Shown here piece by piece: positions 1-42,185 of a stretch of 42,185 nucleotides of DNA. This stretch comes from Hyphomicrobiaceae bacterium (GTDB lineage Bacteria > Pseudomonadota > Alphaproteobacteria > Rhizobiales > Hyphomicrobiaceae). Position numbers and translations under genes: made by a program. The stretch covers positions 1 through 42,185 of the forward strand of contig JBFWQN010000001.1 in the NCBI GenBank assembly GCA_050249405.1, given 5' to 3'. How positions within the stretch are numbered: the first letter of the stretch is position 1; each line of letters opens with the position of its first letter. The notes under the pieces are model-generated. The model searched no databases, was not told where the DNA came from, and saw nothing but the letters and a program-made list of their open reading frames with translations.

Positions 1-2
1 GC

Positions 3-1484
3 GACCAGACATCGAAGGTGAAAGCGCTGCTTGGTCCCGTCGGCGGCGGCAAGTCGGTGGCGTGCGTCTATGACAGCGTGCGGCGGCCGAGCCTGATGCC
101 GCCCTGCAACGATGGCATCATCCGCTACCGCCGCGCCATCTGCGGCACGACGTATGGCCAGCTCGAGCGAAATCTCTACCCGACCTGGAAGCGGTGGCTG
201 CCGGAGGATGGCGGCGCGTTCACGCCCGTTGCCGAGTGGAAAGGCGGCGGAGGCCGTTCGGCGGTGCATCGTCTCGAGTGGGAGGTGCTGCGCGGCAACC
301 GGCTGGTCGTCGTCCAGGCCGAGTACGTGTTCGCAGCTGTCGGCGACCTGGCCGTCGAGGAGTTCATGCGCGGCTTCGAGCCGACCGACTTCTGGCTCTA
401 CGAGGTCGATCAGCAGCCCGAGGCCATGATCGACATCGGCATCACCCGCCTTGGCCGCTACCCGGCCACGTCGCAGGATGGCGAGCCCGACGCGCTGCCG
501 TGGAATGCCCCGTTTACGCCGATGATCGTCTGTGATCTCAACGCGCCCGACGTCGACAGCTGGTTCTACCAAAAATTCGAGGAGGACCCGCCAAAGAGCT
601 TCTCACTCTACAAGCAGCCGTCTGGAGTAAGCCCGCGCGCCGAGAATTTGAAAAACCTGCGGCCGGGATATTATCAGGATCAAATCGACAGTTTGTCGAA
701 GCGGCCCGGCGGGCGGCATCTGGTGACGCGCATGGTGCACGCGCGCTATGCGCCGAGCGCCGCCGGCGAGCCGGTTTATGCCGACGAGTACAGCGACGAC
801 CTGCACCTGTCGCCCGTCGACCTGGTCGCCGCGAAAGACGTGCCGCTCGTGCTTTGCTTCGATCAGGGCCTCGGGCAACCGGCCTGCCTCGGCCTGCAGT
901 TCATGCCGACCGGAGCCACGCATGTGCTTTTCGAGGTTGTGCCCGGGCGCATGTCAGCACGGCGCTTTGCGGAAACCGTGCGGCGCGAGATCGAGCAGGT
1001 TTGCCCCGGCATTCCGCTTGCCGAGGTGCACTACGCCGACCCGGCCGGCTTCACGGGCGCCGACACAGAGGATGGTGAGCTCGCCTGGGCCGAGATCGTG
1101 AGTGCTGAGCTTGGCATCGAGATCGTGCCCGCCGAGACGAACGAGATTGACGTTCGCCACACCGTGGTTGTCGACGAGCTTTTGAGCCGGCCAGGTCTGT
1201 ACGTCTCCCGCCGATGCAAAATGCTGCGAAAGGGATTCGTGTCGCATTACATGTACGAGAAGCGGCCGCAGGAAAAGTCGCAGAATAAAAAGCCGGTCAA
1301 AAATCTTTGGGCCAATCCCCACGATGCGCTGCAGTACGGCCTGCTCGGAAAAAAAGGCCGCTATGGCGCAATCCGCGGACCGCGCGATGCGCGAGCCCCC
1401 GAGCGCCGCATCGGTCACAAGCGCAATCGCGCCGGCGGTTCCGACGACTGCAAAGTGATCGACGCCCCTGTCGAGCTTGGCTGA
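3..1484 (+). CDS. Terminase large subunit (5' end probably outside the window)
   Basis: The frame is open from nt 3. A Walker A-like GPVGGGKS lies only about 6 aa after the first possible start (GTG 18), so the N-terminus is likely truncated by the window edge. About 490 aa, located upstream of portal/scaffold/capsid genes. Confidence 0.8.
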   Translation, partial: DQTSKVKALLGPVGGGKSVACVYDSVRRPSLMPPCNDGIIRYRRAICGTTYGQLERNLYPTWKRWLPEDGGAFTPVAEWKGGGGRSAVHRLEWEVLRGNRLVVVQAEYVFAAVGDLAVEEFMRGFEPTDFWLYEVDQQPEAMIDIGITRLGRYPATSQDGEPDALPWNAPFTPMIVCDLNAPDVDSWFYQKFEEDPPKSFSLYKQPSGVSPRAENLKNLRPGYYQDQIDSLSKRPGGRHLVTRMVHARYAPSAAGEPVYADEYSDDLHLSPVDLVAAKDVPLVLCFDQGLGQPACLGLQFMPTGATHVLFEVVPGRMSARRFAETVRREIEQVCPGIPLAEVHYADPAGFTGADTEDGELAWAEIVSAELGIEIVPAETNEIDVRHTVVVDELLSRPGLYVSRRCKMLRKGFVSHYMYEKRPQEKSQNKKPVKNLWANPHDALQYGLLGKKGRYGAIRGPRDARAPERRIGHKRNRAGGSDDCKVIDAPVELG

Positions 1485-1897
1485 TGCGCGTCGTCGAAGC
1501 CGACATCGGCCATCTGTGGCAGCACCTCGAGGCCAAAAGGTGCGCAACGAGCGCGCACGAGTACGGTCTGCTCGTCGGCGAGGTGCTCGCTCGTCGCGCG
1601 TATGCAGGCCTCGTCGGCGAGCATCCTGTGGCTCTCGGTGGTGTTCTGGACGCGGCCGACGGCGGCCCCGGATACGCCTGGCTCTCGGTTCTTCCAGGTT
1701 CTCTCGAGAAGCGGCTCGTCGTGGCGGTGCGGCACATCCGCAGGACCATGGCGGCGGTCGCCGCCAGCCATCCTGCAGGCATCGCCTGCGCTGTCGACGA
1801 CGACAACGGCGCAGGCCAGCGTCTTGCGTTGGCGCTGAGGTTCAACCCGGGGCACGGCGCAATCGGCATGTTGAGGAGCTGGCACTGGCATGGCTGA
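1484..1897 (+). CDS. Hypothetical phage protein, possible GNAT-fold (weak)
   Basis: ATG overlaps the terminase stop (TGATG). 137 aa with good high-GC codon pattern. The C-terminal stretch DDDNGAGQRLALALRF loosely resembles the acetyl-CoA-binding Q/RxxGxG/A motif. Confidence 0.5.
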   Translation: MRVVEADIGHLWQHLEAKRCATSAHEYGLLVGEVLARRAYAGLVGEHPVALGGVLDAADGGPGYAWLSVLPGSLEKRLVVAVRHIRRTMAAVAASHPAGIACAVDDDNGAGQRLALALRFNPGHGAIGMLRSWHWHG

Positions 1898-2141
1898 CGC
1901 ACTGACCGGACGCACCGCCCGCCGACAGATGGCGCTTGCGGAGCAGGCGCAAGCCGATCAGCGTGCCGAGCTCGAGCGGCAGCGGCGCAACCTCGATCTG
2001 ATCGAGGCCGGGCAACGGCGGATCGCCAGCGGCGGTGGCGGCGGTGGCTTGGCTTTCGTGGACGGGACGCTGGCCAACGCCACGCTCGGCGGCCAGACGG
2101 CCCCTCTCGGCGGACAGACGGCTGCTCTGGTGAGGCGCTGA
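1890..2141 (+). CDS. Small hypothetical phage protein (coiled-coil N-terminus, Gly run, tandem LGGQTA)
   Basis: 83-aa ORF. It overlaps the upstream gene by 8 nt, and its stop overlaps the portal ATG (TGATG). Confidence 0.5.
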   Translation: MADALTGRTARRQMALAEQAQADQRAELERQRRNLDLIEAGQRRIASGGGGGGLAFVDGTLANATLGGQTAPLGGQTAALVRR

Positions 2142-3781
2142 TGGCGGCGGCCTACCAGTACAAGCTCGAGGACCAGATGGCGGATGCCACGCAGGCTTTC
2201 CTGCGTGCGCGGCTGTATCATTCCGAGCTGGTCGATATTTACCGCTACTTCATGCCGTGGCGCGAGCCGATCGTCGAGCGCGCCGGCACGGGTGGTGGCC
2301 GCAGCGAGGGCGCCAAACGGACCGATTACCTGTTTGACAGCACCGGGCCATCGTCGGCGTTCGCTTTTGTTGCGAACATGAAGGCCGACTGGATGCCGGC
2401 CTTCGACGAGTTTTTCCAGCTGCAGAATGGCCCGCTTTATACGGGCAACGACGCGGCCGACCGCAACCAGGCACTGCAGGCCGTGACCAAAGCGCTGCAT
2501 GCCTTGCTGGTGCCGGTTCGCACCCGCTGCGACGAGATGTTCGCCGATCTCTTCGCCGGAACGGGCGCCCTGTTGCTGAGCAACGGCGACAAGCGGGCTC
2601 CGATCCGCGGCGTCGCCGTACCGACTCGCGAGATTGCCCTCGACGTCGGGCCGTGGGGTGACGTCGAGCGCTGGTTTTGGAAGCGCAACTACAAGGCGCG
2701 CGAGATCGAGCAAGTCTGGCCGAAGGGAAACATCTCGGATGCCCTGGCCGCGGCGATCCGCAAGGACCGCAATGCCGACATCGCGGTCACGCAGTACACC
2801 TACTGGGACGCGAACGACGAGAATTTCAAGCTCGTTGTCTGGACGAGCGAGACGCAGCCGAGCGATCCGCCGCTCTGGACAGAGACGCTGCAAGTGACGC
2901 CATGGGTCACGCCACGCATGTTCGTCGTGCCCGGCGAGGCGATGGGGCGCGGGCTTGCGCATCTCGGCCTGCCCAACGTGAAGACCTTGAACAAGGCGCG
3001 CGAGCTGGCTTTGCGTGCCGCCGCCTTCGCTCTTCTCGGCCTGTGGACGCGGCGCAACGACGGCGTCTTCAATCCCGACACGGCGGTGATGGCGCCTGGC
3101 GCCATGTGGAAGGTCGGCAGCAACGCCACCGGCGGGCTCGGAAAAAGCATCGAGCGGCTGGACATCCCGGCCAACTTCGACGTGTCGTCGATCATCATCC
3201 AGGACGAGCGGGAGCAGCTCCGCCGCGTGCTGCTCGACGACGAGATGCCGGAGCTTGCCGACCGGGTGCGCTCGCCGACGGAGATCGCCGGCCGCATGCG
3301 CCGCTACGATCGCAACCGCGGCGGCGCCACGACACGGCTCGCGCTCGAGCTGGTGACGCCGATGGTGCAGCGCGGCGTCGACATCATGGCGCAGCGCGGC
3401 ATGCTGCCGAAAAACCTCTCTGTCGATCAGCTGCTGACGGAGGCCGTCGTCTCTGCTCCGGCCGCTGCGGCGCAGCGCACCGACAAGTTGGAGCGCATGG
3501 TCAGCTACATCCAGATGGTGATGGGGCTGTTTGGACCGCAGGCAGCGGCGCTTGCCGCGAAGATCGAGGAGATCATCCCCGAGATGGCGCGCTATGCCGG
3601 CGTCGAAGAGCGCTTCATTCGGCGCAAGACCGAAGCCGAGCACCTGAAACTGCTGATCGACAACGCCGTGCAAGCTGCTGTCGAGCAGGAGCGCAAAGCG
3701 CAAAAAGCGGCACCGAAAGAGCCGGCTCCGGCCGAGCCGCCGGCGCCAGGTCAGATGTATTTGAACGGAGCCATGAATTGA
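2141..3781 (+). CDS. Portal (head-to-tail connector) protein
   Basis: 546 aa, positioned between terminase and scaffold/capsid genes. Size and position match podovirus connector proteins. Confidence 0.8.
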   Translation: MAAAYQYKLEDQMADATQAFLRARLYHSELVDIYRYFMPWREPIVERAGTGGGRSEGAKRTDYLFDSTGPSSAFAFVANMKADWMPAFDEFFQLQNGPLYTGNDAADRNQALQAVTKALHALLVPVRTRCDEMFADLFAGTGALLLSNGDKRAPIRGVAVPTREIALDVGPWGDVERWFWKRNYKAREIEQVWPKGNISDALAAAIRKDRNADIAVTQYTYWDANDENFKLVVWTSETQPSDPPLWTETLQVTPWVTPRMFVVPGEAMGRGLAHLGLPNVKTLNKARELALRAAAFALLGLWTRRNDGVFNPDTAVMAPGAMWKVGSNATGGLGKSIERLDIPANFDVSSIIIQDEREQLRRVLLDDEMPELADRVRSPTEIAGRMRRYDRNRGGATTRLALELVTPMVQRGVDIMAQRGMLPKNLSVDQLLTEAVVSAPAAAAQRTDKLERMVSYIQMVMGLFGPQAAALAAKIEEIIPEMARYAGVEERFIRRKTEAEHLKLLIDNAVQAAVEQERKAQKAAPKEPAPAEPPAPGQMYLNGAMN

Positions 3782-4134
3782 TCGACGCAGAGTTGCGCGC
3801 GCGCATTCTCGCCGGTGAGGCGAGCCTCGACGAGATGATCGCGGTTGGCCACCAGGTCAACGAGGAGCAACAGCGCAGCGAGGATGTCCAGCGGTCCCGC
3901 GAGGCGCGCATTCTTGCCAGATGCTTCGAGACGCCGGCCGGCTGCCAGGCCTTGGCGCTGCTGCGCGCCAAAACGATCGACAGGCCGCCGACCGACGAGG
4001 AGTTGCGCGCCACCAGCGTCGAGGCGTTTGCGCTCGCGCAGGCGCGCCGGCAGGGCGCCGCCAATCTTGTTTTCCAGGTCCTCGCGGCGCTCGATTATGC
4101 CCGCGGCATCGAGAAGGAGCACGACAATGGCTAA
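3778..4134 (+). CDS. Hypothetical phage head-module protein
   Basis: Only the 3' part of the long 2677..4134 ORF is non-overlapping. TTG 3778 overlaps the portal stop and has GGAG 7 nt upstream. Alternative start ATG 3835. Confidence 0.5.
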   Translation: MIDAELRARILAGEASLDEMIAVGHQVNEEQQRSEDVQRSREARILARCFETPAGCQALALLRAKTIDRPPTDEELRATSVEAFALAQARRQGAANLVFQVLAALDYARGIEKEHDNG

Positions 4135-4993
4135 TGGTACAGGAGCCCCGCCCGCGAGCGGCGAGCCGGCAGCGGCGCCGCCCACGACGCAAGGCAGCCT
4201 CGTCCAGCCGGTCGCCACCGCGGTGGTGCCGGCGGCAACGCCTCCGGCGGCCACCCCATCCGGGAGCCCGCCAGCTGCGACACCGCCCCCGGCTGCGACA
4301 CCGCCGACCGGCCCGCAGGCCTATCATCCGGACGGTCTGCCCGATCCGTTCAAAGGCACGTCCGACCGCGAGACGATCGATCGCTTGTGGAAAGCCCAGA
4401 GCGAGGCGCCGAAACCGCCGAAAGCTGCCGAGGACTACAAGCTCGAGCTGCCGAAGACGCTGCAGGGCGTGATCGACCCGGCAAACGACAAAGTCCTGCC
4501 GATGTTCCGCGATGTCGCGCTTAAGCTCGGCCTGACGCAGGAGCAGTACCAGGGCACGATTGTTCAGCTCTACGAGGCCATGGGCAAGGCGGGCATGATT
4601 GCGCCGCCGATCGACGTGGCCGGTGAGTATGCGGCGCTCGGCGAGGGGGCCCCGGATAAGGCTGGCCAGATCCAGAAAGGCCGCGAACGGGCTGCCGCGA
4701 TCGGCGATCAGCTCGACGCGATGGTCAATCGTGAGATGCTGACCAAGGAGCTGCGCGACGAGCTGGTCGGCGGGCTCGGCACCGCCAAGGGCATCATCGC
4801 CATGGAGCGGCTGTTGTCGCACATTCCGGGCGAGCACGGCGTGCAGCCGCGCGGGCGCCCGACGAGCTCGCCCGTCTCGCGCGCCGAGGTCGAGCGGCGG
4901 ATGCTCGATCCACGCTACGACGCAACGAAGCCCACTTTCGAGAAGGGCTTCTACGACGAGACAAACCGTCTTTTCGAGCAAACCGCCGGCTGA
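4127..4993 (+). CDS. Scaffolding protein (Pro/Ala-rich N-terminus)
   Basis: ATG 4127 with AAGGAG 7 nt upstream. 288 aa, helical and charged, immediately upstream of the major capsid gene. N-terminal PAATPP-type repeats. Confidence 0.65.
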   Translation: MANGTGAPPASGEPAAAPPTTQGSLVQPVATAVVPAATPPAATPSGSPPAATPPPAATPPTGPQAYHPDGLPDPFKGTSDRETIDRLWKAQSEAPKPPKAAEDYKLELPKTLQGVIDPANDKVLPMFRDVALKLGLTQEQYQGTIVQLYEAMGKAGMIAPPIDVAGEYAALGEGAPDKAGQIQKGRERAAAIGDQLDAMVNREMLTKELRDELVGGLGTAKGIIAMERLLSHIPGEHGVQPRGRPTSSPVSRAEVERRMLDPRYDATKPTFEKGFYDETNRLFEQTAG

Positions 4994-5071
4994 GCGCAAA
5001 AGGTGCGCAGCGACGCCCCGTGCATAGTCTCGCGTTGAACAATCTGCCCCGAGCTTCGAGGACCCTATGCC

Positions 5072-5965
5072 ATGACGATGGAAGTGTCGGCTCACTACCG
5101 GACGCTCTGGGACACGCAGGTGCGTCTGCGCTTCCAGTCGCGCGGCAACATGCTGGCTGGAACGGTGATGCCGCCGGTCAGGATCTCGGGCGAGAAAATG
5201 TACTTTCTCCGCTCGGGCAAGCTCGGCTCGACGCAATGGGGCGGACGCGGCCACGCGGTTCAGCGGCAGAGCTCGACCGACGACAAGGTCGAGATCACGT
5301 CGCAGGAGTGGGACACGGCCTACGAGCTTTATGACCAGGACAAATGGAAGGGCGTGCCGGCGGAGGAGCAGGCGCGCCAGATGCAGGCCTCCAATGCGCT
5401 CGGCACGCGCATCGACCGCATCATCTATGCTGCCGTGATGGCGCAGTCGCTGCCGTCTGACCAGATCATCGGCGACTACTCGACGGGCCTGACGCCGTAC
5501 ATGCTGAAGCAGGCCGAGGCCAAGCTGCTGCAGAAGTACACCCCGAACGACGCGGGCATCTATTGCCCGATCCCGCCTTGGCAGTACGGACGCCTCGAGA
5601 CGTACAAGATTTTCTCCAGCGCCGACTGGATCGGCGGCGACCTGCCGCTGACCAAGCGCACGAAACGGCGCACGTATGGCAGCCTCAACTGCTTCATGTT
5701 CGAGCAGGTGCACGCCGACGACTACACGACCAGCACGCAGCTGCGCTTCCGCGTCTGGCACCGCGAATGCGTCGGCGCCGGCCACATCGCGCCCGAGCAG
5801 ATGCGCCACGAGTGGCAGCGCGAGGCCGAGTACAAGCGCTGGCTGGTGATGCACACGCTCGACGGTGGCGCCACGGTGATCGAGCCCGACGGTGTCGTCG
5901 AGTTCCGGGTGAAGGCCGACGCGGCCATCGAGGACGAGGTGCAGCGCACGCTCGCCGTCGCCTGA
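5072..5965 (+). CDS. Major capsid protein
   Basis: 297 aa, GAGGA 9 nt upstream, located after the scaffold gene and before the cement-like protein. One of the few virion genes preceded and followed by real intergenic gaps. Confidence 0.8.
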   Translation: MTMEVSAHYRTLWDTQVRLRFQSRGNMLAGTVMPPVRISGEKMYFLRSGKLGSTQWGGRGHAVQRQSSTDDKVEITSQEWDTAYELYDQDKWKGVPAEEQARQMQASNALGTRIDRIIYAAVMAQSLPSDQIIGDYSTGLTPYMLKQAEAKLLQKYTPNDAGIYCPIPPWQYGRLETYKIFSSADWIGGDLPLTKRTKRRTYGSLNCFMFEQVHADDYTTSTQLRFRVWHRECVGAGHIAPEQMRHEWQREAEYKRWLVMHTLDGGATVIEPDGVVEFRVKADAAIEDEVQRTLAVA

Positions 5966-5983
5966 TAACAGATCAGGACCCGA

Positions 5984-6015
5984 GCCGGGGCGGGCAATCC
6001 CCGGCACCATTTCCA
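5984..6015 (+). terminator. GC hairpin after the capsid gene (possible partial terminator/attenuator)
   Basis: GCCGGGG-cgggcaat-CCCCGGC (5984-6005) followed by ACCATTTCC, which is a weak U-tract. Confidence 0.3.
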
Positions 6016-6028
6016 GGAAAGCGCTGCC

Positions 6029-6646
6029 ATGACCTTCGATCCAGCCCGCCTCACCTCGCGGAGCGACACGCCCTACTCGCGCTGCGCCAAGTACACGCAT
6101 CCGACCGACACGCTGGCGGCCATGCAGGCCACGGGCTACTTCGACGCGGCCTATGCGGCGCTGCCCAAAGGCACGACGCTCGAGATGGTCGCCGCGATGG
6201 ATGGAACGCCGCGATCGGCCGAGGGGGTGGTAACGGCCTCGTCGTCGTCGGGCGTGACCATCGCGATGGCCGAGACGTCGGCGGGAGCCGGTGTCGCGGG
6301 CGGCTTCCTCGCATCGCGAAACGGCATCTCCTCGAAAGCGTCCGACGCGGCGGTCGCGCGTTTCATCGCGCCGTTCAAGGGCAAAATCGTGCGGATGGAC
6401 ACCGTGCTCAACGGCGCTCTCGCCACCGGCGATGCCACGGTGACGCTGGCCATCGCGGGCACGCCCGTCACCGGCGGCGTAGCCACGGCGACGCAATCGG
6501 GCTCTGCCGCGGGCGACGTCGACACGGCGACGCCGACGGCAGCGAACACCTTCACGCAGGGGCAGCTGATCACGGCGACGGTCGGCGGCTCCTCGACCGC
6601 GACGGCTACGCTCGACGTGCAGCTGGTTCTCGAGGAGACGGCCTAA
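6029..6646 (+). CDS. Capsid cement/decoration-like protein carrying the fibre-type N-terminal module
   Basis: 205 aa directly after the capsid gene. The C-terminal half is rich in G/T/A/V and looks beta-rich. The N-terminal ~60 aa are homologous to the N-termini of the 27672 and 30031 fibre proteins. Confidence 0.6.
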   Translation: MTFDPARLTSRSDTPYSRCAKYTHPTDTLAAMQATGYFDAAYAALPKGTTLEMVAAMDGTPRSAEGVVTASSSSGVTIAMAETSAGAGVAGGFLASRNGISSKASDAAVARFIAPFKGKIVRMDTVLNGALATGDATVTLAIAGTPVTGGVATATQSGSAAGDVDTATPTAANTFTQGQLITATVGGSSTATATLDVQLVLEETA

Positions 6647-6677
6647 CAGGCGTTGCCGGCGCCGCGGGGGAGCAGAC

Positions 6678-7274
6678 ATGGACCGCATCCAGATGCTCAA
6701 CCGCGCGCTGATGCGCATCGGCGCCGAGCCTCTCGTCACGGAGGCCGACGCTGGCGCGCCGGTTCATCTCGCCGTCTACGACAGCATGCTCGAGCGTTTT
6801 GCGGCGCACCCGTGGTCGTTCATGAACACCACGCAGCAGCTGCTCCGCCTCGCCGCCGCGCCGGTGCCGGCGCACTTCAAGTACGCCTACCAGATGCCCG
6901 TCCTGCTCGGAGCGCCTCGGGCGGTCTACGACCGGCCGGACAAGCGCGAGCCGATTACCGCCTACGATCTGGAGAGCGGCGTTCTGCTGTGCGACAGCGC
7001 GCAGATCTGGCTCCGGTTCATGCGGCCGGTCTCGCCCGCGCGCTGGCCCGGCGACTTCCGCGAGGCCTTCGTCACCGCGCTGATGGCCGAGTTGTCGCTG
7101 TCGATCCGGGAGGATCGAGCGCTGCATGACCGGCTTTATGCCAAGGCCTTCGGGTCGCCGCAGCAGATGGGCCAGGGCGGCCTCTACGGCATGGCGATGG
7201 AGAACGACGCCCAAGGCACGCCGTCCAGCATCGTTGGCGGCGGGGTCAATCCGCTGATCGACGTGAGGTTCTGA
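6678..7274 (+). CDS. Head-tail adaptor (T7 gp11-like tail tubular protein A), assigned by size and synteny
   Basis: 198 aa with GGGGGAG RBS. It precedes (after a 2-gene insert) an ~860-aa nozzle-like protein and the internal virion proteins. Confidence 0.55.
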   Translation: MDRIQMLNRALMRIGAEPLVTEADAGAPVHLAVYDSMLERFAAHPWSFMNTTQQLLRLAAAPVPAHFKYAYQMPVLLGAPRAVYDRPDKREPITAYDLESGVLLCDSAQIWLRFMRPVSPARWPGDFREAFVTALMAELSLSIREDRALHDRLYAKAFGSPQQMGQGGLYGMAMENDAQGTPSSIVGGGVNPLIDVRF

Positions 7275-7498
7275 TGAGCACCAACGAATTGCTCGCCGTC
7301 ATGGATCGCGAGCAGAACCTATTGACTGAGGACAATTGGCACGCTGCAGCAGCTGTCATAGGCGAAGCTGCCGAAAAGCTGCGACGGCATCGAGAGGTCA
7401 TGCGCGCAGTAGAGACGTGGTGGCTGAAAGAAGGAATGCAGTCCTTCGATGGGGCGCCGGCCTGCATTTTCTCTCTTAGAGAAACTCTTGACACTTAA
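7274..7498 (+). CDS. Hypothetical small protein (lower-GC insert)
   Basis: 74 aa. ATG overlaps the upstream stop (TGATG). Visibly lower G+C than the flanking virion genes. Confidence 0.55.
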   Translation: MSTNELLAVMDREQNLLTEDNWHAAAAVIGEAAEKLRRHREVMRAVETWWLKEGMQSFDGAPACIFSLRETLDT

Positions 7499-7509
7499 AG
7501 GAGAACAGC

Positions 7510-7860
7510 ATGGACAGCCTAAAAATAACAGACGAGCAAAGTGCGGCGGTGGCGGTGGCTCCGCGTGTAAGCTTGATCGATATCGAACGCTCGATTGCGG
7601 CCGAGTATTTCCTTTTTGGCGATCAGGCCGTTGTGGCATGCGGCATGCCGGACCATCCGGCACTCAAGACGCTGACAATCTGCATTTTGGTGATGACGAA
7701 TGGCTTTTCGGTCATCGGCAAGGCGTCGCCTGCGAGCCCAGAGAACTTCAATAAGGATCTCGGGCGAAAATTCGCACGTGAAGATGCCATACGACAGTTG
7801 TGGCCGTTGATGGGGTTTGCACTGCGCGACCGTCTCTCTCAAAAAACTTCGGCCGTTTGA
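7510..7860 (+). CDS. Gp49-like protein (N4 Gp49 / Sf6 gene 66 family)
   Basis: Strong RBS (AAAGGAGAACAGC-ATG). The pattern TICILVMTNGFSVIGKASPASPENFNKDLGRKFAREDAIRQLWPLMGFAL matches my recollection of this family's signature (NGF.V.G.S....NF....G...A...A....W.L.G..L). Confidence 0.7.
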   Translation: MDSLKITDEQSAAVAVAPRVSLIDIERSIAAEYFLFGDQAVVACGMPDHPALKTLTICILVMTNGFSVIGKASPASPENFNKDLGRKFAREDAIRQLWPLMGFALRDRLSQKTSAV

Positions 7861-7876
7861 TTTTGGGAGGCATAGG

Positions 7877-10453
7877 GTGGGCCGCAAAGCCTCGCAGCAG
7901 GCGACGTTCTCCAAGGGTGAGCTGGACCCGGACCTTTCCGAGCGCACGGACCTCGAGCACGTCTACGACAGCCTTGCAGTGGCGCTGAATTGCGTGTTCC
8001 ACCCGCAGGGCGGCGTCTCGGACCGCGGCGGCTTCTCGCTGATCTCCGACGCCGACGTGCTGGCAGCCGGAACGAGCCGCCGGCTGCGGCGCCGCATCGT
8101 GCCGCTCGACCTCGACAGCGACATGATCACGGCGGCCAACGGCGGCACGGCGGCCAGCCTCGTCGACCAAAGCCCGGCCACGCTTTTCACGACGAACGCG
8201 GTCACCGCATCGCCGTTCGTGGTCGCCGAGATCGACCTCGGTGCGAGCCAGTACGTCGATCTGGTCGACGTGCTCGACTTCCAAAGCGAGCTCGGTCCGG
8301 CCGACGGATGCCTGGCCATCGAGTTCTGGAACGGCTCCGCCTGGGCGGCATTTGCCGATCCTCTAGACGCGCAGCCGAGAAAGCACATCCGCACGACAGC
8401 GCGGCGCCGGCGTTTCGGCACGGCGCCCGGCGGTCCTGGCGGCATTCGCGTCGCGGCCCGGCAATGGCGCATCGTTCTTTACGCCGCGACCGGCACGGGC
8501 ACCTTCTCCATCGGCGGCCTGCGGATGTGGGCCGAGACGAGCCGCCTCGGCTCGATCGACGTGCGCGAGGTGGCCCGCGAGCAGGGCGCAACCTATGAGC
8601 TGGTGCTGACGGAGCGCAACATCGACGTCTTCGAGCAGCAGCGCTACGTCGCCTCGATCGCTGTGCCGCTGACCGGGCAGCAGGTTCTCGACGTGACGCA
8701 GGCCGGCGGCTTCGATACGCTGCTGCTGTTCCACGAGATGCTCGAGCCGCAGCGCATCGTCCGTCAGGGCTCGGGCGGCGAATGGAATTGCGCGCCGCTG
8801 GCGATCGAGGACGTGCCCGACCTGAAGCCGCAGATCGTCTTTGCCGGCACGCAGGACGAGATCCAGGACGTGTCCGTGCCCGGTATCACCGTGGGCGCCG
8901 TGCTGACCGTGTGTCTCGGCGATCTGATCGGGGCGCCGTTCGTCTACTCGACCGCTGGCGCGCTGCCCGGGCAGATCGCGGCGGCGCTCGGCGATCTGCC
9001 CGGCGTCGTCTCCGGCGACTTTCTGGCGACCCTCGCGGACGCGACGCCGACCGCGCGCATCCGCTTCACGGGCGACAACGGCGGCCGCGCCTGGCCGCTG
9101 ATCTCTGTGCTGACGGCCTCGGCCATCGACCCGGTGACGACCGTGGTGCAGCAAGGGCTGCTGGCGACCGGCGAGCTGATGGGAGAGGAGACGGGCTGGC
9201 CGCGCTGCGGCGCCTTCGTGCAGGAGCGCCTGCTGCTCGCCGGGATGAGGGCGGCGCCGACGACGTTCGCGTTCTCGCGCCCGGCCTCGTTCAATTTCCT
9301 CGACACGACCGACCCGATGACGGCCGACCTGGCGCTCGTGCGCACGCTCGACGTCGACAGCGTCGAGACGATCTACACGGCGTTCGTCGGCCGCCATCTG
9401 CAGCTCTTCACCGAGACCGGCGAATGGTACATCGCCGCGAATACCATCGACGCCACGCAGCCCCAGGGGGCGACCCGCGTGTCGTCGAACGGCATCCGGC
9501 GCGCGGTGCCGATCGCCTTCGCCGACGGCGGCTCGCTGTTCGTGCAGCAGGGCGGGCAGACGCTGCGCGACATGCTGTGGTCCGATGCCGAGCAGAGCTA
9601 CCGCGCCGACCCGATCACGGTGCTGTCACCGCAGATCATGAAAAGCGTGATCGACGTGGCGCACCGCTCGGCCCGCTCGGTGAGCGAGGGCAACCTGATT
9701 TTCATGACCAACGCGGACGGCACGGCAGCCTGCCTGACGCTGTTGCGCGGGCAGAACGTGGTGGCCGGGGCGCCATGGCGGTACGCGGCGGACGGCAAGC
9801 TGATCTCGGTGCTGGCCGACGTGCGCCACGATGCCTACGCCATCGTCGAGCTCGCCGGGGAGCGCTGGCTGGTCAAGTGGCAGAAGGCGATGCCGCTGGA
9901 TCATGCCACGACGCGGGCACTCGGCGGAGCCAGCCAGGTGACCGGCGCCTATGATCTGGCCGGGCGCGTCGACGTGTGGGCCTATTGCGACGGCGAGCTG
10001 CTCGGGCCCCTTGCCGTGAGCAACAGCGGCACGATCGACCTCGGCCGCGCGACGCAATCGGTGACGTATGGCCTGGTGCCGCCCTGGACCGCGCGCCTGC
10101 AGGTGCTGCGCGACAAGCTGGCCCGCGACGTGCCGTTCAAGCCGCCGGCCCGCATCTACGAGGTGGAGTTGGCGCTGAAGGACACTGGCGCCTTGACCAT
10201 CGCGACGAACGGGGGCGCGCATCGCCCGGTGCCGTTGCAGACCATGGGCGGCATCTACGCCGACGCCGGGCCGCTCGCCACGGAGACGGGCGGCGCCTCG
10301 GCCCTGCCGATGCTCGACCGCCTCTATACGGGAAACCGCACCGTGAGCGGGCTCCTCGGCTTTTCCCGGACGCCTTACGTCGAGCTGTCGCGGGACGTGC
10401 CGGTGCCGGTGCACGTCAAAAGCGTGCGCATGGAAGTGGTGATGAGGGACTGA
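7877..10453 (+). CDS. Tail nozzle (T7 gp12-like tail tubular protein B), assigned by size and synteny
   Basis: GTG 7877 with GGGAGG 6 nt upstream. The longer 7817 start would overlap the Gp49-like gene. 858 aa, followed by the internal virion protein genes. Confidence 0.65.
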   Translation: MGRKASQQATFSKGELDPDLSERTDLEHVYDSLAVALNCVFHPQGGVSDRGGFSLISDADVLAAGTSRRLRRRIVPLDLDSDMITAANGGTAASLVDQSPATLFTTNAVTASPFVVAEIDLGASQYVDLVDVLDFQSELGPADGCLAIEFWNGSAWAAFADPLDAQPRKHIRTTARRRRFGTAPGGPGGIRVAARQWRIVLYAATGTGTFSIGGLRMWAETSRLGSIDVREVAREQGATYELVLTERNIDVFEQQRYVASIAVPLTGQQVLDVTQAGGFDTLLLFHEMLEPQRIVRQGSGGEWNCAPLAIEDVPDLKPQIVFAGTQDEIQDVSVPGITVGAVLTVCLGDLIGAPFVYSTAGALPGQIAAALGDLPGVVSGDFLATLADATPTARIRFTGDNGGRAWPLISVLTASAIDPVTTVVQQGLLATGELMGEETGWPRCGAFVQERLLLAGMRAAPTTFAFSRPASFNFLDTTDPMTADLALVRTLDVDSVETIYTAFVGRHLQLFTETGEWYIAANTIDATQPQGATRVSSNGIRRAVPIAFADGGSLFVQQGGQTLRDMLWSDAEQSYRADPITVLSPQIMKSVIDVAHRSARSVSEGNLIFMTNADGTAACLTLLRGQNVVAGAPWRYAADGKLISVLADVRHDAYAIVELAGERWLVKWQKAMPLDHATTRALGGASQVTGAYDLAGRVDVWAYCDGELLGPLAVSNSGTIDLGRATQSVTYGLVPPWTARLQVLRDKLARDVPFKPPARIYEVELALKDTGALTIATNGGAHRPVPLQTMGGIYADAGPLATETGGASALPMLDRLYTGNRTVSGLLGFSRTPYVELSRDVPVPVHVKSVRMEVVMRD

Positions 10454-11013
10454 TGGCGGAGCTGGCAGCCACGGCATTTGCAGCGCTCGCCTCGAGCAGC
10501 ACGGCGGCGGCTGGCTGGGCGGCTGGAACCACGATCACGACGGCGGCGGGAGCTACCTCGTCGCTGCTCGGCTCGAGCGCTCTGGGGGCGTTGTCGACGG
10601 GGCTGACCGTCGCCTCGTCGGTGTCGGCGCTGCTCGGCGGCTACATGTCGTATCGGCAGGCCAACATGCAAGCCGACGTGGCCGGCCTCAACGCCGAGAG
10701 CGCGCGCATCGAGAGCGAGGAGAAGGCGATCCGCATTCGGCGCGAGCTGGTGCAGAAGACGGGCGCGGCCCGCGTCGCGTTCGCCGGCGCCGGCCTCGAC
10801 ATCTCGTCGGGCAGCGCCATCGAGCAGGGCTACCGCAGCGAGGCCGATGCCGAGATCCGGTTCGCTCGCAGCGGCGGCGAGATCGCGGCGGCCGGGCAGG
10901 AGATGGCCGGAGCGCAGTATCGCACGCGCGGCTATGCGAGCCTGATCGAGGCGGCGGGACGGGCAGCCATCGGCGGCGGCCAGCAGGCGCTGAGCATCGC
11001 ACGGAGGGGATGA
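10453..11013 (+). CDS. Internal virion protein (small; Ala/Ser/Gly-rich hydrophobic N-terminus)
   Basis: ATG overlaps the nozzle stop (TGATG), with GAGGG RBS. 186 aa. Confidence 0.55.
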   Translation: MAELAATAFAALASSSTAAAGWAAGTTITTAAGATSSLLGSSALGALSTGLTVASSVSALLGGYMSYRQANMQADVAGLNAESARIESEEKAIRIRRELVQKTGAARVAFAGAGLDISSGSAIEQGYRSEADAEIRFARSGGEIAAAGQEMAGAQYRTRGYASLIEAAGRAAIGGGQQALSIARRG

Positions 11014-11014
11014 C

Positions 11015-13249
11015 ATGGGGCGCATGCCGAGCCTGGTGCCGATCGCGCCAGAGCTGGAGCGGGAGGCGCGGGCGGGGCAGATGCTGCCGCAGCCGCCCGA
11101 CGACGGCCTGGGCGAGGCCGGCAAGGCTTTGGCCAAGGACTTCGGAAAGATTGCCGAGAAGGTCGGCCTTCTGGCTGATCACGCGGCGACCGTCGAAGGG
11201 CACGACGAGGGCCACCTTGCCGGCATGGACCCGGAGTTCCGAACCCGCAAGGACGGCACGATCCGCGGTGAGGCCTTCGACAAGGCAGGGCTTGCGACGG
11301 CGAAGTCGCGCATCTCCGTCGAGGTGCACAACGAGATCGAGCAGGCGGCGCTGAAGCATCGCGGCGATCCGCAGTCGCTGCTGAAGGTGATCCAGTCGAA
11401 AGCCGGCGGCTGGGAAGGGCAGGTGCCGCAAGAGCTGGTGCCCGAGGTGCGCAGCATGTTCGCCCGAGGCGGCATGGCGGCGTTTCGGGATGCGACGCGG
11501 CAGCTCTGGGCGCAGCAGGCCGAGGCGCAGAAAGCGGCCATGCAGGAGGAGCTGGCCAGAAGCCTGCGGTCGACGCAGCAGCTTGCCTACGCCGGTGGCC
11601 TCGACGACGCGGCCGTCCAGTCGGCTGCCGACAGCGTGGTGGCGCTGGACAAGACGCTCTCGCAGCGTGGCCCGGACGGCAAGCTGCTCGTCGCGCCGGC
11701 CGCGCGCGTCAAGCTGATCGCGGATACGAAAGAGATCGTGGCGCGCGCGCAGCTCGAGGGCGCCTTCGATCGGCAGCCGAGCCAGGAGGCGCGCGCCGAG
11801 ATGCTGCGCCAGCTCGAGGACGATTTCTCGAAAAGCCGCGGCGTGGCGGCGGCGTTCGATTATCCAACATTCCAGCAGGTTCGTGGCCACCTCGAGAGCA
11901 AGCTGCGCCAGGGCGATGCCGCCCAGCGGCAGGCTAATGGCGTGCTGGTCAACGCGGTGAAGGAGGTGGAGCGGCGCGCGACGAGCGGCGAGCCGGTCCG
12001 CCAGGAGGAGCTGGCGGCGCTGCAATCGCGCGTGGTGGCGACCAACGATCCCAATTTGCATGCCGCGCTCGACGACGGCGTCGACAGCCTGCGCTTCATG
12101 GGGTCGTTCAAGACGCTGCCTCTGCCGGCCATGGAGCAGGCCGTCGACCAGATGCGCCAGGAGATGGCGGCCGCGCCGTCGTCGCTGCTGGACAAGGGCC
12201 GCATCGGACGGCGGCTGAAGCATGCCGAGGAGATGCTGTCGAAAGCGCAAAGCGAGATCAAGCGCAACCCGCTGGCCTGGGAGGGCCGGACCGGGATGGC
12301 GACCGTCACGCCGCTCGGGGCGGTCAATCTGGGCGAGCAGGGTGCGCTCGAGGCCTGGGGCCATGAACGCCGCGCCCAGGCCGAGGAAGCGGCGCGCCGG
12401 CACGGCCTCGGGCGGCCGCAATACCTGGAGCCGGTGGAGCAGCGGGCGCTGGCCAAGCGCTTCGAGCAGGGCGGCGAGCAGGGCCTGCAGGCGGTGACGC
12501 TGGTGCGACGGGCCTTCGGCGACGCCGCGCCGGAGGTGATGCGGGAGCTTGGCAAAGAGGCGCCGGCCGGCACGCTGCTGGCCGACCTGGCCATCAAGAC
12601 GGGCACGACGCCGGCCGTGCTCGACGGCGCGGAAGGGCTGCACATCAAGGCGCAGCCGGGTCACAAGCACGTGGCTCCGGACGCGACCAAATCCAAGCTC
12701 TACGCCGACGAGGTGGTCGGCGCCGCGCTGGGGCAGAACCCCGGCTATCTCGACCGGGCCATGAAGCTGGCCGATGCCATCTACGAGCGCCGCGCCTACC
12801 GCGACGGCAAGATCGAGGCTTTCGACGACCGGGCGTGGAAGCAGGCGCTGCGCGAGGCCCTCGGCGAGACCGAGGTGGGCGGGCGCAAGTACGGTGGGCC
12901 TGCCAAAGTCGGCGGCGGCTGGTTCGGGGGCAGCAAGGTGGTGTTGCCGCCGAATGTGCCGCAGGATCGCGCCTCGTCCATCTTCCAGGCCATCACGCCT
13001 GACGATCTGGGCGCGGCCGAAGGTGGCGGTCCGCGCTACGGGAGCGGTCGATCGCTGACGGTGCACGAGCTGCGCTCGGCCAGCTACGTCACCGTCGAGC
13101 CCGGCAAATACTGGCTGCTGCTGAAAGGCGACGGCGGGCCAGGCTCGCAATGGGCCGGTGACGGCAACGGGCGGCCGTTCGTGCTCGATCTCGAGCAGGC
13201 GATGCGCACACCGACCTTCCAGAAGCGCCGCCCCGACCTCGCGAGGTGA
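11015..13249 (+). CDS. Internal virion / ejection protein (large)
   Basis: 744 aa with GGAGG RBS. Position is equivalent to podovirus core proteins. No catalytic motif recognised. Confidence 0.6.
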   Translation: MGRMPSLVPIAPELEREARAGQMLPQPPDDGLGEAGKALAKDFGKIAEKVGLLADHAATVEGHDEGHLAGMDPEFRTRKDGTIRGEAFDKAGLATAKSRISVEVHNEIEQAALKHRGDPQSLLKVIQSKAGGWEGQVPQELVPEVRSMFARGGMAAFRDATRQLWAQQAEAQKAAMQEELARSLRSTQQLAYAGGLDDAAVQSAADSVVALDKTLSQRGPDGKLLVAPAARVKLIADTKEIVARAQLEGAFDRQPSQEARAEMLRQLEDDFSKSRGVAAAFDYPTFQQVRGHLESKLRQGDAAQRQANGVLVNAVKEVERRATSGEPVRQEELAALQSRVVATNDPNLHAALDDGVDSLRFMGSFKTLPLPAMEQAVDQMRQEMAAAPSSLLDKGRIGRRLKHAEEMLSKAQSEIKRNPLAWEGRTGMATVTPLGAVNLGEQGALEAWGHERRAQAEEAARRHGLGRPQYLEPVEQRALAKRFEQGGEQGLQAVTLVRRAFGDAAPEVMRELGKEAPAGTLLADLAIKTGTTPAVLDGAEGLHIKAQPGHKHVAPDATKSKLYADEVVGAALGQNPGYLDRAMKLADAIYERRAYRDGKIEAFDDRAWKQALREALGETEVGGRKYGGPAKVGGGWFGGSKVVLPPNVPQDRASSIFQAITPDDLGAAEGGGPRYGSGRSLTVHELRSASYVTVEPGKYWLLLKGDGGPGSQWAGDGNGRPFVLDLEQAMRTPTFQKRRPDLAR

Positions 13250-13251
13250 CC

Positions 13252-15066
13252 ATGGCCGAGCTGATGCCGCCGGGGCGCGTTGCCGACGATCCCGTTTTGC
13301 CGTCCTCGAGCCTCGGCGATGTCTGGACGGCGGCGCTTGCCGCACAGCGGGATGTCGCGAACCCGCTGGCCCGGCAGCGCGTGCTCGACGAGGAATACCA
13401 GCGCCGTATCGACGAGGTGGAGAAGGCGACGGGCGTGCGCCTGTTCCACCCGCGCCGGGACATGCCGACGCCCGACGACTTCCGCGAGGCGCAAGACGAG
13501 GCCGGCGGCTGGCAAAGCTCCGTCGGCATCGGTGCGGCAACGACGGCTGCCGAGCGGCGCTTCCACCGCCAGCTCATGCAGCTCGGCGAGCAGCACCCCG
13601 ACAAGGGCGATGCGATCCGGGCGGGCACGACGGTGTGGGACGATGCCTATGCGCGGGTGCGCAAAGCGGAGGCCACGAACGAGGACGTGCTGCGCCGCTC
13701 GCCGACGGCTGTCGACGTGCCTCTGCTCGGCCCCGTCGATCCCGTCGGCATGCTGGCCTCGATGTGGGGCTGGGCGCACGATCCCGTGAACCTCGCCACG
13801 TCGGTGATCGGGCCGGGAGGCAGCGCGGCGCGCGGCATCCTGTGGAACGCCTCGCGCCAGGCGGTGGCGGGCATGATGCAGCAGGCGGCCGTGGAGCCCT
13901 TCGCGCAAGCCTGGAGGGCCGAGGCTGGGCTCGATTTCGGCTGGCGGCAGGCGGCTGGCAACCTCCTGATGGCCGGCGTGGCCGGTGGCGCGCTCGACGC
14001 GGCCGGCCGAAGCCTCAACCGCAGCATTCGAGGCAAGCCGCTCGGCGGCACGCCGGAGCCGCCGAGGCCGGCGAACGACGTGGCGCCGCCCGCGCCGCCG
14101 CGTGAGCCGGAGGCAGCGCTCGATGCGGCGGTACACCGGTTGCCCGAGGATAACCTGGCCCGCCGTGCTGCCGAGGGCGACGCCGGCGCCATCGTCGAGC
14201 TGACCGGCAAGCTCGGCGTCCAAGCCGACGATCCGGCGGCCGTGCGCGGCGCGCTCGAGCAGTTCAAATTCGAGACGCTGCAGGAGACCTCGATCCGCGA
14301 GGCGCTCGGCGCCGCCGACGTCGAGGACCGGCTTGCCGCGCAGATCCGGCATCTGGCCGATCCGGAGGCCGAGCCGCCATCGCGGCCTGCCGTGGCGGAC
14401 GTGATCGGCCGCTCCACGGAGCCGGTTCCGCTTGCGCCGGAAACCGCCGCGCTGCTGCCGGCCGATGCGCTGGAGCGGCTGCGCCAGGGCGATCTGGACC
14501 CCGTCACCGCCGCTCGCCTCATCCGTGACGTGCCGGAGCTCGCCGCCGAGCTGCCCGGCACGACGGACCTGGCGCGGGGCATCCATGCGCTTTCCCGGCT
14601 GTCGGACGACGGACTGGCCGCTGTCGAGCAGGGCAGCATCCTGCCGTCGTATGCCGCGATCGTCGCGGATGCGGCGCCACCGGCCCGACACGCGGGCATG
14701 ATCGAGCGGCTGGCGGCGCTGGCCCCGCGCGACGAGGCCGAGGCCCGGCGCCTGGTGGCGGCAATGATGCAGGCGCCGACCGACGCCGGGACAGCCTCCC
14801 GCATTCTCGGGCTCGGCGATCCGCCGGCCGCTGCGGCCGCCGACGGGCCGCTTACGCGCACGCGGGCGCCGGAATTCGACGAGCCGCTAAGCGACGGCGC
14901 CAAGCTGCAGGCCGAAAGCCTGAAAAGCCTGGAGGAGCGGGCGCTCGATGCCGTGACCGGCAGTGGCCCGGCACCAGCCTGGATGCGCGAGCTCGTCGAT
15001 ACCCTGGAAGCCGCCAAGGCCGAGGGCGACGAGGCCGCGCTGGTCACCGCTTGTAAATTGTTCTGA
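13252..15066 (+). CDS. Internal virion / ejection protein
   Basis: ATG 13252 lies 5 nt after GAGG. GTG 13246, overlapping the upstream stop, is an alternative start. About 604 aa. Confidence 0.6.
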   Translation: MAELMPPGRVADDPVLPSSSLGDVWTAALAAQRDVANPLARQRVLDEEYQRRIDEVEKATGVRLFHPRRDMPTPDDFREAQDEAGGWQSSVGIGAATTAAERRFHRQLMQLGEQHPDKGDAIRAGTTVWDDAYARVRKAEATNEDVLRRSPTAVDVPLLGPVDPVGMLASMWGWAHDPVNLATSVIGPGGSAARGILWNASRQAVAGMMQQAAVEPFAQAWRAEAGLDFGWRQAAGNLLMAGVAGGALDAAGRSLNRSIRGKPLGGTPEPPRPANDVAPPAPPREPEAALDAAVHRLPEDNLARRAAEGDAGAIVELTGKLGVQADDPAAVRGALEQFKFETLQETSIREALGAADVEDRLAAQIRHLADPEAEPPSRPAVADVIGRSTEPVPLAPETAALLPADALERLRQGDLDPVTAARLIRDVPELAAELPGTTDLARGIHALSRLSDDGLAAVEQGSILPSYAAIVADAAPPARHAGMIERLAALAPRDEAEARRLVAAMMQAPTDAGTASRILGLGDPPAAAAADGPLTRTRAPEFDEPLSDGAKLQAESLKSLEERALDAVTGSGPAPAWMRELVDTLEAAKAEGDEAALVTACKLF

Positions 15067-15091
15067 TCACTTCACCTGCGCCGGCTGCGGG

Positions 15092-15127
15092 CACGCGCCG
15101 GTCGCCTGGTGGGCAACTGAAGGCGCA
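15092..15127 (+). promoter_or_regulatory. Conserved 36-nt intergenic hairpin element (copy 1 of 2)
   Basis: 32/36 nt identical to 24137-24172. Contains the imperfect inverted repeat CGGTCGCC/GGCAACTG. Ends 6 nt before the ATG at 15134. Confidence 0.55.
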
Positions 15128-15133
15128 CAGAAA

Positions 15134-17980
15134 ATGTCGATCAAGCACTGCCTGACCTCGGCCGTCGAGCAGAAGGCGATCAGCCAGGCTGCCGCCGACG
15201 AGCTGGACCTGATCTACAACCGCCTGCGCGAGCAGCATGCCCTGGTGCACGGCGACGTCGAGGCCCGTCGTAAGGCACAGGAGGAGGTGGCCAAGCGGCT
15301 GGAGGCCGGTGCCGCCCAGCGGCGGCGCGTGGCCCTGCTGCAGGCGGCCGCCATCGAGCGCACGCAAGAGGCCGTGTTCGGCTACACCAACGCGCGCGGC
15401 GAGATCGATCCCGCCCGGGCGCTGATCGAGCTGCTGGAGACGCACGGCCAGCGGGACGAGGGCCTTTCCACCGGCTCGGTGATGGGTCGCTCCAAGGCCA
15501 TCATGGGCGCTGCGCTTTCCGAGATGGAGGCCATGCTCGAGACGTTCTCGAAGGATCTCACCGGCGGCCGCCGCAACCGCGCGCAGCTCGAGAACGTGGT
15601 GCGTGAGCTCTTCGGCGAGGACAGTGGCGACCAGGCCGCGAAAGAGTTCGCCAAGGCGTGGGCCGACACGGCCGAAGGGCTGCGCCAGCGCTACAACGAG
15701 AACGGCGGCGCCATCGGCAAGCTGGAGAAGTGGGCGCTGCCGCAGATGCACGACGGCGTCGCGCTGCGCAAGGTGAAGTTCGACGAATGGTCGCGCCGCA
15801 TCTCCGACCTGCTCGACTGGGACAAGATGCGGCATGCCCTGACCGGCACGCCGATCCTGCCTGGCGAGCGGCAGGAGGTGCTGCAGCACGTGTTCGACAC
15901 CGTGACGTCCGACGGCTGGGACAATCGCCTGCCGGCGACGCAGCCGCAGGGCCGCGGCGCGCTCTACAAGCAGCACGCCGACCATCGCTTCCTGGTCTTC
16001 AAGGACGCGGCGAGCTGGCTCGAGTACCAGCGCGACTTCGGCCAAGGCGACCCGTTCGCCGCCATGATGGGCCATCTGAAGGTGATGTCGCGGGACATTG
16101 CCGCCATGCAGATCCTCGGGCCGAGCCCGGATGCGACACTGACGTGGCTGAAGGGCGAGGTGATGCGCGAGGCCGAGAAGCTGCGGCGCGGCGAGGCGGC
16201 CCGCTTTGCGCGCGGCACGACGCTGCTCGGCGTTGAGCTCGGCAATCCGGTGAGCCGGGCGACCTATGCCATCCATCGGGCCGAGACAATGTGGGCCCAC
16301 TACACGGGGGCGGCGGACGTCGCCGCCGGGCAAGCCTTCGCCGCCACCATGGGCACGCTCAGAAACATGACCAGCGCCGGCGCGCTCGGCTCGGCCATGC
16401 TGTCGGCCCTGTCCGATCCGGGCTTCGGCGCCATGGCGCGATCGTTCGCGGCAGGTAGCTCGGTGCCGGGCGGCCTCGTCGCTCAGGTCGGATCGGTCGT
16501 CGATGCCATGAAGGGCGTGACGCGCGCCGAGGCGGTGCGCGGCGGTCTGATCCTCGACGAGGCGGCCAATACCTTCGGCGAGCGGGCGCGCGAGGCGAAC
16601 CTGGTCTCGGGCCCGATCATGAGCCGCTACATGGCGGATACGGTAATGCGCGTGCAGGGCCTGCAGGCCTGGACGCAAGCGGGCAAGCACGGCTTCGGCC
16701 TGTGGCTGATGGGGCAGATCGCCGACCGCGTCGGCGACGGCTGGGCTACGCTGACGCCGCAGGTGCAGCGCCTGATGCGCCGCTATGGCCTGAGCGAAAG
16801 CGAGTGGGACGTGATCCGCTCGGCGGCGCGGCACGATTTATCCCCCGAGGGTGCCGGCGCGCACGTGCTGCGCCCGCGCGAGATCGCCCGCATGACCGTC
16901 GACGACCTGGCCATCATGGCCGGCGGCAATCCGGAGCTGGCGCGCCAGGCGCAGGCGGCGCTGGATCGCATCGCCGGCATGAAGGAGCCGCAGTTCCGGG
17001 CGTGGCAGCGCGACATGCTCGGCACCGAGCCAGGGCTGCTCCGCAACCTGCTCGGCATCGACTACCAGCTGAGCGCGGCCGAGACGCGGCGCGTGCTGCA
17101 GCGGATGCTCGACCGCAACAGCCGCGACCTTTCCCGGCTCGAGGGGGCGCCGTCGATCCCGTCCGATCCGGCCGAGGCCAAGGTGGCGCGCTACTTCCGC
17201 GACGTCGCCGAGCGCTATCATGAGATGATCCTGCAGGAGACAGCCTACGCCGTGCCGGAGCCGACATTGCGCTCGAAGGCGATCACGCTCGGCGGCACAC
17301 GATCGGGCACGATCCAGGGCGAGGCGTTCCGGGCCTTCGGCCAGTTCAAGTCGTTCGGCGTGGCGGTGGCGCTTCTGCATGGCGGGCGAGTGATGAACGA
17401 GCTGGCGCAGGGGCGGGCGGCCTACGGGGCGGCCTATGCCACGGCGGGGCTCGCGACGCTGACCGTGCTCGGCATGGTCTCCATGCAGCTGAAGCAGCTC
17501 GCCAAGGGCGAGGACCCGCGCGACATGGCCGATCCGCGCAACTGGGGCGCGGCCATGGTGCAGGCCGGCGGCTTCGGCATTATGGGCGATTTCTTCCTGG
17601 CCGATCAGAACCGCCTCGGCGGCGGCCTGACACAAACCATCGTCGGTCCGATCCCGGGGCGTGCGGCGGATGTTCTGAAAGCGACGATCGGCAATATCCA
17701 GGAAGCGTCCGACCCGAAAAAACAGAAAACGAATGCGGGACGCGAGCTGTTGAAAAACGTCCGATCATGGGACCCGCTGGCGTCGCTCTGGTTCACGCGG
17801 CTGGCGTGGGATCGTCTCGTCTACAACAATCTGCAGCGGGTCGTCGATCCGGAGGCCTCCCAGGCATTCGCACGCCAGGTCGACGTCGCACGTCGCGACC
17901 GCCAGACGGGGTACTACTGGCGACCAGGCGAGAATATGTGGGACCGCGCGCCGGACATTGGGAACGCATGGCGGAGATGA
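15134..17980 (+). CDS. Large internal virion / ejection protein
   Basis: ATG 15134 follows a 67-nt gap. 948 aa. It is the last gene of the rightward virion block. Confidence 0.6.
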   Translation: MSIKHCLTSAVEQKAISQAAADELDLIYNRLREQHALVHGDVEARRKAQEEVAKRLEAGAAQRRRVALLQAAAIERTQEAVFGYTNARGEIDPARALIELLETHGQRDEGLSTGSVMGRSKAIMGAALSEMEAMLETFSKDLTGGRRNRAQLENVVRELFGEDSGDQAAKEFAKAWADTAEGLRQRYNENGGAIGKLEKWALPQMHDGVALRKVKFDEWSRRISDLLDWDKMRHALTGTPILPGERQEVLQHVFDTVTSDGWDNRLPATQPQGRGALYKQHADHRFLVFKDAASWLEYQRDFGQGDPFAAMMGHLKVMSRDIAAMQILGPSPDATLTWLKGEVMREAEKLRRGEAARFARGTTLLGVELGNPVSRATYAIHRAETMWAHYTGAADVAAGQAFAATMGTLRNMTSAGALGSAMLSALSDPGFGAMARSFAAGSSVPGGLVAQVGSVVDAMKGVTRAEAVRGGLILDEAANTFGERAREANLVSGPIMSRYMADTVMRVQGLQAWTQAGKHGFGLWLMGQIADRVGDGWATLTPQVQRLMRRYGLSESEWDVIRSAARHDLSPEGAGAHVLRPREIARMTVDDLAIMAGGNPELARQAQAALDRIAGMKEPQFRAWQRDMLGTEPGLLRNLLGIDYQLSAAETRRVLQRMLDRNSRDLSRLEGAPSIPSDPAEAKVARYFRDVAERYHEMILQETAYAVPEPTLRSKAITLGGTRSGTIQGEAFRAFGQFKSFGVAVALLHGGRVMNELAQGRAAYGAAYATAGLATLTVLGMVSMQLKQLAKGEDPRDMADPRNWGAAMVQAGGFGIMGDFFLADQNRLGGGLTQTIVGPIPGRAADVLKATIGNIQEASDPKKQKTNAGRELLKNVRSWDPLASLWFTRLAWDRLVYNNLQRVVDPEASQAFARQVDVARRDRQTGYYWRPGENMWDRAPDIGNAWRR

Positions 17981-17992
17981 GAAAGGTCTCCG

Positions 17993-18220
17993 TTATTGCC
18001 AGTTGATCTTCCGGTGGCGAATGCGCGCCCGGATCATCAAGACCGCCTTCGGCGTTGTGAAGCGTTTTCCGCTGTGCCGAAAATTGCGATCCGTCTTAAG
18101 CGGAATCATGCGTTTGTCGCAGACTGGTATCCACGGCCAATCACGTATCGCGCGCCCTGGCCACACTTTGAGGCGGTAAGCTTTCCCCCGACTGCGCACT
18201 AGTGGCTCCCCTATTCCCAT
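17993..18220 (-). CDS. Possible small basic protein downstream of the resolvase-like gene
   Basis: 75-aa ORF rich in R/K/W (MGIGEPLVRSRGKAYRLKVWPGR...RIRHRKINWQ). Its ATG overlaps the upstream stop by 10 nt, and the third-position GC bias is acceptable. No homology recognised. Confidence 0.3.
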   Translation of the reverse strand: MGIGEPLVRSRGKAYRLKVWPGRAIRDWPWIPVCDKRMIPLKTDRNFRHSGKRFTTPKAVLMIRARIRHRKINWQ

Positions 18221-18798
18221 TTGGCCGTTGTCCGGCCGCCCCACTCGCGATAGCACCTGTCTTGCGACCATCCAATCTCGCGCAACGCCTCGATCAGGCG
18301 ATCTCCGCTAAGGTTCAGGCTCGTGTAAATCTCGAATGCACGCCGTCGAATTTCGGGCGCGAACTGTACGGCGACACCGCCGCCCTTGCGCCCATTCTTT
18401 CTAGCCAGCGCTCGCGATGGCGCGTGCTGCCGGCGCGTGATCTGCTCGATGGCGTCCTCGATGGCAAGGTCGCGCTCGGCAAGAACCGTTGATCTGCGGC
18501 CGGTTGTTGTCTCGATCCACGAGCCGCGCGCCTCGATGTCGTGCACGCACCGCCACAAAAACTCGCGGCGATTGTCGGCCCGGCTCATGCGGAACGGCGG
18601 CATCAAATGCAGATGCCGGATAACGACCTCGTTACCCTGCCGCACGTGGTCAAGGAACGCGACCCAATCGGCCCACGTCGGCCCGACGTCGATCACGCGC
18701 GCGCAGCCGAACGCTTCGAGCTCGACGCGCTGAAGCTGAGCCGGATGCCGGGGCATCTCTCGGACTAGACCGATGAGTGTCTTTGATGACCGAACCAT
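18211..18798 (-). CDS. Serine-recombinase (resolvase/invertase)-like protein with C-terminal HTH; catalytic residues apparently lost
   Basis: The layout matches small resolvases: beta1 LIGLVRE, then EAFGC, then GRKGGG plus an HTH (LSGDRLIEALREIGWSQDRCYR). The position of the Ser nucleophile aligns with Met. The first ATG is 18798; codon 18813 is a GTG lying inside the putative -10. Confidence 0.7.
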   Translation of the reverse strand: MVRSSKTLIGLVREMPRHPAQLQRVELEAFGCARVIDVGPTWADWVAFLDHVRQGNEVVIRHLHLMPPFRMSRADNRREFLWRCVHDIEARGSWIETTTGRRSTVLAERDLAIEDAIEQITRRQHAPSRALARKNGRKGGGVAVQFAPEIRRRAFEIYTSLNLSGDRLIEALREIGWSQDRCYREWGGRTTAKWE

Positions 18799-18804
18799 GC
18801 AAAA

Positions 18805-18833
18805 GCCATACACTGGCGTTGCAAAGGTGGCAA
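18805..18833 (-). promoter_or_regulatory. Putative leftward promoter giving a leaderless transcript of the resolvase-like gene
   Basis: On the minus strand the sequence reads TTGCCA-N17-TATGGC, and the A of ATG 18798 is the 7th nt after the -10 hexamer. Confidence 0.4.
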
Positions 18834-18847
18834 GCGTGGGCTATGTT
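18819..18847 (+). promoter_or_regulatory. Putative rightward sigma70-type promoter for the small-gene cluster
   Basis: TTGCAA (18819-18824), a 17-nt spacer, then TATGTT (18842-18847). It overlaps the leftward promoter, and the two -35 boxes form the imperfect palindrome TTGCAAAGGTGGCAA. Confidence 0.5.
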
Positions 18848-18889
18848 CACATCAGCCACCGGACGGGGATTGCGATCGTGAGACGTCGA

Positions 18890-19063
18890 ATGCCGCTGTT
18901 TGCTGAGGCGAGATGGGCCATTGCATGCTGGATGCTCGGCTGCATCTTGCGCCTGACCGAGCGCGAGGCGAGCGATGAGGCTATCGAAGCGATCGGCAAT
19001 CTCGCTGAGCGGCTGAAGCCCGACCCGAAGCACGAAACCGAGTGGATGAGAAAACGCCAATAG
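18890..19063 (+). CDS. Hypothetical small protein (first gene of the rightward cluster)
   Basis: 57 aa from ATG 18890. GTG 18878 is an alternative start. It lies downstream of the putative promoter. Confidence 0.4.
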   Translation: MPLFAEARWAIACWMLGCILRLTEREASDEAIEAIGNLAERLKPDPKHETEWMRKRQ

Positions 19064-19074
19064 GGGCCCGGACG

Positions 19075-19305
19075 ATGGCGGATGCGGAAACCGATGATGA
19101 TGCGATGGCTCGACGGATAGTCGAGAGCGCGAACGAACTGGCGCGGTCTTTTTATAGGATGGCCGGCTACGTCGTGGCCGAAGAATACCGCTTCGACAAG
19201 GCAACGCATCCACAGGAGCGCCTATGCTGGCAGATGGCGTGCAAGGCGTATGAGTTCATCGACGGAACCAGCCCAGAAGATGCCCTTTCGGAAATTGACA
19301 ATTGA
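19075..19305 (+). CDS. Hypothetical small acidic protein
   Basis: 76 aa. ATG preceded by AGGGGCCCGGACG, a weak version of the junction motif. Confidence 0.55.
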   Translation: MADAETDDDAMARRIVESANELARSFYRMAGYVVAEEYRFDKATHPQERLCWQMACKAYEFIDGTSPEDALSEIDN

Positions 19306-19319
19306 GGCCCCGGATTCCG

Positions 19320-19493
19320 ATGCAATATCGCGGCTACGAGATAACGCAGGAGCAGTGGGACGGCGAGGTCGTGATATGGGTCGAGACCGCTGACGGCCCG
19401 TTCGATGTGCCGACCTTAGATCGCGCCAAGGAGTACATCGACGCCATGATCGAGGAAGACGCAGAGATGGCGGATCAGCCGGCTGCTCGGTAG
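19320..19493 (+). CDS. Hypothetical small protein
   Basis: 57 aa. ATG preceded by TTGAGGCCCCGGATTCCG. TTG 19302 is an alternative start. Confidence 0.5.
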   Translation: MQYRGYEITQEQWDGEVVIWVETADGPFDVPTLDRAKEYIDAMIEEDAEMADQPAAR

Positions 19494-19498
19494 CTCCA

Positions 19499-19517
19499 GC
19501 ACTTACCAAAGAGGCCC
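19499..19517 (+). repeat. Junction motif GCACTTACCAAAGAGGCCC (copy)
   Basis: Identical 17-nt core ACTTACCAAAGAGGCCC also occurs at 19881-19897 and 21177-21193. It lies 6 nt before ATGAGC at 19524. Confidence 0.8.
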
Positions 19518-19523
19518 AGAACC

Positions 19524-19880
19524 ATGAGCACGACGTTGCCAGAACTGCGAGCGATGCAGGCCATAGCAGATGCTGTGACTGATCTCTCGGACGATGAGGT
19601 GGCGCGCGTGGCCCGTTGGTTTTCGGATTATGCGGGCCGTAATGCCGGCGGGCAAACCGGACGCGGTATATCAAACAAGTGGCGTAGCGTGCTGACGACG
19701 ATGATGGCGGGCGAGATGGACATAGACGCCATCCAGCGCGCCGCGACAGAGGCCGGCGAAAGGCTGACACGCAATCAAGCGCGCGCGCAGTTGCACAACT
19801 ACGTCAACGCCGGATGGGTCGAGAGACTGGATGAAGGACGGTACGCGATCACAGATCGCGGGCGCGAGATGGTAGCGTAA
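19524..19880 (+). CDS. Putative winged-helix DNA-binding protein
   Basis: 118 aa. The C-terminus LTRNQARAQLHNYVNAGWVERLDEGRYAITDRGREMV looks like a wHTH recognition helix plus wing. Confidence 0.6.
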   Translation: MSTTLPELRAMQAIADAVTDLSDDEVARVARWFSDYAGRNAGGQTGRGISNKWRSVLTTMMAGEMDIDAIQRAATEAGERLTRNQARAQLHNYVNAGWVERLDEGRYAITDRGREMVA

Positions 19881-19897
19881 ACTTACCAAAGAGGCCC
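19881..19897 (+). repeat. Junction motif ACTTACCAAAGAGGCCC (copy)
   Basis: Starts directly after the TAA stop of the upstream gene. It lies 6 nt before TTGAGC at 19904. Confidence 0.8.
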
Positions 19898-19903
19898 ACG
19901 CCA

Positions 19904-20359
19904 TTGAGCATTGCAGTCCCATACGAAACGGCCACAAGCGGGGCTAGGGCGCGAGAGGAGATTACGTCTCTTCTGCGGCGCATGGGCTGCGAGGAGGTCG
20001 GCTTCATGGACGACTTCAACAGGAACGAAGTGCTTCTCGCGTTTCGCCACCGAGGTCGCCCTGTGCAGCTTCGTGCATCGGCAAACGGCTGGGCGGCGAT
20101 GTACCTGAAGGCTCACCCGTACAGCTCCAGGACGCGGGGCACACGGGCAGCCTACGAAGCCAAGGCGCTACGACAAGGGTTGCTTGCCGTGAACTCGATA
20201 TTGCGCGATTGGGTCAAGGGGCAGGTTGTTGCCGTCGAGTGTGGGATGATGTCGTTTGAGGCTGTGTTTTTGCCGCACATGATCGCTGCGGACGGCCGAT
20301 CCCTGATTGAGCACGTGGCCGATCGGAAGATGCTGCCGCCGCCGACCGACTCGCACTGA
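19904..20359 (+). CDS. Hypothetical protein
   Basis: 151 aa. The TTG start sits at exactly the same register relative to the junction motif as the ATG of the 19524 and 21199 genes. Confidence 0.55.
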   Translation: MSIAVPYETATSGARAREEITSLLRRMGCEEVGFMDDFNRNEVLLAFRHRGRPVQLRASANGWAAMYLKAHPYSSRTRGTRAAYEAKALRQGLLAVNSILRDWVKGQVVAVECGMMSFEAVFLPHMIAADGRSLIEHVADRKMLPPPTDSH

Positions 20360-20387
20360 GAACGGATCACCAGCAAAGGCCCAGATC

Positions 20388-20630
20388 ATGGACGAATGGC
20401 AGCCGATTGAGACCTTGCCGCCCACAGGGCAAGTGCTCGTGACCGACGACGACCCGGACGATGGGGATAGTTACGGCACCATTGAGCTGTGCCGGTGCCC
20501 GATGCTTCCTGACGGCAGACTGCTCAACCAGAACAGCGGGAACTTCTCGCGACCGCATGTGTGGAAATGGTGGCGTCCTACGCCGCCGCGCCGGTTTGCC
20601 AATGTCCAGCGGCAAGCATCGGTTGACTAG
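20388..20630 (+). CDS. Hypothetical protein, DUF551-like (weak)
   Basis: 80 aa. The N-terminal WQPIETLPPTGQVLV resembles the W.PI...LP signature of DUF551 phage proteins. AAAGGCCC lies upstream. Confidence 0.5.
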   Translation: MDEWQPIETLPPTGQVLVTDDDPDDGDSYGTIELCRCPMLPDGRLLNQNSGNFSRPHVWKWWRPTPPRRFANVQRQASVD

Positions 20631-20649
20631 ACAAAGAGGCCCCCCGGAC

Positions 20650-20883
20650 ATGAGCGTAGTCGATGAATGCCGAGATTGCCCAACAATCATCCGAGAGCGT
20701 GACGAGGCGCAGGATTGGGCGGACGATCTGGCCGATTTGATCGCCGCGATAACGGGGACTGACATCGGCGAGCATTCCAACCTGAACAACCCGTGGGAAA
20801 GAGCCGTCGAGGCGGCTGAAGCCTACCTTAAGCAACGCACAGAAAGGCCCCGGACGTTGGGCGCGGAGAGGACAGAGAGATGA
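20650..20883 (+). CDS. Hypothetical small protein
   Basis: 77 aa. ATGAGC preceded by CAAAGAGGCCCCCCGGAC. Confidence 0.55.
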   Translation: MSVVDECRDCPTIIRERDEAQDWADDLADLIAAITGTDIGEHSNLNNPWERAVEAAEAYLKQRTERPRTLGAERTER

Positions 20884-21107
20884 CAGAGCCATTTTACATC
20901 TGGCAAAGCGCCGAACAGATGACCGGTGACGAGAGAGCCGCATGGTTTGACAAGTGTGCAGCCGAAGCAAAGGCCGAAGGTGCTAAGCACGCGCGATTCT
21001 CGGTGCACCCAACAAACGGATGGGTTTTAGTGGAGGCATGGAAAGAGCGACCAATAGCAGACGGGGCATTGCAGGAGGGAGACCCACGTTGGCAGGTCGC
21101 GCCATAA
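20880..21107 (+). CDS. Hypothetical small protein
   Basis: 75 aa. ATGA overlap with the upstream stop, and a GGAGAGGACAGAGAG RBS region. Confidence 0.55.
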   Translation: MTEPFYIWQSAEQMTGDERAAWFDKCAAEAKAEGAKHARFSVHPTNGWVLVEAWKERPIADGALQEGDPRWQVAP

Positions 21108-21174
21108 CGCGCCGCATTCACGGTTCACTGGCGAGCATCCTCAGGGATGCTCTGGCCGGAAAACAGTAGGATCT

Positions 21175-21193
21175 GCACTTACCAAAGAGGCCC
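21175..21193 (+). repeat. Junction motif GCACTTACCAAAGAGGCCC (copy)
   Basis: Lies 5 nt before ATGAGC at 21199. It is preceded by the perfect 8-bp hairpin GAGCATCC-tcag-GGATGCTC (21133-21152). Confidence 0.8.
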
Positions 21194-21198
21194 CGGAC

Positions 21199-21675
21199 AT
21201 GAGCATGCGCTATCCACGGCTTGCGATGTTGCGCGCACGGCGGCAACGCTGGGAGAACGAACTGGCGGCGCCACATCGAGCGGCGGCGGGTCGTGCACTC
21301 CAGGTGGCACGCGAAGAGCGCGCCGCACGGGAGGGGCTGGAGCGCATTATGCGATCGTCTGTAGCTCCAGCGATCATGGACCACATGGCACGCGACATGG
21401 GGCGCGGCTTCTACGGCGAGATAATGAAAGCCATGAGAGGCATCTCCGCGTTATCCGGGACGACGACCATTACCGTTCCGACCGGCATGCTGATGGGTGC
21501 CGACCGAGAATCGATCGTTTTTCGCGTCGTGGACTGGTGGCGGTCCGAGAACGTGCCGCGCATGTCTTTTCGAGCCATCAGGGGAGAGATGGAGCACCGA
21601 GACGCGGTGACGGTCATCGAGGTGCAAGTGCCTGAGCTGCGCTACAGGCATCGCGTTGCCGATCTTTCGTTCTGA
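21199..21675 (+). CDS. Hypothetical protein
   Basis: 158 aa, last gene of the small-gene cluster. Confidence 0.6.
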   Translation: MSMRYPRLAMLRARRQRWENELAAPHRAAAGRALQVAREERAAREGLERIMRSSVAPAIMDHMARDMGRGFYGEIMKAMRGISALSGTTTITVPTGMLMGADRESIVFRVVDWWRSENVPRMSFRAIRGEMEHRDAVTVIEVQVPELRYRHRVADLSF

Positions 21676-21680
21676 TCGAG

Positions 21681-21697
21681 ACTTGTCAAAAAGGCCC
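21681..21697 (+). repeat. Degenerate orphan junction motif ACTTGTCAAAAAGGCCC
   Basis: Same register as the intact copies, but the start position reads ATTAGTTAA and no ORF follows. Confidence 0.6.
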
Positions 21698-21743
21698 AGC
21701 CCATTAGTTAATCACTTGGTTTGCAAATTAGTGTAAACAAAGC

Positions 21744-21778
21744 GGGCCGGCGGGGTGTTGGAAGCACCGCGCCGGCCC
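21744..21778. terminator. Strong GC-rich hairpin (14-bp stem with one mismatch, 7-nt loop)
   Basis: GGGCCGGCGGGGTG-ttggaag-CACCGCGCCGGCCC. Only TT follows on the plus strand, while GCTTTGTTTAC follows on the minus strand. It sits between the small-gene cluster and the 21814 gene. Confidence 0.4.
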
Positions 21779-21813
21779 TTGAACATCCCCAGAGACGACC
21801 TGGAGACGAACCG

Positions 21814-22779
21814 ATGTCCGCTTATCACCGCGCCAATGCCGGCGCAATTGCCATGGGCACGCTGTGTGCCTGCCTGGCCGGAGCCGTGCTCGCAGAGAGC
21901 GCCTGGCGCACCGGACCCACCATCGGCCACGCGCTGTCGATCGGCGCGCTGCTCATCACCATCGCCGCCGGGCACATGGCCGTCACGGCGCTGCGCCAGT
22001 GGCACGTGCTGCGCGCGGCCGGCCTCGCGCTCGTTTTCCTGGTCGGCGTCACCTACACCGTGGTCGGCACCGCCGGCCGCACGGCCGAGCAGCAGCAGGC
22101 GGCGATCGCCGCGGTGGACGGCCGGGCCGCCGACCGCGGCCGCGTCGAGGGCGAGCGCGCCCGCATCGTCAAGCTGCGGGGCGAGGCCGAGGCCATGCTC
22201 GAGAAGGTGCGCGGCGAGCACCTGGCCGAGTGCAAGGGCGGCGCCGGCAAGCGCTGCGCAGGCCTCGCCCAGTCGATCAACGTCTACGAGGCGGCGGTGA
22301 CGGGCCGCAGCGCCGAGCTGGCCGCGATCGACCGGCGGCTGTCGGGCCTCGGGGCCGCGGCGCCAGCCAACGGCGATCTGGTCGCCTTCGCCGATCTGCT
22401 CGGCGCCGTGGCGGGCATGGAGCGCGACGACACGGTGCGCCGCCTCACGGTGGCGTGGCCCTACGTGCTGCCGCTGCTGCTCGAGCTGGGCAGCATCATC
22501 TTCTGGAGCATCGGGCTGGCGTCCGCGGTGGCGCCTTCGGTTGCCCACGTGGCAACCGGCGCGCCGATCCAGACGGAGCCGGCGCCGAGCGTGCCGCCGA
22601 AGGGGCCGCGGCGGCGGAAGCTCGCCGAGGTGCAGGCGGAGCGCAACGCCAAGCTCGGCTCCTTCACCGAGGCCTACGTGGCGCGGCACGGGAGGCACCC
22701 TTCGGCCGGCGAGCTCGGCCACGGCTGCGGCGTGCCGAAGACCAGCGCCTGGCGATGGCAGCAATCCAGCGCCGCCTGA
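21814..22779 (+). CDS. Membrane protein with coiled-coil region and C-terminal HTH-like domain
   Basis: ATG 21814 with GGAG 8 nt upstream. Three N-terminal hydrophobic helices, a long Ala/Arg/Glu-rich region, a fourth hydrophobic helix (VAWPYVLPLLLELGSIIFWSIGLA), then SFTEAYVARHGRHPSAGELGHGCGVPKTSAWRW. Confidence 0.65.
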   Translation: MSAYHRANAGAIAMGTLCACLAGAVLAESAWRTGPTIGHALSIGALLITIAAGHMAVTALRQWHVLRAAGLALVFLVGVTYTVVGTAGRTAEQQQAAIAAVDGRAADRGRVEGERARIVKLRGEAEAMLEKVRGEHLAECKGGAGKRCAGLAQSINVYEAAVTGRSAELAAIDRRLSGLGAAAPANGDLVAFADLLGAVAGMERDDTVRRLTVAWPYVLPLLLELGSIIFWSIGLASAVAPSVAHVATGAPIQTEPAPSVPPKGPRRRKLAEVQAERNAKLGSFTEAYVARHGRHPSAGELGHGCGVPKTSAWRWQQSSAA

Positions 22780-22787
22780 CCCGCCAA

Positions 22788-22822
22788 CGGCCGCCCCCGG
22801 GCGGCCGCTTCATTTTCGCTTT
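22788..22822 (+). terminator. Rho-independent terminator
   Basis: CGGCCGCC-cccg-GGCGGCCG followed by CTTCATTTTCGCTTT. It lies at the convergence point with the minus-strand gene ending at 22810. Confidence 0.65.
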
Positions 22823-23049
22823 GATCTTGAGACGTAAGATCCAAGATGAGCGCAAATAATAGACACCAGAAGTCCGCCAAACAACACGCCGGGCCGCAAT
22901 GGATAAGTCGTTGGAGCGTCCAGCCATAAATAGACGCTGCCAAATAGGCCGAAGCCGCATACCAGAACAACTGCCGACCAAGGAGTAAATGGATTAGCCG
23001 TGCCGTACAAATACGATGCCAACCCGACAATGATCAGTTCGTAAATCAC
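22810..23049 (-). CDS. Small integral membrane protein (3 predicted TM helices)
   Basis: 79 aa, low G+C. Its GTG start overlaps the stop of the RHH gene (GTGA). Confidence 0.7.
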   Translation of the reverse strand: MIYELIIVGLASYLYGTANPFTPWSAVVLVCGFGLFGSVYLWLDAPTTYPLRPGVLFGGLLVSIICAHLGSYVSRSKRK

Positions 23050-23198
23050 CTTTGATCGCCGCCACTAATCGCTACATGGCGCTCCAAAACAAGCGTGATG
23101 TACGCCGCCAGCTTACGGTGATCAGCATCGGCCAATGCCTGAAGCTTGTCGCGAAGCTCCGCCGGGATCCGCACCGTGATCTGGATGTCCTTCTTCAT
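23046..23198 (-). CDS. Ribbon-helix-helix (Arc/Mnt/CopG-type) DNA-binding protein
   Basis: Not in the ORF track (50 aa). Hand translation: MKKDIQITVRIPAELRDKLQALADADHRKLAAYITLVLERHVAISGGDQR. The N-terminal beta-strand followed by two helices is typical of RHH repressors. Confidence 0.7.
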   Translation of the reverse strand: MKKDIQITVRIPAELRDKLQALADADHRKLAAYITLVLERHVAISGGDQR

Positions 23199-23212
23199 GA
23201 CATGCGTTGTCG

Positions 23213-23273
23213 GTCAATGAATGTTGACGTGCAACCTTGAACATGACAGTCAATGACAGTCAACGCCAGTCAT
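23213..23273. promoter_or_regulatory. Operator-like repeat cluster in the divergent RHH / antirepressor intergenic region
   Basis: Palindrome GTCAA-tgaatg-TTGAC (23213-23228). Tandem 10-bp repeats TGACAGTCAA (23244-23253, 23254-23263) plus a degenerate third copy CGCCAGTCAT (23264-23273). The inverted CTGTCA at 23282 overlaps the Bro start. Confidence 0.6.
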
Positions 23274-23286
23274 TGCGAGCCCTGTC

Positions 23287-24120
23287 ATGCGTGAAGCGGT
23301 CGAGAATTTAGCGTTCGAGGGCCACCTTGTGAGGGTGGCTCGTCGGGACGGAGAGCCCTGGTTCGTCGGCAAAGACGTCTGCGCAGCCCTCGATTTGCGC
23401 AATCACAACGACGCGCTGGGGAAGTTGGACGCCGACGAGCGAGCTGAGGTCGCTATCTCCGACCCCAGCGGCACGAAGCGGGCTGTGGCAATCAGCGAGC
23501 CGGGCGTCTATCGTCTCACCTTCTCTTCCAGGAAGCCCGAGGCGGAGCGCTTCAAGCGCTGGCTGGCGCACGACGTGCTGCCGGCGCTGCGCCGGACGGG
23601 CCGTTACGAGGCACAGGCGGTGGCGCCGGCCGCGCCGCAGCCGGCCGACGCGGTGCCGGAGAGCGCGATCTACCGCCTGAACCTGGTTCGCGAGGCGCGG
23701 CTGCTGTTCGGGCACGAGCGGGCGCGCTGCCTCTGGCGCCACCTCGGCCTGCCGCCGGTACCGCCCGCCCCGCCGACCGAGCGCGACGACGCGGCGCAAT
23801 GCCTGCGCCACCTGCTCGATGCGCCCGCGCATGAGGGTGGACCGCCGATCCGCAACCTGCTCGAGGCGGCGCTCGACGACGACGAGACGGCCCGGGCCAT
23901 GCTGATCGGCGCCGGCATCCGGCCGCTGCCCGACCGCGACGCCTTCACGGTGTCGAACCAGCACCCGCGCCTCGCCGCGATCTTCGCCGGCACCGACTGG
24001 CTCGGCCGGCACGGCCGCGTGATCCGCCGCCTGGCGGGCATCGCCGTCGCCGGCCCGACGCGCATCGGCGGCCTGCAGCGGCGCGGCTCTCTCGTGCCCG
24101 CCGCGATGCTCGAGGTGTAG
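23287..24120 (+). CDS. Bro-N domain protein (prophage antirepressor family)
   Basis: N-terminus F.GHLVRVARRDGEPWFVGKDVCAALDL...ISEPGVYRLTFSSRKPEAERFKRWLAHDVLPALRRTGRY matches the Bro-N signature. 277 aa, no SD sequence. Confidence 0.8.
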   Translation: MREAVENLAFEGHLVRVARRDGEPWFVGKDVCAALDLRNHNDALGKLDADERAEVAISDPSGTKRAVAISEPGVYRLTFSSRKPEAERFKRWLAHDVLPALRRTGRYEAQAVAPAAPQPADAVPESAIYRLNLVREARLLFGHERARCLWRHLGLPPVPPAPPTERDDAAQCLRHLLDAPAHEGGPPIRNLLEAALDDDETARAMLIGAGIRPLPDRDAFTVSNQHPRLAAIFAGTDWLGRHGRVIRRLAGIAVAGPTRIGGLQRRGSLVPAAMLEV

Positions 24121-24136
24121 CAGGGCCGTCCCGCCC

Positions 24137-24212
24137 CACGCGCCGGTTGCCATGTGGGCAACCGAAGGCGCAACGCAAAAGGTGCGCCCTCGCGACGCGG
24201 CCTAGTTTCGGC
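24137..24212 (+). promoter_or_regulatory. Composite conserved leader: copy 2 of the 36-nt hairpin element plus copy 2 of the AAAAGGTGCGC...TAGT element
   Basis: 24137-24172 matches 15092-15127 at 32/36 positions and contains the perfect hairpin CGGTTGCC-atgtg-GGCAACCG. 24174-24187 is identical to 4995-5008 (CGCAAAAGGTGCGC), followed by similar GCGACGC and (C/A)TAGT(T/C)TCG blocks. Confidence 0.55.
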
Positions 24213-24215
24213 CAC

Positions 24216-26375
24216 ATGACCGTGCCGGCCGCCAACGACAGGATCGCAGGACCGTTCACCGCGACCGGCGGCGAGACGGTGCTGGCCTACGACTTCCGCA
24301 TCCTGGATCAATCGGACCTCGCCGTGTGGCGGCGGCGCAGCGAGGCCGATCTGCGCCTCGCCCTCGGCGTGGACTACACGGTGACCGGCGTGGGCGCGGC
24401 CAACGGCGGCTCGGTGCTGCTCACGTCCGCGGCCGTGGCGGGCGACCAGTACATCGTCGAGGGGGCGCGGCCGCAGGGCCGCTCGACGGACCTCGTCTAT
24501 GCGCGGGCGCTTCCGGCTCCCACCATGAACGCCGAGCTCGACAGCCTGCAGATGCAGCTGGTCGAGCTGAAGGAGAAAATCGAGCGGGCCATCCTGCGCT
24601 CGCGCTTCGACGGGCCGGCGGCGACGCCGCTCGAGCTGCCGCCTTTCAAGGCCAACACGCTGATCGGCTTCGGCGACGACGCGGCGCTGCAGCTCTTCGA
24701 CCGCGACCAGGACGGCAGCGTGGTGATCACGGCCGGCGACCTGGACTTCGCCATCAAGGATCGCGACCTGTCGGCGCCGCCCGGCTCGCCCGCGGTCGGC
24801 GACCAGTACCTGGTCAAGCCTGCCGGCAGCGGCGCATGGGCGGGCAAGACCGGCAAGATGCGCTGGAGTGGCATCGGCTGGACGAACACGATCAACAAGC
24901 GCGGCCAGCTGCACTGGATCGAGGACGAGAACGCGATCTTCGCCTGGGACGGCGCCATCCTGAAGGAGGTGACGGGGCGCGGGCAGCGGGACCTGAAGCT
25001 CGTCGACTTCGGCCTCGACGAGGGCAACAGCGCGGCGACCAACACGACCGCCGTCAATGCCGCCATCGCCAGGGCCGCCGAGCTGGGCGGGGCCCGGCTG
25101 ATCGCGCCACGGGGCCTTTTCCAGTGCAACGGCTGGAACCCGATTGCCTCGAACAGCACGACGGTGCAGGGCGTCGAGCGCTTCACCGGCGGCACCGAGT
25201 TCCGCTTCAACAATGTCAGCGGCGACTGCATCACGCTGAACGAGAAGGGCCATCTGGCCGTCCGCGATCTCTACCTGACCACGAACGTCAAGCGGACGGG
25301 CGGCGCGGCCGTGAAGGTGGGCGCCAGCGCCTTCGCGGCCCGCATCGAGCGGGTGCGCGCCGACTATCACTGGAACGGCTTCGACATCGGTGCCTCGGCG
25401 CAAACGCGCATTCTCGACTGCGTGCAGCGCTACCAGCTCGGCACCTTCGGCACGCGGGCGCTCGGTGCTGCCGGCGCGGGCATCTACGGCCTGACGCTGC
25501 GTGACATCACGACCGACAATCCCTACGTGCACCCGCTCGGCGCCTATCTCGGCGACTGGCAGGCGACGACCAGCGTGTCGATCGGCGACCTGGTCAAGTC
25601 GGGCGGCCGCATCTGGCAGGCGAACAAGAACGGCGCCACCGGCTCGACGGCGCCGACGGCGATCCCCGGCACGACGCGCGGGAGCATGTTCACGACGCCG
25701 GTGGTCGACGGCTCGACGGAGTGGCTGTTCGTGTGCTCGGCGAGCCTCGCCGCGCTGCTGCAGGACAGCTACGCTTACTCGGTCTCGGCCGGCGACAGCG
25801 AGTTCATCGGCGGCGCCTACGGCTTCCTGAAGCGCGACAGCGTCAACGTCTCGGGCTCCGAGCCGAAGTGGTTCAACTCGGCGAACATGGAGACGGACCA
25901 CACGCTGTTCGACGGCGTGCGGCTGGAGGCCGGCAAAAACTTCTACGCCGACCAGGGCTGGTGGGGGTCGAGCCTCTCCGGCAACGGCTTCGTGCAGAAG
26001 TCGGGCCATAGCGGCGTGTCCATCGACGGCACCCGCATCTACGGCAACTGGTTCCACGGCATGCTGATCGAGGGCTCCGGCATTCGCCTGTCTGGCGTCG
26101 AGAGCGCCGTGAACAGCGTGGCGGACGGCGCCGGCCCGACCTTCGGCAGCTACCACGGCATCGCGTTCGCCTCGTCGGCCCGGCGCGCCCGCGTCACGGG
26201 CTGCCAGTCGGGCTGGGACCCGGACGGCTACGGCCGCCAGGGCTACGGCCTCTTCTTCGCGGCAACCTCGGACTACTGGATCGCGACGGGGAACATCCTG
26301 ATCAACAACGACACCGGCGGCTTCTCTGGCGACGTCAACGGCACGACGCGCATCGCCGCCGACAACATGACCTGA
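24216..26375 (+). CDS. Tail fibre/tailspike with right-handed beta-helix (pectate-lyase-like) domain
   Basis: 719 aa from ATG 24216. Central DFGLDEGNSAATNTTAVNAAIARAAELGGARLIAPRGLF resembles the start of Pectate_lyase_3-type tailspike domains. The preceding GDQYLVKPAGSGAWAGKTGKMRW segment resembles DUF2793. Confidence 0.7.
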   Translation: MTVPAANDRIAGPFTATGGETVLAYDFRILDQSDLAVWRRRSEADLRLALGVDYTVTGVGAANGGSVLLTSAAVAGDQYIVEGARPQGRSTDLVYARALPAPTMNAELDSLQMQLVELKEKIERAILRSRFDGPAATPLELPPFKANTLIGFGDDAALQLFDRDQDGSVVITAGDLDFAIKDRDLSAPPGSPAVGDQYLVKPAGSGAWAGKTGKMRWSGIGWTNTINKRGQLHWIEDENAIFAWDGAILKEVTGRGQRDLKLVDFGLDEGNSAATNTTAVNAAIARAAELGGARLIAPRGLFQCNGWNPIASNSTTVQGVERFTGGTEFRFNNVSGDCITLNEKGHLAVRDLYLTTNVKRTGGAAVKVGASAFAARIERVRADYHWNGFDIGASAQTRILDCVQRYQLGTFGTRALGAAGAGIYGLTLRDITTDNPYVHPLGAYLGDWQATTSVSIGDLVKSGGRIWQANKNGATGSTAPTAIPGTTRGSMFTTPVVDGSTEWLFVCSASLAALLQDSYAYSVSAGDSEFIGGAYGFLKRDSVNVSGSEPKWFNSANMETDHTLFDGVRLEAGKNFYADQGWWGSSLSGNGFVQKSGHSGVSIDGTRIYGNWFHGMLIEGSGIRLSGVESAVNSVADGAGPTFGSYHGIAFASSARRARVTGCQSGWDPDGYGRQGYGLFFAATSDYWIATGNILINNDTGGFSGDVNGTTRIAADNMT

Positions 26376-26382
26376 GGGGCCC

Positions 26383-27165
26383 ATGCGCTGGATGGATGTG
26401 GCCTGGACGCAGCAGGGCATCGCCGAGACGAGCGGATCGGCATCGACGCCGGCCATCGTCGAGTATTTCCGGGAGTGCGGCCATCCCGAGGTGGTGACCG
26501 ACGAGACGCCCTGGTGCGCGGTGTTCGTCGGCGCATGCCTGGAGCGGGCGGGCATCCGCTCGACGCGCTCGATGGCGGCCAAGTCCTACGAGAAATTCGG
26601 CACCGAGCTGCCGCTCGAGCCGCCGCGCGTCGGCGCCGTCGCCGTGCTGCGCTTCGCGGACGGCAACCAGCACGTGGGCTTCGTGGCCGGCGCCACCCCG
26701 ACGACCGTGGCGCTGCTCGGCGGCAACCAGAAGGACGCCGTCAACGTCACGCACTTCAAGCTGTCGACGCTGGTCGCCCTGCGCTGGCCGGAGCCGGAGG
26801 CCGACGCCAAGTCGCTGATGCAGGCGGGCAGCCGCACGGTGACGGCCGCGGTCGAGCAGATGCGCGACGCCGGCAAGGCGACCGTGGCGCTCGCCAGCGG
26901 CCTCGGCGCCAGCATCGCCACGCCGGACCCAAAGCCGGCCAAGGCCGTGATCGGCCGCGCGACCGACCTCATGACCGATGCCGCCTCGATCGAGAAGTTC
27001 GCGCTGTTCGCGCTGTCCAAGTGGCCGTATCTCGCCGCCGCGCTCGCAGCCTGGTTCCTCGCCCGCATCGCGGTGAAGGCCGGCTGGATCGTGGAGGCTC
27101 GCGTCGAGGATCACAACACCGGCGCCAATCCGTCCCGCGCGGGCGCCCAGCCAGCGCAGGGGTGA
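26383..27165 (+). CDS. Peptidoglycan hydrolase (TIGR02594 / CHAP-NlpC-P60-like) with C-terminal transmembrane segment; candidate endolysin
   Basis: W..QGIAETSGS..TPAIVEYF...DETPWCAVFVGACLERAG...GAVAVL......HVGFV.....T.VALLGGNQ matches the TIGR02594 pattern. The hydrophobic helix LFALSKWPYLAAALAAWFLARIAV lies near the C-terminus. Spanin genes follow. Confidence 0.7.
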   Translation: MRWMDVAWTQQGIAETSGSASTPAIVEYFRECGHPEVVTDETPWCAVFVGACLERAGIRSTRSMAAKSYEKFGTELPLEPPRVGAVAVLRFADGNQHVGFVAGATPTTVALLGGNQKDAVNVTHFKLSTLVALRWPEPEADAKSLMQAGSRTVTAAVEQMRDAGKATVALASGLGASIATPDPKPAKAVIGRATDLMTDAASIEKFALFALSKWPYLAAALAAWFLARIAVKAGWIVEARVEDHNTGANPSRAGAQPAQG

Positions 27166-27166
27166 C

Positions 27167-27409
27167 ATGCTTGCCGTCGTTCTCAGGTTTCTGACCGGCC
27201 CTCTCGGCGGCATCGCCGCGGCCGGAGCCGTCGTCGTCGGTCTCGTGGCGTCCTTCGCGTACCAGCAGCAATCGGTCGGCGCCCGCAAGCTCGAGGCGCG
27301 TACGGAGAAAGCCAATGTCGAGATCCGCCGCCGCGCTGACAGCGCCGCTCGCAAGTCTGTCGATCCTGCTGCTGGCGGGCTGCGCAACCCGTACTACCGA
27401 GCCGACTAG
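27167..27409 (+). CDS. Putative i-spanin (short; N-terminal TM then charged helix)
   Basis: 80 aa with an N-terminal hydrophobic segment. The next lipoprotein gene starts inside it in another frame, which is the overlapped spanin architecture. Confidence 0.5.
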   Translation: MLAVVLRFLTGPLGGIAAAGAVVVGLVASFAYQQQSVGARKLEARTEKANVEIRRRADSAARKSVDPAAGGLRNPYYRAD

Positions 27410-27668
27410 CCTCAGCGCCGCCCAGACCGCGACGGCCATCGGCCACGTGCGGCCATCCGCCAAGGACACGTGCGAGACGCAGGTGCAGGTGGCGGAGCAG
27501 TCGTCGCGCATCGCCACCATCGCGACCGGGAAGGAGACGGTCTACAAGCCCGCCTGCGCTCCGGCCGCGGACAAGAAAGCGCCGGAGGCGAAGCCGGAGC
27601 CGAAGAAGGTGGCCCGCTGGAGCGAGCCGCTGCCGATCGAGACGGCCAGCGCACGCGACACGCGGTAG
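27315..27668 (+). CDS. Putative o-spanin (outer-membrane lipoprotein)
   Basis: Signal peptide with lipobox LLAGC. GGAGAAAG RBS. Overlaps the 3' third of the 27167 gene out of frame. Pro/Lys-rich. Confidence 0.6.
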   Translation: MSRSAAALTAPLASLSILLLAGCATRTTEPTSLSAAQTATAIGHVRPSAKDTCETQVQVAEQSSRIATIATGKETVYKPACAPAADKKAPEAKPEPKKVARWSEPLPIETASARDTR

Positions 27669-27671
27669 CCC

Positions 27672-30020
27672 ATGCCCAGCGTCGACATCAACCGGCTCAC
27701 CTCGCGCTCGGTCAGCGGCCTGATCCGCCTGGCCCAGTACGTGCACCCGACGCACACGCTCGAGGACATGTCGGCGCCGGGCTACTGGAACGCCGCCTGG
27801 TCGGCGCTGCCGAAGTCGACGTTCCTCGACATCATCGCGCAGGCCGACGGCGTCGGCGACCGCGCCTCGGCGCTGGTGCTGTCCTCGTCGGAGAAGCTCG
27901 GCGTGGTCGTCGGGCAGGCCGTGAGGCTCGACAGCGGCCACTTCGTGCAGGCCGGTCTCGGCGCGCAGCCCCGCACGTTCCAGGACAAGCTGCGCGAGAC
28001 CCTCTCGATCCGCGACTTCGGCGCCATCATGGATGGCACCAGCCACACGCTGGCCGAGGGCTACAGCACGCTCTCGGCGGCGCAGGCGGCCTATCCGTTC
28101 GCGCACTCTCTCGACATGGAGGTCGATCTGGCGGCGGCGCAGGCCGCGGTCTATGCCGCACGCGACCAGGGCGGTGGCGTCGTCTATGTGCCGCAGGGCA
28201 CGGCCATCTTCTCCGCGCCTCCTGGCTACTCGACGAGCCCGAGCACCATCCGCATCTGCTCGCTCGATCTCGGCGTCGACAACGTGCTGCTGGTCGGCGA
28301 GGGCGATGCAAGCCACATCAAGCTGCGCGAGGGCGGCGTCTACGGCGCCATCCAGATGGTGCAGCGGCCGCTGGTCAACGGCCTGCCGGCCATCGAGCGG
28401 TCCGGCATCATCGGGCTGCAGGTGGATGGCAGCTACGACCAGTCGACAGGCTCGTTCTCGATCGGGCAGCCGCTGGTCTATGCCGTCGGCACGGTCGACT
28501 GCCTGTTCGACGATTTCTGGTTCCATTCCTCGTCGCACTACACGCTCGGCATGCAGAATGGCGGGCACATCGGCACGCGCGTCACGCGGGGCTACCTCGA
28601 GAAGTCCAATCAGGATGGCATCGACCTGAAAAACAACGAGAGCCGCAATGCCGGCATCGTGTTCGACGACCTGATCTTCTCGAAGTGCGGGCGCGGCGTG
28701 TCGCCGTCGGCGCCGTTTGCGTGTCTCGACATCGACAGCTTCGGCGTCACCGTCTCGAACATCCAGATCCTCGACTTCCCGGAGGACGAGGGCGCCACGG
28801 TGCAGGCCGGTGTGCGCCTGAAGCAGGGCCTGGCCGGAGACCGGCTGGACCGCGGCGACGGCGCGCTCTACGCCAACGTCAGCGCCGTGACGGCCATCCG
28901 CCAGCCGGCGGCGACGACGGGCGACAGCGCCATCTCGTGCAACACGGCCTTTGCGACCGTGCACGGCGCCAAGGCGCTCGGCGCCTTCCCGAAGGCGTTC
29001 GACATCCAGCAGCCGTGCCGGGTGTCCGGCCTAGTGGCCGACGGCGCCGAGGTCGGCTGCAACGTGCGCACTATCTCCGGCGCCGCTGCCACGACGCGCA
29101 CCGCCACGATCAGCATCGCCGACCCGGCCGTCTTCTCGGCGAGCGCGCATGGGCTGGTCAAGGACGATGCGGTGCGCCTGACGACGACGGGCGACCTTCC
29201 GACCGGGCTGGCGACGGGCAAGATCTACTACGTGCTGCAGGACGGCCTCACGGCCGACGCCTTCAAGCTGTCGGCGACGGCCGGCGGGCCGGCCATCGCC
29301 ACGTCCGGCACGCAGTCCGGCACGCACACGGTCGCGGGGCCGATCGAGCCGTACCTGTATCTGGCGGGCGGCGCCTACGTCGACATCGACGGCTTCTCGG
29401 CCCGGAATTGCGGCACGGCCATCGCCACGACGCGGCCGGAGACGCGGATGTCGAGCCTGCTCATCGACAGCTGCGCCATCGGCATCGACTATGCGTCGTC
29501 GGCGCCGAGCGGCGGGCACGAGAACGCCGTGTTCCTGAACACGACGACGCCGGTGCGCGTCAACGGCTCGGCCTTCCCGACGTCCTCGACGCTCGTGTTT
29601 GAGGACGGCCTCTCCATGGTTCGTGCGCGCTCGATCAAGCAGCGCCTCGAGACCAACTTCAACGCCGGCGCCTTCGAGTACCTGTTCCGCTCCGACCCGG
29701 CCGCCGCGAAGAAGGTGCGGTTCCGATCGACGACGGACGAGAGCAACACGCCGAAAGCCGCGGGCCTGCTGGGCTTCGTCTTCGAGGTGCTCGGCACGCA
29801 GGCCTTCGACATCGACAGCGATATGAACATCGTGCTCGGCGCGTTGGCGCAGCTCGCGGCCGGCGCCAGCAACGGCTTCACCTACATCCCGACCATTGCC
29901 GCGGCGCCCTCGGGCACGCCGACGGCCAAGACGGGCAAGGTGGCGCTGGCCTTCGAGCCATCGTCCAACAAGCTCTGGATCTACACCGGCGGCGCCTGGC
30001 GCTATGCAACGCTGACATAA
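27672..30020 (+). CDS. Tail fibre/tailspike with pectate-lyase-like beta-helix domain
   Basis: 782 aa. IRDFGAIMDGTSHTLAEGY...AAVYAARDQGGGVVYVPQGTAIFS resembles a Pectate_lyase_3 start. The N-terminal ~60 aa are shared with the 6029 and 30031 proteins. Confidence 0.75.
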   Translation: MPSVDINRLTSRSVSGLIRLAQYVHPTHTLEDMSAPGYWNAAWSALPKSTFLDIIAQADGVGDRASALVLSSSEKLGVVVGQAVRLDSGHFVQAGLGAQPRTFQDKLRETLSIRDFGAIMDGTSHTLAEGYSTLSAAQAAYPFAHSLDMEVDLAAAQAAVYAARDQGGGVVYVPQGTAIFSAPPGYSTSPSTIRICSLDLGVDNVLLVGEGDASHIKLREGGVYGAIQMVQRPLVNGLPAIERSGIIGLQVDGSYDQSTGSFSIGQPLVYAVGTVDCLFDDFWFHSSSHYTLGMQNGGHIGTRVTRGYLEKSNQDGIDLKNNESRNAGIVFDDLIFSKCGRGVSPSAPFACLDIDSFGVTVSNIQILDFPEDEGATVQAGVRLKQGLAGDRLDRGDGALYANVSAVTAIRQPAATTGDSAISCNTAFATVHGAKALGAFPKAFDIQQPCRVSGLVADGAEVGCNVRTISGAAATTRTATISIADPAVFSASAHGLVKDDAVRLTTTGDLPTGLATGKIYYVLQDGLTADAFKLSATAGGPAIATSGTQSGTHTVAGPIEPYLYLAGGAYVDIDGFSARNCGTAIATTRPETRMSSLLIDSCAIGIDYASSAPSGGHENAVFLNTTTPVRVNGSAFPTSSTLVFEDGLSMVRARSIKQRLETNFNAGAFEYLFRSDPAAAKKVRFRSTTDESNTPKAAGLLGFVFEVLGTQAFDIDSDMNIVLGALAQLAAGASNGFTYIPTIAAAPSGTPTAKTGKVALAFEPSSNKLWIYTGGAWRYATLT

Positions 30021-30030
30021 GGAAAGCTTT

Positions 30031-32385
30031 ATGGCCCAGGTCGATATGGCGAAACTCTCGTCGCGGCACATGGCGGCCGGCATTCGCACGGCGCACTACG
30101 TGCACGAGACGCACACGCTGGAGGCGATGGCGCAGCCCGGATACTGGGATGCCGCGCACATGGTGCTGCCTCGCAGCACCATGCTCGAGGTCGCTGGAGC
30201 CGGCGGCATGAGAGCCTCGGGCGTCGTGACGGCCTCGGACCGTGTCAACGGCGTGTCGGTGGAGCTCAATCTCGACGGCGGCTCGCGCAAGCTCGGCGAC
30301 GGCGGCCCGGCTGGCGGCCCCTACGCGGGCCAGATCGTGCTGGCCGAGCGGTGCCCGCGCATCTCGCGCTGGCTCGGCGGCTGGATCTTCAGTCCGGCCA
30401 CCGACGAGCACATCCTGATCGAGCAGATCGGCACCGGGCATATCATGTCGAAGGGCGCCATGATCATCGCGCGCCGCAGCCAGGACGGCGGCGACACGCT
30501 GCAGGGCATGCAGACGCTGTTCTCGCGCGCGTCGGACCCATACATCCGGGCAAACTACTGGATGCGGCTGCCGAACGGGCAGATCATCGGTTTGGTCGTG
30601 ACCGGGGACAACGGCTCGCGCAAGTTGTGGAAGGGAAAGGCGCCTGGCACGGCGCTGACCGGCATCACGTGGGCCGAGGCAACGGCCGAGGTGGGCAATA
30701 TCGAGACGTTCGTTTACGGCCGCATGAAACCGCTTCCGGCCATCGCGGGTGGCCACGACACGCTCGGCGCCTATATCACCAGCTACGGCGGCGCCTCGCT
30801 CGACATCAAGCTGCTCTATACGCAGAATGCCGGCGACACTTGGGCGGCACGAGTGCTCAAAACGGCGTCAGGCCTTCCCGGCGCGCCGCAGGAGGCGACG
30901 CTCGAGCGGCTCAGCAACGGCTACTGGTTCATGGCCTGCCGGACCACGGCTAACGGCAATGCCTGGGGCTGCATTGCGCCGCCCGACATGAGCGTATTCG
31001 GGCCGTGGATCGACCTGGGCGTGCCGCTCGGAAGCAATATCGTCGAGGCCTACGCCGACGGTGCGCGCTTGGATTTCGTCGTGTTCTATCGTGACGGCTT
31101 CCCGGGCTCGGTCGATGACAACTCCATCGTGCAGTGGTCGGCGCTGGCCGACGACATCGTGGCCGATCCGACGGTGATCGGCCGCTCGCAGCGCTCTCTC
31201 GTGTGCACGCTGCCGAACCGCATGATCGGCTATCCGGTCTCGACGCGGCGGATCAACGCAGACGGCACGCCCGGCCCGTGGTCCCACGCAGTCCTGGCGC
31301 AGCAGGGGCCGGCGACGACGGACCCGACCGGCGATAATGCTGGATCGGGCGCGAGCCTGGTGCTGATCCGCCAGATCCCCGGCGCGGTGGCCGGCGTGAT
31401 GGCGGCCGACAACACCGTGCAGCACATCACCAACCCGACATTCGACATCTGGCCGCGCGGCACCTCGTTCGGCCCGACGCAGACGGGCCAGGTCACGGCC
31501 GGGCGCTGGTACATGAACCCGTCCGGCGCCGACCTGACGGTCAGCCGCGTGGCCGTGCCGGACGCCGTTCGCTATGCGCTGCCGTTCGGCGGCGCGTTCG
31601 GCATGCGTCTGCAGAACCCTGGCTCGCCAAACGACTACGCGGGCGTGTGGCAGGGCTGGACCGGAGACGACGCCGGCCCCAAGGCAATCGAGCTTGCCAA
31701 CCGTCAGCAAATGACGGTGCGCATTGGCGGCTGGGGCACGCCTCCACTCGATCTGCGCACCACATTTCTGATCAACGGGACGAGCGCGTTGCGCTCGGCA
31801 AGCCCGCAGTTCTTCCCGGACCCGCAAGGCATCGAGGGCGATGCGCCGTGGCTGGCCGACGTCGAGATCCGTACCAAAAGCCTGGAGCAGCTCTCGATCG
31901 CCGAGGATGCCGTCACGTCGTGCGACCTGGCCATCGACAGCGGGCGGCTCAACGTCGAGTTCGACTTGAAGCTGGCGGGCGTTCTGATGATCACCGGGCC
32001 GGCGCCGCTCGAGGTGCCGATGCCGAGACCCGAGGTGACGATCCCGGCGGTGGAGCGGTACTTCGAGCGGGTCGGCACTGCCGCATCGCAACCGGTGGCG
32101 GCGGGGCATGCCCGCACGTCAGGAATTTTCTGGGGCACGATCAACTACGCACGGAAGGTGAAAAACCCGACGATCACGGTCAGCGGCGCCAGCGATTTCC
32201 ATGCGCGAGCTGGCGGTAGTGACTTCGTCGGCACGGCCTTGTCCGTGGTCAACGCCGGTCGATCGGCAGCTCGAGCGGCGCTGACGATCACGGGCACGAT
32301 GACAACGGGCCATGGCGGCGAGATCGAGGTTGTTACCTCGCCGCCATCCACCGCGCCCTTCATCGAGATCAGCTGCGGCCGATGA
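30031..32385 (+). CDS. Tail fibre/receptor-binding protein with possible sialidase/BNR-type beta-propeller
   Basis: 784 aa with AAGGAAAG RBS and the shared N-terminal module. Two Asp-box-like motifs: SQDGGDTL (30478-30501) and TQNAGDTW (30820-30843). Confidence 0.7.
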   Translation: MAQVDMAKLSSRHMAAGIRTAHYVHETHTLEAMAQPGYWDAAHMVLPRSTMLEVAGAGGMRASGVVTASDRVNGVSVELNLDGGSRKLGDGGPAGGPYAGQIVLAERCPRISRWLGGWIFSPATDEHILIEQIGTGHIMSKGAMIIARRSQDGGDTLQGMQTLFSRASDPYIRANYWMRLPNGQIIGLVVTGDNGSRKLWKGKAPGTALTGITWAEATAEVGNIETFVYGRMKPLPAIAGGHDTLGAYITSYGGASLDIKLLYTQNAGDTWAARVLKTASGLPGAPQEATLERLSNGYWFMACRTTANGNAWGCIAPPDMSVFGPWIDLGVPLGSNIVEAYADGARLDFVVFYRDGFPGSVDDNSIVQWSALADDIVADPTVIGRSQRSLVCTLPNRMIGYPVSTRRINADGTPGPWSHAVLAQQGPATTDPTGDNAGSGASLVLIRQIPGAVAGVMAADNTVQHITNPTFDIWPRGTSFGPTQTGQVTAGRWYMNPSGADLTVSRVAVPDAVRYALPFGGAFGMRLQNPGSPNDYAGVWQGWTGDDAGPKAIELANRQQMTVRIGGWGTPPLDLRTTFLINGTSALRSASPQFFPDPQGIEGDAPWLADVEIRTKSLEQLSIAEDAVTSCDLAIDSGRLNVEFDLKLAGVLMITGPAPLEVPMPRPEVTIPAVERYFERVGTAASQPVAAGHARTSGIFWGTINYARKVKNPTITVSGASDFHARAGGSDFVGTALSVVNAGRSAARAALTITGTMTTGHGGEIEVVTSPPSTAPFIEISCGR

Positions 32386-32777
32386 GCCTCGAGGATCGGG
32401 TCGGCCAGGTCGAGCGCGAGCAAGTCCGCCAAGGCGAGCAGCTCGGCAGGCTGTCGGCCGAGCTCGGCGCCGTGCGCACGTCGGTCGCCGATGTCGGCAC
32501 GGATGTGAAGAAGCTGCTCGAGCGCGAGGCGCGGCGGCCTGGCGTGCCGACCCTGCAGACGGTTGCTGTCACCTGCGCGGCGCTGGCGTCAATCGCGGGC
32601 GTCGTCTGGTGGCTGATCGGCGCGTCGCCGGCCGTCCAAGAGTTGCAGGTGCGTCTCGGGCGGCTGGATGATCCGATCGTCGGCCGCGTGCCACGCATCG
32701 AGCGCCAAGTCGAGACGCTCACCGGATGGGGCGCCACGATCAGCAAGGGGCGTACAAAAGTCGGAAACGCGCCGTAG
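32382..32777 (+). CDS. Hypothetical coiled-coil protein with one TM helix (last prophage gene; holin or fibre-assembly role possible)
   Basis: 131 aa. ATGA overlap with the fibre gene stop. Hydrophobic segment VAVTCAALASIAGVVWWLIGA. Confidence 0.55.
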   Translation: MSLEDRVGQVEREQVRQGEQLGRLSAELGAVRTSVADVGTDVKKLLEREARRPGVPTLQTVAVTCAALASIAGVVWWLIGASPAVQELQVRLGRLDDPIVGRVPRIERQVETLTGWGATISKGRTKVGNAP

Positions 32778-32837
32778 CCGAAAAGTCGGACGTTCTAGTT
32801 AAGTTCCAGGTCAGCGCACCTAAGCCATTGATTTTAT

Positions 32838-32913
<76 letters not shown>

Positions 32914-33103
32914 ATCTTTTCAAGGAGTTGGCCCCTTGGGTCAGGATGCAGTCCTGGCCAGTCTGCCGTTTCCCGGATCGGGCCTCAGGCCTGAAGGCCT
33001 TCAAGCAACCGCAGCCTCTGCCGGCCTTGCGCCCGTCAGGGAACCAAGGCGCGTGTCTATATATAGTTTGCAGGGCCGCGTCCACTGTCCTTGGCCCGAA
33101 CCG

Positions 33104-33673
33104 CTACTTTTTTTGCATCCGCAGGGGCGCGGCCAACCTCACCCCGCGACAGAGCCGCGGCGCGCGGCGCAGGAAATCGGCGGCGCGGATGCCGCGGATC
33201 GGATGCCGCCATCTCGGAGCGACCTCCGCCAGGGGCACGAGGACGAAACCTCGAGCGGTCATCTCCGGATGCGGCAGCACGAGCCCGGATCGCTTGCGCG
33301 GGCCAGCGGAACGGCCGACGCGGGCGCCCTTGAAATCGAGTATGTCGATGTCGAGCGGGCGAGCACTCCAATGTCCGTTTGGCCGGCGGCCGGCGTGCCG
33401 CTCGAGGCGCTTCAGCAGGCGAAGCAGCGCTGCGGGCGCAATCGAGCCTTCGATGCCGATGACGGCGTTGCTATAGCGGGGCTGGCGCGGCCCGCCGAGC
33501 GGCTCGGTCAGGTAGAGCGACGAGCACGCGACGACCCTGAGACCGGCCCGTTCGATTTGGTCGATCGCGCGACGCAGCGTTGCCGGCGGCTCTCCCCAGC
33601 AGCCGCGCTCGTTGGCGCCGAGCGAGCACCAGACGAGGCGCTGTGGTTGGCGACGGCCCACGCGGTTCTCCAT
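33104..33673 (-). CDS. folK: 2-amino-4-hydroxy-6-hydroxymethyldihydropteridine diphosphokinase (HPPK)
   Basis: SLGAN...SSLYLTEPLGGPRQPRYSNAV...LLRLLKRLERHAGR...WSARPLDIDILDF......LVLPHPEMTARGFVLVPLAEVAP matches the HPPK signature. Start chosen at ATG 33673. Confidence 0.8.
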   Translation of the reverse strand: MENRVGRRQPQRLVWCSLGANERGCWGEPPATLRRAIDQIERAGLRVVACSSLYLTEPLGGPRQPRYSNAVIGIEGSIAPAALLRLLKRLERHAGRRPNGHWSARPLDIDILDFKGARVGRSAGPRKRSGLVLPHPEMTARGFVLVPLAEVAPRWRHPIRGIRAADFLRRAPRLCRGVRLAAPLRMQKK

Positions 33674-33869
33674 ATAGGTCCCAGCAGTTTTTCCAGTCAG
33701 TAAGTGGCCGGCCCTTCCCTTCCAAGACCGGATTGGGATATATGCTGGATTTTGCCGCAGTCGCGTTTCCGTGGGCCATCGCATCCAACGATGTTTTGAG
33801 CGGGTGCGCCGAGCCGAAAAGTTGGCCTGTGGCGGCATCAACAAGTGATTTCAAAAGGCGATCATCATC

Positions 33870-34508
33870 ATGTTCTTCTATCCGACCGAGAGAATCGCCC
33901 TGTTTATCGACGGCGCCAACCTTTACGCGACGGCGAAGGCTTTGGGCTTCGACATCGATTACAAGCGCTTACTGGGAATCTTCCGCACCAAGGGCCGACT
34001 TGTACGGGCCCTTTACTATACGGCGCTCGCCGAGGATCAGGAATACTCTTCGATCCGGCCACTGATCGACTGGCTCGATTACAACGGCTACACGATGGTT
34101 ACAAAGCCGACCAAAGAGTATACGGACTCGTCCGGTCGGAGGAAAATCAAGGGAAACATGGACATCGAGCTCTCCGTCGATGCCATGGAGCTCGCCGATC
34201 ATCTCGATCATATCGTGTTGTTCTCGGGCGACGGAGACTTCCGCTCGCTGGTTGCCGCCTTGCAGCACAAGGGCCTGCGCGTGAGCGTCGCCTCGACGCT
34301 GCAGACGCAGCCACCGATGGTCGCGGACGAGTTGCGCCGGCAAGCCGACCAATTCATCGATCTCGCGGACTTGGAAAAAGACATTTGCCGCGATCCATCG
34401 GCCCGTATTCCGCGCGAGACGCGCGAGACGCGCCTGCAGCAAATTCGCACCCAGCAGCAGCGTGGCCTCGAGCGCGAGCCGTTCCCTAACGACGACATCG
34501 ACGTCTGA
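33870..34508 (+). CDS. NYN-domain (LabA/DUF88-like) protein
   Basis: RIALFIDGANLY...YYTA......LIDWLDYNGYTMVTKP...KGNMDIELSVDAMELADHLDHIVLFSGDGDFRSLVAALQHKGLRVSV is the typical NYN/LabA pattern. Confidence 0.8.
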   Translation: MFFYPTERIALFIDGANLYATAKALGFDIDYKRLLGIFRTKGRLVRALYYTALAEDQEYSSIRPLIDWLDYNGYTMVTKPTKEYTDSSGRRKIKGNMDIELSVDAMELADHLDHIVLFSGDGDFRSLVAALQHKGLRVSVASTLQTQPPMVADELRRQADQFIDLADLEKDICRDPSARIPRETRETRLQQIRTQQQRGLEREPFPNDDIDV

Positions 34509-34778
34509 CTCTGACCGGGCACCGATTGCGATAGCCAGGCGCTGCACACGTTCCAGACTTGCGGGCGATCACTCGGCTTTTGAGCCGACGCTGCGGGCAT
34601 CGGCCAGATCGTTGCCGGTGAGGCCAAGGCAACCTATGTTGCCAAGATCGGCCCCACCATGCTGACCGAGTGAAAGCAGCCATTCGGAAATTGCCGAGGC
34701 GCAGCTTCCGCCCGGGGCCGAGGCGCCACGGAGCGAGATTCGAGCCGGGCCGTGTCCAAGTCAGTGGGGACCAACCGC

Positions 34779-35432
34779 ATGCCCGAGACCGACGATCGCC
34801 ACTTCATCTATTTTGCCGATCCCATGTGCTCGTGGTGCTACGGCTTCGCGCCCGTCGTGGAGCAGCTCGCGGCCCACTTCGACGGACGTCTGCCCGTGCG
34901 CATCGTGATGGGCGGGCTGCGTGCGGGAAACCGGCAGCCGATGCGTGAAAAGGACCGCGACTACATTCGTGGCGCCTGGAAGAATGTGGCCGAGGCGTCC
35001 GGGCAACCGTTCGATCACGCATTCTTCGATCGCGAGACGTTCACCTACGACACCGAGCCCGCCTGCAGAGCCGTGGTGGCCATGCGCAGGCTGGCACCCG
35101 GTCAGGCGCTCGCGTTCAATCGGCGCGTGTCCGCATCGTTCTATGCCTCCAACCGCGACGTGACCGACGACGAGGTGCTGGCCGATATCGGCGCCGAGGC
35201 CGGCATCGAGCGAGCCTGCTTTCTCGCCGAGCTCCAGAGCGAGGCGTGCCGGAACGAGACGTTCGGCGACTTCCTGATGGCCAAGCAATCGGGCGTCGAG
35301 GGGTTTCCGCTTCTCGCGGCCGGCAACGAGCGAACGGGCTACGCGCTCGTCACCCACGGCTTCCGGCCGATCGACGGACTGATCGAGGCGATCGACGACT
35401 GGCTGGCCAAGGGCGCCCCTGTGACGCAATAA
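34779..35432 (+). CDS. DsbA-family thioredoxin-fold protein
   Basis: FIYFADPMCSWCYGF contains a CxxC motif within a DsbA-like context. 217 aa from ATG 34779. GTG 34752 is an alternative start. Confidence 0.7.
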   Translation: MPETDDRHFIYFADPMCSWCYGFAPVVEQLAAHFDGRLPVRIVMGGLRAGNRQPMREKDRDYIRGAWKNVAEASGQPFDHAFFDRETFTYDTEPACRAVVAMRRLAPGQALAFNRRVSASFYASNRDVTDDEVLADIGAEAGIERACFLAELQSEACRNETFGDFLMAKQSGVEGFPLLAAGNERTGYALVTHGFRPIDGLIEAIDDWLAKGAPVTQ

Positions 35433-35568
35433 CGTCCGTCGACGACCGCAGCTGGCCCTCGAGCCACGTGGCGGCTAGATAACCCATTGCCTCGATCTGG
35501 ATCGAACGACCCATCGGGGATTTGGCGAGCCGGTCGCGAGATGCGGGCGGCCGAAGCCATCCGACTCC

Positions 35569-37584
35569 ATGGATCCGGGGAGTAAGGCGCTGGAAAGCCG
35601 CTACAGGGTCGCCCTCGAGGCAACGCAGATCGGCATCTGGACATGGTGCCGGTCGACCGGCTTCATCGTGTGGGACGAGCAGGCGTCCGCCATCGCCGGC
35701 ATCGGTCCAGAAGCGCGGCTCGAGCTGCTCGACTGGGAGTCGCTCGCACACGAGGACGACCGGGTGAAGGTCCGCGACGCCTTTGCCGCGGCGCTCGACC
35801 CCGCCGGCGAGGGCAGGCTCACCATCGAGGCACGCTTCATTCGCCAGTCCGACAGGATGGAGCGCTGGCTGTCACTCTACGGCCGCTGCGAGTTCCATGA
35901 TGGAGCGCTCGACCGGCTCTGCGCAGCCGTCCGCGACAACACCCTCAGCCGCAGCATCGAGGCCGAGACGGATCGCATCGAGGCGCGTCTCGCGGCCATC
36001 GTGTCGATCGCGGCCGACGCCATCATCTCGCTCGACGGCGAGCAGCGCATCACGCTTTTCAACGCCGGTGCCGAGCAGATGTTCGGCCATGTGCGGCACG
36101 AGGTGATCGGGCAGAGGCTCGATGTGCTGCTGCCCGAGCGCTATCGCGACGCGCACGCGCATCACGTGCGCCGGTTCGGGCAGGTGGGCAATGTCGCCCG
36201 CTCGATGGGGCAGCGAGCCGAGATCTTCGCGCGCCGGAAGAACGGCGAGGAGTTTCCGGCCGATGCCTCGATCTCGCATATCGAGGTCGGCGGCGAGCGC
36301 ATCTATACGGTTGTGCTGCGTGACGTCTCCGAGAGAAAACGCGCGCTGGACCAACTCGTCATGAGCCAGAGCGAGCTCGAGGCGCGCGTGGCGGAGCGGA
36401 CCGCCGAGCTGCAGGCCGAGATGAGACGGCGCGAGGAGACGCAGGCACAGCTCGTGCGCACCCAGCGCATGGAGGCCTTCGGCCAGCTGACCGGCGGCAT
36501 CGCGCACGACTTCAATAATCTGCTCACGGTGATCACCGGCAACCTGGAGTTGCTCGAGATGCGGCTCGAGGAGGACCGGTCCCTGGCTCTCCTCAAACGT
36601 GCCCACGATGCAGCCGAGATGGGCGCGAGGCTCACCTCCCGCCTGCTCACGTTCGCCCGGCGTCGCCAGTTCTCGCCGGCCCCGCTCAATCTGAATGAGC
36701 AGGTGATGGGCATGGTGGACCTGCTGCGCCGGACCCTCGGCGAGGACGTGGACCTCAATGCGCGGCTGGCACCCCGCCTCTGGACCGTGCGAGCCGATCC
36801 GAGCGAGGTGGAGAACGCGGTGCTCAACCTCGCCATCAACGCGCGCGACGCGATGCCGAAAGGCGGCCGCCTTGTGATCGAGACGGCGAACGTGACTGCC
36901 GAGGAGGGCCAGATCGGAACCATCGATCGCCTCAGCTCCGGCGCCTATGTCCGGCTGTCTGTCTCGGATACGGGGACCGGCATGAGCCCCGACGTGTTGG
37001 CGCACGCTTTCGAGCCGTTCTACACGACCAAGCAGCCGGGCAATGGCACGGGGCTGGGGCTCAGCACCATCTACGGATTCGCCCAGCAGAGCGGCGGCAC
37101 GGCGACCATCTATTCCGAGCAGGGCCTCGGCACGACGGTGAACATCTATCTGCCGAGGGCCGATGAGGGCGCCGCGCAGCAGGCGCCGGTCCGCAATGGC
37201 GAGCTGGCGGTGTCGGCCGGCGAGAGTGTGCTCCTCGTCGAGGACAACGCCGAGGTCCGCGAGGTGACGCGCCTCCGGCTCGAGGGCCTCGGCTACAGGG
37301 TGGTCGAGGCCGAGAACGGTGCTATGGCGCTGGCGCTTCTGAGCGAGGTCAATGGTGTCGACATCGTTTTCAGCGACGTCGTCATGGGCGGCGGCTTGTC
37401 CGGTTTCGACGTCGCACGCGAGGTCCGGGCACGCTGGCCGCAGACTCGCGTGCTGCTGACGTCCGGCTACCCCGACGACATCCTGCGCGAGCAGGAGCCA
37501 GCGCTGCACGAGTTGCGGATACTCAGAAAGCCATATAGCCGGGCCGAGCTGGCAACCACCCTGCGCGAGATCCTGGACGCCTGA
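35569..37584 (+). CDS. PAS-domain hybrid sensor histidine kinase / response regulator
   Basis: Two PAS-like regions, an H-box (GGIAHDFNNLLTVI), N and G boxes (NLAINARDAM, DTGTGM, GTGLGLS), and a C-terminal receiver (VLLVEDN...FSDVVM...LTSGY). Confidence 0.85.
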   Translation: MDPGSKALESRYRVALEATQIGIWTWCRSTGFIVWDEQASAIAGIGPEARLELLDWESLAHEDDRVKVRDAFAAALDPAGEGRLTIEARFIRQSDRMERWLSLYGRCEFHDGALDRLCAAVRDNTLSRSIEAETDRIEARLAAIVSIAADAIISLDGEQRITLFNAGAEQMFGHVRHEVIGQRLDVLLPERYRDAHAHHVRRFGQVGNVARSMGQRAEIFARRKNGEEFPADASISHIEVGGERIYTVVLRDVSERKRALDQLVMSQSELEARVAERTAELQAEMRRREETQAQLVRTQRMEAFGQLTGGIAHDFNNLLTVITGNLELLEMRLEEDRSLALLKRAHDAAEMGARLTSRLLTFARRRQFSPAPLNLNEQVMGMVDLLRRTLGEDVDLNARLAPRLWTVRADPSEVENAVLNLAINARDAMPKGGRLVIETANVTAEEGQIGTIDRLSSGAYVRLSVSDTGTGMSPDVLAHAFEPFYTTKQPGNGTGLGLSTIYGFAQQSGGTATIYSEQGLGTTVNIYLPRADEGAAQQAPVRNGELAVSAGESVLLVEDNAEVREVTRLRLEGLGYRVVEAENGAMALALLSEVNGVDIVFSDVVMGGGLSGFDVAREVRARWPQTRVLLTSGYPDDILREQEPALHELRILRKPYSRAELATTLREILDA

Positions 37585-37699
37585 CAGCCTTTGCTCGCGC
37601 CGGACGGCCGTCGCACCATTCGCTGGCCGCCATGACGCGCATGCGACCCCGCTTGCGGGGCCGATTATCGCACCCGCCCACTGCTCCCCCGGCAGGCGA

Positions 37700-38356
37700 T
37701 CAGCCCATCGCCTTGCGGTGCATCCGCTCGGTCCAGTCCATGGTCAGGTTCTGGAAGAGCCAGCGGCTGCGCTCCTTGAGCCGCCGGTAGGCCGCTCGCA
37801 TGTCGAGCACCAGGGTAATGCGGCGGCTGCGGCTCCTGAGCTCGCCCACATCATGGGTCGCAATCGGCGTGAAGCCGATGACGCGCGTGTGGAAGCCGTA
37901 AGGGCTGTGCGGATCGTCCTCGAACACGTCGGTCACGAGATGCGTGTAGCCCCGCGCCATGATCTCGGCGAAGGCCGCCCGCATCAGGCTCGTCGCGACC
38001 GAGAAGCGGCCCCGGCGCTTGGCCACCACGGCGAAGCGCCCCACCTCGGCGATGCGAGAGCCGGCGAGCAGCTCGTCGACCTTGAATGACGGGTCGATCA
38101 ATTTGAGGCTGTACTTGGCGTACTGCTCGATCGGCGGATCGAACAGGATACGCAGCACGCCGACCGGCTCCTGGCCCATCGTGGTCACGAACCACGCAAT
38201 GTCGTCGCACGCGAGGTCCGTGATCGGAATCTGGCTTTCCGGCTCGACGATCCAACCCTTCTCGCGGGCGTAGGTCTGTCGCAGAACCTCGATGACCTGC
38301 TCACGCTCGGCCTCGCTGGTCACTCGGCGCGTGATCGCGTGCTCATGGCGTCCCAT
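37700..38356 (-). CDS. GNAT-fold N-acyltransferase (N-acyl amino acid synthase / OlsB-like)
   Basis: IAEVGRFAVVAKRRGRFSVATSLMRAAFAEIMARGYTHLVTDVFEDD is typical of acyl-ACP-dependent N-acyltransferases. The start is uncertain (ATG 38356, or the upstream start codon at 38407). Confidence 0.6.
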   Translation of the reverse strand: MGRHEHAITRRVTSEAEREQVIEVLRQTYAREKGWIVEPESQIPITDLACDDIAWFVTTMGQEPVGVLRILFDPPIEQYAKYSLKLIDPSFKVDELLAGSRIAEVGRFAVVAKRRGRFSVATSLMRAAFAEIMARGYTHLVTDVFEDDPHSPYGFHTRVIGFTPIATHDVGELRSRSRRITLVLDMRAAYRRLKERSRWLFQNLTMDWTERMHRKAMG

Positions 38357-39143
38357 GACGAGGCTCCTGTGGCAGAGGCTCCCAGGACTTTCCCGAGAGC
38401 CGGGCAATCTCAGTCATCATCGTGGCATGCCAGGCGCGCACCTCGCGCGCCGCGACGGGGGCCGCCGACAGCTTGGCCGGAGGCCGGATCGGTGCGCCGA
38501 ACGTGACGTCCAGCATCGGCCGGCGCTCGCCGGAAATGAGGCGGATGCCGGCTGGAACGATCGGCGCACCCGATTCGAGCGAGAGGCGAGCCGCGCCGTA
38601 GCGTCCGCGCATGAGACGCGCGGGATCGCGATTGACGGTGCCTTCGGGAAAAATGCCGATGCTGCGTCCGGCCTCGAGATGCGCCAGCGCCCGCTCGTGC
38701 GACGGCTCGGACGGCGCGTACAGCGGCTTCAGCGCGTTGAGAAAGCGCGGTCGAGCCGACTTGCGCATGACGACGATTGCCCCCGAGCGGCGATACAGCA
38801 AGCCTATGCCTGGAATCATCTGGAAATTCCAGTCGGCCAGGAAGTGCACGCGACGACCGCCACGATGATACATCAGCAGCGCTGGCAACGCCACCGCCTC
38901 CAGGCGCGATGCATGATTGAAAGCGAGCACGAACGGATCGCGATCGGACGAAATGTGCTCGATGCCGCGAACCGCCGCGAAACGGTGCAGCATCAGGGCA
39001 GCGGCTGTGCGCGCGATCGTGCGGTCGAGGAGGCGGCCGAGACCAGGAAGAGGGTGGCGCATGATCTCGCGCACGCCGGGGCAGCGCCACGGCGGACAGT
39101 CCATGACGTCGCTGAACCGACCGTCGGAATCGGCCAGTGCCAT
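38343..39143 (-). CDS. PlsC-family (lysophospholipid/1-acyl-glycerol-3-phosphate-type) acyltransferase
   Basis: Motifs AFNHASRLE (NHxxxxD/E type) and IFPEGTVNRD (FPEGT). The start is uncertain. It overlaps the downstream GNAT gene. Confidence 0.65.
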   Translation of the reverse strand: MALADSDGRFSDVMDCPPWRCPGVREIMRHPLPGLGRLLDRTIARTAAALMLHRFAAVRGIEHISSDRDPFVLAFNHASRLEAVALPALLMYHRGGRRVHFLADWNFQMIPGIGLLYRRSGAIVVMRKSARPRFLNALKPLYAPSEPSHERALAHLEAGRSIGIFPEGTVNRDPARLMRGRYGAARLSLESGAPIVPAGIRLISGERRPMLDVTFGAPIRPPAKLSAAPVAAREVRAWHATMMTEIARLSGKSWEPLPQEPRHGTP

Positions 39144-39280
39144 GTGCAGGCGTCTCCCCTCCCCAATCGACTCGAAAGCGAGCCGCAAGGGCTGTTCATT
39201 GCATACGATCTTCGCGACCAAACCGACCGGCGTCAACGCGGTGCGGTCGCCCCATTCCACCGCCTGAGGACGATCCGGGC

Positions 39281-39610
39281 TCAATTCGGCGCCGTCGTGC
39301 TCGGTGCATCCGACTTGTTCTTCCAGATCAGATGAATATTGCGGGCATAAATGAACAGCCCCATGCCTTGGCCGAGAACGAACACGGGGTCGGCGCGGTA
39401 GATCGCATAGGCAAACAGGAGAGCACCGCCGGCCACGGAGAAATACCAGAACACCTCCGGCACGATCGATCGCTTGGCCCGCTCGCTGGCGATCCATTGC
39501 AGGATGAAGCGCATCGAGAACAGCAATTGCGCCACGAAGCCGACCGACAGCCAGAGCAGCTCGGTCGTCGAGACGGAGGCCCACCATGCGGCGAGTCGGG
39601 CCATCGTCAT
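39281..39610 (-). CDS. Lipid-A-disaccharide-synthase N-terminal-domain (LAB_N) small membrane protein
   Basis: LWLSVGFVAQLLFSMRFILQWIASERAKRSIVPEVFWYFSVAGGALLFAYAIYRADPVFVLGQ is characteristic of LAB_N proteins. It lies downstream of a GT2 gene. Confidence 0.7.
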   Translation of the reverse strand: MTMARLAAWWASVSTTELLWLSVGFVAQLLFSMRFILQWIASERAKRSIVPEVFWYFSVAGGALLFAYAIYRADPVFVLGQGMGLFIYARNIHLIWKNKSDAPSTTAPN

Positions 39611-39725
39611 GTTGACCGCGCCCCGGGGTGGCCGCCTCGGCGACTGTGGACCTGCCCTCCCGTCGCGCACCGTGGCACCACGTCGCCGGCATCTCCTGCC
39701 AAGGGCATGTCGATCGTCTCCGCCT

Positions 39726-40535
39726 TCATGTCGCCTCGGTGGCGCTGGAGCGGCGCGAGGGCTCGGAGCGCCGCGTTTGACAAGTCATGCCGGCAACCTG
39801 CCGCCCGGCATCGCTGTCCTCGACGATCGGCGGCACCTTGGTACGCCGGCGGATCCAGGCGACGCCGAACAGATCATAGATGCCGACGAGCGCACGCCCG
39901 AGATTTGTGTATTTCGACTTGCCGGCCCGCCGAGGCCGATCGTTGACCGGCACATAGGCCACCTCGTGCCCGTAGGTGATGAACAATGCCGGCAGATAGC
40001 GGTGCATCGACGTGAAGAACGGCAGACGCAGGAACGCCTCCCGCCAGTAGACCTTGATGCCGCAACCGGTGTCGGGGCACTGGTCCTTCAGCACCCTGTC
40101 ACGCAGCCAGTTGGCGAAGCGCGAGGCGAGCCGCTTCGAGCCCTCCGCCTTCCGGTCGACCCGGATGCCCCCGACGAGAGCTGGTCCCTTGCCGCCCGGC
40201 GCCCCGAGACGCTCGAGCAGACGTGGAATATCGGCGGGATCGTTCTGGCCATCGCCGTCCAATGTGGCGATCACCGGGCTGGTCGCGGCGAGAATGCCCG
40301 TTCGCATGGCCGTGCTTTGCCCGCTGCGCTCGCCGTGACGCAGATAGCGCAGCCCCTGCAGCGCTCCCCGCTCGACGAGCGTCTTGACCTCGGAGCCAGT
40401 GGCATCCTCGCTGCAATCGTCGACGACGATCACCTCGGCGAGGATTGCGGGCGGAACGACTGCGTAGGCTTCCTCTACGAGGCGGCCGATGTTGCCCGCC
40501 TCGTTCAGCGCCGGAATGACGACCGTGACGCGCAT
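39726..40535 (-). CDS. Family 2 glycosyltransferase (polyprenyl-phosphate sugar synthase, ArnC/GtrB-like)
   Basis: VTVVIPALNEAGNI...VIVVDDCSEDAT...ATLDGDGQNDPADIP...CGIKVY are GT2 motifs. Start ATG 40535. Confidence 0.75.
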   Translation of the reverse strand: MRVTVVIPALNEAGNIGRLVEEAYAVVPPAILAEVIVVDDCSEDATGSEVKTLVERGALQGLRYLRHGERSGQSTAMRTGILAATSPVIATLDGDGQNDPADIPRLLERLGAPGGKGPALVGGIRVDRKAEGSKRLASRFANWLRDRVLKDQCPDTGCGIKVYWREAFLRLPFFTSMHRYLPALFITYGHEVAYVPVNDRPRRAGKSKYTNLGRALVGIYDLFGVAWIRRRTKVPPIVEDSDAGRQVAGMTCQTRRSEPSRRSSATEAT

Positions 40536-40809
40536 CGCGCTCGAGCTCCCGATTGGGCGGCGGCTGCCTCGCATCGCACAGGGCCGGGACGGCGCACATG
40601 CGCCGACCTGACGCGGCGCCCGGTATTCCACCGCCGTTCTCGGGCCCGCCACCCAGGCCGTACCGGCGATCACCGCAACCATTCGACCAGGTCGGCATGC
40701 GGTGGACTTCCACCCCAGCCAAGCAGCCTGTAAATGAGCCGGCAGCATGGCCATCCGGGCGGGCGGATCGGCTGGGCCGAATGGACCGCGTCGCAACAAG
40801 GTGTCAGGA

Positions 40810-42185
40810 ATGATCAGCGCCGCACGCACTGCACCCGCCGCCTCGGGCCCGGCCGAAGGGCAGTCGTCCGTCGTTGCTCTCCTGCTCGCGATGCTCGCGG
40901 GGCTCCTCGTCGTGCGCCTCACCGCGCTCGCTTTCAACGCGACCGACCTCTTCTTCGACGAGGCGCAGTACTGGAGCTGGTCGCGGGAGCCCGCGTTCGG
41001 CTACTACTCGAAACCTCCGCTGGTCGCAGCGCTCATCGGCGCCGCGGGCACTGTCTGTGGCGACACGACGTTCTGTGTGCGCCTTGCCTCGCCGCTCCTG
41101 CACGCCGTCACGGCCGCGCTGGTGTTTCTGGTGGGGCGACGGCTCTACGGAGATCGCGTCGCACTCTGGTCGGCCGCAACGTATGCACTGCTGCCCGGCG
41201 TCTCGCTGTCGGCGGGCCTCATCTCAACGGATGCGCCGCTCCTTGCCGCCTGGGCACTGGCGCTGCTCGGCCTTGTCGGGCTCGTGCAGGCGGAGCGCGG
41301 CATTGCCCCCGCACTGGCTCTCGGACTTGGCCTCGGCCTCGGCCTCAATGCCAAGTACGCGATGGCCTTCTTTCCCTTGTGCCTCGCGGTCTGGCTGGTC
41401 GCGACGCCGAGCGCGCGCCCGCTGCTGAGGGACTGGCGGCTGTGGGCAGGGCTCGCCCTGGGCGTCGCTTGCATCGTGCCGAACCTCGTCTGGAACATCG
41501 CGAACGGCTTCGCCACGTTCGCCCACACCGCCGACAACGCGAAATGGGGCGGCTCCCTCCTGAAGCCCGGCAAAGGTCTCGAGTTCATGGCGGCGCAGCT
41601 CGCCGTGTTCGGTCCAATTCTGATGGCCGGGCTCGTGCTCGCCCTGCATCGCGGCTGGCGCGAGGGGCTGGCCCCGGCGGACCGCCTGCTGGTGTCCTTC
41701 ACATTGCCGGTGCTGGCAGCCATCACGGCGCAAGCGTTCCTCTCTCGGGCGCACGCCAACTGGGCGGCCACGGCTTATGTCGCGGCGAGCATCCTGGTGC
41801 CGGCGACGCTACTCAGGCTCGGCCGCTCGCGGTGGCTCACGGCCTCGGCCGGGCTGCATATCGCCGTGCTGGCCATGCTCGCGGTCGGTGGCGCCTTCGC
41901 CGGACGATTTGCCGTGCCTTTCGCCGGTGACCCCTACCAGCGGACGCTCGGATGGGCCGGCATCGCCGACCGGACGTCAGCTGCACTGGCCGAGGCACGC
42001 GGCTCGGGCCAGCCATATGCCACCGTGATCGCCGACGAGCGTGCCGTGACCGCGGTGCTGCTTTATTACATGCGTCGCGAGCCGACGCCCGTGCTCGCGT
42101 GGCGATCGGGCTCGCGGCCGCTCGACCATTACGAGATGACGCGGCCCTTCAAGGGCGCGGGCCAGACGCCCGTTCTGCTGGTTTC
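40810..42185 (+). CDS. ArnT/PMT-like GT-C glycosyltransferase (3' end outside the window)
   Basis: Hand translation (the frame is not closed within the window): MISAARTAP...FFDEAQYWSWSREPAFGYYSKPPLVAALIG...STDAPLLAAWALAL...NAKYAM. Multi-pass membrane protein with the DE...YW motif region. ATG 40747 is an alternative start. Divergent from the GT2 gene. Confidence 0.7.
   Translation, partial: MISAARTAPAASGPAEGQSSVVALLLAMLAGLLVVRLTALAFNATDLFFDEAQYWSWSREPAFGYYSKPPLVAALIGAAGTVCGDTTFCVRLASPLLHAVTAALVFLVGRRLYGDRVALWSAATYALLPGVSLSAGLISTDAPLLAAWALALLGLVGLVQAERGIAPALALGLGLGLGLNAKYAMAFFPLCLAVWLVATPSARPLLRDWRLWAGLALGVACIVPNLVWNIANGFATFAHTADNAKWGGSLLKPGKGLEFMAAQLAVFGPILMAGLVLALHRGWREGLAPADRLLVSFTLPVLAAITAQAFLSRAHANWAATAYVAASILVPATLLRLGRSRWLTASAGLHIAVLAMLAVGGAFAGRFAVPFAGDPYQRTLGWAGIADRTSAALAEARGSGQPYATVIADERAVTAVLLYYMRREPTPVLAWRSGSRPLDHYEMTRPFKGAGQTPVLLV

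Follow-up and report, generated by a model that had tools for sequence, protein, structure and literature searches.

The 195-aa protein encoded on the minus strand of an epsilon15/SPN1S-like prophage is a genuine member of the small serine recombinase (resolvase/invertase) superfamily, and its sequence indicates that it is catalytically dead, the serine nucleophile and the equivalents of D67, R68 and R71 of gamma-delta resolvase having been lost. The protein belongs to an unannotated clade in phage and prophage settings whose members, judging from their alignment, lost the catalytic residues as a group. It may well act as a local repressor of an accessory, moron-like gene cassette, in the manner of the transposon resolvase TnpR but without recombination, and not as the primary immunity repressor. 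Coordinates refer to the window, which is the whole 42,185-nucleotide stretch of DNA that was analysed.

Fold and degenerate active site

The open reading frame that encodes the protein opens at a GTG and spans 18211..18813 on the minus strand, and translation from the ATG at 18798 gives 195 residues. In public assemblies the gene callers have instead chosen Met15 as the start, which shortens the product to 181 aa (P0001). We consider the ATG at 18798 to be the best start, because the N-terminal strand, I-G-x-x-R-E, is kept in the three closest homologues (P0002-P0004), while L006 and L012, two homologous loci, have no conserved or in-frame GTG upstream. The reading frame is intact, with a GC3 of 0.75, and is divided as follows.

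18211..18798, minus strand: resolvase-like coding sequence, 195 aa, stop codon included, ATG at 18798 (list of open reading frames and sequence)
18484..18798, minus strand: degenerate catalytic-domain fold, residues 1-105 (AlphaFold2, Foldseek, hhalign)
18754..18756, minus strand: codon of Met15, at the position of the serine nucleophile (HMM alignment to Gin, hhalign to gamma-delta resolvase)
18589..18615, minus strand: H-L-H-L-M-P-P-F-R, residues 62-70, replacing the K-L-D-R-L-G-R block (hhalign, family column counts)
18388..18483, minus strand: equivalent of the E-helix, residues 106-137 (AlphaFold2 helices 106-123 and 129-137)
18214..18387, minus strand: glycine-rich arm and three-helix helix-turn-helix (HTH), residues 138-195 (hhalign, AlphaFold2, family columns 140-142)

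The original prediction had recognized by eye the layout of a small resolvase or invertase. When the single 195-aa sequence was searched there was no Pfam or NCBIfam match even at E 10 and no match in PHROGs or the PDB (phmmer), and a profile built from four sequences returned nothing or noise from the PDB (a TNF ligand, de novo TIM barrels). The profile of the 84-member family, in contrast, matched the Gin invertase (3uj3/4m6f, E 1.5e-10) and gamma-delta resolvase (1zr2, E 1.4e-6) in the PDB, and hhalign aligned residues 7-189 with a resolvase/invertase alignment at 99.5% probability and E 6.4e-23. PF00239 was matched by 22 of the 84 relatives, but not, at the curated Pfam threshold, by the 195-aa protein itself. 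An HMM match to the resolvase family was thus missing for the single sequence and present for its family, with the HTH included in the alignment. A first AlphaFold2 model, built on four sequences, was mediocre (pLDDT 68.5), although structure comparison already indicated Sin; the model built on the family alignment reached a pLDDT of 93.6. When this second model was compared with the PDB using Foldseek, the best 27 matches were all serine recombinases with a probability at or near 1.00, among them 1zr2, 2gm5 and 5cy1, and a search of a viral structure library also returned serine recombinases. The family profile, hhalign and the structure comparison therefore bear out the layout that had been proposed, and the predicted model resembles gamma-delta resolvase.

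In the AlphaFold2 model, residues 1-105 form strands beta1 (8-12), beta2 (34-37), beta3 (57-60) and beta4 (93-96) and helices at 20-30, 42-49 and 77-91, with a TM-score of at most 0.77 (target-normalised) to the catalytic domain of gamma-delta resolvase (2gm5). Compared with that enzyme, the protein has an eight-residue insertion after beta3 (residues 69-76 in the hhalign alignment), an N-terminal loop that is four residues longer, and an E-helix that is seven residues shorter, seen as a gap in the hhalign alignment. The HTH helices are at 148-159, 165-174 and 179-186, and residues 148-189 align to residues 148-182 of the gamma-delta resolvase HTH. In the arm, which reads GRKGGG, the family consensus G-G-R-P is replaced by G-G-G-V, so that the R-P is lost.

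The hhalign residue map agrees with the earlier by-eye alignment, in which the nucleophile fell on a methionine and only the first arginine of the active site was kept. Arg13 corresponds to R8 of gamma-delta resolvase, while S10 is replaced by Met15, D67 by His64, R68 by Leu65 and R71 by Pro68; D36, R45 and D59 are also changed, to Val38, Trp42 and Asn56, respectively. The HMM alignment to Gin likewise places Met15 at the nucleophile, S9 in that enzyme. It is very improbable that the protein is a still-active recombinase using another nucleophile, such as the N-terminal Ser4 or Ser5 or the conserved Ser/Thr103. Such an enzyme would be in keeping with the retention of Arg13 and of Gln23 (Q19), and with the conserved polar residues R17, R53, E96, R101 and S/T103 that cluster around the old active site. 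However, the nucleophile position varies within the clade and is mostly occupied by non-hydroxyl residues (H, L, V, M), D67, R68 and R71 are all gone, the N-terminal 'SK' is missing in the closest homologue (P0002), and the gene is not flanked by paired crossover sites.

A clade of nucleophile-less relatives

An exhaustive profile search returned 323 representative clusters of relatives at E<=1e-3, and a gap in scores separates the family (at least 138 bits) from the true invertases (below 70 bits). The eight-residue insertion, or long loop, is present in 92 of 122 representatives. A serine is found at the nucleophile position in only seven of these 92 proteins versus 20 of the 30 short-loop relatives, and R68 is found in none of the long-loop proteins versus 24 of the 30. 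Most of the 323 representative clusters in this newly delineated clade are predicted to be catalytically dead. Family members, without a Pfam domain, are named 'hypothetical', and clade genes are now labelled either in that way or, in error, 'resolvase'.

The columns that are conserved in the family are largely outside the catalytic set (R13, R17, Q23, R53, G55, E96, T99, G100, R101, S/T103, G140, W/Y158, G176 and G187), and this strong conservation indicates that the protein is under selection. A functionless, decaying invertase pseudogene, with promoter-like hexamers arising by chance, is therefore extremely unlikely. The lack of a domain match for the single sequence and the weakness of the promoter matches described below would be expected of such a relic, but the intact reading frame and its GC3, the many relatives with their conserved columns, the high-confidence fold prediction, and the promoter DNA kept across diverged loci all argue against it.

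Family genes in the loci that were examined belong to phages or prophages, and most lie at a divergent junction with a variable array of small genes beyond it. Among GenBank phages there is one distant homologue, 29% identical, in MW202785. When the family alignments were used for pattern-based searches for further loci, the GTDB species genomes, IMG/VR and the JGI metagenomes yielded no relatives. Serine recombinases are textbook enzymes, but whole lineages without the nucleophile are, to our knowledge, barely described. Our search of the literature found no description of this clade, and for nucleophile-less serine recombinases only the prediction that vaccinia virus F16 (OPG061), a homologue of serine recombinases, lacks catalytic activity (PMC11980589). 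Among the weak structural matches of our protein, a poxvirus OPG061 model was at rank 36. F16 is similarly virus-encoded and predicted to be inactive, but it belongs to a eukaryotic virus, is targeted to the nucleolus, has no known operator and shows no close sequence relation to the protein described here.

The predicted divergent promoters and candidate operators

Two overlapping, divergent promoters had been proposed upstream of the gene, and direct reading of the sequence finds both hexamer pairs and the overlap between them. The elements of this region are listed below.

18805..18833, minus strand: leftward promoter-like element, -35 TTGCCA at 18833-18828, 17 nt, -10 TATGGC at 18810-18805
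18819..18847, plus strand: rightward promoter-like element, -35 TTGCAA at 18819-18824, 17 nt, -10 TATGTT at 18842-18847
18819..18833, unstranded: imperfect palindrome TTGCAAAGGTGGCAA (TTGC-N7-GCAA), candidate operator spanning both -35 boxes
18797..18824, minus strand: alternative candidate site of 28 bp, TTGCAA-N16-TTGCAT, extending over the leftward -10 and the start codon

Within the palindrome, 3 bp separate the two -35 boxes. The seventh nucleotide after the TATGGC box, which is the predicted transcript start, is the A of the ATG (18798). Both predicted promoters are weak, each matching the consensus at 8 of 12 positions, and the leftward -10 is without the usual T at position 6. A promoter scan program listed neither site. 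Hexamer pairs as weak as these have a frequency of about 0.95 per kb per strand, and one such match on each strand within 60 bp is found in 0.57% of windows. With matches of this quality, the case for real promoters rests mainly on their conservation in homologous loci, where the intergenic layout is maintained between proteins that are 41-57% identical. The leftward element reads TTGCCA-17-TATCAC-6-ATG in L013 and TTGACT-16-TACATT-6-ATG in L006; in L012, where it reads TTGACG-16-GATAAT, the ATG has disappeared and a start preceded by a Shine-Dalgarno sequence lies 30 nt downstream. The ATG therefore lies 7 nt past the -10 box in three of the four close loci, a spacing that supports the leaderless mRNA of the original prediction. 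The rightward TTGCAA-N17-TATGTT is present in all five loci compared (as TATCTT in L006), including that of the 29%-identical homologue in MW202785. From this conservation it appears that the protein is probably translated from a leaderless mRNA that starts at a back-to-back promoter pair. Promoter motif scans of metagenome and viral collections found no related site; a single IMG/VR match to the promoter/repeat motif had no family gene beside it and was set aside as apparently due to chance.

The TTGC-N7-GCAA palindrome is also found in L013, though its conservation could reflect promoter constraint alone, both -35 hexamers coinciding with it. At 15 bp it is short for a resolvase-type dimer. 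The alternative 28-bp site is unique in the 42-kb window, where 0.03 occurrences would be expected, and has counterparts in L013 (28 bp) and L012 (29 bp). Its length is that of a resolvase dimer site, from which we infer that it may be the site of the protein. The upstream region of the P0161 clade contains three palindromes of a different sequence, TTTTC(C/G)GAAAA, the last of which overlaps the start codon, and this motif is found nowhere else in three P0161-clade loci of 13-15 kb. Further copies of the operator were not found within the 42 kb, save for two distal inverted repeats that resemble it in part, and other copies of 14-mers from the upstream region, sought in the window and four loci, were chance-level matches only.

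Prophage setting and proposed regulatory role

In the prophage the gene occupies a late-region position, between the internal-virion genes and the tail-fibre genes and not between early operons, and it is the only minus-strand gene among plus-strand late genes. The HTH regulator, replication genes and integrase of SPN1S, a collinear phage, are located elsewhere, and by this synteny the canonical immunity/replication region, with the early genes, would fall to the left of the window. To the right of the divergent region there is an operon of small genes.

18878..22779, plus strand: rightward operon of about ten small genes and a 352-aa membrane/coiled-coil protein (open reading frames)
22788..22807, plus strand: intrinsic-terminator-like hairpin ending the operon (8 G-C pairs, then a T-rich tail)

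The first rightward gene probably starts at GTG 18878 or ATG 18890, versus 18773 as given by the gene callers, which in addition to shortening the 195-aa gene have annotated a spurious reading frame across its promoter. None of the operon genes gave an informative Pfam or PHROG match, and no replication, recombination or antitermination genes were recognized among them. The GC content of the cassette is 0.60-0.62 versus 0.67-0.72 in the flanks. No plus-strand terminators were found between the start of the operon and the strong one that begins at 22788, and no Rfam families between 17.5 and 24.5 kb. Adjoining the operon, about 4 kb to the right of the gene, is an Arc-like/Ant module similar to P22 immI, in which a gene for an Ant-type antirepressor has its own divergent Arc-like regulator, a 50-aa reading frame at 23046-23198 (Pfam Arc, 21.5 bits against a cut-off of 20.4).

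A dead recombinase homologue on a conserved bidirectional promoter with a predicted leaderless start is best interpreted as having a DNA-binding regulatory role at that promoter. The likeliest mode of action would be for the protein, probably as a dimer, to bind palindromic DNA in the approximately 80-bp divergent region, the candidate targets being TTGC-N7-GCAA over the -35 boxes and/or the 28-bp site over its own -10 and start codon. Bound in this way, it would keep both the rightward 4-kb operon and its own promoter repressed in the quiescent prophage. If so, its action would be the repressor half of that of Tn3/gamma-delta TnpR at res, with recombination removed. The evidence fits either repression or activation. 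The absence of the family R-P from the minor-groove arm counts against the binding proposal. The comparison gives no indication of a bistable switch, since the first genes of the divergent arrays are not conserved from one homologous locus to another and no Cro-like or ribbon-helix-helix domain was recognized in them.

Several known systems offer comparisons. When resolvase occupies res, the divergently oriented promoters of tnpA and tnpR are repressed (PMC7157771). The protein described here shares with TnpR its superfamily, the order of its domains (catalytic-domain fold, E-helix, arm and C-terminal HTH) and the position of its gene beside an intergenic region in which both of the divergent promoters lie; unlike TnpR, it is associated with neither a three-subsite res nor a transposase, it lies in a prophage late region, and its repression is a prediction. 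A precedent for the conversion of a recombinase fold into a prophage repressor is MrpR (YopR) of SPbeta, a pure DNA-binding repressor that has lost catalysis and whose target, SPBRE, is an element repeated across the SPbeta genome (PMC10516654). The fold of MrpR is the unrelated tyrosine recombinase fold and its part in lysogeny maintenance is proven, whereas here the fold is that of a serine recombinase, the only candidate site is local and the role is predicted.

In the immI region of P22 a leftward regulator gene faces a rightward operon across overlapping divergent promoters. The present gene occupies the same place on the map, immI (mnt, arc and ant, by the tailspike gene) lying between the ejection or internal-virion genes and the tail spike or fibres, and both regions have Arc-like and Ant-like genes. 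However, Mnt and Arc are ribbon-helix-helix proteins and not resolvase-like, the operon here terminates before ant, and, because ant has its own divergent Arc-like gene, the 195-aa protein is not simply the equivalent of Mnt. An assignment as the Mnt equivalent for ant was dropped on the last two of these grounds.

The original prediction had proposed a master repressor of lysogeny, and this the data do not favour. We consider it unlikely that the protein is a primary (cI/C2-type) repressor and the rightward operon a lytic early operon. The overlapping promoters and leaderless start do recall lambda cI at PRM, the gene is the only one oriented against the late genes, and the nearby Ant-type antirepressor implies a repressor target somewhere. 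No S24-type cI was found in the window or in the complete MW202785 genome, which has only an 80-aa HTH_3 protein, and the unannotated gaps of MW202785 and L007 contain no recognizable cI-like gene; tyrosine integrases, moreover, are found near the family genes in L004, L008 and MW202785. Against this stand the position of the gene amid internal-virion and tail-fibre genes, the SPN1S synteny, and the make-up of the divergent operon, which is without early functions, stops at a terminator and resembles, in its lower GC, acquired accessory DNA. A second operator cluster was not found in the 42 kb, the antirepressor has its separate Arc-like regulator, and in L007 the ERF operon is headed by a separate divergent junction. 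The protein gives no S24 match, which would indicate a LexA/S24-type autocleavage domain, and its fold is resolvase-like throughout. The S24 domain is not common to all primary repressors.

Two 49-nt inverted repeats, at 22528-22576 and 24126-24174, flank the Arc-Ant segment and raise a further possibility, slightly less probable than a primary repressor, that the protein is a non-catalytic architectural or regulatory partner, or a relic, of site-specific recombination that binds the two arms and the promoter palindrome. Any strand exchange would then need an active invertase in trans, and none was found in the window. The repeats are the longest such pair between 17.0 and 24.5 kb, and each arm is in itself an imperfect palindrome of 33-36 nt that resembles a hix/gix-type site. 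The 42 kb contain exactly three copies of TTGC-N7-GCAA, one at the promoter of the gene and one at the centre of each arm (0.65 expected; three reached in 4 of 100 shuffles), and 12 of 15 bases are identical between the promoter palindrome and the arm centre. The arms are mutual copies, however, so that only one coincidence is independent, and RNA hairpins, or the termini of a mobile cassette, would explain them equally well. At the accessory sites of res, resolvases are known to use dimers that are catalytically silent. Among solved structures, the best sequence match of the protein is Gin, a phage tail-fibre invertase, and like Gin, Cin, Hin and Pin it is of similar size, phage-borne and near tail-fibre genes, the segment itself abutting a tail-fibre gene. 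Those invertases, though, keep Ser9/10 and DRLGR and flank an invertible segment with matched sites, whereas here the only candidate repeats are 3.7 kb away and their centres are mismatched (CACGTG versus CACATG), which would block religation by a serine recombinase if they lay within the overlap. No inverted variant of the segment was found, the only other assembly that spans it (L024) having the same orientation, and the inverted-repeat element is absent from IMG/VR and from the metagenome collections. A more elaborate reading, to which we give a lower probability again, is that the phage-borne clade was exapted as repressors and that this member, as the immunity repressor or its partner, would bridge the three palindromes into a res-like, recombination-free synapse through which accessory operon and antirepressor module alike would be locked in the lysogen.

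If the clade does consist of operator-binding regulators, it would be the serine recombinase counterpart of MrpR, and TnpR-style repression would have outlived the loss of recombination. Clade proteins could then mark cassettes of accessory, possibly counter-defence, genes in temperate podoviruses, and could be a source of compact new repressor/operator pairs. A genome scan with the protein at the terminase position identified related prophages in Hyphomicrobium, Opitutus and Rhodocyclaceae, the left flanks of which contain primase-like genes and one small HTH-looking reading frame.

Homology and active site of the resolvase-like protein

The 195-aa protein had been read as having the layout of a small resolvase or invertase, and this is borne out by its family profile, by hhalign and by the predicted fold. 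When the sequence was searched singly, Pfam and NCBIfam gave no match even at E 10, the PHROG matches were noise only, and no relative was found in the PDB. At E<=1e-3 an exhaustive profile search returned 323 representative proteins, mostly about 190 aa long; 93 of them reached E<=1e-10 and 14 reached E<=1e-30. The profile of an 84-member family alignment matched the Gin invertase (E 1.5e-10) and gamma-delta resolvase (E 1.4e-6), 22 of the 84 members reached PF00239 individually, and comparison of the whole alignment with a resolvase/invertase alignment by hhalign gave a probability of 99.5% (E 6.4e-23) over residues 7-189. An AlphaFold2 model built with the same 84 sequences had a pLDDT of 93.6; all 27 of its top PDB matches were serine recombinases (Sin, gamma-delta and Tn3 resolvase, and the TP901-1 catalytic domain), with TM-scores normalised by the target of up to 0.77, and a viral structure library gave the same picture. 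On the strength of these profile and structure matches, serine-recombinase homology and fold are established. In the annotated database no Pfam domain is assigned to the family members, which are named 'hypothetical', and they score 138 or more bits versus less than 70 for bona fide 'DNA invertase Pin-like' proteins.

Table. Residues of gamma-delta resolvase and their counterparts in the protein (hhalign)
Y6: Leu11
R8: Arg13 (kept)
S10: Met15
Q19: Gln23 (kept)
D36: Val38
R45: Trp42
D59: Asn56
D67: His64
R68: Leu65
R71: Pro68

This map confirms the by-eye alignment in which the nucleophile Ser fell on Met and the DRLGR block was lost, so that only the first Arg of the active site was kept. The closest homologue lacks the N-terminal 'SS' that had been raised as a possible other nucleophile. 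Compared with canonical enzymes, the protein has also gained 8 residues (69-76) behind the degenerate 'LDRLGR' block and 4 residues in the N-terminal loop, and its E-helix is shorter by 7 residues. Among the 122 representatives with an N-terminus, 92 have the long loop; Ser occupies the nucleophile column in seven of these and Arg the R68 column in none, and Asp is not among the common residues at D67. Judged from these columns, loss of the catalytic residues is a property of the clade. The 30 short-loop, lower-scoring representatives, which keep Ser in 20 cases and R68 in 24, may be active enzymes. Strong conservation extends to non-catalytic columns (R13, R17, Q23, R53, G55, E96, T99, G100, R101, S/T103, G140, W/Y158, G176 and G187), and the proteins are therefore under selection.

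Start codon and divergent promoters

18211..18813, minus strand: open reading frame from GTG; the ATG at 18798 gives 195 aa
18833-18828 (TTGCCA), N17, 18810-18805 (TATGGC), minus strand: leftward promoter-like pair
18819-18824 (TTGCAA), N17, 18842-18847 (TATGTT), plus strand: rightward promoter-like pair

Public gene calls on an identical sequence start at Met15, giving 181 aa (18211-18756, minus strand), and put a 96-aa plus-strand frame (18773-19063) across the intergenic region, overlapping the true N-terminus. The ATG at 18798 is the best start because the N-terminal strand 'I-G-x-x-R-E-M/K-P-R-H/Y-P' is kept in all three nearest homologues (57, 52 and 42% identity) and the in-frame upstream GTG is not conserved in L006 or L012, two of the homologous loci. 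The 96-aa call is probably an artefact; together with the truncated 181-aa call it looks like a product of a leaderless start. For the first rightward gene, GTG 18878 or ATG 18890 is the likelier start.

All four hexamers lie where the original prediction placed them. The two -35 boxes, separated by 3 bp, fall within TTGCAAAGGTGGCAA, and the 7th nucleotide downstream of TATGGC is the A of the ATG. Each promoter matches the consensus at 8 of 12 positions, TATGGC lacking the T at position 6, and a promoter scan listed neither. The frequency of matches this weak is about 0.95 per kb per strand, and an opposite-strand pair within 60 bp is present in 0.57% of windows. The real support for the putative pair is comparative. 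Locus L013 (52% protein identity) has AACATA-N17-TTGCAA and TTGCCA-N17-TATCAC-ATTTGC-ATG, and L006/L004 (42%) have AAGATA-N17-TTGCAA and TTGACT-N16-TACATT-GTGCAA-ATG. In L012 (57%) the boxes are better (TTGACG-N16-GATAAT); ACA stands in place of the ATG, and the translation start lies 30 nt further on, after a GAGG. The pattern AACATAG-N-CCACGC...TTGCAA is retained even at the locus of a 29%-identical homologue in the complete podovirus MW202785. Since the ATG follows the -10 box at the same distance in the window, L013 and L006, and in none of the three has a Shine-Dalgarno sequence ahead of it, the leaderless mRNA originally proposed is a well-supported prediction.

Position in the prophage and in related phages

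18-1484: 488-aa open reading frame in the terminase-large position (cf. SPN1S), first of the prophage features in the window
Following it: T7-type portal (PF12236) and capsid (PF19821)
After these: tail tube B (phrog_376)
Before the target gene and its cassette: three large internal-virion proteins (phrog_684, E 1.8e-162)
22788-22807: terminator with 8 G-C pairs, closing the low-GC stretch
After the cassette: Ant, then three tail-fibre or spike proteins with a CHAP protein among them
32838-32913, minus strand: tRNA-Lys (CTT), 3' end toward the prophage
33870-41930: host genes (NYN, DsbA-like, PAS/HisKA/receiver hybrid histidine kinase, GNAT, family-2 glycosyltransferase)

The window holds the right-hand 33 kb of a prophage, of which the tRNA-Lys is likely the attachment site and right end. 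The 488-aa frame has no Pfam or PHROG match; its relatives (49-67% identity) come from genomes or MAGs of Hyphomicrobium, Opitutus and Rhodocyclaceae. Gene order in the structural block matches that of the epsilon15-like Salmonella phage SPN1S, which puts the target gene inside the late region. The window contains no integrase; SPN1S carries its integrase, together with recombination genes, the HTH regulator and replication genes, beyond the tailspike and lysis genes, and by analogy the counterparts of this set would lie further left than the window reaches. Only one stretch has a lower GC (0.60-0.62 versus 0.67-0.72). It is headed by the target and comprises some ten small genes plus a 352-aa membrane/coiled-coil protein, with no informative match for any of them.

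Within this stretch, near-identical short elements (GCTCA..GGGC CTCTTTGGTA) at 19514-19529 and 19894-19909 were scored as minus-strand 'terminators'. They lie directly upstream of plus-strand gene starts (19524 and 19904) and are more likely a repeated ribosome-binding region. Two independent assemblies of the same phage segment (GCA_043955535.1 and SRR27751815) both end at about 21330-21365, which may reflect strain variation or a repeat.

Every family gene that was recovered together with sufficient flanking sequence belongs to a phage or prophage. In most cases it comes first on its side of a divergent junction that separates arrays of small, variable genes; several members are close to a tail spike, to a tyrosine integrase or to that end of the structural block where the ejection proteins are encoded. 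The first genes on the divergent side have no Cro-like or RHH domain. Only one GenBank phage has a homologue (MW202785.1, 1272-1844, 29% identity, annotated 'transposon gamma-delta resolvase'). The gene occupies a divergent junction flanked by the integrase and the tail spike; the genome is complete (40 kb), and its early region also encodes an 80-aa HTH_3 protein (33235-33477). A distant family member, P0161, occurs identically on three contigs that share its upstream region and differ in the opposite first gene (73, 94 and 63 aa), so that regulator and promoter form a conserved cassette with mosaic cargo. Upstream of P0161 are three palindromes, TTTTC(C/G)GAAAA, spaced 27 and 29 bp apart, the third overlapping the start codon:

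L007, 4623-4689: P0161 palindromes
L008, 3530-3596: P0161 palindromes
L009, 9933-9999: P0161 palindromes

The motif was found nowhere else in these three 13-15 kb loci, and the palindromes seem operator-like, suggesting local control.

A proposed regulatory role and the neighbouring Arc-Ant module

Several features come together at the locus: the resolvase-fold protein is dead but its HTH is intact, the bidirectional promoter is conserved, palindromes are present locally, and the start codon coincides with the predicted transcript start. We infer that the protein binds the divergent region and, in the lysogen, would repress its own promoter and that of the accessory operon, although the direction could be repression or activation. 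One candidate site is the 15-bp TTGC-N7-GCAA across both -35 boxes; another is the 28-bp TTGCAA-N16-TTGCAT, which covers the leftward -10 box and the start, is unique in the window (expected 0.03), recurs at 28-29 bp in L013 and L012, and has the length of a resolvase dimer site. Such a role would resemble that of TnpR, which represses the promoters at res when bound there (PMC7157771), minus the strand exchange. MrpR of SPbeta, a tyrosine-recombinase fold turned pure prophage repressor, is a precedent (PMC10516654), and vaccinia F16 is a virus-encoded serine recombinase predicted to be inactive (PMC11980589); a literature search found no description of the present clade.

23046-23198, minus strand: 50-aa Arc-like ribbon-helix-helix frame (Pfam Arc, 21.5 versus threshold 20.4 bits)
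22810-23049, minus strand: 79-aa hydrophobic frame overlapping it
23287-24120, plus strand: Bro-N/Ant-type antirepressor (PHROG 'anti-repressor Ant', E 5.8e-42)
22528-22576 and 24126-24174: inverted repeat with 49-nt arms, 84% complementary

The original observation is confirmed, and its interpretation is partly supported. Our best reading, held with about even confidence, is that a recombinase fold has been recruited for regulation at a divergent promoter. The 'master repressor' reading is improbable on present evidence, given the late-region position, although it may still hold because the left end of the prophage is outside the window. Directly after the terminator and just before the tail-fibre genes, the Arc-like and 79-aa frames diverge from ant (22810-24120), with the arrangement and map position of P22 immI; the regulator of this module, however, is the Arc-like protein and not the target.

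The repeat, the longest inverted one in 17.0-24.5 kb, encloses the 3' end of the 352-aa gene, the terminator, the 79-aa frame, the Arc-like gene and ant. Each arm has an imperfect palindromic core of 33-36 nt (GCGCCTTCGGTTGCCCACGTGGCAACCGGCGCG), and the arm centres, TTGCCCACGTGGCAA and TTGCCATGTGGGCAA, share TTGC-N7-GCAA with the target's promoter palindrome, 12 of 15 positions being identical. The arms could be a relic or a live invertible segment, but the centres are unequal (CACGTG versus CACATG), the window holds no active recombinase, and the segment is oriented the same way in the only other assembly that covers it, all of which argue against live inversion. They could also be RNA hairpins or cassette ends. 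Arms and promoter palindrome could instead be three binding sites for the target, or their likeness could be coincidence. In the 42-kb window TTGC-N7-GCAA has exactly three occurrences, one at the target promoter and one at the centre of each arm, with 0.65 expected and three reached in 4 of 100 shuffles.
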